Assembly: GCA_040954595.2 (NCBI GenBank)
Contig: CM082584.2
Span: 4,654,110-4,718,109, forward strand
Source of the DNA: Balanoglossus misakiensis
Taxonomy: Eukaryota > Animalia > Hemichordata
Direction of reading: 5' to 3'
Length of the DNA: 64,000 nucleotides
A model generated the notes under the pieces. It was not told the DNA's origin. It saw only the letters and a list, made by a program, of their open reading frames with translations, and made no database searches. Shown piece after piece: positions 1-64,000 of this stretch (position 1 is the first letter of the stretch; each line of letters begins with the position of its first letter). The position numbers and the translations under genes are program-made.

Positions 1-722
1 ACGTGGTTTTTTTATGCTGTCGTAGTGTGAGGCGACAGCATAAAAAAACACGTCACCGTTCCCTACATCTGATTTTAATCAGATTGGGGACCGAGTGCCG
101 TGTGTGTGTGGACACACAGCGACTCAAAGGATTAATCGTCTGTGTTTACAAATGGCAAATGGTGTCTCTGAAACGTTTCCAGTTCCAGCAGTGGTCTTAT
201 TTGCACAACACAAAAACATAGTGGTGTTATGAGGGCATGTCAACATTTTTTAAATATAGTTTTTTATGTTTGGTCACGTTTTGCACACATACATTTTCCT
301 CTATTTTTTGTCAGTATGATACAAACCAACTTTGATTGAAAGTGTACCATTTGGGCAAAATCGTCGTGTGACGTGACACTTACTTATCGGTGACAGTTGC
401 AAACTGAAATTTCGAATTATTTCGATTTTTACACCAACACATTTTAAGTTTAAAGTTATCATTGTTCTGATATCACACATGCATCATAGATGTTTATTGC
501 AAATGTGCCATCGCCAGCTTTTTAACAACGCTACATCGTCCGAGTTCAGCCCTCAACCTCTGAAATGGGAAAACCGCACTTGGGTATGAAATCATTTTCT
601 GGGCATTTTCAAAACATATACCGGTATTACTCTAAGGTAAAAAAAAATACGACCATTCAGTCATCACTAACAGCGTCCCTTTCTCCAATCACAGTCAACA
701 ACAAACAAAACACAATCCTTAC

Positions 723-984
723 CCCTGTTAAACCTTTACTTTGTTTTGAACACCCGGCCGTGTTATACCACTGGCGGTGAAGTTGTTCCAAGAAGCCAGA
801 GCTGAAATATTTGTAAATATGCAGCGACACTTCTGACGTCAGGGCTGAATTTTTCTGTAGACCAATGCCGTAGCCTTCACTCGCAAACCGCTTACCAACT
901 AACTGCAGTTCACATTTTGGATCTGACGAGATGGTGTAATCTAATACAGCTGAATCCCATATAAATGCGTCCAACTGACGATTC
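723..984 (-). CDS. GRIN3: GluN3-like coding exon 5 (S2); gene continues beyond the left edge (M4 not seen)
   Basis: Acceptor ttccag|G and donor GGG|GTAAGG; 262 nt. Peptide LDAFIWDSAVLDY...DPKCELQLVGKRFASEGYGIGLQKNSALT...GFLEQLHRQWY. The five exons total 2472 nt (824 codons) in frame. Confidence 0.95.
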
Positions 985-1281
985 CTGGAAGTCAGAAAAT
1001 TCCACGTTAATAAATAGTTAAAGATTCCAATCAGAGGGAACTTAGAATCCGATATTCTCCAGGTATTTGTTTGGTAGTGTTTGAGTGTATGTTCGGTCAC
1101 AGTGTGCAATTGCTTTCATTAGGGGCCCAAGAACCCCCTTCCTCTATTTATATTGCTAGAGTTCATCTTTCTTCTTGTATCAATTATGTGTTCCTCTATA
1201 CTTCAAAAACAACTGATTTATTGATAGAAATTTAAGGGCCGCCCAACACATTCACTACATTTTGTATTTCATGCAGGTGTA

Positions 1282-1282
<1 letters not shown>

Positions 1283-1370
<88 letters not shown>
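1283..1370. repeat. (GATT)n microsatellite
   Basis: Direct reading. Confidence 0.98.
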
Positions 1371-2681
1371 GGGTTGGTTGATTGGTTGGTTGATGGATCG
1401 CAATTTAAGGGCCGTCGAATACATTAACTAAGCAGAACTTTATTTCCCAATTATTACACTTCAAATTTTCCTGCTTTCACACCAGCAAAATTATGTATTC
1501 AGTGTTAGGCATTGCTTGATCAGAAATTGAAACCTGATTTAATGTTGGAACACTTTTCCTGGATCATAGCCGAGTTAATCTTTTTAGTACGTCATAATGC
1601 TTTCACATCTGTCTGTTTGAAAAACCCCATAGGTATTAGATGTTACCTTGGAAAATTTTGTGGCTATGTTCATAATTGTAATTAAACTGAAGAGAAGAAT
1701 GTACGAGTTATTGAGTCATTGTTTTTGTCAATGGAGCTCTGACTATGGCTCCGATAGAAAAACCGTTTTGCCTATACTTTTTGTATATTCATTTCTGTAT
1801 CTCACTTTTAAGTTACATGATTGTGTACAGATGACGGCTTTGCAATTTCAATAGATTATACTAATGTCGATTATGGGTCTGTCAGACATGAAGTCAAGCA
1901 TTGTGTTCTTCTAAGAAAAATGAAATCAAAAGATTTCAGATAAACGCCATTCATCAAAACAGAGCGTCTATTATAGGAAATTTGCAATGTTCTCCGACAG
2001 ACAACGCTTTCCACTAAAACACATCAAAGTTTACATTTACGGAAAATCGAAAATCGAATTCACTTAAGCGTTTGGTGTCATTCTTTTATACTCATTTCTT
2101 TAGACTCCTTTAATTTGCGCAAAATTGCTGGTGCCACATTTTAAAAAATGTAAATGATTACTTTGCAGCAGTTTAAAATATATTTATAGGCAAGTACTAA
2201 CAGCGCGCCAGTTTGTAAAGGTGTGTGCAATTAGTCGCGTAGCTTGTGACGTGTACAAATGTACATGTATATTGCTTAAGTGTGTGCGCACCAGTCGATT
2301 ATGAACGTGTATGAAAATATTAGTTAACATGTTTGATTACTATGGGTTGTGCACGTGCATGCATACACATGAATTGTGTGGTGTGCGCGATTGTGTACTA
2401 GTTGCTTGTCTTCGACACCATTGTCGCTCTAATCAAGTTCTCCTTCAACTTACCAACACACGTTGAAAATACTAAGTAATTATTTCGGATCTCACATTTA
2501 TTAGTGTAGATATGTTTTCGTATCCTACAAAAAGTAGCTTACATAAAATTTGATATGAAATGAAAGTTTTCATTTTTGGAAAACGCAGTGAATTATTCAT
2601 TTCGTGACAAAGAGGAAACCACTGAAAAATGCGCGTGTGAGAATCCACATTCTGCAAAATTCAAACTAAACACAAACTTAC

Positions 2682-2827
2682 TTTAGCTTTAAAACTCCTT
2701 CGGATGTGTTATGCACAGCGTGTTTAGCTATTTTGGCCGCAAGATCCGGGTAACTTCGCCACAAAAACGATTCGGGACTGCTGCTTTTGATTGTCGCTGT
2801 GCGAAATCCTTTGGACTGGTGTTGTAA
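2682..2827 (-). CDS. GRIN3: GluN3-like coding exon 4 (start of S2; absent from the ORF track)
   Basis: Acceptor ttgacag|TTA and donor AA|GTAAGT; 146 nt. Translates LQHQSKGFRTATIKSSSPESFLWRSYPDLAAKIAKHAVHNTSEGVLKLK (cf. GluN3A LHHPSQGFRFGTVRESSAE). Phases fit both neighbouring exons. Confidence 0.93.
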
Positions 2828-3592
2828 CTGTCAAGAAGCGTGATAAAACTGAATAAGTTATGTGACGTACCATGACACCAAATTTTAAATAATATGTGGC
2901 CGTGATGTCATCAACGCTAAAAGTTATTATTTTAATGATCTAGCTAATGGCGTCCGAACATTCATTTTTGGTGCTATTTGTTAAACTGACTTTGCATGGT
3001 CCAATGCTCACTATTTGTCATTTCAAGTTATGCATGGTGTGCATAAAATTGAGAAATCGGGAGGCATCCCAGGAAAAACAAAGCTAGAAACCAATCGATA
3101 TGATCTTGATTGTATCAAGGAACTGACGTATGAGTCAAAGGCTCTGATAGATGTCTAATTATACTGTTAGTGTCCGCCTTTCTGAACAGCAGCGTACAGG
3201 ACCGGCTATATATCCCATGTACCATCTATATGATTTCGGATAGAAAACTCTAATATTTAATTTATCCACAGACGTCATCAGTTTCGTAGTAGTTTGGTAC
3301 TTGTAACAGATAAGTCCTTCCGACCACAAGAACACACGCATGCTGTGTTTGATATGATCAACGTTTATGCATCAAATAAGTGGTTCACGTTTGTTTGGAC
3401 TCAGAATTACCACTTGAGGAGAACAGAGAACAAAATAAACTACATGTACTGTATATACCCTTCTAATATATAAATGGCGATTGATCGTATTAATGAAGGA
3501 CTCGTCGCAGTAGTGGCATGATTAGCTAGTGGCATTGAAGGGCGTATCCAACAATGGTCACAGGAAGATGACAACAGACAGACACGACTTAC

Positions 3593-4673
3593 CTTGGGGT
3601 CATTGATGCCGGTGATTTCGTTTGGAAGTTTCTCAATCACCATAAACGCGGCTAAATTAGCGGTGTAACTTGCAATGAAGACGAGCGAGAAAATGGCCCA
3701 TAGGTTGATGAGAAATCGACTTGCCCAGCATTTGGGTGACTTGGTAGGCACAGTGTGTGAGAACAAAATGGACCAGCAAAGTGTGAGTGCTGACGGGAAA
3801 CTAAATACCCGAAGTCGATTTCTGCCGTTGGGTGTCAGACCATACGGACTGTGCCATTCGTAGATGGTGGCAAAGAACGCCGTAGCGTGAAGGGTAATGA
3901 ATATTCCGAGCCACATGGTCCATTCCAACGGTTCCATGAACGAACCCATCGACGCCGTTCCTTTGCGACGTGCCACGACGATACTTAAACTTGTGTCGTA
4001 GAAAGGTGCAGAAAAATCGATCACTTGGCTTCTGGCCGAGTTAATACTGAATGAGGCTACAGCCATGTCCGCTGCTCCTTGGATAAGATCACCAACCATG
4101 CCGTCCCATGACGCCTCGTGCTCCTTGGAACCAAAACTTCCATCTGCCACTATGTACAAATCATAATCAAAATTCATATCGCGTGCCAACGACTCTAGTA
4201 TGTCATACGCCATCCCTGAGCAGCAGTAAGCTTGGTACGATCTCGGTAAATTCCCGCCATTAGTTGAATTGGCGAATTTACCGTAATTCCTCCAATGCTC
4301 GAAGGCTGCAATGACGTCATTTCTTGTTGTCTTTCGCTCCGTTTTGGTTAATTTTAGACAAAGTCCGCCGCTGTAACACTCCTTGCGTTCTGCGAGATCG
4401 CTTTTGAACATGAAAGGTTCTTCAATGATGGTCACCACATAAATGTGTCGCTTGTCTTCGTCAATGACCGGCATGACCTCCGTCTGTCCTGGCCACAATA
4501 TGGAATTAATATTCAGTTCCTTCTTCGACCACGTTCCAACGTTTACCCACATCTTGTGTTGATCACCGTTCAGTTTTAAATTCAAAATGTCATACTTGGC
4601 TGCATTCAAGTCTCCGTGTTCGTTGAAAGAGACAACACGGTCATTTTTAATTAATTGAACTTGTTTTAAATAT
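3593..4673 (-). CDS. GRIN3: GluN3-like coding exon 3 (S1 ligand-binding segment, M1, M2, M3)
   Basis: Acceptor ttccag|A and donor AAG|GTAAGT; 1081 nt, phase 2 to 0. Contains SFSINSARSQVIDF, PLEWTMWLGIF, YEWHSPYGLTPNGRNR, FSFPSAL, PKCWASRFLINLWAIF and SYTANLAAF, which closely match recalled GluN3A/B sequence. Confidence 0.97.
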
Positions 4674-5117
4674 CTGGAATATAAAGAGTAAATGTCATCT
4701 TTTAATCTATTCATTCATATCATTCCGTGTATTTTAATTGCAATTGGATGCATTGTTTTTAATTGTTCCAGTTTTCTCAAAACTGCATTGTTTGTAAATA
4801 AAGAATTGACCCATCCAACTGTAGTTGTAAATAATTTATTTGAAAATTGTGACTCTGCGAGTTATTTCATATATTAACTGGGAAGACAAGCAATCCCTTG
4901 CTTAACGTCTTATCCCGCTCACAAAGCAGACAAATCGTGTTTTATAATCTATCTCGCATAAAAGTATTTAACTTTGCAATAAACGTGTAGCATTGCCTTT
5001 CAAATTCATTTTCACTAATGCCAGAGTATAGCTAATCTTCAGGCTCTAAATGAAGTAACAGGTCAGGGGGCTACGCAGGTGCATTGGAACAAAGTTGATG
5101 GATTATTGTTCTCTTAC

Positions 5118-5710
5118 CTGTATAGGCTTTCTCCTTGCTTTTGTCTTTCTGGCTGGGGAGTCCAGCAGCTTTGGGCTTCCTCAAACATCTTCGGCGTGTG
5201 ACTTGCCATTTTCTGCACAGCGTTGGCAATAATATGCACAGTGTCTTTGATATTTTCGGTCATTCGATGACTTGCCGAATTATTGATCCCAATCAGTCCC
5301 AATGGAAACTTGTCTAACTTTTTCTCGTCCTCGGTCAGCAACGTGTCAGTCACAATCCAGGCATAGCCGGCCTCCAACATTCCTAAATTTCTGACCTCTT
5401 GAAATATTTTCATGGCGTCGTTCATAGACACTTGCATAATAATCACTCGCGCTGTTAACTTCCCATGTGCAGTCAGGAGGGAGGACATATTCTTTGTGTA
5501 ACCTTGCGGTATTTCGATTATGGCTTCGATTTCCCACGATTCATCAGCGTCCGTGGTGGAAACCAGTTCTTGCACGAACGACATGCTGTCCGGATCGTCA
5601 TTGTGAATAATGGAAAACTTGTTCCAGTTTTTCCGCTTCAAAATGTCGAGTATTGGATGACTTTGCATGGCTAACGGTGGATCCATTCGCAGATACATGG
5701 GATGGATTTC
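5118..5710 (-). CDS. GRIN3: GluN3-like coding exon 2 (amino-terminal domain)
   Basis: Acceptor caacag|GAA at 5711 and donor AG|GTAAGA at 5117; 593 nt, phase 0 to 2. Peptide LRMDPP...KRKNWNKFSII...ARVII...GYAWIVT...FPLGLIG is typical of the NMDAR ATD. Confidence 0.93.
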
Positions 5711-8700
5711 CTGTTGGTAGAAAAGATACGCAATTGATTGAATCGCAAATACCCTTATGTGTATGTTAACACCCGCGGCGGGTGAGCTCATTTGAGTTTC
5801 GCAAATAAATTTACACTTCTCTCCTCTTAGAGTCTAGGCTGACACAACCGTTTCTATGTCTCTTTGACTAGGCAAAAAAAGAAAACGTACACTAAATGAG
5901 CGGTTCTACCTCAGTATTGTGTCTTGCAATATTACATATACAAAGTTTGTTAATTGATTGGATGTGCTGAAAAAGGTGGAAGAAAATAGAGTTGAAATCG
6001 CACGTAAAGAAGGAAATAAATGACTCCATACAAATTCTTGCATCGGCGGAGAGGAAGTAAGTTAATTAGGGTACAATCGAAGTCATAGTCATAACTTTGG
6101 TTAGTATGGGGCGCCAATTCGTCACAGTCTACGTTCAGGACAAAGTCCAGGTCAAACGCTTTCCTTTGCGAGTAATGCAAGGAAAGCTGGGCAGACAATT
6201 TATGTTCATATGCAACGAAATCCTGTTTGCAATGTAAACATGTCAATTTGGTCATTATCGCACGCCCCTGAAACACGTTTATCTCCAAACTATATTTGTC
6301 AGATTGACAACGAGTATTGTACACGGTGCATTCTTGTGAACTTAATCAACGTAGGGTGATTAGTGTCAAATTGAAAATACAGACTTTGTCGCCGTTGCCT
6401 GTCGGGACATAAATTTTACATCCCTCATTTAAGCTGCCATTATAGGCACGGGATGAGGAATACGACATTGTACGGATAGTTAGACGCCACGTGGTAGTTA
6501 GTAAATCAATCTATAAAGTTTGTGTTTGGATTTGATATTGAATTTGCATAGGCGACATCGTTCCAGTTAAGTCGTTTTTGATATCGGTCAACGCATAAAC
6601 GAGGCTAAATCAAAACAAATTGGGCTTGGCCGGTCCATTATGATTGGAGGGTGAAATGTGTCGATAATGACGTAACCGTTGACTTATTGTTATTGTTAAT
6701 AACATAGTAATTGTTAATACATGATAATTAACCCATCATCTTCGATCTTTCTATAAGCAGGTAACAGTTCAGATTTTTACGTATTCTACCAATGGCAGAC
6801 GAAGGTAGTGTGAGCGTTTCGTTGTAAAATGGTGGTTCAAGTGTATTATTATGCATCAGTATTTGATAGGATAGAAAAAAACGGATTTCAGAGTTTCAAC
6901 CAGAACTATTTCTTGAAAGGAGCGCATGTTCATTTCACAGAATTGTATATAACATTGACTACGTGTCACTTTAGATGAGACATCTAAAATTATGTTTAAG
7001 TTGAATGAGGCGGAGAAATATAGTATTTCAAACACAACCGTGAAAGGAAATAATTTTCTTGAATCTTAAGGTTCATTTCTGAATATTGATGATGTACAAA
7101 ATAAAGATTTACATCATTGTAACTGTGGGCTGAAAATACTGTTATAAAATCAGTACAGGACAACGTTGCGGGAAACAAAAAATTCTAAAAACCTGTAGAT
7201 TGTATTTTCTGTTTCATGAACCAGAATGCAGACATTGTCCTAATTGTGTTTTACTTTGATGAGAATAAGTGAACATTTCAGTTTAATGGAAAATGCATAG
7301 AGTGTAGCACTTTTTATGAGTTAAAGCCTTCACGTGGGCGCAATAACGCCAATTACCGTCAATAATGCGAATATGTAAAAATGCCACTCGTGGTTTTGAA
7401 GTGACCCTTCAGTTCCTTCAGACTATTGTATTAATATACCGGGTAATATGCACGTTCATATGACGTCTTGCTCAAATTGAACCTTGAGTGCTCCGCGCGC
7501 CATCTTTCCATTTTGCAGTGAAGTGAATTGTGTACAGTCTGTCCTACTTTTGGCGGGATTTCATTACTCGCGGGATTACAACAACTTTGGGTTCATTTAC
7601 TTCCTTCTATCTACTCAGGTTTCCGTCGGCGTGGTGAGCGACGTCAGTAATCCAAGGCATCTGGTTCTATGTCAACTGATATTTAAGAACAACTTTACAT
7701 CTGTTATGAGAATTAACGATGTTTGACTTCTTCATAACCGCCTTTTACTGCCTCCAAGGATACGTGTATGTCAATGGACAGAGCTGTGGTATAATTCAAT
7801 TAAAGTCTATGATCTTGAAACATACTTGTTCGAGACAAGCATACACAATAGATACAGTGAAACCATGCAAACACAATGCAAAATGGATATACATACAACA
7901 AAGAGTAATACCGGGATTTTCGTAAAGGCAAATTAATCCTGTCTTATATATGGTTCCTTCCTGTATACATTTTCATTAACATCTAAAATGGTCATATTCT
8001 AAAGACAAATGCCCTCGATATTATCGGCGAGTATTTGTCTGTATCATACTCGTCTACCAAATCATTATAACCTACATATTAATGTTCGTCTGATACTTCT
8101 TTATCTAGCGTACTTGCGATTTTAATTTCTAACCCAGGTTTCGACTCCTCCATTAAGCATCTCTTCTACTAACTTTTTAATAGCGAATAGACTTAAATGC
8201 ATTCGTGAAGAAAATTAAAATTGATAGCAACATTAAAATCGCCCTTTTTTTATTCTATAGGTGAATCAACTTTGAACGTCAAAACATTACATCCATATGA
8301 CACATTGAGATCGGATCACGAGCCAAACTTGTAACATCTACCACGGTTTGTGTGGCCAACAGTTTTGGTCTGCGAAGACGTCGTCGTATGCTTTGCACGT
8401 TGATTCTATTGCATGTTCGTGTCCCGTGATGTTCATCCCAAACAGTTTAAAGACCGACGATAATCTTATGCGCATGTGTGTAATTTCGTGTGTACAAACA
8501 TTACGTCCAATCCAAATGTTCTGAAAATTTTGTGTTCAACGCATTTAAAAAGTTGACTGCCTTCGTTTCCTTCCATATTTTATGCGCACCGTATAAGTAG
8601 ACTTTAGTTTTATCCCGTCTTTTCACTCAATTTGCAATTTCCCGACTATGGTCCACATACTATCTTGTTTATTGTCAGGACAGCATACTGCCTTCACATT

Positions 8701-11700
8701 GACTGTGCACAATTTTGAGTCTCTGGTTTGGCACATGCGCATCAGACGATCGTCGCCCTTTAATATATCATATATATTGCCGTTTACCAGAGAAGAAGGT
8801 GAAATCGCTCTCAATAGACTTGATGGACTCGATAATTGCACGTACAATATAACCACTCACACAAACACAATCTTCATATTAATGATTTCTGACAAGGCTT
8901 TGTATTTGTCATATTCTCAAACCATCACAGCGAATAGTAGCGTGACCGTTAAACACTATGCGGTGTTTCAATCTTGCTAACATGCACCAATGTAAAGCTA
9001 CTGATTTAAAAAAAATCATTCTGATTTTGACCGCAGGTGTTTAATCTAAAACTCTCTGTACAGTTTTCTTACAAAGACATCAACAGACACAACATTATTA
9101 AATGAGGAGCGGGACTGTGGGCTTTGAAAACATTCTTTTCAATGAAATTGCTGGTATAATTGTCATCGGTATCCAAAAGATCTTCATGGAAATTATATAC
9201 ACGAGACGATGGCGATGGATTAATTTGGAACTTGCAATTCTATATGCAGTCTTGTCATCATGAAGAGCATCTCTCTGAGACTAGAACCCATAATCCGCAA
9301 ATACAACGGACTTCAGTGTATAATGCGTTTGAAAAGCAACTCATCAATGTACATGCGGCCGCCAATATATGCTTTGGTATCACCCAATGCTTTGGTGTTC
9401 CCAAACGATTACGTCAATAAATTGTCTCCTGATGTAAAGTTTGCAGATCAACTCATAAAAGCGTTTGTTGGTACTGTCAAATCATATCTTACATTTAATA
9501 GACTTTGGCACAATGTATGCGCTTAAGCGGAGTGATTTGGTGGGGGGGGGGGGTCACTATTTCTCGCGCATGCGTTATTATAGTTTTACTAAATCCGGCT
9601 TGACTTTTTGGTGTACTAATATACAGACAACAGACGGTTGACTTAGTCTTAATTTTACCTATTTGAATGAAAATGTCTGTTACATTCCAGGATTTCGTAT
9701 AACGCATAAAATCTTATAACAAATGTGTAGAGAACAAAATCATTCCTGGTATTTTTTCTGGCTACTCAATCTAGCTTCGTGTACTTACCGGTAACGATGC
9801 TGGCTACCTAAGCATAGAACCTGTACCGATAAGCAGAATACTCGGTACTGCAACCTGATTTTGGGAGCAATTCAATTATAATAAATGTATGTAAGATTTG
9901 TTGTTTTAATGATTAGTGAATAACACCGGAGGATAAGACAAGTTTTTAGAACCGATCGAAGAAATAATGTTGTATCCAAGACAAGTCACCATTTCATTAT
10001 ATCTGGCATTGCCAAGCAACATCTGTTCGAATTCAAGTCAAGAAAGTTAACAAAATGATTACACAACACCGTATCTTTCATATTGTTCAAAGCTAGTGCG
10101 AAAAACGCGCTATTTCATTCGCATCTTTTTCAAATTTAAATACAGGGTCAGAAACATACTAAATTGTGTAATGACCCCTTATAAACTTGTCAAAAAATAT
10201 GAGCTCTGGCATCTTCAACTTGTTAATTAAGTCAACCGGATGCGGTGTATACTTATTACATTACCAATCCGAAGTATGAGATGCGAACGCACACGCATCC
10301 TGTGTTTGAAGTTAACGCCATTTTTAAAACGGCAACATTAACACTCAAGTCGTCAAGACCGTTTCACCTGTCACACGCTCAAGGTCATGGCTTTTATTGC
10401 ATTCCATTTTCAAGTGAATTGTCTGCATATGTCAATACTTGGCAATTGGCTGCTGTTATGGGTTTTCTTTGTGAGCTCCTAAGTACTGTCGGCATGTGTG
10501 TCGAATTTCCCAACGCAATTTGCTCGACTTGTACAATTTCCCCAAGGTTCCATTGTAAATTAAAATGTATGTGTAACTCTACGACATATGTCAGGTTTGC
10601 CTTGCAAAACATATATACAGAAATATAGCTGATCAATACAAGGTCTCAGCGGTTTACTTACAAGTTTAAACGTGCATGTAATGCTAAGATGATCTGAAAT
10701 TCCCTCAGTCATAACAAACAAAGCGAGATTTTTTTCAAAGCTTTGCTAGATTATTGACACAGTTAAAACATTTAGTTTTTCAACCAAGAACTATTTGAAA
10801 TTCGATGTTTCCAAAACTGGAAATTCCTTTTAGTAAAACTCATCGCATACAACTTAGGATCCGCTTGTTATTATTTTTATATTTTACCATCTGTATTGTT
10901 AACATTTTCCTTACCAGGAGATCATATATTGAAAAAGTAAAACAGCGCGTCAATAATGCTCTCACTTCCCCGTTGCATGTTGGTATATGTACTTAATATT
11001 TTGCCAGCTCTTCATTAGGATTCCAGTCATGTGTCGACAACGAGGCTTGACAGAAACGTGTCTCTGGTGCACATTCACAAAGTCCATAAGCTTGAGCTGA
11101 TCTTTCCGTCATTCGACATGTACTAGTGCATGAGCTACTGTCAAAAAGCTATTAAAGAACTATAGCAGCGTCTATCCCAGGAAACTTCAAATGAAGAAAG
11201 CTTCCGGGGTGTCAAAGCGACAGACAGTCGTCTAAAAGCAAGCATCACTTACCCGCGTAAGAGCTGACATGCGATAACCTAAGTGGTTTACAAGCTACAA
11301 CGCAAACCCACCCTAATGCATTCTCTGAATAGTTTTCAACCATCTCCACCATTCGCGGTAAAAAGCAACCCGTGACGTTTTTTGCCTCTTCATCTATTAT
11401 TCACATTCTCATTTCATTTAAAGAGACAAAAGACTGTAATTTGACTCGCACGCCGTGACAAATTAAACTGTATGAATGAAAAGAGATATAGAAGCAATTC
11501 AATGGCGAACGATATCCCATTGGTAGGCATCCAGAGACATGTTTCCATTAGTCACGGCTTGATTGTATTATCATTGAAGCAAATTGCAGACATTTCATTC
11601 TACATTTGATGCAAGTTGCACCCACGTCTATCTTCGGCAACAATTGCTTCAAGTGCGCAATGCATATAAATGCAAAAGACAGTTATTCCCTGAGAGTGGA

Positions 11701-14700
11701 TAGAAATAATTTCGGCATTGACAATCAAGTCACTGATCTCACTTGTCTGTATGCAAGAACCCTAGTCGTACATGCAATCCAAGTAATATGCAAAAAAGTA
11801 GCAAAATATTTATATATAGCAGGTTTCAAATGACGATATAAATTATTACGTTGATTTAGATGCATGACATAATTTTCGGCTCTTACGTTTATGGATTTCA
11901 TTTATTCGCGTTTAGCACCTAATATAAGATGTTTCCATATCTTTGGTAACATAGGTTTGGAGGCAGCGACGCCATTTTATGTACTATAACATTAAATAGG
12001 TATAAAATAAACTGTTTCGGCCATGCTGCATAGACAGCCTGTTTTCCCATGACTATTGCATTCAACAATGCACCGGGTAATGTCTCTTTTAAGTGGCACC
12101 ATAAAATTATAAGAAATAACATTTTGGAATTGTGGTTTATTACATCGCCTACTATCGACGCCTCGTCGGTTATAACATGTTTTACTGCAGAATCGAAAAG
12201 GGCATACCTTTTAATGTTGGAAGTTATAGTCGTAATGATGAATCTGATTTCACATGAGAGTTAACAGCACCTAACAGGATACGGCTGTTCCTGTTCGCGT
12301 CACTAGATATCTGTCGGTTTGCTCATCTGCAGTTGATTGCTTTCTTGAAATATCACTCCTATATTACACGATGGCGTCCCTCATTCAATTCGGGAAATGG
12401 GCAGTGTTTAATATAATTGTATCTCACAGAACTGCGTTCATTAAAAAAGTACAAAACACACTGCGGTATATTAAAGTCTTCACACAGAAACCAATATCTA
12501 TATGAAGCTCACGGTTACCAAGTCTCTGTGGAACAAGAATTCCAGCCTAGCAGTCTTCATCACTATTGGTACAGTATGAAGAAAACCGCAATATTTGTGT
12601 AATTTCTGTCAACTGTACGGCCTCTGCACTACACCATGATACCGCCTAATATGCGATTGACATCAAATAACAGTCAGGGCTTTCGAATGGCTATTAATCA
12701 TGCCTTGACTTTAAAAGGCAGGCAGAAGTCTCTGAAGTAATCTTTCAAGAAGTAGATCATGTCTCCATTCGAAAAGTTTAATCACGAAGAGGTCATCGAC
12801 CTGAGCAACTGATTCCATTTGACCTCTCAGCTCCATTTTCCCCAAACGTGATTATCTTCTCGGAACATATTGAACCCAGAGTGTAATTATAAAATGGTGC
12901 GAATCGAAGCTACAAGCTATACTTCACTATATGACTGTCAGGCGAAGCCAGCGAACATTCAAGTAAAAAGTAACTTTGCTAGTTTAGTCAGAACAGAAAT
13001 ACTTCAATTCTAAGATGGGCACATTTTTCGAAATGTTGATCCGAGTATATTTACTGATATGTTTCGCACCATAAACAAACAAAATACGCAGTTTGATAAT
13101 AGCTAATGTTGCGTACGTTTTACCCCATCCACTATTGTAAAATAGCCTTTTGGATCGACAGTCTATGACAACAACAACAACAAACGTGTTCAAGAACGGC
13201 CTTATTTCTATTTTCACATTCATGACAATCAAATTGAGGTCAAATACAGTGTACTGGCATTTGATATATTTCGCTTAAAATACCGGTACATTCATCTGAC
13301 GTGTCCAAATACCAATATTCCCACTTTCGGTGATTGACTTTCTCATGAGAATCTTTCATTGGGTCAAAGAGACATTTAAGGGGTCAATGCTCAGTCATTT
13401 AAACCATTTTCTCCGTCGCCTTCATTGTCGAAACGGACTATAACCCACACCGTTTGATGGTATTGTATCTGCCTCTATTGTCTATCAAGAACTGTCTCAT
13501 TTATACGAAGGAATGGTGCGATGGTTTCTACTTACTGCAATATCCTGACCGTCCAGACATTGCCCTACAATGAGTTATCAACTTACAATGAACATTACCA
13601 TTTACACACATTCCCCCGAAAGGTAACATGAAATGATTAACTGTCTATATTTTTCTGTGTTTCTAAAGTCTTGTTTCCTCTTGGACTCCCTAAGGACAGG
13701 ATAAAACGTCAAGTAAATTGCTGCGCTGTCAATGTATGTGTACAGTCGCCATTGTTGACGGAGTCTGGACGCGAATCCATACGTCAACATTCACTGAGTT
13801 GACAATCAGAATAGTGAATATTTGTCGCATGCAGGTGGGAATACTACACATACAAGCACAGAAGCAACGGAACTTGCCAGACCTCACCGCAACTGGCCCT
13901 TTAATCATGTCAACAGACATGTTCTAAACTGTGACCCTGTGGCTATATACACAGAGACCATTTCTAAACGTTTCGTCGCATCTGTCTCAGGTGTACTCTG
14001 CAGCTCCGTGGCAATTAGTCCAAGCATCGGCGAATGGCGCGGTCGTTGTTAAAAATCAATGCTTTGTTTATTTCATCGACCTTGAACGGGCTCAAATCAA
14101 AGTCATCATTTCATGTAGTTAACTGTTGTGACATTTCCTCTTTTATTGCAAAGATCTGTAGTCAAGGTCAAATAATCGGTTGGGGGAGACATTTATGTTG
14201 TAGTAATAAAATAGTTGTGATTCATGGTGTTTCGTAAAATTTATCTAAAAACAACCGCCATAAATATCGAACTGAGTCACTGTTTTTTATGTTATAACAT
14301 TTTTACCCTTTCGTTACCACAGTCTGCATATTGAACTTTCACTCGTTTCCAACTAAAGAGATATATCATAATCATATCATATCATATCATATCTCTGTAG
14401 TTTCTTTTTATTTCACCTTTCCTCACCCGAATAATTGTAACATTTAGATGAGCATTTTACCGTAGTCTGTCTGTCTGTCTATTTTCGTGGACATTACACG
14501 TCAAGTTGACACAATTGGTTGTGTGCTTGTTCTCTGGTTTCCAAAATTTGTTTTGGGAGTTGTAAATAACAGTGAAAATTAGTGTGAGTATTTCAGGCCA
14601 GTTCAAATATTTAAACCAGTCATTCTTGTCATAAATTGACTGGCGATGTTAATGGAACATTTTATTAAAACACAATACCTCAAATCTAAAGGAATTCGCA

Positions 14701-16354
14701 GTGTCTTTCATTTTGTCGATAATGCATGCATTAAATTGAGTTTTTACTTAAGTAAGATAAATTTAGTTCAACTACAGTCTACAGTCTAATAATGAACTAC
14801 ATAAAGGCGGATATAAAAAAACTCAAAATTACTTCATTCCTATTTTTACAGTTCCTTGAATTCCCGATTCGTTTCCTGTTGGACAGTACATTTCACTTAA
14901 GCCCAGTCATTTCTGTGACTACACGGTTTTATGTCTCTTTGTTTCAAATTCATTGTAATATCCGTAAATGCAGCCTGTGTTATATGATTCTAAGCCACTC
15001 ACTGCCGATTTTAATCGAACTCTGTTATTTTACCCTGGTTTCTGTATATGTACCGTGCGTTCTTTTCCAACGTTCCTTTTCTGTTTACTTTTCTTCTCAT
15101 ATTCACTACGGGTGTTGACGATTATTACAATATATGTGTTAACCTACTTTATGAAATGAGCAATCTCCTAAATGGCAAAAAGTGGTAAAATCTAAAATGC
15201 AGGAGGGCATAATACTAGAATGAAATAGAATTTTCTAATGATAAACATTGATGCCGGCTGTCGCCTTTTGACGCAAATGGCGTTACAAACGCAACGGTTG
15301 CTTCAACAGCGGCTGGAAAGCAAATGCTCTCGCGAAACGTTATAAGAGCACTCAAAGGTAACGCTGATAACGGGATGAGTCTATTTAGTGGGCCCTGTAT
15401 TACCACGTCATTATGGAGATCAATAGATACGCCGGGTAATTTGGAGAATGCACAACTGAAAGAGAAATTCCATTGATGTCGATGATAACCACACTTTTAT
15501 TTCTTATCGTCCAGGAAATTTGGGTGATATCGTGTTGGTGAAACCCCTAGGTCAATAGTTATTAGCGTTCCCCTGTAAGGCATATTTAAATCTGAAATGC
15601 ACCATACGAATCCAGAAACGCAAAGGCTGGAATTCCTCGCCTCGTAGCGTATGAACAATATTATTCCGAGTATTGTGGTTTCAAAGTATACCGACGAACA
15701 GAGAGATTACATGTAAATATGTAAACATTTTCCCAACGGGACCTAAATAATGAAAAAAATATGTCAGTGAAACATTCGCTGTAAATTATCACTCAAATTG
15801 AACGCAGGAGTTGTGTAAATATACTTCAAGTAAATGAAATATTGACTAATTATCTTGAATTTCACTCAATCATATCGCTCAGGGAGCTCACGTCTCCATA
15901 AACCGACAATTGTAATACCATCGGTCATCATGTCTATATAACCTTTGACCTTTCAAGATCAATGCAGATGGGAAGACACTCGAAAAGCAATGTATAACAA
16001 CCAGAAAAAAATGTAACAGAAATTAAAACTATCTCTAGGTTTGTCGTCTCGAAGAATACACTGCGAGTTCAGACTAGACTGACTTATTGCAATTTCTCTC
16101 TAGCCGTCTAGCGAATGAAGCACTGTGTGTCACGTACGCAGCCATGTTTTACTTGTTTTCTATTAGCCTGTGATAGTTGAGTGTTTTGTTCGGAACATGC
16201 GTGGCTCCCCCAGGAAAGTATCCAAATACCGGCACTTTAAATATACATTACAACAGTGAAAATCCATGTGTATATATGTAACTGCTCCGTGGAAAGCAGT
16301 TTATACGTGTAATACCCACCAATGATCTGGTTGCATGCTGTTCTTTTCTTATTA

Positions 16355-16617
16355 GGCCAAATGAAAAAATACGTGCTGTTCCGATTACCCGACCTACCCT
16401 AATTTTAGCCCACCGACCCTAAACCGGAAGTAAAAAACCAATGTCAAATATACAAAATTTATGAAAATTGCGAGAATCAAGCAAGAACTATGACGTCATT
16501 CTTCTACACTACGGCGGCCAAAGATATAAAAAAATGCAAAATAAAAAAAAAATCCCTACCTACCTACCCTAATTTTGAAAACCATGTAATCGGAACAGCA
16601 CCTATTATTTTTTGGCC
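16355..16617. mobile_element. PIF/Harbinger-like MITE
   Basis: TIR GGCCAAA...GTGCTGTTCCGATTAC / GTAATCGGAACAGCAC...TTTGGCC; TTA TSD on both sides. Confidence 0.85.
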
Positions 16618-19600
16618 TTAGGACACATTCTAATCAGACAATTGTGTCCTTAGCATACTATAAATGATAACCTTGAGAATATAAATCCTAATATACTAGT
16701 ATGTTCACTTATATTTTGACAAAAGATATTTTCATTTGTATTACATTTGTATTACACGACAATCAATTCAACCTTTTGAACATACTATCATTGTTGAATA
16801 ATATACGTCGCTTAGTAGGGGCATGTGTTACCCAGACTTTATTCCAGATAATAAAAACAGGATTAATGTATTGTGACCCTTCTCGTTAAATATAACATAA
16901 AATATTGCGGATATTCTCCCCTTTTTTCTCGTTTAAGTACTGTCAACCATATAAATGATGATATATACCTTTGTGAGAAAAACTCTATATCAATCTCATC
17001 AATCATGTAGACAGGTAACTTAGAAATACTCTGACCTCGAACAAAAAAGGTATCAAATCTAATATAGAAATAATTATATACATGCAAATCGGAGTCAATG
17101 ATAGGTTCTTCAAAATGAAACTTTGTTAATGTGCTTAATATTTATAGTTTGAGACTCAAAATATTGAAATTACTCTCCGACATACGTGTTTTAAAGGATT
17201 TTGTAAGAGAAACAATTTGGAGCTTGCTATATAAGTCTCTCTCTCTCTCTATCTCTCTCTATCTCTATCTCTACGGGATTAAAGGATCTCCCATTTGTTA
17301 TAGGTTTGGAAAAAGAACAACGACAGGGTTAGTACTGTACGAAGTTATGGTGAACTGGTTCACCAATGTCAGCTAAATTTCGGATCCAATTGACAGGGAC
17401 AAAATGACAACGCCAACATATGCCATGGTAACTACAACATGCTCCATCTGACAACACACACATACAAAGTGCAGATGACGACCTTAGCGCCGCCGCGTCA
17501 CACACAATTGTGGACACACAAGCTGCATCCGTTGACTTTATTCAATTACCTCGTTACATACCAGAGGTTATTTGGAAACATCCTTTTTTAATTTGCAAAC
17601 ATCGTGAACAGTGGATCATCACATTATTTGTCACTGACCTGCTTGTTGTCGTAACAGGGACGTATGACAATGAATAGACGATTGACGTACATGGGAGTGT
17701 TTGTTTTGCGTATTACTAGTAAAATAGCGAGTCCAGGCACAATTACTTGACAAAGGCTGTATTACTCCGAATTCTTAGTATATTGTCGTCAAAACCGTGT
17801 TTCATATTTTTTTTAAAATCTTTTATTTCTTATTAGTTAATTTGTATATTTTGCCAATGTTACAATTTTAAGGAAATCTGAGAAATGCTGAGACGATGTT
17901 TTTAAGATATGTTTAGGTGGCTGACAATGAAACTGTGAAAAAAATGCCAATTAAAGACATGAACAATACACCCCTGTTAACGCAATCATTCAAAGTCAGT
18001 TTATAGGCTTTCATCGTCTTTGATATTTTGACTTGTCACATAAAAAAACATCAAAAAGAAACAGTGTATGTGGGAAAATGGTCATTTGGAATGGAATGAT
18101 ACACATCAAATTTATCCGCAATTTTGCTTAGATTGGATGTTTTCGTCGCCTGAGTTTTCAATGATTTTATCACTAAATACATTTTAATCCTGTTTGGAAA
18201 GTCCCTTCATGAATTATTTGAAGTGACTCACAAATGTTTAGATTAATGTTGCGTAGAAAAGAAATTCACCAGTATAGCAAACAGATGGAAATTTTGTGCA
18301 GAAGGGTGTTGACCGGGAGTCGTGCCCACATCACTCCGAACACATTTGCTCTACTAAATGAGCTAAGGGGTCAACTAGACTCCCTTATGACATACACGGA
18401 CTTCGTACAACGTTGGGGGAAGGTGAGCTACACTCAATATGTTACATGTCAACCTCAGTATTCAATGCTTGTGTAAACAAAGTTACACAGGAATCACTGC
18501 GTCAAAATGACAAGAATAAACAAATGCAAAACATTGAAGTGGTAAGTGAGCAAAGCAGAAATATAGCGCCATATTTTCACAAACATAATGACGTGTCTGT
18601 GCACACACAGCAATAACATAAGCCTTGAATGATTTCTAGTTTGACGAGTATCAAGCAATATTTATTGCTACGCTCTTTATCTCTGCCGATGTCTCTGAAT
18701 GTCGACAGTTGCCGAATGATATACTGCTTCTACGCTACATGCAATCGATACCAATTCGCCGTGTATACCTCTTTGCCTTGCTTGAGAAAGTCTACCGACT
18801 GTGGCCGACTTCGTATTTAAATCTCTTGTGCGATTTTACCTAAACACTTAAACAAAGTTCCAGTGGCACAGGAGATTAAGTGACGAAATCAAGAAAATTC
18901 AAAAATCGTCATTGTAACCCCGACATATACTATTATATAATTATCATTCCCATAATAATTATACATACGAGGTCAAGACTAAGAATAATTTTGTGGTTGC
19001 TGGGATTTCAGAAAAAAATGAATGAAAAGTATCTAAAAGCTCGTTTGTATGGAAAGTTCTGTTTCAAGCTGACAATTGTACGAAGTCCATGAATTGACAC
19101 TCCATAAAAACTTGTAAAGCCACATGGAGTGCCTTAACAATTACATGTTGAAACATATCCTATATCCATTATATTATGGGGCGATTGATCGCCTACCATA
19201 TGTCAATATTGTTTGACTAGTCTGCGTCCCCAATCATCACCTGTATTTCAATACACTTAATAATGTGTATGCATAAAATCTACATATGGTGTTCATGAAC
19301 ACCACATCCTCCTAAAAGATTACCCCTAGACTACAGTCTGAGTGTAATCTGTTTTTTTTAAAATGGGGTACGTGCTATCAAAAAGGTTTATGTAACATTT
19401 GTAATTCAGACCATCATTAGCATGATAATACATTTCTCTGCTGAATTCCCAGAAACAAATAGTATAAATGAAGTGTCTTTTTAGATCGATACAATCGGTG
19501 CCCTTTTAAGAAGAGAAATATATCTGGGTTTGTTCGGGTTGGGTTCTGGGCATGCAACTTTTCACAATATACCAAGCGCTTGGTGGCCATTTTAGACTGT

Positions 19601-20642
19601 ATTGCTAAACGAATTGACGTCTGCCATAGTACTTTTAACTGCGTAAAGTAGTTGATTGACTCACAAGGAAACATGCATGTAGTGACGTCATGATTCCAGC
19701 GACATCTTCATTCCAAACACATTTAAATGAAAATTGCCCCATTCACGAAATACCCTATCAAAGGTTTGCTGAGGTCAATATCTGGCTATCAATCTTTCAC
19801 AAGAAAATAGAGTCGACGAATATTATTTTCAAGGCTACAAAACCCAACTCTATTTTATACTGACTTTACGATTATTTGATTTGATATTTCTTCTGCGGTA
19901 ATCGGTTGACGTTTTGACATTCATGAAATGCGATATTGGTTCAATCTTCCGCCGACTTTACAAACAAATAGCCGTACAGTTTTACCAATAACAAATCGAT
20001 GTAGAAAGTGAGCAGTAATTTCAACTGAACACCATTCTCTGCGCCGAGTACTGACTTGAAATTTGATCATTTTCTGATTAAACGCATGAGCAGTCGTCAA
20101 AGGAAAATAGCTTCAGCGTTGTTTCGTTTCTTGAATGACGATTTACAGCGTACGGCGAGCTCGTGTCAATGGCTTTATAGTGCCACTTGACTGGCAATTC
20201 GACGCCATTCTTGAGAGCCCCATTAGCTCTAACTTTGGCGATTTCTACAGCATTTTGTGTTCTGTGTATCAACTTCACTTTTGATCTACGCCCAATACGT
20301 GTGCGTCACGTCCGGACTTGAATTCAGTGTTTCAGCAATAATGATGCTCATTGTACACGCTAGGAACCGCGTTGATAAGCTGAAGGGAAGATACATGTAT
20401 TTCGTATAGCTGCTTGAAGTCGAACAAGAATCTGCAATACTTTTCTAATGATTGAATGCAATCACTATAGGTGGTACATATATCGCCGCAGCTAAATGGT
20501 TGGAAGTGATGGTTTACTGATAAGTAAACTGTTCAGGCACTTAGTGGTAAATGGATGGCCGCAACACCTGGAAAATTAAAGACAGTACAATGCAGTGGTA
20601 CAATTCATATCTCAGTGAGTTGATCAGTCTTTATGTCACATT

Positions 20643-21189
20643 TAGACTGTCGACAGTCCCTCGCGCCTAATGTGTATCGATTCGGCGTTTCGAGCGAGGG
20701 CCGTAAGGCCCGATTCGGCGTTTCGTGGTGCGATGGCCGTAAGGCCGGAGGGCGTGGCCCGAGGGACTGTTATACCTTGTTTCGCCCTCACACGGGCACT
20801 GTGGGAAAATGCCCCTGTAAAATGATTGACAGTTAATATACGTCATAAACTCATTGACCAACGGCAAAGATGTTTTTGTTGCGTCGCCAACGGGCAGTGG
20901 GAAATTTGGCTTATGAAATCGCACCTTTTCTCTTGGACAGAATCGGCGAATTTACCGAGGAACCGTCATCGATAGTTTTGGTTGTTTCGCCGCTGATTTA
21001 CGCCCCCTTATGCAAATTTTACCACGTCATTTTCTGCATGCATAATTAATATCAAGGCAAGGCTTGCAAGCTATAACAGTCCCTCGGGCCTTACGGCCCT
21101 CGCACCACGAAACGCCGAATCGGGCCTTCGGCCCTCGCACGAAACGCCGTATCAATACACATTAGGCGCGAGGGACTGTCGACAGTCTA
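20643..21189. mobile_element. Non-autonomous AcademH-like DNA transposon with RecQ helicase fragment
   Basis: TAG...CTA termini, long TIRs (TAGACTGTCGACAGTCCCTCGCGCCTAATGTGT...), and a perfect 9-bp TSD TGTCACATT (20634-20642, 21190-21198). Internal 20842-20998 encodes GKDVFVASPTGSGK / LAYEIAP...IVLVVSPLI with one frameshift. Confidence 0.85.
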
Positions 21190-22354
21190 TGTCACATTGT
21201 GTTTCGACCAAAACACATGGTAATAGGGATTTAGAATTGCTTCTCTGGTTTATGAAAAGCTCTACCTCGATTTCTATTCCGTCTTTGCGAACTTAAACTG
21301 AAGATACATCAGTTTAAACTTAGGTCCTTGCCTTTTAAGATGGTATGTTCTTAAACTTGACCTCATAATTTACTTAAACTTAAGAATCACATCTTTTCAG
21401 TTGGTGGGAAAGCACGCCACTACATGCTTATGCGAGGACTCAGTTTGACCGTCTATAGGCATATGTAAATTAGAGGTTAATGTATACCTAAAGCATGAGA
21501 AGATATTGGAATAGAAAATGTCAGATCAGAATTTAACGCAAGTGACTTCTAGCATTTCCTCCAAAAATCATAGGTGCAGCGAAAGTGCATTCTGCCATCA
21601 AAGTCGACATTCATAAATTGCAAACTGATTTTTTATAGATGTGATATGATGAGTAGTCTCGTGATGATGAACACAAATCTCGTATATACACCAAATGGTT
21701 TGCGGAAAATATCTAGGGAGATTGGAAATGTACCACTTATCGGTGTTTGTTCTTTTCTTGATTTACGTAATATTCCATAGATGTATTTTGTAGTAATAAA
21801 GTACCGTTATCGTTTGATAGAATTCAATTGGGACACGCCAAAATTGATAAGACACAAATCACTAATCTTCCATCCAAACCTTAAAATCATTACTAGTTCG
21901 ACATGTTGTGTAAATGAATAGTCTACTGACAATGCATGTATTCGCCGATTTCGAATGTTCAGATACATCGCGGAAATTCTACGTCTTCTGCTTACTTCGA
22001 CTCGAAACAGTGTTATGGTAACGCCAAGAAAATAATTAAATATGCACACATATTGCAATAAAAGTCAGCCCTTACTAAATGTAGGGCAATGTACGTTAAC
22101 GTTTGTGAGGTGCTGTGAACATGTCATCGATTGCAGCAATGCATGTATGCATGCAATAACTATTCGTAGCAGACTTGATCATGGCGTATAATTGTCGGAG
22201 ATAGTTTACCAGATCGCTTGCTCTACGTAGAATAAGCCATTAATATACAAGCAAGCTCTCCCCATCTCCAACGTACCTGTATATATGCAACTAAATCAGC
22301 GTTAATTATCACCGTTTTGACAGATAAGAGACGAAGCCAGAAAGCATACCACTG

Positions 22355-22511
22355 GGCCAAATAAAAAATATGTGCTGTTCCGATTACATGGTTTAAAAAA
22401 AATAGGGTAGGTAGGTAGCGAATTTCTTTATTTTGCAATTTTTTATATCATTGGCCGCCGTAGTGTAGAAGAATGACGTCATAGTTCTTGCGTGATTCTC
22501 GCAATTTTCAT
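22355..22511 (-). mobile_element. Truncated inverted copy of the 16355-16617 MITE family
   Basis: Reverse complement of about 16460-16617 (ggccgccgtagtgtagaagaatgacgtcatagttcttg). Confidence 0.85.
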
Positions 22512-23640
22512 ATAAAAGTGCATGGAGTATAGAAATCAAAAGACCTAGCTACAAATTAAAGACTTGAAATTGGATGAAGGAATTACCGAAAATTACGTTC
22601 ATCGGAAAGTACGGGTGATCAAGAGTGTCTGCTTCATTCCACTGAAACGATAAAAATACAGTCTGGTGACTGTTTCCCGCCAAGAATGTCAGATAGAGCT
22701 GTGGGTAATCTGCCTTATCGAAGTCAATAATTGTATAAATCATTGTTAATGGGTTTCTAATTGTTCTCACGGGAACACTGATGAGGGGGGAGGGGGGGGG
22801 GGCAGCCGCGCTTAGAAATTTGTCAGGGGTCTCGATCCAGACAAGACCAGACCAGACCAGACCTTAGAAAATGGTAAACGGCCAAGATTCTCGAGTCTTC
22901 CCGCTACTCTAGTCTGCCTGCCTGCCTTTATCATGTTGCATCAACCCAGCAGGCCGCAAAACGCTGCAAGTACGAAGAAGAAGAGTACGCCATTCTACAT
23001 CTATACGGTTTGGAATGCATTAGCCCGATTAAGATTTATCATAGATGAGACAATTTCAGAATGCTCAGTGTCATATGGTCCGCTGTGGCAAAATGGCGGA
23101 TAGCATTGTCAAAGTTGATGATGAAAACCATTTATTCACCTGTGTGTGTGACGCCTAGTGCCAGCACGCACGAAGAATGCATCGGGGAATATGAAGGCCG
23201 CTGCGACCAGATTTCGAAATGATGGAGCTTTGTGTGCCAATTTGTCAGTCGGCTTCTCTGTCTCTATTGCAGACGAATCCCTTGAAATTGGCGATATGCA
23301 CGGTTGCTGCAGCTACTGGGAGAAAGACGATTTTGGAGCAGAAAAAAATTGTATTTTCACGGAGAACAAAACAAACCGTTAGTTGTAATAACATGCCTCA
23401 GCTTTTACTGAAAGCCATATTTTTGTCAGAAGTCATGTGGTCATTTAGGTGAGAGAACAAGAAAGTCGTGCCAGGTAGACAGGAATGAAGTCATAAATAT
23501 TAAGCTGAAAGCAGTTATTTCTGATAGAAATGTTCAAGCTTTGACGTCAGTTGCCACAACTGGAATCTGACTATTACTGTTTACCCAACCGTGAAGTGAA
23601 AAATGAAAAATGTTGCTAAAAGTTGAATTCCTGCCCATGT

Positions 23641-23860
23641 GGTGGAATCGCCATAGGAACAGACTAGACAGTGTCGATATGTTGATTCTATGTGGTGGTA
23701 ACACAATTGGATATATGTGGAACCTGTATGGTGGCATCACCATGGGGACAACCATTTTCGATGTGTGGAGTCTACGTGTGGGGGTAACACCATTGGATGT
23801 GTGGACCATATGTGCTGGCATCACCATGGAGATAGACTCTGTCGATGTGTGGACCCTATG
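23641..23860. repeat. Degenerate minisatellite, about 85-bp unit, about 2.5 copies
   Basis: Recurring ggcatcaccatgg...tcgatgtgtgga...ggtaacac.attggat blocks. Confidence 0.65.
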
Positions 23861-26495
23861 ACCATATGCAGATAGCATTCATCCAGTGGAGGTCAAGGAC
23901 GCAGAACGCAAACGCGTACTAATAGCACAGATGGACAAGGTACTGATTCAGACTGCGTTTAATAAAACAATGACAATATCCCAAAGGTACTGGTACTATG
24001 CCACATAATTTCGGGTTAAGGGTAGCCATAGAAAGGTACAATGGATATAACATATGAATTGACTTTTTGAAATTGGATTGCGCTTTCACGATGACAACCG
24101 TACCCAATGAAATGTGCAAATAGCATGTTCATTAAAACTTAAATTTCCCTCAACATTTGCACAAGTCGTCTTCGTATTCATTGTTGTAATAATTTCAACG
24201 GCGTATTTACTGTTCAATGAATTTATCAGCATGGAGGATTATTTTTAAAAGCCAGAGAATCTCTAGATCTGATTAGTATAAAACTGTGAGATGGCCTGGT
24301 TGCTTGTTTTCTTGTTGATTCAACTGTTGTGGGACCCTGAAACACAAAGAGACGGAGTCGAGTAAAAAGCTTTCATTTTGCGCTTTGAAAAGTGCCAGTG
24401 GTAGTTAAATCGCTTCAAAATCAAAAATCTAATCGACATTCGATATTTTTTAATAATAATGCACAAACTGTTACGCAAAGGAATTATTTTGTTTATTAAA
24501 ATCCCAAATACTTTACGGTGATTACGAACGAATTACATCGTGATCATTTTATCGGACGGCAATAAAAACGTCACCATGTGACCTCAAGGTGCAGATATTG
24601 ACGTCATGGTGTTGATATGGACACCATATTCGATAGGCGACAAACTGTGCACTATATGATGACGTACGAGTTTCGTCAATAAATGTCAAACTGCTCATTA
24701 CTGCAATTTATTTACTAAAAAACATTTCCTGGCAACAGCGTTTGTTCGTTCTTAAGAACATTTTATGATATATTATGGAATCCAATTGTTAAGAGTGTGA
24801 ACTTTTTTACTGCACTTACAAATTGGAGTTATAATGTATTGAAGCTCGGCTCTCATTTGAAAGCCGTAGCTATGGGTTTTAAAATGTTAGAATATACTGT
24901 GAGTGTTGATGTTTCCAACCGACAATATTTACATGTGACGCGTATAAAACAGCTTATTCGTCAAACTGCTTCACCCATTTCTAACAATACATGCTCTACA
25001 ACTAACTCCAGATTAAGGTTAAACGGGTGGCCCCCAAAGACTCACTATCACTGTATAAGCTTTAAATAACAATGACGTGCTAGCACATGTGTTCTGGAAA
25101 CATTACAGCAATAGAGAAATAGATAAACCAGCCAAACATGTATGTCCTGCAAAAGAACATTCCGTGGAGAACAGTGATACCTGGATTTGAATGAAAGATT
25201 TCAACATTTCGCTCGTTTCAATTCTTCGCTACATTAAAATGTGTAAGGGGTCTTTTTGAAAACAAAGAACAAAACAGAGTGTTCACCTTCTTGTTGTTGT
25301 TTTTTTAGAAAAATCACAAATTTAATTTTTCTTCACAGACAACCTATGTAACCGAAAAATTAAAACCCTGGCTACTTCATCAGGTTGTAAGCCCCGCCGA
25401 CCAAAATCTAAGCAGTTGTTTCCATTCTGATTCTGAACCTGTGTATTAAGTTTGACTTGAATCCATTCAGTCGTTCTTGAGGTATCGTGTAAACAGTCAT
25501 ACAAACCCACACAGACACACACACAGACATACACACACAAACTGAGAGAAATCGGTACGACATAGTTCACGTGTGCGTATACACGTGAGCTAAAAATCCG
25601 TGAAGTGAAGACCTATTCCTAAATTACAATGACACATTCCGTAACCACTGGGGCATATCCGATTCCCATGTTGGATTCATCATTTGCGCACACCTATATA
25701 AATACTAACATGGTTTCCACGACAACAGCCGCTCATAGCCACACGCCATTGATCCGACGGCAGACAGCGTGATCCCTGTAACTGGAAAGAAATTGTCGGT
25801 CTGCAAAAGTAACCTAGCTGGGAATTCAGTACCCGGCGATCGTACTTAAGCCGACAGGTAATTTTCATTAGACAATACACGGTGACCGTGGGACTATATT
25901 ACCACACTCAAATAACCTATACCGATTTGACCTAATCCCATCTGACCTATATACTTAACTCCTTGTGTCGCATTGAAGTTTGCTATAAAATGACTGGGCT
26001 TAGGTATTAAGTTCAGCATTTTATGTCTCTGACCTTTCACTGAGAATTAGGTAGAAATCGAAGAATTTACAGTTAATATAAAACAAGCTGATTAGAAAGT
26101 CGTCTTCTGGACAGCCTTTATTGTACTGTTCTTATTAACAACCGATAGCTTGAATTTCGATTAGATTAATTTGACTTGTTCGTTCAGGCAACACCGAACG
26201 GAGGTAATGTTTTCATTATCAAACACCATTGAGACGTGTCCTCAACAGTTTTTATCAGCTTTCAGTAAATAATCGCATTAATTAAGAGGACCGCGATTAA
26301 ATAGTCGTGCTATGCTGCATGCATACACTAAATGAAACCTACTTTCGGTTAACAGAAAATACAATGATTCAGTCAAGAACACCACCCACTTTTACATGTA
26401 GTTGGTGGCTACATCCAACATCTGCACAGTCAGCGAAGTCAACGTATTGCAAGTATACAATCATTTTATACAATACTTAATTTATGCATACTTAA

Positions 26496-26590
26496 AGGTA
26501 TACGATCACCTGTGCAAATAGAGCTACAATTACCATGGCAAATTTAGATCTGGCCAATCACAGATTTTCAGTGGATGGCACTCGCGAAAA
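26496..26590 (+). mobile_element. 5' end of a longer member of the same Kolobok-like family (right end not identified)
   Basis: TTAA|AGGTATACGATCACCT...CCAATCACAGATTTTCAGTGG...CGCGAAAA matches 52392-52486. Confidence 0.7.
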
Positions 26591-29500
26591 AAAAGAAAAT
26601 GATCTTAACTAAAATTTCTCACCAAATTGCGATTTTTCCATTTCGGTGTTTTGAGGGTTACTGTGATCTATGCTGTTACGACACACCCTGTTAAGTTCCT
26701 TGGGGTAGCTTTAATTTTTCTTTGCATAACAAAAGGCCCTAAACAGTTCAACTAGTTCATTTAAATATTAGTTAACCAGATGGTCACCCATATAAAATGC
26801 ATTCTCACAAAAACCACGAGGAACACTTCTCAACACTGCCTGGGAGGAGCACGTCACTCCACATCGCCTTGGGAATTTGGAATCTAACTAGCTATGGCTG
26901 GTCTGGACTTCATGAGCAATGGACTTTCTGTGAGCAACGGACTAGTGTGAGCAACTGGCTTATGTGCCTTGGTGAAGCTTGAGTTCGGCCAGGACTTTTG
27001 TGGACTCAATAGTAACTCCTCGACCAAGCAGGGTAAAAACACATAGAACAGTTTTTTCTGTGAGACCTTTTGATTTCAGAAAGCTAATTGTTCAATTAAA
27101 TATTCTGTTGTTGAACTACAAACTCCATTGTGTGCTCCCGGTTTTTTCTACCGTAACAATGCACTTCAGTTTGCAAGAGTCTTAATTGTAGGTTTAAAAG
27201 TCGCGAAAACGCACAAACTGTCAGTCATAGTCCAGCGTGGTTGAATTACAAAAATCAACGTCATTTATCAAGACTTTGATGAAAAATGAATATAAAGCAA
27301 CAAGTATGTGAGACCCATCCAGCTGCAGTCATATGAATTGGGTGAAGTGGATGTATGGCAAATCCTTCTAGCTGTCATATTAATCGGGTGACATATATTG
27401 TTGTTGTAATCTAAACCACAGACATCAATCTATGTATCATTGAAAAATATTGGCAGTTAATGCTCTTTTTTATAATATGCACAAAGTACTTTGACATTAA
27501 TAAGATTCTAATTGATTATTTGAGATGGTATAGTCGCCCACAACCTCCCTTCCCAACTGGGTTAGCCACTTACAGCGTGTTTACTTCACGTAGGCTGAAT
27601 TCCGGTTTACAATTCAACGTTTCTTACTGAGAATAAATTCGTGACTTCCAATATCTGATGTAGTTGTGTCTATCTAGTTGTGTCTTCACGCTTCTTGGTG
27701 GCAAAGGCCAAATGGTGCGTCTCTTTTACAACTACCCTCTTTCAAGTAACACTTCCATTGCGGCACGTTACACATTTTTACGGTCACGTGTGTATTCCTG
27801 GTTGATTTCATGACGGGAAATATTTGCTTGAGAGATATTAGTCAATGAAGCTTATGGGCTTCGCGGGGAATGTCAGAAGATCGTGTCGAGGTGGAATGAA
27901 TGTTAATGGCGTCCAAGAAGCAACGTGAGGTAGACGAATGACCAAACGACACCCAATGAACGACAGCTGCTCACTCTCCCAACAGAGCGTGCCAAGAGAC
28001 AAAGTTATACAATATGCATTGTTTCCAACATCTGGTCAAAATAATGATCTATCTGTAGTACGCGTGTCGAGCGGGATATCATTAACAGAATTTTAAATCG
28101 AAACAGACGTCGTCATCAATCATTCTGAGAATGTTACGCTCAACAAAGTAGCCCTCTCGGGCCAGTTTTATTTGTCGTGCGCATACCAATCTTTAGATGG
28201 CGTTCGCCGCTGTGTGTAATATTCGGATGCAAACGGTATACACTATTATGTTTTCCCCGCATTAAGGGGTGAACCATTTGACAAATTGTTGTACCCCAGC
28301 CTCCACCTTGCAGACGCCAAGGATATCACCTTCTAAGAACTTCCCGAGTTCAATTCTTGATCCATTATGTGTGAATGCATAAACTCGACTGTATACTCAG
28401 ATGTATACCCATTCCTCTAAACGTGAAAACTTGCTGACCAACGAATTCGTATTCGATAAACACATTTACGTTTATTGAAAAAAATACAAAATGTGTGTTG
28501 ATTTCATAGAGTTTATGACACTGAAGAAATTATATGTTAGTCTCACGTTTAACATTAGAAAAATCATTTGTCTAAAAGCTTTCACACGACACAGCCTTAT
28601 TAGTTTCGATGACGGCTATAGCTGTAGTCGACATCTTTCCCATCATTTGAGCGATCCCACACGAATTCAGGTCAACGTATTGACAATGAAATGTCTTTAC
28701 TTACCTTTGATTTACTGGTAAAATTAGAGACCTAGCAAGCTCAGGTACTAAAGCTGATTTGATTACAGCGAATAAAGACTTCGTCAGTCACAATCACCTT
28801 CTAATTTCAAGGCTATTCATGATTTTACAACCCGGCGATTTAAGTAGGAAGGGGGTGGTATGTACGGAGTAGAGTACAAGTGCACTTTCTCCTTTCGGAA
28901 AACCATCAATATCAATTCCTCGACAAGTTAATTAAATAAGTGCATTAGATTCCAGATTAAGAACATTTAAAGGGCAGGCGTAGTGTTCTTGTTTAAAAAA
29001 AATCATTGTTTTAATTTATTTTGTTACGGTGCATTGTTAGCCAGGCGTGTACCTTCTGAAATGCCTATGGGATACTGTGACCTATTTCACTGTTCTCTGT
29101 CACACAAACTTCTGCACTACAACTAGTACAACTTAATTAAGCCTTGAACTTGGCACTAGTGACGCATTTCAACACAGATGTTAAAAGTTTCGCATGGCCC
29201 ATTTCGACTCGTTTCTGTAATAATAATAGCATTGGGTATATGTATATATAACATTACATTTCAATGTTTTGCAAAGAACGCGCTATATACAGTATGCACC
29301 TTCACATTGCATATAGACAGTTCCATTGATTGATAAAAATAGTCGTACACGGTAAAGATCGATGCCTGCTGATTTTTGTCTGCCAATTAATGGCGGCTGC
29401 TGATATTTCTATACGTACGTGTAGACAGTCTGCATGGCCGTACAAACAACAAAGTATTTACCAAGCAACATATGGCATACTTCTTTTGGTGTGTACACAT

Positions 29501-30867
29501 CTCTCTTGTTTTTAGGTTGAGGCTGCATGCGTATGTATACCTTTAATTAAAATTGAACACTGTAGGTAAAACTGAAAGGTTTATACCTTGACGGTGTGAA
29601 TTGGCAGCTGATGTCACTAACCACCAGGAAATAGAGGTCATGCGATAAAGCAATTAATATTTACGTTTGGGCTTTCTATGAATTATTCAACTTTCTAGTC
29701 CTGATTGGAGTCACCACAGATGACCTTTGATCCAGAATACTAAGACTCAAATCCGGATTGTACCCTCGGTACATTTAAACTGATAAGTCAAAACGTACTT
29801 ATATCTGCTCTTCGATTGTAACAAACAAAATTAACACATAGGCCTATAACGTGTGAACTGAACCGCGTTTGCCTACATTATGTCATATTTGGCCAGTAAA
29901 TGCCAGAACACTTGTAATGTTTACTGATAGCAACAGTCTGGATAAGAAAACACATTTTAAATATGACAGATGCAGATTGCACACACAATAGATATAGACG
30001 AGACTATGATTATTTATGATTATGTTACACAGTAATGTAGCGTTAAACTCTCTCTCTCTCGTTATATACTGGTACAATGTATATATGATTGATTTTATGG
30101 ATTGTAGACCATAATTTGTTGTGAACACTTATTATTGAACTACGTTTGTGCAGGAGGGCTTTGGCGGTTTGCTGCGTTGACAACTTCGCTATGTTAATCA
30201 GTATAATAGCTTTTAGTAGAAGTCCTCTCCTGAAGGTGAATTAATCGCATAGATTACCAACAAATGAGATCCAAAATAATACTGTAAGCATCGTTAAACA
30301 ATAAATGGGCTAATTTGCATTTGGAATCTACCTGAAGACAATATAACAGAAATATGATATAATAGAAATATACTATTAGTTATACATGAGTATCTTTATA
30401 ACCCGTCTGAGTATCCACAGGATTAATGGACCTTATTACATATAACTTATTCTGCCAACAGTTCCGTCTTTCATTGCTGAGTACGGCAATTATTTTGTAA
30501 AACTAATCACAGATTTCAAGTATCGTTTTTAATGGTATACTAAACTCTCCATTAGAGCACTCGTCCGTGATCTCTGTTGACCTCTTAATACAACCCAATG
30601 TTTATGATGCACACTATGCTGGCTTTACTGTCATCATTATTTTTTCATTTTTCTGACTATTCTCAGAAGGTGAATTTAAAAGAAACATACTAATGTTCAT
30701 GTCCATACTTGGTAATCAATGTTCACAGACATTTATAATGCCAGTAATTCTGTTTACAATTCAGAATAGTTGTATTTGTCCTATTTAACCATTCTACAGC
30801 AATCTTAGTGGGAGTTGTGGTTTACAAATGACAATCATTTAATATTCCGCAGCAAGCCGAGTCAATT

Positions 30868-30924
30868 AAACAAACAAACAAACAAACAAACAAACAAACA
30901 AACAAATAAACAAACAAACAAACA
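30868..30924. repeat. (AAAC)n microsatellite
   Basis: Direct reading. Confidence 0.95.
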
Positions 30925-32515
30925 AGACGAAAAACAGACAAACAAACAATTCTTTGCGTGGTCAATATCAATATTGAATCCGTTCTTGTAAGGCAATAAT
31001 GGTAGGAGTGTTAAATTTGCGCTTCAAAACCATTTGTAATTTTTCTGTCTGAGTAGACAATCAGATAACTTCGATTCTATATTTTCAACAGGAACGTACG
31101 TTTGGTGCGTACGCGTAATATAGGTGATGGTAGGAACATTATTTCAGGTCCCGAAGAAAGTATCCGAACACTAGGTTTTTGAGTCTGCTTTTTGTCAGAA
31201 ATTCCCACATTCACTATGTGTTTGTTTACAAACACTAATTCAAGAAAATTGCACTGTCCACTGTTAATCCCGCTCAATGTAAGTCACACGGATGAATCTG
31301 TCATGTTGTGTGCGAGATCGATTTTTCATCTCCACACATTGTGCATGTAATGTGTGTAGAGTATAAAATGAGAATCGTCTGATGCATAAAGCGTTGGATA
31401 GATTCGGTGTAGCTAATGAGGCGCGTGATACAAAATTCGCTTTCTGCAGATAAATATTGACGCTTGTGTTCAATACAGGCCACAATAATAATAGGTCAAC
31501 CGACATAGAAGCATCCTTTGATTTTTAAACTGTATGCTACTATTCACTATTTCTGACAGCCTTCGTAGCCATTTTACCGTTGCCCATTATCGCTTATAAT
31601 TGCTCTCACATGTTCTAATTTTATGACTTATCGCTTGAGTGAAAACACACATTTCAAAGTTAAAGGCCATTTTCTATACAAGCCCAGCTTCTACGACTTA
31701 TTTCATGTTAAATGATATTTTCCAAATAAGGGCTTGTGGTTTCACGTCATGTTTTCCAGTGAGCATGAGGAGTAGAAATTCTTCACAACACCTCTATTTG
31801 TGATGAAAGTCATCTTGGAAACACGGATGGTTTACATTTGTCGTTCGATTACCAATTGTCGTGTACTGGTTACACATATCACTCTAAAGTTTTTGATGCT
31901 TGGGACGCGTCCAATGCGTTGAGTCTGAACGCATTTGACGCGTTACATGTGTTCAGTTACTGAACTCATGTGTTCAGAAATATCATTAATGTGTTCAACC
32001 GTTTACCGCTACCATTCTACCACCAATTTTAATGTCTGTTTTTATTCAGACAGCATTAATTTGTATGTCAAACATGTCAATATTTCTTTTAACATGTTTT
32101 TATGACCAACAGTCCCCTTCTTAAACCAACTACACAGAAGAACACATTTAGTTTGACCCATATAATATACATATGTGTACGAGTGAACACAATAATGCAA
32201 TCAAATGTATGTTTTGGCCTTTCCGAATGTTTTCATGCACATTGCTTCAGAGAAAAATGCCGTAAATGTCTTTGATCTTTTTACTTAAACGTAAACAGTC
32301 AGGATAAAACACTAATCGAAAAGTGGCGTTCAATTTGTGAATGCTAGTGTCCTAACATGACACAAAAACAGAACACTGGCGTTGCCCATTTCCAAAGATG
32401 GGTAATCCAGATGGCGGGCATGCGCACATCAGATGCAAGTTAGGCGCCATTTCTGTCTGACGATATTTCTATGCTGCGGTTTCCGGATCACTGGACTGTC
32501 GCATTTGTAGCGTTT

Positions 32516-32803
32516 TGTTCCACTTTTGACATAAAACTGGCCACACGCCTGTAGACTGCTGCCGTAAGTATTGTCGTGGCAGAATGCCATTGAATATTGG
32601 CACGGTGGAGGTCCACGAGTAGTACGTTTCATCCTTCAAAATGCAATTGTACTTTTCCTCAAAGAAGTGATCATTTTTTCTGTAGCTATCAATTTCATTT
32701 GTCCTCAAGAAAATTGTATTTGTCATTTAGTTGATTAAAATGTTGACATTCATTCATGTATATGCGTGAATGTGTCTTATTTTTCTCCATACAATGTCGG
32801 TAA
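32516..32803 (+). repeat. 288-bp direct repeat, copy 1 (copy 2 at 41088-41375)
   Basis: Colinear match with scattered substitutions only; also visible as the two near-identical MTNTI(F/Y)LRTNEIDSYRK ORFs. Confidence 0.95.
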
Positions 32804-32813
32804 AAACAATAAG

Positions 32814-33520
32814 AATTAATGAACTGACTAACTTGCACCGCATTTCTATTGACAAGCCCTCACTCGCCCTGTCCGAGCAAATATTTACTTCGACCTTCTT
32901 TCAATAAAAAAAATTCAAAATCAGATTTCCCACAATGCAAAATAACGAGCAAACCCACACTCTGATGCTAACAACACTGCTGTCAATGATAATAATTAAT
33001 CAACTGAGTAACTGGCACCGCATTTCTATTGACAAGCCCTCACTCGCCCTGTCCGAGCAAATATTCACTTCGACCTTCTTTCAATAAAAAAAATTCAAAA
33101 TCAGATTTCCCACAATGCAAAATAACGAGCAAACCCACACTCTGATGCTAACAACACTGCTGTCAATGATAATAATTAATCAACTGAGTAACTGGCACCG
33201 CATTTCTATTGACAAGCCCTCACTCGCCCTGTCCGAGCAAATATTCACTTCGACCTTCTTTCAATAAAAACAATTCAAAATCAGATTTCCCACAATGCAA
33301 AATAACGAGCAAACCCACACTCTGATGCTAACAACACTGCTGTCAATGATAATAATTAATCAACTGAGTAACTGGCACCGCATTTCTATTGACAAGCCCT
33401 CACTCGCCCTGTCCGAGCAAATATTCACTTCGACCTTCTTTCAATAAAAAAAATTCAAAATTAGATTTCCCACAATGCAAAATAACGAACAAACCCACAC
33501 TCTGATGCTAAAAACAATAA
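32814..33520. repeat. Tandem array, 180-bp unit, about 3.9 near-identical copies
   Basis: Sequence recurs at exact 180-bp offsets (lines beginning 32821, 33001, 33181, 33361). Confidence 0.97.
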
Positions 33521-33606
33521 TAATTCAATAATGTCTAGTTTTTCAGCATAACCATTGTGTTACAAGACATCGGTATTTCATTGTTATATATATTCCAAAA
33601 ATATTT

Positions 33607-33755
33607 GGAAAGTTCTAGAAGGTCATTCAAATGTCAAGATGGAATTGATAAGACCGTGTTAGAACATTCGTGAAGTTTTAGAAGTTTTTAGATATGATAT
33701 ATATATCTTATTTTTATCAATAGATGTCATAGTTATTTTTAGAATTGACTATAAA
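33607..33755 (+). promoter_or_regulatory. Two perfect three-unit heat-shock elements plus TATA box upstream of the nested IgSF gene
   Basis: gGAAagTTCtaGAAg at 33607-33621 and aGAAcaTTCgtGAAg at 33661-33675 both match nGAAnnTTCnnGAAn. TATAAA at 33750-33755, about 280 bp before the ATG. Confidence 0.6.
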
Positions 33756-34030
33756 TTCTGGGAGTCTGGAACCTTGAGCGATTGTAGCAGCAGAGTGAAT
33801 ATAAGTTCACTGGTGTTTTAACGGTGAAGACTTGCTATTGCGATAGCCTGTGTGTTTCCTTTAGTGTTACACCAACCAATATAAAAGAACCTGGAGGTCA
33901 CTACGTTGTGGTGGTCTGCGAATCTACTCCTGACGACAGTGCAACGCTTGTATTGTGACGCACTGGCAAAATCGTAAATGGACAATAACTGGTAAATGGA
34001 TAGTTTCGGCATTGGTGAAGAGGTTTTAAC

Positions 34031-34094
34031 ATGCGACTAAAGGTTTCCGTGGTCCTGTTTATATTGTTAAATGTGTTTACTTATCAACTTCAAG
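34031..34094 (+). CDS. Nested Ig-superfamily type I membrane protein, exon 1 (signal peptide)
   Basis: ATG at 34031; MRLKVSVVLFILLNVFTYQLQ followed by G|gtgagt donor, phase 1. Confidence 0.8.
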
Positions 34095-34327
34095 GTGAGT
34101 TTTATATCCTTATGGACGAGTTAATTCAAATAATGTCTTGAAGAACATGAAATTTGAGGGAAATGGAACACAATCATTCATTCATTTCTCCATTCATTGA
34201 GTCGGTGGTTGCTTAAATGGTTGCTTAAACAAGGCAAATATGATATATGCGCATTGTTACCTTCTATTCGGCCTATAAGAAATTCTGCACCATATTCATC
34301 TGGCATGTTTGTTGTTTAATTTTGCAG

Positions 34328-34633
34328 GACAGCAAAATGTGTATGTGCAATCTGGTCATAGACAAGTCGTACAAGGTGATAACGTCATATTGGAGTGCAA
34401 GCTCAACAGTGCAGGGTCAGCGCCTCCACAATGGAATTACATCAAAAAAGGGGAAATTGCTAATATTGCCGAAGGGAGTTCAATATTCAATGACTGCTGT
34501 CAACTATACGAGAAAGATGGATATTATAACTTGCAGATTCATAGTATTGATGTAGACAAACACGAAGGTACTTGGCAATGCACTCAAATAGACGTGACTC
34601 CACAAAACAAGAATACTTATCTAGAGATTATGG
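34328..34633 (+). CDS. Nested IgSF gene exon 2 (V/I-set Ig domain)
   Basis: Acceptor tttgcag| and donor G|gtaagt; phase 1-1, 306 nt. Ig hallmarks GDNVILEC...PPQW...YNLQIHSIDVDKHEGTWQC. Confidence 0.9.
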
Positions 34634-35162
34634 GTAAGTGGTTAACAGCCTGAGTGCAATCGACTCTTTTAGAATTGCAAAGAAACTGTCAAAGACACAT
34701 CAGAGGAATAGTTAGCAAATCAAAAGTAGAACAATCGAGAAACCACATTATTTAGAGAGAAAGAAAAAAATGTACAAATGGTATAGGTTTATATTTCGAG
34801 AACTGGGTTAATAAACATATTATTTTTGTAAATTGTATCCTTGATAGACATGCAACATTTTGAAAATATAACAAATTATTTGAAAGATAAATCTAATTTA
34901 ATTCTGAAATTGTAAATTTTAGGATGCTTCCATAATCATGTAAAGATTTTTAATTAAATAACAACAGTAAAAAAGTGCAAACATCAAGTCGAAAAGTGCA
35001 AGAAAAAACACTATTTTTGTTTTCTATGTGCCTACAGTAAGAAAAAAATAGTGTCAACATTTCCAAATGTTTACAAGTAATAATTGTTGTGGTGATCACC
35101 GCAAGAATGTTGGGGAACAGAGGAGTTAATTAGAACATGACCACTTAATCTTCTTATGCTAG

Positions 35163-35471
35163 TTCATGTCGCCAGTGTGAGGATATCTGAAGATCAGAAC
35201 TACACATTTACATGTGTAGCCGAAAGGGGCAAACCGGCAGCTACGTTTCATTGGATTTTGAACAAGACAGTAACTGAGGATGAAGGGGAAGTAGTGGCTA
35301 CCTATAGTAATGGAACCGCAGACAGCATGAGCAATTACAGTATTTTCACCTTCAATATAAGTAACTGTGGTGACCAGGACATCACCAATCTGACATGCAA
35401 AGCTGTTCAGTCATCTCCATTAGTAGGAACCAAGCTTGCCACCACGACAGTCTGTCTGAACAGGCCCCCAG
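35163..35471 (+). CDS. Nested IgSF gene exon 3 (C2-like Ig domain, many N-glycosylation sequons)
   Basis: Acceptor atgctag| and donor G|gtatgt; phase 1-1, 309 nt. YTFTCVAERGKPAATFHW...NLTCKA; sequons NYT, NKT, NGT, NYS, NIS, NLT. Confidence 0.88.
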
Positions 35472-35870
35472 GTATGTCAAACTTTCCTCCCTCATAGTTC
35501 AAAATGGCCTATAGGCCTATCATAAGCAATCTGGTCTTGATAGGTCAACTTATCAGAAATTGATTGGCTGAGCAAGTTCAGATAATTATCATTGGTATTA
35601 CATGGTCCACTGTTTGATTACATTAACATATGTGACAACTTTAGTCAATTTGTATCCTTGCATATGAAGTCAACCACTTCCTGTCATTCTGCTCTGTTTG
35701 TGGGAGATTAATAAACACTTTAGCGCTAGTGATCAGTCATTTTGTGAATTTATAAGCACCATTTTCTCACTGGTTCGGTGATTGGCATGGTTTACTCAGG
35801 AACGCAGATGATGCATCAACTTCAATGATATTATTTATCGAATTTACATTAGTGGTTTGGTTTTACCCAG

Positions 35871-36050
35871 ATCATGGTGATACCACAGTTAGCACACTAC
35901 CTGCAACGAACGTTGGTTTAATCATCGGCATACTACTAATCGCCAGCATCGCCATCGCCATCGCCATCGCCATCATCGTGATAATTATTAAGAATCCAAG
36001 AAAATGTCAATCTTTGCGAAGCAAGTATTTTACAACTCCAAGCAATCAAG
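35871..36050 (+). CDS. Nested IgSF gene exon 4 (stalk, transmembrane helix, basic stop-transfer)
   Basis: Acceptor ttttacccag| and donor G|gtaaga; phase 1-1, 180 nt. VGLIIGILLIASIAIAIAIAIIVIII followed by KNPRK. Confidence 0.87.
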
Positions 36051-36592
36051 GTAAGAGACAAATACCTGGTTAGTAACATAGCTGATGTTATTTGTGCATT
36101 ATTATACACAACAAGATATCTTGCCTTATTTTGAATATACTGTGCTGTTGGTGTTTTGGAATTTATATTTGACAAGATGAGTATAATGTTGAAATTACAA
36201 GATTGACAGGAGCAATATTAGAAGGGGGTACCAGAAACTATAGCAACGACAGCTTAATCTTCTCAACCTCCATGCTGTAAAGGTACGGACATTGCCACAA
36301 AGCAAAGACTTAGGGCGAAATCTGGAAAATCTGTGCAACAAGAATTGTGGATAAACAACGTTACCATCCCTGACACATACTACTCGTTAGGAAAGTTTTA
36401 TTGACAGTCCAACCCCAAGCATACTTGCTTAGACTCTAATAAGGAACATCATAGGGGACATAATGGAAACACAAATAAATACTATAACAATAGAATCAAG
36501 AAGTGATCACAGAAAACAACACTGATTTACACAACACATGCATGCAATGGTGTGCCAGCATTTTGAATTTGCTTTTGTGATGTGTTTCACAG

Positions 36593-36612
36593 ATGAACCT
36601 GTAGCAGTATAG
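36593..36612 (+). CDS. Nested IgSF gene, probable last coding exon (DEPVAV*)
   Basis: Acceptor tgtttcacag| in phase 1 reaches TAG at 36610-36612, giving a 292-aa protein. An alternative acceptor at 37048 (ENVLR*) is also possible. Confidence 0.5.
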
Positions 36613-37087
36613 GAATAAGAAGAGATGCAACGATACGAGAAGTAAGGTGTGTTAAGAGATGGGCCTTAGTCCATCTTTTTCCGCTGTCTTCTGTGTGGCT
36701 GAGGACTAAACATATCTGACCAATTACAAAAAGGGATATTATTATACGTTACTACTCTCACTAGCCATGACATTTCATATTATTCACACGAAAAATAAAT
36801 ACAATTGTTAATTTGCTTAGATATGGGGGACTTGTCAGACTACAATAAGGACCCTTTTGTCTTAAAACCATAAAGACGCTGTTTGAGATAACTCCTAGTA
36901 ATGTGCCAAATATATATGTTAAGCATGACCACTTCCTTCTGTTTCTTTAAGTATTATTGAATTGTCCACATCGTCATTTTTAATTTTTGGCCATAGTAAT
37001 TACCCAATACTAAGTTATTTCATAACTTTTCTTTACTTACTTTACAGAAAACGTACTGAGATAATGCCTTCTGATTCTGAGCTCACG

Positions 37088-38764
37088 ACTGCCTGCACTT
37101 GTGTGGCAAAATAAAATTTGACATAGTTTGAACTTGCTTTAGAGGCATTTTCACTCCAAGTCACTGCCAACTATTAATTCATGTTTCACATACTTCGTAG
37201 CATGCTTGTGCTTTTTCGATAGATAGAATCAGACTGCCAAGTGTTTATTCAAACTGAAATACATTACACTGCCTGTACTTGTGTGGCAAAATTAAGAGTA
37301 AAATATGACATAGTTTGAACTTGCTTTAGAAGCTTTATTCAGTCCAAGTTACTGCCAACTATTAATTCCTGTTTCACATTCTTCGAACCATGCTTGTGTT
37401 TTTTCGATAGATAGAATCAGACTGCCAAGTGTTTATTCAAACTGAAATATATTACACTGCCTGTACTTGTGTGGCAAAATTAAGAGTAAAATATGACATA
37501 GTTTGAACTTGCTTTAGAAGCTTTATTCAGTCCAAGTTACTGCCAACTATTAATTCCTGTTTCACATTCTTCGAACCATGCTTGTGTTTTTTCGATAGAT
37601 AGAATCAGACTGCCAAGTGTTTATTCAAACTGAAATATATTACACTGCCTGTACTTGTGTGGCAAAATTAAGAGTAAAATATGACATAGTTTGAACTTGC
37701 TTTAGAAGCTTTATTCAGTCCAAGTTACTGCCAACTATTAATTCCTGTTTCACATTCTTCGAACCATGCTTGTGTTTTTTCGATAGATAGAATCAGACTG
37801 CCAAGTGTTTATTCAAACTGAAATATATTACACTGCCTGTACTTGTGTGGCAAAATTAAGAGTAAAATATGACATAGTTTGAACTTGCTTTAGAAGCTTT
37901 ATTCAGTCCAAGTTACTGCCAACTATTAATTCCTGTTTCACATTCTTCGAACCATGCTTGTGTTTTTTCGATAGATAGAATCAGACTGCCAAGTGTTTAT
38001 TCAAACTGAAATATATTACACTGCCTGTACTTGTGTGGCAAAATTAAGAGTAAAATATGACATAGTTTGAACTTGCTTTAGAAGCTTTATTCAGTCCAAG
38101 TTACTGCCAACTATTAATTCCTGTTTCACATTCTTCGAACCATGCTTGTGTTTTTTCGATAGATAGAATCAGACTGCCAAGTGTTTATTCAAACTGAAAT
38201 ATATTACACTGCCTGTACTTGTGTGGCAAAATTAAGAGTAAAATATGACATAGTTTGAACTTGCTTTAGAAGCTTTATTCAGTCCAAGTTACTGCCAACT
38301 ATTAATTCCTGTTTCACATTCTTCGAACCATGCTTGTGTTTTTCGATAGATAGAATCAGACTGCCAAGTGTTTATTCAAACTGAAATATATTACACTGCC
38401 TGTACTTGTGTGGCAAAATTAAGAGTAAAATATGACATAGTTTGAACTTGCTTTAGAAGCTTTATTCAGTCCAAGTTACTGCCAACTATTAATTCCTGTT
38501 TCACATTCTTCGAACCATGCTTGTGTCTTTTCGATAGATAGAATCAGACTGCCAAGTGTTTATTCAAACTGAAATATATTACACTGCCTGTACTTGTGTG
38601 GCAAAATTAAGAGTAAATATGACATAGTTTGAACTTGCTTTATAGAAGCTTTATTCAGTCCAAGTTACTGCCAACTATTAATTCCTGTTTCACATTCTTC
38701 GAACCATGCTTGTGTTTTTTCGATAGATAGAATCAGACTGCCAAGTGTTTATTCAAACTGAAAT
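37088..38764. repeat. Tandem array, about 188-bp unit, 9 copies
   Basis: ACTGCCTG(T/C)ACTTGTGTGGCAAAA starts at 37088, 37268, 37456, 37644, 37832, 38020, 38208, 38395 and 38583. Internal copies are nearly identical; the first is more diverged. Confidence 0.97.
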
Positions 38765-39255
38765 TAAATACTAGACTCATGCAGGCTAAGTTAATCTATC
38801 CGACCATTTTCCTTTGGCTCTATTAGGTAGGAAAGAATTTAAATTATAAACTTAAACGGAGTTTTAGTCAGAGTTTCACCTTATGTAGTATTTAGTGTCC
38901 CTCATTGCATTAACAATTTGAATCAAAGCATACTCATGTAGTTGTTCAAGTGAAATTATTGACAAACCATTTTGTACACCAATCATTGTCTTTTAACATG
39001 GTCCAATTGTCTTGTCGCAAACTAAAGGTTGGACGTATTTTGGCCCATTTTGGCTTAGTATGTTTTATCATTTTTAAATTAGTATGTTTTATATAGTATA
39101 GCTGGTTGAGTGTATTTTAGTTTATATTGTTCATTTATTGGCACTTGTGTTTTCTCTGTAATTTATTAAGTTTTATTGAGTGATTTTCTTGTTTGCTATT
39201 AAAACCCATTACTTCTACCTCAATCCAGTGTGGTGTGTTCACAAATGAATTGTTA

Positions 39256-39793
39256 ACATCGTCACTTTTGATTTTTGGCCATAATAATTAACCCATACTA
39301 AGTTATTTTATAACTTTTCTTTACTTACTTTACAGAAAACGTACTGAGATAATGCCTTCTGATTCTGAGCTCACGACTGCCTGCACTTGTGTGGCAAAAT
39401 AAAATATGACATAGTTTGAACTTGCTTTAGAGGCTTTTTTCACTCAAAATCACTGCCAACTATTAATTCCTGTTTCACATTCTTCGAAACATGCTTGTGT
39501 TTTTCCGATAGATAGAATCAGACTGCCAAGTGTTTATTCATCAAACTGAAATATATTACTAGACTCATGTAAGTTAATCTATCCTACCATTTTCTTTTGG
39601 CTCTATTAGGTAGGAAAGAATTTAAATTATAAACTTAAACGGAGTTTTAGTCAGAGGTTCACCTTATGTAGTATTTAGTGTCTCTCATTGCATTAACAAT
39701 TTGAATCAAAGCATACTCATGTAGTTGTTCAAGTGAAATTATTGACAAACCATTTTGTACACCAATCATTGTCTTTTAACATGGTCCAATTTG
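39256..39793 (+). repeat. Local duplicate of 36968-39010 containing a single unexpanded unit of the 188-bp repeat
   Basis: Same 5' flank (acatcgtca...ttacagaaaacgtactgagataatgcc), one repeat unit, and the same 3' flank (tactagactcatg...aacatggtccaat). Confidence 0.9.
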
Positions 39794-40710
39794 TCAATGG
39801 TATAACACGTCCAGCTTCGAATAGTTGTCTTGATCACATATATACAACTGATGCAGACAACTTTAAGAATACTTGTATAGCAGATATTTGTCTTTCTGAC
39901 CACTTGCCTGTGTTAACTCGTCGCAAACTAAAGGCTGGTCGTAATAATTCGAGTACCCATATTCATGTTCAGTATAGGTGTTTTAAAAATTTCGATAATG
40001 CAAGGTTCCTTCATGACTTACAGGGGAAATCCGCTGTAGCTGATTTCGACATAATTTGGTAGCTTTGATGTCTCTCTTTCAGAAAAAAACATATTCGCCA
40101 TGTGTAGGTCGCGCGATTTTTTTACAAAATCTAGGGAAAGTTGGCAATATGGCGTTTACTGTAATTTGAATCATGGGAAAAAAAGCGCCAGGAGCAACTT
40201 CCGCCCACCATGGTGTGGGTGATACCATTCTCCGATTGGTGTCACTGGTCGACAGACTAGGCGTATTTTCATAGCTATTGTTTGTTCTTTGCATCAGTTG
40301 ATAAACAATCATCAGCAAAGTCGAAAATTGTCATCTATTGACAGTTTTCATGAGCTATAACCCATGAAAAATATGCAAATACGCTTAGCTTGTGACACAG
40401 TGACACCAATCGGAAAATGGTATCACCCACACCAAGGTGGGCGGAAGTTGGTCCTGGCGCTTTTTTTCCCATGATTCAAATTACAGTAAACGCCATATTG
40501 GAAATTCTGCCAACTTTCCCTAGATTTTGTAAAAAATCGCGCGACCTATACATGGCGAATATGTTTTTTTCTGAAAGAGAGACATCAAAGCTACCAAATT
40601 ATGTAGAAATCAGCTACAGCGGATTTCCCCTTTAAATAATGCACCATGGTTCTTACTGAATTTTGAAAATGATGTCAATGTTATGTTTGAGAAATTTGAT
40701 AAACTTTAAA
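39740..40710 (+). pseudogene. Non-LTR retrotransposon (CR1/L2-like) ORF2 fragment, end of endonuclease domain, split by a MITE
   Basis: FNMVQFVNGITRPASNSCLDHIYT...LSDHLPV...YRCFKNFDNARFLHDL continues after the MITE as NNAPWFLLNFENDVNVMFEKF. LDH and SDH are APE endonuclease motifs. Confidence 0.85.
40022..40631. mobile_element. Kolobok-like MITE with about 225-bp TIRs inserted at a TTAA site
   Basis: AGGGGAAATCCGCTGTAGCTGATTTC... is mirrored by ...GAAATCAGCTACAGCGGATTTCCCCT. Flanks are TTAC and TTAA; removing the element restores the LINE reading frame. Confidence 0.85.
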
Positions 40711-41087
40711 ATCCTGTTAAGAGAGCATATTAAGAATAACGTCCCTCTGTAATTTGATTTGTGTTTTAAGGTATTTACTTTATTCAGTCAATTATTTATT
40801 TTTCTCCTTCTTGATTCTACTTTCTTGTATTGTATGTAGATCTAATTCACTCTCAAATGTTTATAATGTGTTGTCATCCAGTAGAATGTTAAAAACGGTG
40901 ACGTGATCATTTCCTAAAAATGCCCTTGGTTCATACAGGCAGGTTGGAAATGTTCAAGTAAAAACTAAAACAGTTTTATCAGGAACGTCATATTTCTTCT
41001 TGTGGTAAGACTTTATCTCAAGTTTAGTCAATGAATAGTTGTGTCCTTTACTGCATAATGTAAAAGTTTTGAGCATGCTTTCAGGAA

Positions 41088-41375
41088 TGTTCAACTTTTG
41101 ACATAAAACTGGCCACACGCCTGTGGACTGCTGCCGTAAGTATTGTCGTGGCAGAATTTCATTGAATATTGGCACCGTGGAGGTCCACGAGTGGTACGTT
41201 TCATCCTTCAAAATGCAATTGTACTTTTCCTCATAGAAGTGATCATTTTTTCTGTAGCTATCAATTTCATTTGTCCTCAAGTAAATTGTATTTGTCATTT
41301 AGTTGATTAAAATGTTGACATTCATTCATGTATATGCGTGAATGTGTCTTATTTTTCTCTATACAATGTCGGTAA
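41088..41375 (+). repeat. 288-bp direct repeat, copy 2
   Basis: Matches 32516-32803. Confidence 0.95.
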
Positions 41376-42064
41376 TGTTGTCTGCTTTATAGAACACATG
41401 CATTCTATTTGCTTAGTTTGAACACTTAGGCTATGTTCAAAAAGTGTTACATTGGATTGACGCGTAATTAGTGTGAAGACACTATGTGTTCAATATCTGA
41501 ACACATGCGTTCTAGTTTTCGTACTGAACACTTGTACGTTCAAAAAGTGTTACCAATTATGTGTTCTAATATGTGTTCAATCGCTGAACGCTTCACTTTA
41601 GAGTGAACTGTGATTTGAATGCATAGACAAAGACGAAATTACCAAGAGTGGGACACAACGCATCTTTCTATTGTGGCAATGTGGGTTTTTGCTGATTGTA
41701 ATTACTGCATTGGTTTTATTTTAGTAACCTTGACATGCTGGCATGTTATACTCATAGAGTTATCAGTCGATCGTTTAATGAATAACAGACGTTAACCATA
41801 TAGTTAAAACTATAAATATTTAACTTGGTCCCCATTGTACAACTTTCATGTGACTGAAACGGCGCGAAAAAAAGCTTGGTATTATATGTCCCGATTAGTG
41901 CATTCAAATAAATACTCTGGATATGGCGTCCAAAACGTTTAAACTTAGAATATATATAATAATAATCCGTTGCCTATGATGACAAACAACAAGAGCAATC
42001 GTGTTAAGAAAGCCTAAGTACGATAGATTATTCACATTTTGTGTTCAAGTCGAACCCGTTGTTA

Positions 42065-42510
42065 GGCTGCAAACACCTCAGGGGGGGGGGGGGGAGAATT
42101 CAAATTTTCTTACCGTTAATTTTGACATGCCCCCATACACAACCCGAAATATTTTCAAATCCCCCATCCAAACTGCTAAAATTTTGAAATCCCCCCCATT
42201 TTCTTTCACACAGCAAAACACATCACCTATCTATCTTGTAAAAAAAGAAAAACAGCGCTCCCATGAAAAGAATTTGAAACTGATGTTTCCCCTCATCAGT
42301 GGGTATTAAAACTGAGAAAAAATTGTATTAGGAAGGGTTCAAAACTGCATTTTTGTGGACTCAAAATAAATATTTAGTCCTCAAAGTTTTCAAGTCCCCC
42401 CTTTCAGTCCCTAAATAATTTCAAATCCCCCCTTACATTCCCTCAATTTTTTTCAAATCCCCCCTCAATTCTCCCGCCCTCCCCCTCCAGAGGTGTTTGT
42501 GAATGCAGCT
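42065..42510. mobile_element. Degenerate Harbinger-like MITE
   Basis: TTA|GGCTGC-AAACACCTC-G-run at the left end versus C-run-GAGGTGTTTGTGAATGCAGCT|TTA at the right; internal repeated TTTCAAATCCCCC motifs. Confidence 0.6.
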
Positions 42511-43054
42511 TTATTGCCGACAAAACGTGTTGACCACTTTAAGACCATGGATGTGTTCGCAGAAAATGTATGAAAAGTTAACGTTATTAAAAAGGGTTTT
42601 GGATGCAAAAGGACAAGCAAGATAGGGAAGTTATTTCTGATCAGTTTAGGTGATCTGAATGTATACGTGTGCAGGCCTACCTTATATCTCGTACTGGTCG
42701 GTTTGATCCCCCTTTCCACTCAGTTATCCTGGTAACACACACACTGTCATCAAATAAAGGATGTTAGCTTACACACAGTAATGGCAAGACATGCCAGCGC
42801 TATCCAACATGTGGTATAATCCAACAGGGTATGGAAAACAGTAATTTCCATCCGCGTGAAAAAAATAAACGGCATTTGAAAAATAAACTGACTAGACGGG
42901 GTACGCTACTTGACCCCTAACCCCTATTTCAGTCGACCAATGTGCAAGTAACGCCATACGTGAAGCTATTTGACTTGTTTGGAGTTTTTGAGTTTCTGAC
43001 ATGTATCGTCTTTTTAAAATGTCTAAAAATCCCTCCAAACTTTAATGGTAGATG

Positions 43055-43265
<211 letters not shown>

Positions 43266-46200
43266 TTTACTTTTTATATTTTCAAACGCAGTATCTGAAC
43301 AATATTTAAGAAACAAATGACGTCACATACTGACTTGTGTAATTTTTCGGTGCCCTCTTCGGCTGCAGTAACATGTTTAAATCAACTATGTTATGATTCA
43401 GGTTTTGGTGCAATGTCATCGTTACATTGTGTTTTATCATCAGACCAGCTTGCAACTCATGCGAAGCAATTCCAGCAATTTACAGCTTATTGAATTCAGT
43501 ACCGGTGAAACAGTGAATCTCCAAATAAATAAGTATAGATAGGCAGCATCACAACAACGTAGTAAGTTATTAAATAGGTGGTGAGGTTTACCCAAATTAC
43601 TCCTCACCCCAGAATTAACAGTTCAGGCTCCTTTTAGATGACACATACACAAAAATTTAAAGGATGCAAAGCTATGTATTTACCATCCAAATTCAAAACT
43701 TCCATTTAACCTCATTTCTAACGTTTATAGTGATGGTTTATACCACCATGTGTCAGCTCAGCATGAATTCAATTGAGTTTCTGAGTGTTCTCATGACACT
43801 GTGTTGTAATGTCGAATACAAACCTATGTAGAGACAACTAAATGGTGGTATAGTGCAGCCGCTAGTTGAATCGTCGAAAAGTAGGACAGCGCGCATTTGA
43901 ATCATCGCAGTTCAAACGTAGCAAAATGGGGAGATGGTGCTGATCTGATATGTTTATTTCGGTTTTAATGGCAATGAACTCTTAGATACGACAAGTAATA
44001 TCCTATTTGTTAATATGGTCCGGTGACACATAATAGGAGGTAGTAATACAATGCACAATATTGGTCCTATTGATCGAGCTGATATATGCGTTGATCTGTG
44101 TTGTATATGACACTGTTACATGTATGTCTATACACGCATAAAATCACATCCATCGCACAAAACTGTATCAGTGCACCAATGTACATCTGTTGCTCAAAAT
44201 AACAGTCATCTGTGGACTTAGAGTTAATATAGGGCTGACTCATTCGCCCCACTCTTCGATTGTACTGTGTATTGAACGGCTGCAGAGGCGGGGGTTGAGG
44301 TCATAATTACAGAAACAGTCAGCTCACACGTGCACATCATGTAGGTGGTTGTGGTCGTTGTGATAATGCTTTAATCTTGCTCAGGTGGTTGCGAGCCAGC
44401 CTGCACATTTGCTGGTTAGTAACATCTTCAACCAAATTTGGCAAAGGATGGGTTAAATTCAAAAATCTTCTTTTTACGTTAAAAAAAAACCTACTCGGAT
44501 TAGAGGACAAACATTGAATATACATGTCCAATCTAGAGTTTACCTACATCTGAATAAATAATAATAATCAAAATTGGTTAATTCCTGACCACGCTGCCAG
44601 GGCACATCGACGCCAGTTAATGCCATCAGGCTCATATCTGTATCAATAGTCACGACAAAAATAGCCTATATCCAGGATATGGGTATACACGCTGTCACAC
44701 GCTTCAAAACTCTCTATATAAAACTTGTTTATTTATAGTCGACCATTATATATTGGAACTAATGCTGTAGGCTATTTATAACAGCCTGATGGTCAGCCGA
44801 AAGTTACAGTTCATAACGGTAATTTTAAACGGCAAAGACGCTGTCCGGTTTTCTCAATTATCACAAGAAAATTGATTTGTTCGTCTTACACTGGAATGTT
44901 AAGTTACCAGTTACCCCCAAAGAATACGATATTTCTTGTGAAATTGACTCCTCGGTTTTACCTATGTATTCATGACTGTTCTGAGAAGAACACACGCAGT
45001 GACGTCAACAGTGGAAGACATCTCAACAAATACGAGAAAATGAACAACCATTACTAGACAATACCCAAAATAACAGTCATAACAATACGCCGTATCTGTC
45101 CACTTAATAGCTCTGTGTGAAACGTAGTGTTTAACCGTTTCATACCACTATCTTTTCCATTAAAAGCGATTGACATTTTATGGTAAATTTAGGTCGTAAA
45201 TAATACATCATTTGACACTATTCTACGCGGTCCAGTTCAACTCTAAATGATTTAATTCCGCTCTAATATAAAAATAGTTATCAATTTAACAATCTAATTC
45301 TACACAGTCACGATTCAATCCAACTCGAATTTCATATAATTCTGCTAAAAAAACTAATCTAATTTTACTATACGTTTAATTCTGCACATTTCCAAGTAAC
45401 TGTATGTGAGTACCAGCTGTAAACAGGCTCGATGACACCATATAAATCTCAAATGTCGTAATCATTTTCAGAACTTATTATAATATTTTGAAAATAGCGC
45501 TAAATGTCGCTGCAGCGCGCTGGCGAATATTTTTTGTACAGATTAAAGTAATTGCAGTGACGTATTTTAAGTCACGCGAGGCATTATCGCATTGTGTCAG
45601 TGTGAGACATATTAATGTCACACTGGGATTAGTTTAATTTCAAAGTAATTCTTTATAACAACAAAAGACGATCCATGCAGTGAAATTGTTCTCTCTGTTT
45701 GCAATATATTTCCATCATAAAATGCATTGCCAATACCAATATCAGCTAATAAAAGTTCCTAGTAGACACATATTTTTAGGGGGTTCTTGTATTTAGTTTT
45801 ATAGATATTGATCTCATAGAGATGGCATTGGCTATGAGACATTTAACTGCTAATTTGTACAGATATTGCTTTAATTCTGGAGTTATTGAACACAGTTTGT
45901 GAAACTTGCTGGAGATACTGATTTCATAAAGATATCACAATAAAGGAGATTGGTTGTATTGGAAGATAGTGGTTAGTTTCATGACAATGTATTGCTATTA
46001 TTTGCAGATCTTTAGCTATCATCAACCCACGTACACACCGTGAGCAAACTGGTTGTTTGATTGTAGTGCTTCCCAGTGCGCACATGTTGGTTAGGAGTGA
46101 CATGACCTTTGCACTAACAGTGTTTCAGTTGTGTTCAGCTGCGACAAATACGAAACCTAATGATTCCAAACCACAAAAGCTCAATCACTCATCACAATGA

Positions 46201-46611
46201 CACTGTACCATCCTCGATAATCCAGGAATACATCCTCAGAAAAATTTCAACTTTTTTTTCTATTAATCGGTATTTATTTTGTTTAAGTTTTCCACGCGCA
46301 TTTTGGGACAGACAGGGTCAAGGCAATGTATTGGTACCGGCGACTATGTGGTTCAAGGTTCCAGGCCAGCCTTTTAAAAGCGGTTATCGCCTATTGAATG
46401 CCAGACTAGCGTGAATTACTTAACCAGATTGCAGAACAACTCAAATCGACTTAGTACCGCCTGTACACACCACAACTCCCTAAAACGATTGGTCATCCAT
46501 AAAATTCGTACACCACTGTGTCTGCTGGCATAACGTCTATGCGCTAACGATAAACTTATGAAAACATCGTAGTATTCTGAAATATCCAATGAAATCATGT
46601 TCGAATACTTA

Positions 46612-48486
46612 GGCCAAAGTAAGTAAATTCTTTGTTTTGCGTCCCCGCGCGCGTAGGTTTTCGGGCTTTTTTGAGAAAAATAACACAAAACTCATTTGCA
46701 TAAATTTCCAATCCACGGCGGTATTTTGTCGAAAAAAATGACATTTCAACAAATGCCACTTTACGGCAGTCCTATTCTAATCATGGTGTGACGTAAAACG
46801 GTACGCCCTACAGCAACTGCGCATGCTCGTAGTTGAAGTCTGTCAACACACGCTGCTGGCTGCACGCGTCATGTCGCCGCGCATCTCCTCTGTCTGCTGG
46901 GAAAGCCAGGGATCCCCGTGATTTAACATGAATGAAGCCAACGAATAAGTCGTCCTTAAGGTTACGGAAAAAGATAAAACTATCCTTGACTAGTTCAGGA
47001 TGGAAGTGACCGACGCGCAAAACTTTGCACGGCTACTGGAAGCCATGGTGAATGTACCATAAAGCCGGCCAGACAGTGTTTCAGTCGCCGATCGTCACCA
47101 CCTCGTCTACCAAAGGATGTTTTTCACCTTTTGTGCGACCCATACCCAGGTAACTAATTTATCTTAGTAGAGAAAACTTTTATATTCAAGCCAGAACACA
47201 ATAATCTTTGTTGCTGTTTGATCACAGGGGGCTCTTCCTCCGCGATTTTGTTTGTTGTTATTGATTGGCATAATAAATAAATATGGTCACGTTTGTTGAC
47301 ATGCAAGGTATACTAGTATTCAACGGTCAGGGTTAGGGTGTACGTGTATTCAATGGTTAGAGTAAGTGTTGGCATTTTTTCGATCCATGGCACTCCCACC
47401 TGACCGTTGAATACACCGTGACCCTAACCCTGACCGTTGAATATTATACCTAACATGTCAACAGACAAACGTGACCATATTTATTTATTATGCCAATCAA
47501 TAACAACAACAAACAAACAAACAAAATCGCGGAGGGAGAGCCCCCTGTGGTTTGATTTCTGTCTTTTAAATCCAGTCACATGTTTTTTTGATTTTGTTAG
47601 ATGTTTTCCTGGACAGTTTTTAAATATATTCATAAAGTGTGAAACAGTTATATTTGTCACATTTTATTTTCAAATATTTGATATTTAAAATTCATTTCAT
47701 TTTTGATTTTTAGATCTAGGTCCAACAGATGGTGAGCATTACAAATCGTTCTGTCAGTGAAATGGTACTAGAGAAAGGGAGCATTTAAAGGGGGGGGGGG
47801 GGTAAGCAAAAGAAAATTCTATGGTGGTAGATCAGTAAAAATAGGTGGTGGGACTGTGAAGTTCAGTGAATGTAGAACATTTGTGTTTATTGCAATACAG
47901 TCATATTTTAAGATTGAAAATTATCATCTCATGGGTTGGCATATGCATCATACTTCGTAGTGAGATGTTATCACTATACTCAAGCATGTTTTCGTATTTT
48001 GTTTACAGAATTTTCAAAAACATTTCTTCGCAGAAATGTTTCATCGTGATCAACCAAACTTGGCAGATGGAAGTTTCTCCACATTACTACAGTGCCAGAT
48101 TGAATAGTCCTGATGTTTGATATGTTTGTGGGTCAGGAATCATCTCATCCCTATTACACCGGATATGAGGGAACAGTACCAGTCTATCCAGCCAGTCTGC
48201 AGAACTTGTAGAGACAGTGGCCACATTCAGCACACAAATAAGAAATCTAAAACTCGTAAAAGAAAAGCAAATTACAGATTAAAGGCTACAAATGACATTG
48301 TATTTTGATCATATTGTAGTAGTGTGTCACACTACTACATAAATGTGCATATTGCACGAGAAAAACTCTGAAATAAAGGCAAACTAATTTTGTGTTATTT
48401 TTTGTGTGTGTGTTTTTTGACCGCTTACCCTCGTACCTTTTAGAATTTTGAGTGGACGCAAAACAAAGAATTTACTTACTTTGGCC
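46612..48486. mobile_element. PIF/Harbinger-like non-autonomous element (1.9 kb)
   Basis: Perfect 33-bp TIR GGCCAAAGTAAGTAAATTCTTTGTTTTGCGTCC; TTA TSD at 46609-46611 and 48487-48489. Confidence 0.88.
47223..47549. mobile_element. Fold-back MITE with 7-bp TSD (P-superfamily-like) nested in the Harbinger-like element
   Basis: CACAGGGGGCTCT termini with long inverted arms; TSD GTTTGAT at 47216-47222 and 47550-47556. Confidence 0.8.
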
Positions 48487-51400
48487 TTATGTCTCCGCGG
48501 CTTTCCTTTTATTCAATTACTTCTCCAGATATGAAGTTTTTTCTTGATCACAGACATTAATAGGCGTCCATACCCCAAGATCTTTAAACTATGGCTGTTT
48601 AATGCTCTCTGAAATACTTTCTGAATACCTCAATTAATCAAGATTCCTTCTCATGTTTTCATGTAATTGCTATGAAAACAACATTAGTGTCGTGTGAACT
48701 GTGTAAGGTTTTAGCCCACGGTAGCCAGAAATACATTTAAGTCTTAATTGTCTACAGAGCCCGACAAATACCTAACTTTTTTTTCTCCTGTCGATATGAA
48801 ATTTCATTTAATAGAAACAGGATCTCCGCAAGGACATCACCGAGGGGAATAATTTTCTCCATACATCCGGTATTTACTCCTTGTCCTATAGATATACGCA
48901 CAAAAGTGAACACGGTACTAAAAAAGTGATTGCCTTGTATAAATTCCAAGGCGGGTTTATTTCATTGATGTCCGATCTCAGAGGCAAAGACTACGTCATA
49001 ACACTATAACATTATTTATCATAAATGCAGAAAATGCAAGTTTAGTGTCGTACATTTAATGGCCCAAACTTGTCAACTTTACCGTGATATTTGCGATGTT
49101 TCACTTTTCACCAGCTGTCAATTCCATTCCAAATCGTCTATATTCGAATACATGCACTCATCTGACAATTGACACGGTAGAAAATTTCAAGTCAGTCATA
49201 GAAAATATGCTTTATATGTTATGCCTGTATTAGACAGTGTGTGACTGAGGAAGTCTGTATTGACCAACGCGTGGCGGTACTCAACTTCTTGTCTCTTGAC
49301 CTGGCCAGGTAAAGCCATGCCCGTTTTCAAACGAAGATTAGCACCAAACTGATGAGTATGCAAAAATAAGAAGACTGGTATCTTTAAGACACAAACATAA
49401 AGAAATATTGATTTCGAATGTTCTGTGTCATATGAGAAGGTGATTGGGTTTTCACTTCTCTAATCCACTGACACAAATCTGCTGAATTGCTAATCCGCCT
49501 TCTGGCAGCCTAAATCACAGACCCACGAAACAGAGAATACATGGGGTTACATTCAGCCAACTCAAAGGATTTAAATTCTGTATATCATCCTGGGTGACGA
49601 TTGGCGATGCCTAATTTGCTGGGCTAAAATGTCTACATTAAGTGATTTGTGGACTTTGTACTTTTGTTACCTTGAATGACTATCATGATTGGACCAGTAT
49701 TGATGTCATAGTGATTTTGATGGCTTCTGCTTTAATATCACGCTCGTCTGATTTCACTGCGGTACTTATGGCCACATTTAAATGCAAATTCAAAAGAGAG
49801 TGGACAATGCGGCCATGTTTGTCGTCTGTCACTGCGAATCGACGGCAGAATTTCAAGGAAATATAATGAATATTTTAATCGAACCGGAAGGCATTCAGTT
49901 TTCCTTCCGTGATGCATTCCGAAGTTTTCTTTATGAAGACATTGGGGAGATGGAAAACACGCAGGGATGTAGGCAGTTCAAGAAATCCCACAAATTATCG
50001 TGCACATGACTACAGATTAGAATTCCCGCGCATCAGCTACGTCTATCCAGATAAGAATGCCGTCTTCATGTTGAAGTACTGCAAGGTTCAGTGTTTGGTT
50101 CATTTCTTTCCATAATTTGCCACTCTACACTTTGAAAATTCTTCAACGTAGTCTACAATTTCACTCCAAATGTTTGAACATAATTCACAATTCAATCAGT
50201 ATGCAGACGACAACCAACCCTTTCTTTCCCCATGCCGATTCGTCAAGCAGCTGTCGGTTCAATTGAAGCTTATATATCTCCATTAAACAATGGGTGGCTG
50301 TAGACTAGTTACATCCCAGCGGCAATAAAGCAGAAGTCCTTCTTATTCACAAATGTCTAATAAATAACCCGACCCCCACGAGTGTATTTTCCTCGGCTCG
50401 AGAAGTGTCGTGTCTGTGGAATTTACTCGTAACATTGGATTTGTCTTGTACATGTTTCACCAGCACATTAAAAATCACTTGCCAATCTATAGTCATCCAC
50501 GTCGCATTGGATACATCAGGAAGAACCTCAATATAACATTGCTATAGTAAGTAATGATGGCCGTGGCGGATATCCGCTACAATCATGGCCATCAAGACTG
50601 AAGGTCAAGGTGAAGTTCAATCGAATAATATCGATTGTTGCTTACTACTGGCACCTATCATAAATAAAGCAAGTTGAACTATCATTTATATTAATGCCAA
50701 TCATAGACTCCCTAGTACCAATGTCATTTTAAAGTCTTCGAATAAAAGCCGCCATGATTGTCACACGTTCCAAAACCTCACACCGTTTATCTCCAGTCTT
50801 TCAAAATCAACAATTTTAACATAGCATTGAGCGCAATTTTCCATTAACCTACAAAGCTGTGGGCGGCTAAACCCCAACAATCAGAGTCTGGTTAATATGT
50901 ATAACCCAACTCATGGCCATGCTGAGTCGTGATTTGCTGAAATCAATCACGTGATAGGAAAATAGAAAGACTATTCTCCTAGGGATATAGTCACATCGAC
51001 TATTACCCGGTCACGTGACTGCTTTGAGTTCATATCAGGACATGAGCATGGTTTGTGTTATAAAACACATATTGGCTGGCCTATTTTCAATCTATATCGC
51101 CGCGGTTCTTATCCCTTGAGACTGTGAGTTTCCAGAATTGAATGCAGGTAACTCGCAGTCCTTCGGGGGTAATATACAGGTGATATTGCCCTCATGGCCA
51201 GACAGTTTCAAGTTGTGTCCAATACTTCTCGAATCCCCCTCCCCCGATACATCGTCCACCACACGTCTCACGTGTAGATGAAAAGTACAAAGACCCGGCT
51301 ACATTATTGTGACAAAATTCTGCGATCTGAAAATCAATACCATACAACTGCCAATGTCACAGTTGGCAATGCGAGTAATATGACTGATGTCCTTTCATTC

Positions 51401-52391
51401 ATGTCACTTTTGTAACAAGAGTCTGAATCAACACCGAACTCTATCAGAGTTGTTTCTTTGTGTGTTATTTTTCTGATGGAAACTGGACCAGGTGTAGGTC
51501 TTATGTGAGCAGCTGATGATTTGCAATTTGTTCCATTTCGCAATTTCGTAGTTTGGCAACTTACATTTACGCATGCATTATCAAGCCCCCCCCCCCCCGC
51601 ACTTGAGGTTCTCCATGGTAACGACGCGCCCTCAAATTGATAGCCAGCGTAACAACATCAATTATGGAAGTTCGTCCTTCAGTAGGAATGGATATGGAGT
51701 AGGAACCTTCAGTGAATTACATGTACATTCAAGGGGAACTTTTGATGATAGATGTTAGTAAGGTTCGGCGGATGTTATAACTTAACTTGGATAATTATTT
51801 TCCAAAAACGGGCATGTTGACGAACCAAATAATCACTAATGGGTTTTTCAGCTGCACGGAAAAACAGAGTCCTCAGCAGGGACGAGTATTTTCTCTCCGA
51901 GACGTTCAGGAATCTCGGCAAAAACACACGGTAAAAATCAACACACGGGCGCTGAATTAAAAGATGGACAATCCCCTCGTCTGTAAAATTGGTTTTGTCC
52001 AATCTATAAAGATATATAATCTGTCTTTAACGTTCTATGGCATTTTCTTCCACTGTCCTCACCTCCATACCGTGCGGTGGTCAGCCAATACGAACATCAA
52101 GGACAAAGCAATGAGGAAGCGAACGATCTAATCCGTACGTCTGATTCAAATCAGAGAATCAAATTCAAAACGCCGCCATTTTGTACAGGGACACGTTCTC
52201 CTGCATTTGTGTTAATGGTTTCATCCTTGAATTCCACTGATAGTATATACACATCAATTGCTGCCTCCGGGCTCACAAGGACTGTCCGCTGAGTTCACAA
52301 ACCCGTTATAATTAGTCAGGATCATAACTTTAGGCCTATAACTGTCCTAAACCGGGTACGGGTGTTCGCACTGCAAAGAAGTGTCATTTAA

Positions 52392-52565
52392 AGGTATACG
52401 GTCACCTATACAAATTTAGCCACAGTTACCATGGTAAATCGAGATCTAACCAATCACAGATTTTCAGTGGGTGGCACACGCGAAAATAAAGCGTTCTTTA
52501 GAACACTCAAATACGCCATTTCAACTATATATGGCGATATGTAAATTGGAGGTGACCGTATACCT
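52392..52565. mobile_element. Short Kolobok-like MITE
   Basis: TIR AGGTATACGGTCACCT / AGGTGACCGTATACCT; TTAA on both sides. Confidence 0.85.
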
Positions 52566-55500
52566 TTAACATAATGACTTCTTCAAATACCGATTCGGAG
52601 TTTTATACAAATGAAAGCAGTATACCCGACAGACTTGGATATAAATTTTCAGATGCACTATACATGCCCGCCTTTTTTTTTAACTCTGACGTCACTGCAG
52701 TAGAATCCTGCTTGCCGTCGGTATATACCCTTCAAAAACCAGCCTTCGCCGGGGTCAATTTGAGGTCAATTAGCGAATACTTTAACATGTAATCAAGTTT
52801 ACCACGGGATTCAATTAAAGAATGCCTTCGAGTCTTTTGGATTCTCTGCCCTCCCTAAATCTATACTTGCCATCACAATAGGAGATTTTGGAGATTGTAT
52901 TTTCCCAGTGATATAGAGCTTGATTACCGTGTGTTTATTAGTTAATGTATTGCCTATAGTCACAACCACAGCGCTATGCAGACTTGAATTTCCTACCGCA
53001 TTATTTGTTTGCTTGTATTCGTCTTTATGTGCTTACTAGGCCTATAGTATATCTCAAAATGTGCAGTAATATTATGAATTTAACTGTAAAGTAACCGCAA
53101 TATATAATACTGCATATGTAACTCTGCCTGTTCGAAAACGACACAATAATTACATTGTTTGGAATTGGACGGTGAAGCTGTATTTTTGTATTTCCCAAAC
53201 CCATTCTACGTTCCCGTCCGCCATATTGCCTTTGACATTGTTGTTATTCCAATCCTGACTTGCAAATCATAATTATTTATTTGTTGAAAGCTAAGTTGTA
53301 CGTTGTCGCTGATGATTGATAACTTGCCTGAAGTCACAATTCAGTCAGCATTTTAAGTGAGTTGCGTTTTATTTCACACGCATCGGAAAAATGCAAGAGA
53401 TACAGTTAAGAGGGCTTTAAAGGATTTCAAATTATATTAATAAAAACAAAACGCTCTCGTCCGCGTAATCTCCTCATTATGAATATTTCAACAAATTCGT
53501 ATAGCTATTGGGAAGTTGCTAAGTCCGCAGTGGTTTTCACCACGGTCACCAATCAATCGCACGCAGTAATCAGTTCCGCTCACAGCAAAAATTGAACACT
53601 GCACTGGTGCTTGTATTAGGTCATGACTGTGAACGTCATCCAATTTTGTTGGTCAGAGTTCTTGTGGAACGTGGTACATTTCACTAGCAATATCGGCCAG
53701 TGTGCTATAGTTTCTATTCAGTAGTAATAGGCCCTCAGCGCAGTATAATATGAAAATTTATGACAGTATAATTACTGACAGGAAAAGACAATATATAGTA
53801 CATTCAAACTAGCAATCTCAGCCAGGTCATACGGACAAAGTTGACACCCGAAAATTGAAGAATGCTACTGCTGATTAAAGCATGTGTTATATTTTAACAT
53901 ACCCTTTAAAATAGAGTGCCGAAAAAACCTCCAGGAGTAATGGATGAAACGCCGGTAGCCCCTCAGGCATTTTTGACATTACCGATATGACACGAATCAG
54001 ACACCGATTTACAACAAAGAGAGTTCGTGATTTTATGCGATTAGGAATGAACGATGCTGTGTGTCGGCCACTGTCAGATTGAACCGTCAATTGACAATTT
54101 GTATCGGTGCACAGCGGTGGCATGAGGATATACGTATACACACATTGACTTTTAGGGTCGCACAGCGGGAGACTTCATCACGTGGTTTCAGTTTGAGCAT
54201 TTCGAAAAAAAATAATGATATGCGTAACTGCACGTAAAATAGAAAATTCTCACTGCGAGTAAATATGGCCACCAAAGCCCATACGGCTGCGGGTTAATTT
54301 ATGATGGGAGCAATCTCCATGGAAACTCGCGGCGGTAATATCAGCCTCTGCGATAACGCTAACTTTGACGACAACGGATGTCTACGTCGATCTGCATTAG
54401 CAATAAATCTTCGAGGATTTGGAGGGTGACATAAACACCTCTTTGAGCAAATACAGGAAACAGAAAAAGCGCAAAGTATAATTTCCGTCATCTCACGTTA
54501 CACCATAGTTTGCAATATGGAACTTGAAGACTGCAGTGGCAGCATGTGTCTAAGCCAAATTTGGTTCAATGTAACCGCAGTTGTGTGTTGATTGTACCAC
54601 AGGTATCCGTCGAAGAAACGAGGACTGATTTGCCGATCTCTTGGGACTAATTCTAAGATTTACTATTAAAAGAATGATAACCACTTTCCCCCGGGAATAG
54701 TGATGCTCTGTGCAGGTAATAAGGCAGGTCATCGACAACAGTGAATTCCTCCGCCGAGGTTACATATTCTTCAAAGTAACACCCACAGCTGGAGCTGTGT
54801 CGATGATATAAAGAAAATCCCGTGGATCCGGCGTCTGCTGTCATAAAACATGACCTGACGGAGAGTTATGACTGTATATATAGCTATGCGTACTGGAAGT
54901 ACGCACGATTCTACACTTCCATGGCAGACTGCATATTTTCTGAACAAACACTCACCCAGAACAGCGCATTTTGCTCAACGACATACGGTTAGTCTCGTCG
55001 CCCGAAAAGCAATGTGGTCTGTATGTAAATACTGTGATGCCAATCTCTGAAAATTCTCAACGCGCAGTGAAAATTCAGAGCATACGCGTCATGAATGGTG
55101 TTTCACAGCTAGCATGTGGGTTCTTATATTCTCTGCCGTGTTGACATGGCAACATGACACCAAACATGAAAGGCAGAGTTAATTAAAAGGATCCTGAGAC
55201 ATTCTGAATAATTTAATTTCCGGAACGAGAAGGTGTAAGAGCTCATGCAGATACATGGTTGTGGTACGGCGGCACAAGCGATCCGTCGGCATTTAAGTTA
55301 GGCAGAATTCGTCCTCTGTCATTATCACAGCAGATACATTGAGGGTAATTTGAAATTCCGTGTGCACTTTTTGGGACATCGGAGTGTATATATTGCTATT
55401 TGGAGACAATCCTGAATTTCCAGGAAAATGTAGAAAGTGCAACGTAAAATTCCATGAAAATGAGTTCACGTACAAAGAAATATGAGTCTGTGAGTGCTGG

Positions 55501-56081
55501 GGTGAACATGGAGTACTTGGTATTGGCTTTTGCTTTGTGCGTTGTCATTGTTCGTGTAGCGGGTAATTGGACTTGAATATACCTGTAGATGGCCCAGCAA
55601 AAAGTCGATATGTGCTATCGCGCTTCTTCCTTACCTGTGATTCAACCTTGTTGTTTAATCATACCCCCCGGCCACGAGAGCTGAAATGCTCTGGCTTGAG
55701 GACATTGAGTTGAGTAGCTTACGTTCTAAAACTGCGAATGTCTGATCAAGAAGGACTCAGCGACGTACACAAGAAATACGCACCAGACGTGTATTTTAAA
55801 ATACTGCAACCGGTATATTCTCCCACCAATCTATTCAATAATGCTTACACGCGGCATGTTAATAATGCATATGCATTGCATTCATTTTGTTATTAAGATA
55901 TACCAATTTTATGACGAATTTAGAAACATCAGCTGCGTGCTGTGTCACGCTTTCCCCATATTATAAACGTTTGCAACAGAGTGGTGTGATTCTGGTACAA
56001 GCTGTATATGCGCGGTGGCCTTGTTCAGTTGTTGTATTTTTAATAAACATACCAGTAAGTTATTAACGACTAAGCCCTTAC

Positions 56082-56471
56082 CTCGTCAGACAGTACGGCA
56101 TAGCGGCTCCCAAAGCCTATAATCGGCACACCGATAAAAGATCCGACAATAGAGAGAGTGAACGTGGTGACATCATCAGATCGAGTCAATATCACAGAAA
56201 CACCGTTGTGTACAACGCTGTCACATATTTCAACAATTGTCTTCTCCGGATTTTTGGAGCTGTACGCTATGTACTCACGGAGCGTGATGTTTGGATAGCG
56301 AACGTGATCGTTTCTGACATCCAGTACGGCCTGCTCCAGCGCATCCTCGTATTCGTAGTGTTCCTCTTGAAACAAGGCACCCAGCCGAATTTCCATGCGA
56401 TTGCCGCAAATGACAGCGGTCACGTAAAAAAGACACAGCAAAGTGACATGGCTCCGTTTCCAGCGCAACAT
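56082..56471 (-). CDS. GRIN3: NMDA receptor subunit GluN3-like, coding exon 1 (signal peptide and start of amino-terminal domain)
   Basis: ATG at 56471. Hydrophobic signal peptide MLRWKRSHVTLLCLFYVTAVICG, then ATD-like IRLGALF...ICDSVVHNGVSVIL...FIGVPIIG. Donor GAG|GTAAGG at 56081; 390 nt, phase 0. Joins exon 2 as AVLSDE|EIHPMYLRMDPP, resembling the NMDAR ATD motif SDKxIHxxFLRTVPP. Confidence 0.88.
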
Positions 56472-56906
56472 CGTGATCCCGAAGGTAGAAGAGCTTGATT
56501 CTGAGGGAAATTTTGGACGAAAGAACAGCCGAATACGCGAGACGAGGGTAATGGGTTTAGCAGGTTAGAATTGGCGCGATAGTCTGGTAGATATAACCGT
56601 GAGTGAGGCATAGCCTTTTACGCGGCGGAGAGACCTCTATACACTCATACATTACGTTGACAGCATATGTGTAAGCATATTGCCGCTGCAGCATATCGTG
56701 CATACACCCAGACTTCTGTATATGGTCAAATGTTTTCAGACATTACCGACTTTGCTGAAACTGTACATTTCGTAATATAGCCGTCGGTTCCAATTTTCTC
56801 TTGGCGCCAAATCGCTAGTTCTCTCCTCTGCCAGGTTTCACAAACGACTTTGGACGGCGAAGAACCGCGTACTTCATGTAAATTATGCAAGAGAGTAGAC
56901 TCTCAC

Positions 56907-57240
56907 TTTAACATCCATTGAGGTGGATCTCCTTCAGAAAGTATCTTTTCCCGAGTTGGCAACCGCTCCCATGGTAACCAGGTGTCCTTCCTTTTTCTTC
57001 TAGTCCGAACGTCCGTTGTAGAAACTGTTGGTAGGTGATAAAGTAATAAAACAACCGACTACTTTTCCACTCCTCTATTAAACACGTTTCAATTTCAGGT
57101 GGGAACTCGATTGTGGAACAGATTGCATTTGTCAACTAAGTTAAGGGGGTTTTCATTCTGATGATCACACTGCGGGCCCATAGCGATAACACACCAATGA
57201 TTGGACATCAGGTGCTATTCATATGCAAATAATAACTTTA
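56907..57240 (-). promoter_or_regulatory. Possible GluN3 5' non-coding exon and proximal promoter
   Basis: Candidate minus-strand donor AAA|GTGAGA at 56906 and acceptor ctaccag at 56584. CCAAT/ATTGG pair at 57194-57204 and octamer ATGCAAAT at 57223-57230. Motif-level evidence only. Confidence 0.3.
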
Positions 57241-60200
57241 AATACCTTGTATCGGTATTGAGCAGCTGGAGACAGTGTGATTGGTAAACGCGCCAAATAA
57301 AGCGTACAGGGCACTGTCATATTTTTATAAACGAAGATAAGCGCAATATGGAATTTTTGATGCGAATCGCAGATTACCAGAGATTATTTGATAGATATAG
57401 TTGACATCCCAGAATTGTGTACAATCGAATAGTACCGTGGCGACCGCTTAAACGATGGAAAGGCCATTGACTATCGCAAATAGATCATCACGTCAAAAAC
57501 CATCTATTCCTCTAACGAATTTCGCACATTAATGTCTCAATAATATAGCCAACGGTCATGAATACAGATTGATTTTAACCTTTTCCAAAAATCGACTTCT
57601 TTCCGCAATATTCGCATGGTTGAATAACAATCCAATTGCTTTTACCCCCATGGGGAATGACACGCATGCGCTGAAGGTGTAAGCGAAATCCCCTGATGGA
57701 CTAAATGATACCGCGTCATCGATCCATTTTGTCAGTCGTATCCTTTCACCTTATTTCAGATTTCCATAGCGACCGACCTCTTATCTTTTATAAGCAAATA
57801 AAAGTGTTTTAGGGTTGGCAGATCTTGACGTAAAGCTAACATTTGCACAGTCCACGTTCCCTTAAAAGGAAGGTTTGCATGTAGTGCTAGTTACATGATT
57901 TGTTTCATGGCCAGTTCTATGCAATTTCGGCCATATAAATAGCAATTTGATTCCATGCGGCGCTATAAACACCAATTTCATCATTTCCCTGTTGCTCTGA
58001 TAGAACACCGTTGGAAAACCTCGTTGATGAACGAGGAAGCAGAGGAAAACGCAGTTTCAATTTTAAGAGAGACTTACTGTGATCTACAAATACGATAAAA
58101 GTCTACACTTTTTTTCTATTCAAAATAAATGAAGCACAGTGCCTACCACGATCACGATCAAAGTTCAAAGTTCAAACCAAAATGGTTGTGCAGAAGCGTT
58201 TACATTGTATGTACGCCTATCAAGATCAACTGATCTCATTATAGCCATTAAACCGGGTAATCCGTTGGAATCATTTTGAAAAGTAATAAAACAACCACTA
58301 TAGATAAACGTCGAAGTGCTTTTAGATTTAATCCATCCACGTTATCAATTACAGGCTACCACATCTTACCACAACAATTTTAATTCTCAGAACGTTCATT
58401 TCGCCTAGTTAAAAAGAAATAAGGAAAATTTTGAATTCACACAACAAGAAATATTTTAAAAGTTCTTAACATGTGGAATGAACGAACACATTTGCACATT
58501 CACACATCCTGCCACTGGATATTAAGAAATACAAGAACTGATTCAAGTATTTGATTTCGAGCCTACCAGTGACAAATCTGAGGCAGCAGGCTTCATATCA
58601 TAACGGTGCACAATTAACACCAGTAAGTTATCACTGCAAAAAAATGTTTGTACGTTTTTTACATTACAGCTCTTCTGTAATATATCTTTTGGTTCATTCG
58701 TGTGCTGAAACTGTATCATCTTGATAATGCAACAGAGTTCAGGTCGGTCACTGCACTTCTCTGATGTACAAGACTACCCATTCGGTTTCAGACTCCTAAC
58801 GCGAACATGGCGATAAACAGCGCCGCCATCTCGCAGACTGGTTGATTACTTTTCTTCACAGACAAACTGGCCACGGCCATTCAACGCTCCAATTCATTTG
58901 ATCATGTTTGCTATTGTGACCATTTCGATAAACCCCACTTCACGAGGCATTTCCCCGGTATGGCACACTACACAGTCCTAACGAAATCATGATTAGGCCT
59001 ATCCCATTGGTGAGCAGACAGGTGGTACGATTTCACTGATCATAGTCTACATCACTAGACTAGAATTTGTCGGTCGTGGCGCTCTCTACCACCCCTCAAT
59101 CAACATATGCCATATCTTTCCTTTTTATAGATGTTTAACTGTTTGTCATTTTATAATGGACGTTTTAGGCAAATTGTTTTTTTTCGTAAAGCACATAAAG
59201 GCTTTTCAGCATAATGCGCTGATAAGAACTATGTTATTGTTATGCCGGGAAGTAACTGTACTCCATTGAGACATTTATACATTTAAATTTTTTATTGCAA
59301 TATTTCACTTTTTTTAATTGCGGGATATTTTTTTTAATTTTTGGCCATTTTGTCATAAATAAGTATTTTGTTGATATACCATCAGGCAATATGATTAATA
59401 GACGGAATTAAGACTTAAAGCATATCCGAGATAATGAAAGCTTATTTTTATCGCTCATTGGTCTTGAAAAAAAGGATAATTTGCTAAGTATGTGTTGGCC
59501 TATATTTAATTTAAAATATGAAATTTATCGAAACCTATTAGGTTAAAAACCTCGATTAACGAGCAAAGCTGGTTAAATCTTTTACACCAAACGATATACT
59601 ACAGTCTTATATAACTAAGTTGCGATGGACCTGTAGTCTGTAAAGATATAATATTATGTTGTGGACTTGTGGTTCACTTACGTTTGCGGAACTTTGCAAT
59701 ACCTGGCCGTTTTATACCAAAATGCCATTCAAGTTGTTACAACCATGACATGAAGTCGGGTATTTTCACAATTTACGTTAGTACTATACTGGACTACTTT
59801 TATTGTAGACAACATCCATATTTTAAAGTTATTTATGACATTGTGTTTGATTTAAATTTGGATATGAGTTGGCGGTTCAAGATACTGTTTGAAAGAAGAG
59901 AGGCCGACATGCATGATGTGCCTTATCTGCCCCTCAGGTTTCCTCATGCTGTCTTCCCTGTTCATTAATGGTAAAATCCTATTCCGTAATGGCGGCGATT
60001 GTAAAAGGAGTACATGTACCTGCAGATAAATTTGTGGCCAGCATTATTTTCCGACTTTTCTCCTGCCAAGTTAAGGATTTTAACAACTAGCTATGGTAAG
60101 TTGATAGTGAGCATCGTGATAATTTCTCCAAAACTGAATAGTTGCGTTAAACAGTGACAGTACATGTAGCCAGCTGGAAGCGAGAGCAAATATTCGTACA

Positions 60201-61033
60201 CAGAGGTCATAGGTCATATCTACGTGGATATGACATGAATGATGATGTCGAGTTCACAGAGGTTGCGAAAGGTTTCCATACCTTAGCAATTTTCTAAAGT
60301 CCAATACCGACAAGCAATATTATGCCTGCACCTGCTTCATGCTGTACATGTGATTCTTCTATTGCGTAATGTCCTTGCTGCGGGTCCGTAACACTAGGGG
60401 GGGGGGGGGGTATAAGTGGACGGTATAGGGCTACGGACCCGTAGCAAGTAACACTACACACACAGGCGCGGGATTGACACTGACTGTAGCCTGATTCAAC
60501 ATGTGAAGAAGAATCAGGCTACAGTCAATGTGAATCCTGCGCCTGTGGCAAGTAACGTCAGGGTGGGTGCCAATATATTACATGTATAAGTTTATGACTT
60601 CTAAAAATAATAAAGCAGCCCTTTTGCATGATTAAAGGTTATCCCCTATTTCTTTTTAATTTGCAGGAGTTGTAGTACAATTATGGAGAAGAGCTTTTTG
60701 TAGGGGTGTGGAGGATGCTGGTCAACTCCCAGCCACTTCTTGAATAAACCCCAAGGGAGCAAGCGAGAGAGAGAGAGAGAGGCTCTGAATCCATTATGTA
60801 CTAGAAGACCATGGAAAGATTGAACTGATGGATGGCTTTTTCTCCAGTGTCATTCATATCACATGGTTATCAGTTCCGAGCTTCGACATCTGAAATACAG
60901 AGGACACATTTACAAACCTATTTTCAAAACTCTATTTTACTTATAAAGTATTACTACAGAATGTAAGGCGAACCCGAAACAGTCCGGAAACATACGAGGT
61001 CTTGAATTTGGATGATTATAATTCGATTGTGAA

Positions 61034-61357
61034 ATGGAGACTGTATTGGAGTGTGACTGTACACCCTGGTGTCGGTCAGTGCACCACGCCCAAGATTTGT
61101 TGGCCGTGGTCAGCCGAGGAAACCTGGCTGAAGTGAAAGCGCAGTTTAATCGCTGCTACAACTCCGACAACATCACTGACAGTTACGGAAGGAACGTCCT
61201 TCATGTGGCTGCATCCTGCTCGAAGTGGGAGATTGTCGATTGGTTATTGACAGAGAGGAAACTGGACGCAAACGTCAGAGATTTAGAATCTTGGTGGACA
61301 CCGCTGCATAGGAGTGTTTTCTATGGACAGATAACCAATGCTTTGCACCTTATTCAT
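61034..61357 (+). CDS. IBTK: Inhibitor of Bruton tyrosine kinase, exon 1 (ankyrin repeats)
   Basis: DCTPWCRSVHHAQDLLAVVSRG...YGRNVLHVAASC...DLESWWTPLHRSVFYG matches the recalled IBTK N-terminus. Donor CAT|gtaagt; 324 nt. Confidence 0.95.
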
Positions 61358-61753
61358 GTAAGTATTTTTGTGTATGAAGCATACTCATTATGCCTCACAT
61401 CACAGGGGGCTGCAAACATTAAAGTTATGAATGGCGGAGTTCTGATCTGCATTTTCCCCACCTGTCTTATCACTTGCTAATCCAGAATAAAAGGTATCAC
61501 ATTTCCCATTAAGCACCTGCTAATGACTTACTCTGTGTGTCCCATCCACGGATTAAGTTGATAAAGTAAACATCAGTCAGCCAGTACTGGGTATCTGACG
61601 GATGTTTACTTAATCCACTTAATATAATAAACTGATGATAGCTAGTTTTTCATGTTGATATGTTGAAATTGTGTCTACATTAACAAGTGATAGCTTGTAA
61701 GTATACAGCTTTGATGTTCACAAATTGATAACCATTCTTTGGTTTGCCTATAG

Positions 61754-61975
61754 CATGGAGCCAGTCTGACCATACAAGACAAAGAAGCACTAACCGCATT
61801 GGATATTGTGCGAAAAGACAGGCCAGAATATGTGACCTTCTCATCTGCTGGTCCTACAGATGTGTACACTTGGGGAACGAACACTAATTTTACATTAGGA
61901 CATAGCAGTCAGCAAAGTAGGAACCATCCAGATCTTGTTGAAGAGTTGGCAAAGAAGAAAATCAGTGTCAAACAG
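61754..61975 (+). CDS. IBTK: IBTK exon 2 (end of ankyrin region, first RCC1 repeat)
   Basis: tag|CAT...CAG|gtaat; HGASLTIQDKE...PTDVYTWGTNTNFTLGH...ISVKQ. Confidence 0.95.
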
Positions 61976-62116
61976 GTAATTGTTAAGATGGAGATGTAAC
62001 AAGGGTGATGTTACATCAATGATTGGGTTATTTAAACCTGAGTGTACCACCACTGGAGTGTTGACTTTGACCTGAAATACATAATAATAAAGGCTGTTAC
62101 TGTAACAGTAAAATTA

Positions 62117-62313
62117 CTGTAAAACGGGTTATTTTCACGACAGGAAATTTTCACAATATTAAAAGGGCCAACTGCTACGTGAGGATCAATTTTCACGTTC
62201 TCGAATTCGTTATCTCCGAAAAAACATTTTATGAAACTTTTTATTTTCAGTTTTTTTTGGCTCTCACGTATTTCGCGAAAATGTATTGCTCGCGGAAATA
62301 ACCCGTTTTACAG
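62117..62313. mobile_element. TA-flanked MITE in IBTK intron 2
   Basis: TA|CTGTAAAACGGGTTATTT ... AAATAACCCGTTTTACAG|TA. Confidence 0.8.
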
Positions 62314-62548
62314 TATCTGTCGTGAAAATGTGATCTCAATTTTGGCCTTGGTTGCACTCCATACACAGCTGGTCATCCATGGACCATAATTGTCTAGATT
62401 CCCCCAGACTCCTTGCTGGCAGAAGTTTTCAACACAGTAGAGGTCTGAGATGAGGGACTATGGTTTGAGTAATCAGCATTTGTCTTTAGTAGCAGTTGTG
62501 GAAGATGACCTACAGGTGCATGACCTTTGACCTCTCTCTGCATTCCAG

Positions 62549-62745
62549 GTCATTGTTTGCAAGTATCACAGTGTATTTCTGACTCATGATGGTAAAGTGT
62601 ACACTTGTGGTCATGGTCAAGGTGGCCGACTTGGACACGGAAATGAACAGACCTATCTGACACCTCACGTCGTGCAAGCGTTAGCTGATATGAAATGTGA
62701 ACAGATAACAGCTGCTAGAGATCATACTGTCATATTGACTGAAGG
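62549..62745 (+). CDS. IBTK: IBTK exon 3 (RCC1 repeat)
   Basis: ccag|GTC...GG|gtaag; VIVCKYHSVFLTHDGKVYTCGHGQGGRLGHG...AARDHTVILTEG. Confidence 0.95.
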
Positions 62746-63250
62746 GTAAGATGCCTTTCAAGCATTTTTTGCTTCACTCATATTCTCCTTTAGACTGTAG
62801 AACTGTGATGGGGATAATAATCCAAATATACTGTGTTTACCATTTATTCATTTTGGCGAGATTTTCACTCTCATTTCCTACAAATGGGATGGAAGTTGTG
62901 TGTGGTCGAATGTTGATTCAGTATATATCCACATGTAGAATAACATAAATAGTGTATCGTATCAAACATAAATAATGGAAAAAGGGCAACGAGAGATAAA
63001 CTTTGTCCCTTTAAGCATGGAATATATCAGTATGCAGAAGGCAGGAACCTGTACAAGTAGTAATACCTGCTTCATTTGTGGTAGCATTTTGCAACTTGTA
63101 ATAATATCTGCTAGTATTTAGCAGGGTTTTCTATGAACCATCAATAAAACAATATAATATTTATTATGTTACTCTGTATTACAAATAACAATTGTCGTTA
63201 TAGAATACCATACTTTTATAAAGTTATCCATTTCACTCTGATTCCAACAG

Positions 63251-63453
63251 AGGCGTTGTGTATTCCTGTGGATTCAACTCATGCCATCAACTCGGACAGT
63301 CTCCCCTTGGATTCAAATGTGTTACTCCAAAACCGATCCTCACCAAGCTTTTGAAAGGCAAAGTCATAACGGGCATCAAAGCATGTAGATTCCATACGGT
63401 TCTTTTCTCTGGGGATTCAGTTTTCACATTTGGACTGAACGCAGGACAGTTAG
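63251..63453 (+). CDS. IBTK: IBTK exon 4 (RCC1 repeat)
   Basis: caacag|A...G|gtaagt; GVVYSCGFNSCHQLG...ACRFHTVLFSGDSVFTFGLNAGQL. Confidence 0.93.
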
Positions 63454-63963
63454 GTAAGTCTACTCTAAACAGTTTTTACCTCAGTGTATTCACACACATG
63501 GGGTAATGTCCTACTGATGTATATGTGTGTGTGTGTTTATTGACTTCTAGGAGGTAGTGAATGTGTTTCCATTTAGTAAAAGATAACATGTTGATGTTGT
63601 GAATAGGCAGGGGAAGTCTGCTCCAATGCATACTACCACCAGCACAGTATATGGTGGACAACTGGTAGCTGTCTGATATTAGATGGTTTATACAATGTAT
63701 ATTGGTAGAGCCTGGAATGTATTTGCTTGAAACTGTTGTTTTGAGACAAGCTGTAGTAACAAATGTAGAATTACTGTCAAACACGTCGGTAAGGCCAACA
63801 ATACAATGAGGTGACTATTGACTATATTCATTTTCTAGTCACATAATTAGCTCTGAGACTTTTAATTGTACTAGTCGGGAATTCCAAATTTCTCATCGTA
63901 GAAAACATCTTGTACACCTTGTGATCAGAAGTTTTTCAACTGAAGATATTTTGTATACAATAG

Positions 63964-64000
63964 GTTTCCCAGCTGGTGAGAAGTACGTCTCCTATCCTAA
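63964..64000 (+). CDS. IBTK: IBTK exon 5 (partial, runs off the window)
   Basis: aatag|GT in phase 1 gives GFPAGEKYVSYP (cf. IBTK GEKCVTAPR). Confidence 0.75.

What the first reader, a model, noticed from the sequence alone, without database searches (positions are those of the whole stretch)
31880..41605. CACTA/EnSpm-bounded 9.7-kb cassette carrying a whole spliced Ig-superfamily receptor gene inside a GluN3 intron
Seen: 11-bp TIRs beginning CACTC (12 bp if the adjacent T/A pair is counted). Clusters of TGTGTTCA/TGAACAC-type motifs in both orientations lie within about 120-220 bp of each end, and no transposase is recognisable. Between the ends are a promoter-like region, a 5-exon open IgSF gene, two tandem arrays and a duplicated exon-like segment. 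Known: CAC termini, short TIRs, subterminal repeat clusters and internal tandem arrays characterise CACTA/EnSpm (CMC) elements, and host-sequence capture by such elements is documented mainly in plants and mostly as fragments. Inference: this is an animal Pack-CACTA-like unit that may mobilise a complete cell-surface receptor gene with its own promoter, a possible route for immune or adhesion receptor expansion. Caveat: the 2-bp flanks differ (AT vs AA).
Basis: partly seen in the sequence, partly recalled or inferred. Interest (0 to 1): 0.85.

Follow-up and report, generated by a model that had tools for sequence, protein, structure and literature searches.

The report
Ig receptor between two transposon halves
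In an acorn worm, an intact, multi-copy immunoglobulin-type receptor gene lies between the left half and the right half of a CACTA-like jumping element, a layout that likely arose when two neighbouring copies each lost their inner end and that could let the whole gene be moved, although no move has been shown.

Summary
The anatomy is real: 11-bp CACTC inverted ends, subterminal motif clusters and an open five-exon IgV-C2-transmembrane gene inside the 50-kb first intron of a hemichordate GluN3. Public contigs show that the left end is a multi-copy transposon terminus with other flanks, that the Ig gene has near-identical paralogues (introns included), and that both alleles carry the left end here, so no empty site was seen. 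A 288-bp segment occurs twice in direct orientation, so the unit reads as left half + 8.3 kb of other DNA + right half of a putative 1.15-kb element; this and the unlike flanks (AT/AA) match the 'hybrid' capture intermediate described for plant Pack-CACTA. The putative promoter is a solo LTR. Whether the paralogues sit inside the same ends could not be tested: no host genome is held and the contigs are short. Best reading: newborn hybrid, not shown to have moved (0.5); moved multi-copy Pack element (0.33). Whole-gene Pack-TIRs are known in animals (Ssk-FB4); my searches found no animal EnSpm case. The scan's index showed no look-alike on other DNA.

The parts
31880..31890 (+). left terminal inverted repeat (11 bp, starts CACTC)
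   Evidence: 2 contigs from other sites are loose exactly before 31880
31880..32515 (+). left arm L of the putative non-autonomous element, with subterminal motif cluster (31926-31997) and a GC-richer stretch near 32370-32620
   Evidence: contig depth rises inside it
32516..32803 (+). segment X, first copy (288 bp); end of the left half
   Evidence: 97% to 41088-41375, 9 differences
32809..33516 (+). tandem array, 180 bp x 3.9; whether it belongs to the element or to the enclosed DNA is open
   Evidence: depth
33558..33960 (+). solo LTR (403 bp, TGTTAC...GTGAC[G], flanks CATTG/CACTG) with TATAAAA at 33880; likely promoter of the Ig gene (inferred)
   Evidence: higher depth and loose ends with unlike flanks at both borders, other copies continue with A after 33959; flanks; TATA
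34031..34094 (+). Ig gene exon 1 (ATG, predicted signal peptide)
34328..34633 (+). Ig gene exon 2, V-type Ig domain
   Evidence: Pfam Ig_3 E 1.5e-5, below curated cut-off; model pLDDT 79, TM about 0.8 to antibody light-chain V domains
35163..35471 (+). Ig gene exon 3, C2-type Ig domain
   Evidence: Pfam ig and C2-set_2 above cut-off; weak PDB hits axonin-1, nectins
35871..36050 (+). Ig gene exon 4, transmembrane helix and short tail
   Evidence: hydropathy
36593..36612 (+). Ig gene exon 5 coding part, stop; ends V-A-V (class II PDZ-type end, recalled motif)
   Evidence: a contig of run X3 leaves exon 4 at 36050 into exon-5-like letters
36958..39791 (+). tandemly duplicated block (36958-39008 / 39246-39791) whose first copy holds the 188 bp x 8.8 array (37112-38764); likely 3' UTR region
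   Evidence: X3 contigs at 37021-37241
39793..40730 (+). LINE endonuclease-like remnant (motif recalled; no Pfam hit) split by a palindromic insert at 40012-40641
41088..41375 (+). segment X, second copy; start of the right half
   Evidence: preceded by AA
41376..41605 (+). right arm R with subterminal motif cluster and right TIR (41595-41605)
5711..56081 (-). first intron of the host GluN3 gene (context)

Best explanation
An intact immunoglobulin-type receptor gene lies between the left half and the right half of a multi-copy CACTA-like element, likely because two same-orientation copies of a short non-autonomous element landed on either side of the gene and each lost its inner end, leaving a newborn composite that a transposase supplied from elsewhere could move. 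Shown: the ends, the twice-present 288-bp segment, the open gene, other copies of the left end and of the gene. Inferred: a 1,154-bp parent (L 636 + X 288 + R 230), local hopping, complementary deletions, birth at this site (hence unlike flanks), and an LTR promoter. Untested: any move of the whole unit.
For: Layout L-X ... X-R with no trace of L or R inside the 8,284 bp between. PMC6379663 (sections 17-18) describes this route for Arabidopsis Pack-CACTA: 27 of 28 neighbouring insertions in direct orientation, terminal deletions at both ends, and hybrids not yet relocated that carry different TSDs. Flanks differ here; the right half has AA on both sides (41086-41087 and 41606-41607), weak because AA is 10% of dinucleotides and the border is uncertain by a few bases. 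A variant X-to-R junction exists in other contigs of X1 and X2 (loose at 32783). In X2 summed depth falls from 1871 at the end of X to 362 in the array, and the main left-arm contigs (663, 667) exceed the whole array depth (362-401), so the commonest copy likely does not run into the enclosed DNA. In X1 the main left-arm contig (172) is deeper than the main Ig paralogue contigs (67-108). Both alleles carry the left end, X copies differ by 3% and the LTR's flanks by 1 of 5, so the structure is not brand new.
Against: The parent L-X-R was not seen whole in any contig. Contig depth is no copy number, a filter drops records (X1 holds 0.46 of the words), X2 looks like a ligation library with uneven depth, and in X1 the array depth (197-392) does not fall below the arm's. 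No second Ig copy lies in the 64-kb window while paralogues 93-98% alike exist elsewhere at about the same divergence as the main left-arm group (3-5%), which fits a unit that has moved. No AT follows the inner end of the left half. One mismatch in a 2-bp duplication can be a later mutation.
Confidence: 0.5

Rival explanations
1. The 9.7 kb is a true Pack element that was born elsewhere (by the same hybrid route or by template switching) and transposed into the GluN3 intron as one unit; one base of its 2-bp duplication has since mutated, and the Ig paralogues are further copies of the unit.
For: Dispersed Ig paralogues with introns, 93-98% alike, none in the window; left arm and gene have contig depths of the same order in X1 (170-410 and 70-310) and similar divergence from this copy; first base of the flanks agrees; both outer TIRs are perfect; in rice 17% of Pack-MULEs have unlike TSDs, so most have matching ones (PMC6379663); multi-copy animal Pack-TIRs lie far from their parent (PMC8277862 section 8).
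Against: No empty allele in this animal; depth drop at the end of X in X2; depth just upstream of the ATG (57.5 in X2 at 33994, 129 in X1 at 34006) is lower than in exon 1 (400, 358 at 34049), so most paralogues may not share this 5' region (may be the filter); a paralogous transcript-like contig has another exon before exon 4; at 3% divergence a mismatch in 2 bp is expected in roughly 6% of cases (my arithmetic).
Confidence: 0.33
2. One short element inserted here, later broke inside, and repair copied 8.3 kb from an Ig locus elsewhere into it, re-copying X (transposition-independent gap filling); the unit never moved.
For: The commonest route for single-copy animal Pack-TIRs (PMC8277862 section 8); short shared letters at both inner joints (TAA; TGTTC); paralogues exist as possible donors.
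Against: Gap filling leaves the TSD intact and usually removes a little element DNA (median 4.6%) rather than duplicating 288 bp; 56.9% of such cases have the parent within 15 kb, and none lies in this window; cargo is larger than that screen's 5-kb limit.
Confidence: 0.12
3. Two unrelated, decayed insertions of the same family happen to flank a resident nested gene; the pairing has no mechanistic meaning.
For: Unlike flanks; the intron is full of other repeats; an 11-bp CAC pair alone is common.
Against: The family is low-copy (one main contig at about 5 times haplotype depth in X1); two copies within 10 kb, in the same orientation, with complementary losses and perfect outer TIRs are unlikely without local hopping or capture.
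Confidence: 0.05

Closest known systems
Pack-CACTA hybrid intermediate of Arabidopsis and unlike-TSD Pack-MULEs of rice (Catoni et al., PMC6379663; passages and sections 17-18 read; PMC8903248 passages)
   Same: Two same-orientation halves with compatible outer ends around genic DNA; unlike TSDs; no transposase; short TIRs with asymmetric subterminal regions.
   Different: Animal host; CACTC rather than CACTA start; encloses a whole spliced gene in 8.3 kb (plant intervals recovered by PCR were 38-2137 bp); mobility not shown here.
Animal Pack-TIRs and Drosophila Ssk-FB4 (Tan et al., PMC8277862; abstract, sections 7, 8, 9, 14, supplement word search)
   Same: Near-complete intron-bearing gene for a membrane protein between TIR ends in an animal; paralogues elsewhere.
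   Different: Ssk-FB4 has long TIRs, 9-10-bp TSDs and three loci with distinct TSDs (proved moves); 87% of the 370 cases are hAT or TcMariner; 'EnSpm' and 'CMC' have 0 occurrences in the 12 supplementary files held, 'CACTA' one column head (files may be cut); the screen stopped at 5 kb of cargo.
Zebrafish non-autonomous CMC-EnSpm (EnSpm-N49/N49B; PMC13189230 passages) and the CMCT clade (PMC12730594 passages)
   Same: CACTC start, short TIR, no coding capacity.
   Different: There a clean 2-bp duplication (CA); here none; no autonomous partner identified.
V-C2-TM short-tail receptors of the CTX/JAM/nectin type (architecture recalled); hemichordate Ig proteins P0121, P0122, P0123, P0127
   Same: One V and one C2 domain, one TM helix, short tail with hydrophobic end; best V-domain hits are Ptychodera, Glandiceps and Saccoglossus proteins.
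   Different: Only 31-36% identity in the top three hits, no orthologue found; orthology with JAM or nectin not tested.

Membership tests
CACTA/EnSpm (CMC) | 5'-CAC...GTG-3' termini with short TIRs | tested here: met
CACTA/EnSpm (CMC) | clusters of short subterminal repeats in both orientations | tested here: met
CACTA/EnSpm (CMC) | 2-3-bp target site duplication | tested here: not met
   AT/AA, TAT/AAC; none at 2-9 bp. Expected to fail for an unmoved hybrid; other copies' TSDs not obtainable
CACTA/EnSpm (CMC) | CMC-type DDE transposase in the element or in an autonomous partner with the same TIR | not testable with these tools
   none in 89 frames; no host genome held
Pack-TYPE / Pack-TIR element | compatible TIR ends of one family enclosing non-TE genic DNA | tested here: met
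Pack-TYPE / Pack-TIR element | parental or paralogous copy of the cargo elsewhere in the genome | tested here: met
   several variant contigs over exons and introns; their location is unknown
Pack-TYPE / Pack-TIR element | moved as a unit: matching TSD, empty allele, or several loci with distinct TSDs | tested here: inconclusive
   TSD unlike; both alleles of one animal carry the left end (12 of 26 loose-end rows and 16 of 114 pieces shown); linkage in other copies not testable
Hybrid (composite) intermediate of Catoni et al. | two same-orientation truncated copies with complementary inner deletions and unlike TSDs | tested here: met
   L-X and X-R, no inner ends, unlike flanks
Hybrid (composite) intermediate of Catoni et al. 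| intact short parent element elsewhere; enclosed DNA resident before the insertions | tested here: inconclusive
   variant X-R junction and deep L contigs, no whole parent seen; orthologous intron not obtainable
Transib / RAG-like / Chapaev (other CAC-ended lineages) | their own TSD length (clade range 2-5 bp, PMC12730594) and transposase | tested here: inconclusive
   no 3-, 4- or 5-bp duplication; an unchecked scan note reports a CAC-ended RAG1-fold family with 3-bp TSD in this genome, TIR not compared
Solo LTR (33558-33960) | TG...CA ends, 4-6-bp TSD, multi-copy with sharp borders | tested here: met
   TG start, other copies end ...ACA, 5-bp flanks with 1 mismatch, loose ends at both borders; internal retrotransposon partner not sought

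The most novel reading that the evidence does not exclude
An animal EnSpm-type Pack element that has captured a complete, spliced and expressed IgV-C2 cell-surface receptor gene with an LTR promoter and has spread it through the acorn-worm genome, while the copies diverge in the ligand-facing C-C' region: transposition as the engine of a young recognition-receptor family, with this locus as its birthplace or one of its copies.
Probability: 0.35. Interest if true: 0.75.

Novelty: new variant of a known kind. Interest (0 to 1): 0.5.

Why it matters
Capture of full-length genes by TIR transposons is called exceptionally rare (PMC6431247 passage), and the hybrid route to Pack elements was worked out in plants. 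An animal locus with that intermediate's anatomy around a whole receptor gene would extend the model to a deuterostome and offers a direct test: with the host assembly, one BLAST shows whether Ig paralogues sit in the same ends. If they do, it gives a concrete mechanism for dispersing and diversifying invertebrate Ig receptors. If they do not, it is a single inert rearrangement of modest interest.

Tried and rejected
Exon 2 against the 5.8-billion-protein set, longer proteins only: 11 candidates, none significant. Exon 2 against PDB sequences: 0 hits. Rfam on 31000-42500: 0 hits. The sigma-70 promoter scan does not apply to an animal and found nothing. Run search: 3 runs of one sample, no RNA holder listed. 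X3 laid 0 records on the left end; no cover is no proof of absence. Scan look-ups by sequence for the left arm, the Ig gene and the right arm, by words and nearby: nothing. Paper searches without a matching animal EnSpm case; the library lacks most subscription journals and Repbase Reports. Rejected: X as an LTR pair (no TG...CA ends, no duplication at its borders); 12-bp TIR with T/A; 3- to 9-bp TSD; a hidden extra exon in intron 3 matching the other upstream exon seen in X3 (0 matches at 3 mismatches); the 37048 acceptor as last coding exon (possible in frame, but X3 holds a contig running through it unspliced, 37021-37117).
Full report
OBSERVATION. The ends are as described: an 11-bp perfect inverted repeat starting CACTC at 31880-31890 and 41595-41605, flanked by AT and AA. 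Such a pair alone is ordinary (16 CAC-led inverted 11-mer pairs in the window), but the subterminal clusters are not: an 8-mer taken from the left end alone occurs 8 times in the right 250 bp against 0.36 expected (P 5e-9), and the two ends are the two richest windows. No duplication of 2-9 bp flanks the unit. The five exons splice GT-AG into an open 292-aa frame: predicted signal peptide, V-type Ig, C2-type Ig, one transmembrane helix and a short tail. The first domain's model (pLDDT 79) matches antibody light-chain V domains at TM about 0.8. None of 89 frames scanned has a transposase family (repeat copies of the arrays were left out). The unit lies antisense in the 50.4-kb first intron of GluN3; the host is an enteropneust (exon 3: 81% to Ptychodera flava, 77% Glandiceps, 69% Saccoglossus).

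A 288-bp segment X occurs twice in direct orientation, at 32516-32803 and 41088-41375 (9 differences). The unit is therefore L(636)-X, 8,284 bp of other DNA, X-R(230). No remnant of L or R was found in between (one 22-bp hit, E 0.018). The enclosed DNA carries its own repeats: a 403-bp solo LTR 70 bp upstream of the ATG, a short repeat in intron 3, a duplicated block with the 188-bp array, and a LINE-like remnant (motif recalled, no Pfam hit) split by a 630-bp palindrome.

READ EVIDENCE, LEFT END. No host genome is held. Three runs of one sample hold the gene; they may be the window's own source, so they are not independent animals. On 30960-32985 (68, 39 and 0 records laid; 12 of 26 loose-end rows and 16 of 114 pieces shown) summed depth rises from 39-100 in the flank to 172-463 inside (X1) and from 27-349 to 657-3249 (X2). 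Two X1 contigs with unlike flanks are loose exactly before 31880, which fixes the terminus and rules against the 12-bp version. A contig identical to the window (31779-31925) and one with 10 differences (31538-31952, X2) both bridge the junction, so both alleles carry the left end; no loose end behind 31879 is among the rows shown. Contigs leave X at 32803 into the window's own R letters and at 32783 into a variant of them, so X joins R in at least one other copy (another locus or the second allele). In X2 depth drops from 1871 to 362 at the end of X; in X1 it does not drop (238 to 318), but four array units per allele add up there, and at 33462 the total (239) equals about seven haplotype units. 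These depths are rough: the tool says they are no copy number, a filter removes records, and X2's loose ends at GATC suggest a ligation library.

READ EVIDENCE, GENE. On 33345-37265 (251, 158 and 13 records) exons and introns are covered by several variant contigs 93-98% alike with depths 67-108 in X1 (one haplotype is about 34-55), and site 34049 differs in 6 contigs. The window holds no second copy, so the paralogues are elsewhere. Indels seen in coding parts are multiples of three (6 bases at 34084; 3 in the exon-2 contig; 9 in the exon-4 contig). In the one exon-2 paralogue contig (246 bases), 7 listed changes fall in codons 61-66 and all alter the residue, with a 3-base gap, while 5 of the 6 others are silent; codons 61-66 are model residues 39-44, the end of strand C, the turn and the start of C'. 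This is one pair, and gene conversion would give the same picture. 33558-33960 is a deeper, separate repeat with loose ends at both borders, TG start, an A after 33959 in other copies and 5-bp flanks with one mismatch: a solo LTR, holding TATAAAA at 33880. X3 is listed as 'DNA?', but it covers only the LTR, exon 2 (230 bases, 0 differences), the intron-3 repeat, exon 4 and 37021-37241, and one contig leaves exon 4 at its donor into exon-5-like letters ending in a stop. I infer that X3 is RNA and that the family, probably this copy too, is spliced and expressed; it is not on record as RNA.

MECHANISM. Catoni et al. (PMC6379663; passages and sections 17-18 read) saw Pack-CACTA copies insert next to each other in direct orientation (27 of 28) and lose either end, and proposed that complementary losses make a hybrid around the DNA between; unmoved hybrids carry different TSDs. 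This predicts each feature here: two halves, a shared internal stretch, no inner ends, unlike flanks. The AA on both sides of the right half fits weakly. I put this at 0.5. The same anatomy would be kept if the hybrid was born elsewhere and moved here, with one TSD base mutated; dispersed paralogues of similar age favour that (0.33). Gap filling into one element (PMC8277862 section 8) fits the short shared letters at the joints but not the 288-bp duplication or the missing nearby parent (0.12). Chance pairing is unlikely for a low-copy family (0.05). Birth here does not exclude later moves that made the paralogues.

COMPARISON. It works like a Pack-CACTA intermediate. Membership of EnSpm rests on ends only: CACTC and a short TIR as in zebrafish (PMC13189230 passages), but the TSD test fails at this site, and CA..TG ends with 2-5-bp TSDs are shared across the CMCT clade (PMC12730594 passages); an unchecked scan note reports another CAC-ended family in this genome. 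Gene capture by TIR elements in animals is in print: 370 Pack-TIRs, 4 multi-copy, and Ssk-FB4 with an almost complete gene (PMC8277862; abstract, sections 7-9 and 14). A word search of its 12 held supplementary files found no EnSpm or CMC entry (files may be cut). Eight paper searches gave no animal EnSpm element with a whole Ig gene; Repbase and most subscription journals are outside the library. The receptor's nearest relatives are hemichordate Ig proteins at 31-36% in the top three of 17 hits; its function, adhesion or immune recognition, is inferred from architecture only.

VERDICT. Observation confirmed; interpretation partly supported. A real, unusual locus: an animal case with the anatomy of a plant Pack-CACTA hybrid around a whole, likely expressed and diversifying Ig receptor gene. 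Movement of the unit, the claim that would make it striking, is open and can be settled with the host assembly. Interest 0.5; 0.75 if paralogues prove to lie in the same ends (probability 0.35).

Noticed in passing
window 33558-33960: Solo LTR with TATA box 70 bp upstream of the Ig start codon; its family also appears in the RNA-like run X3. Possible LTR-donated promoter.
   Followed up: partly
window 34437-34460 (exon 2, codons 58-66): A paralogue contig differs in a tight in-frame patch at the C-C' region of the V domain while other changes are mostly silent: possible diversifying ligand face.
   Followed up: partly
window 35870 (start of exon 4): An X3 contig joins a near-identical exon 4 to an upstream sequence that is not in the window: a paralogue with another membrane-proximal exon.
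   Followed up: partly
window 35947-35974: A 6-bp repeat (4.7 copies) encodes Ile-Ala repeats inside the transmembrane helix; a paralogue contig has a 9-base gap in this exon.
   Followed up: no
window about 35660-35718: Short high-copy repeat in intron 3 (16 contigs at one site, loose ends at both sides).
   Followed up: no
window 40012-40641: 630-bp palindromic insert (85% self-complementary) that splits a LINE endonuclease-like remnant.
   Followed up: no
window 16355-16617 / 22355-22512; 20633-21197; 42070-42499; 47223-47549; 46611-48487: Other inverted-repeat elements in the same intron; 16460-16617 and 22355-22512 are 91% inverted arms about 6 kb apart and include a CAC-led 11-mer pair (16507/22465).
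   Followed up: no
window 5711-56081 and 61022-63506: GluN3 has a 50.4-kb first intron at the position matching the P. flava protein; an ankyrin-repeat gene (with RCC1-like exon, recalled; IBTK-like) starts head-to-head within 5 kb.
   Followed up: no
window 30960-31952: The two alleles differ by about 2-7% in intronic flank, a high heterozygosity that blurs allele and paralogue.
   Followed up: partly
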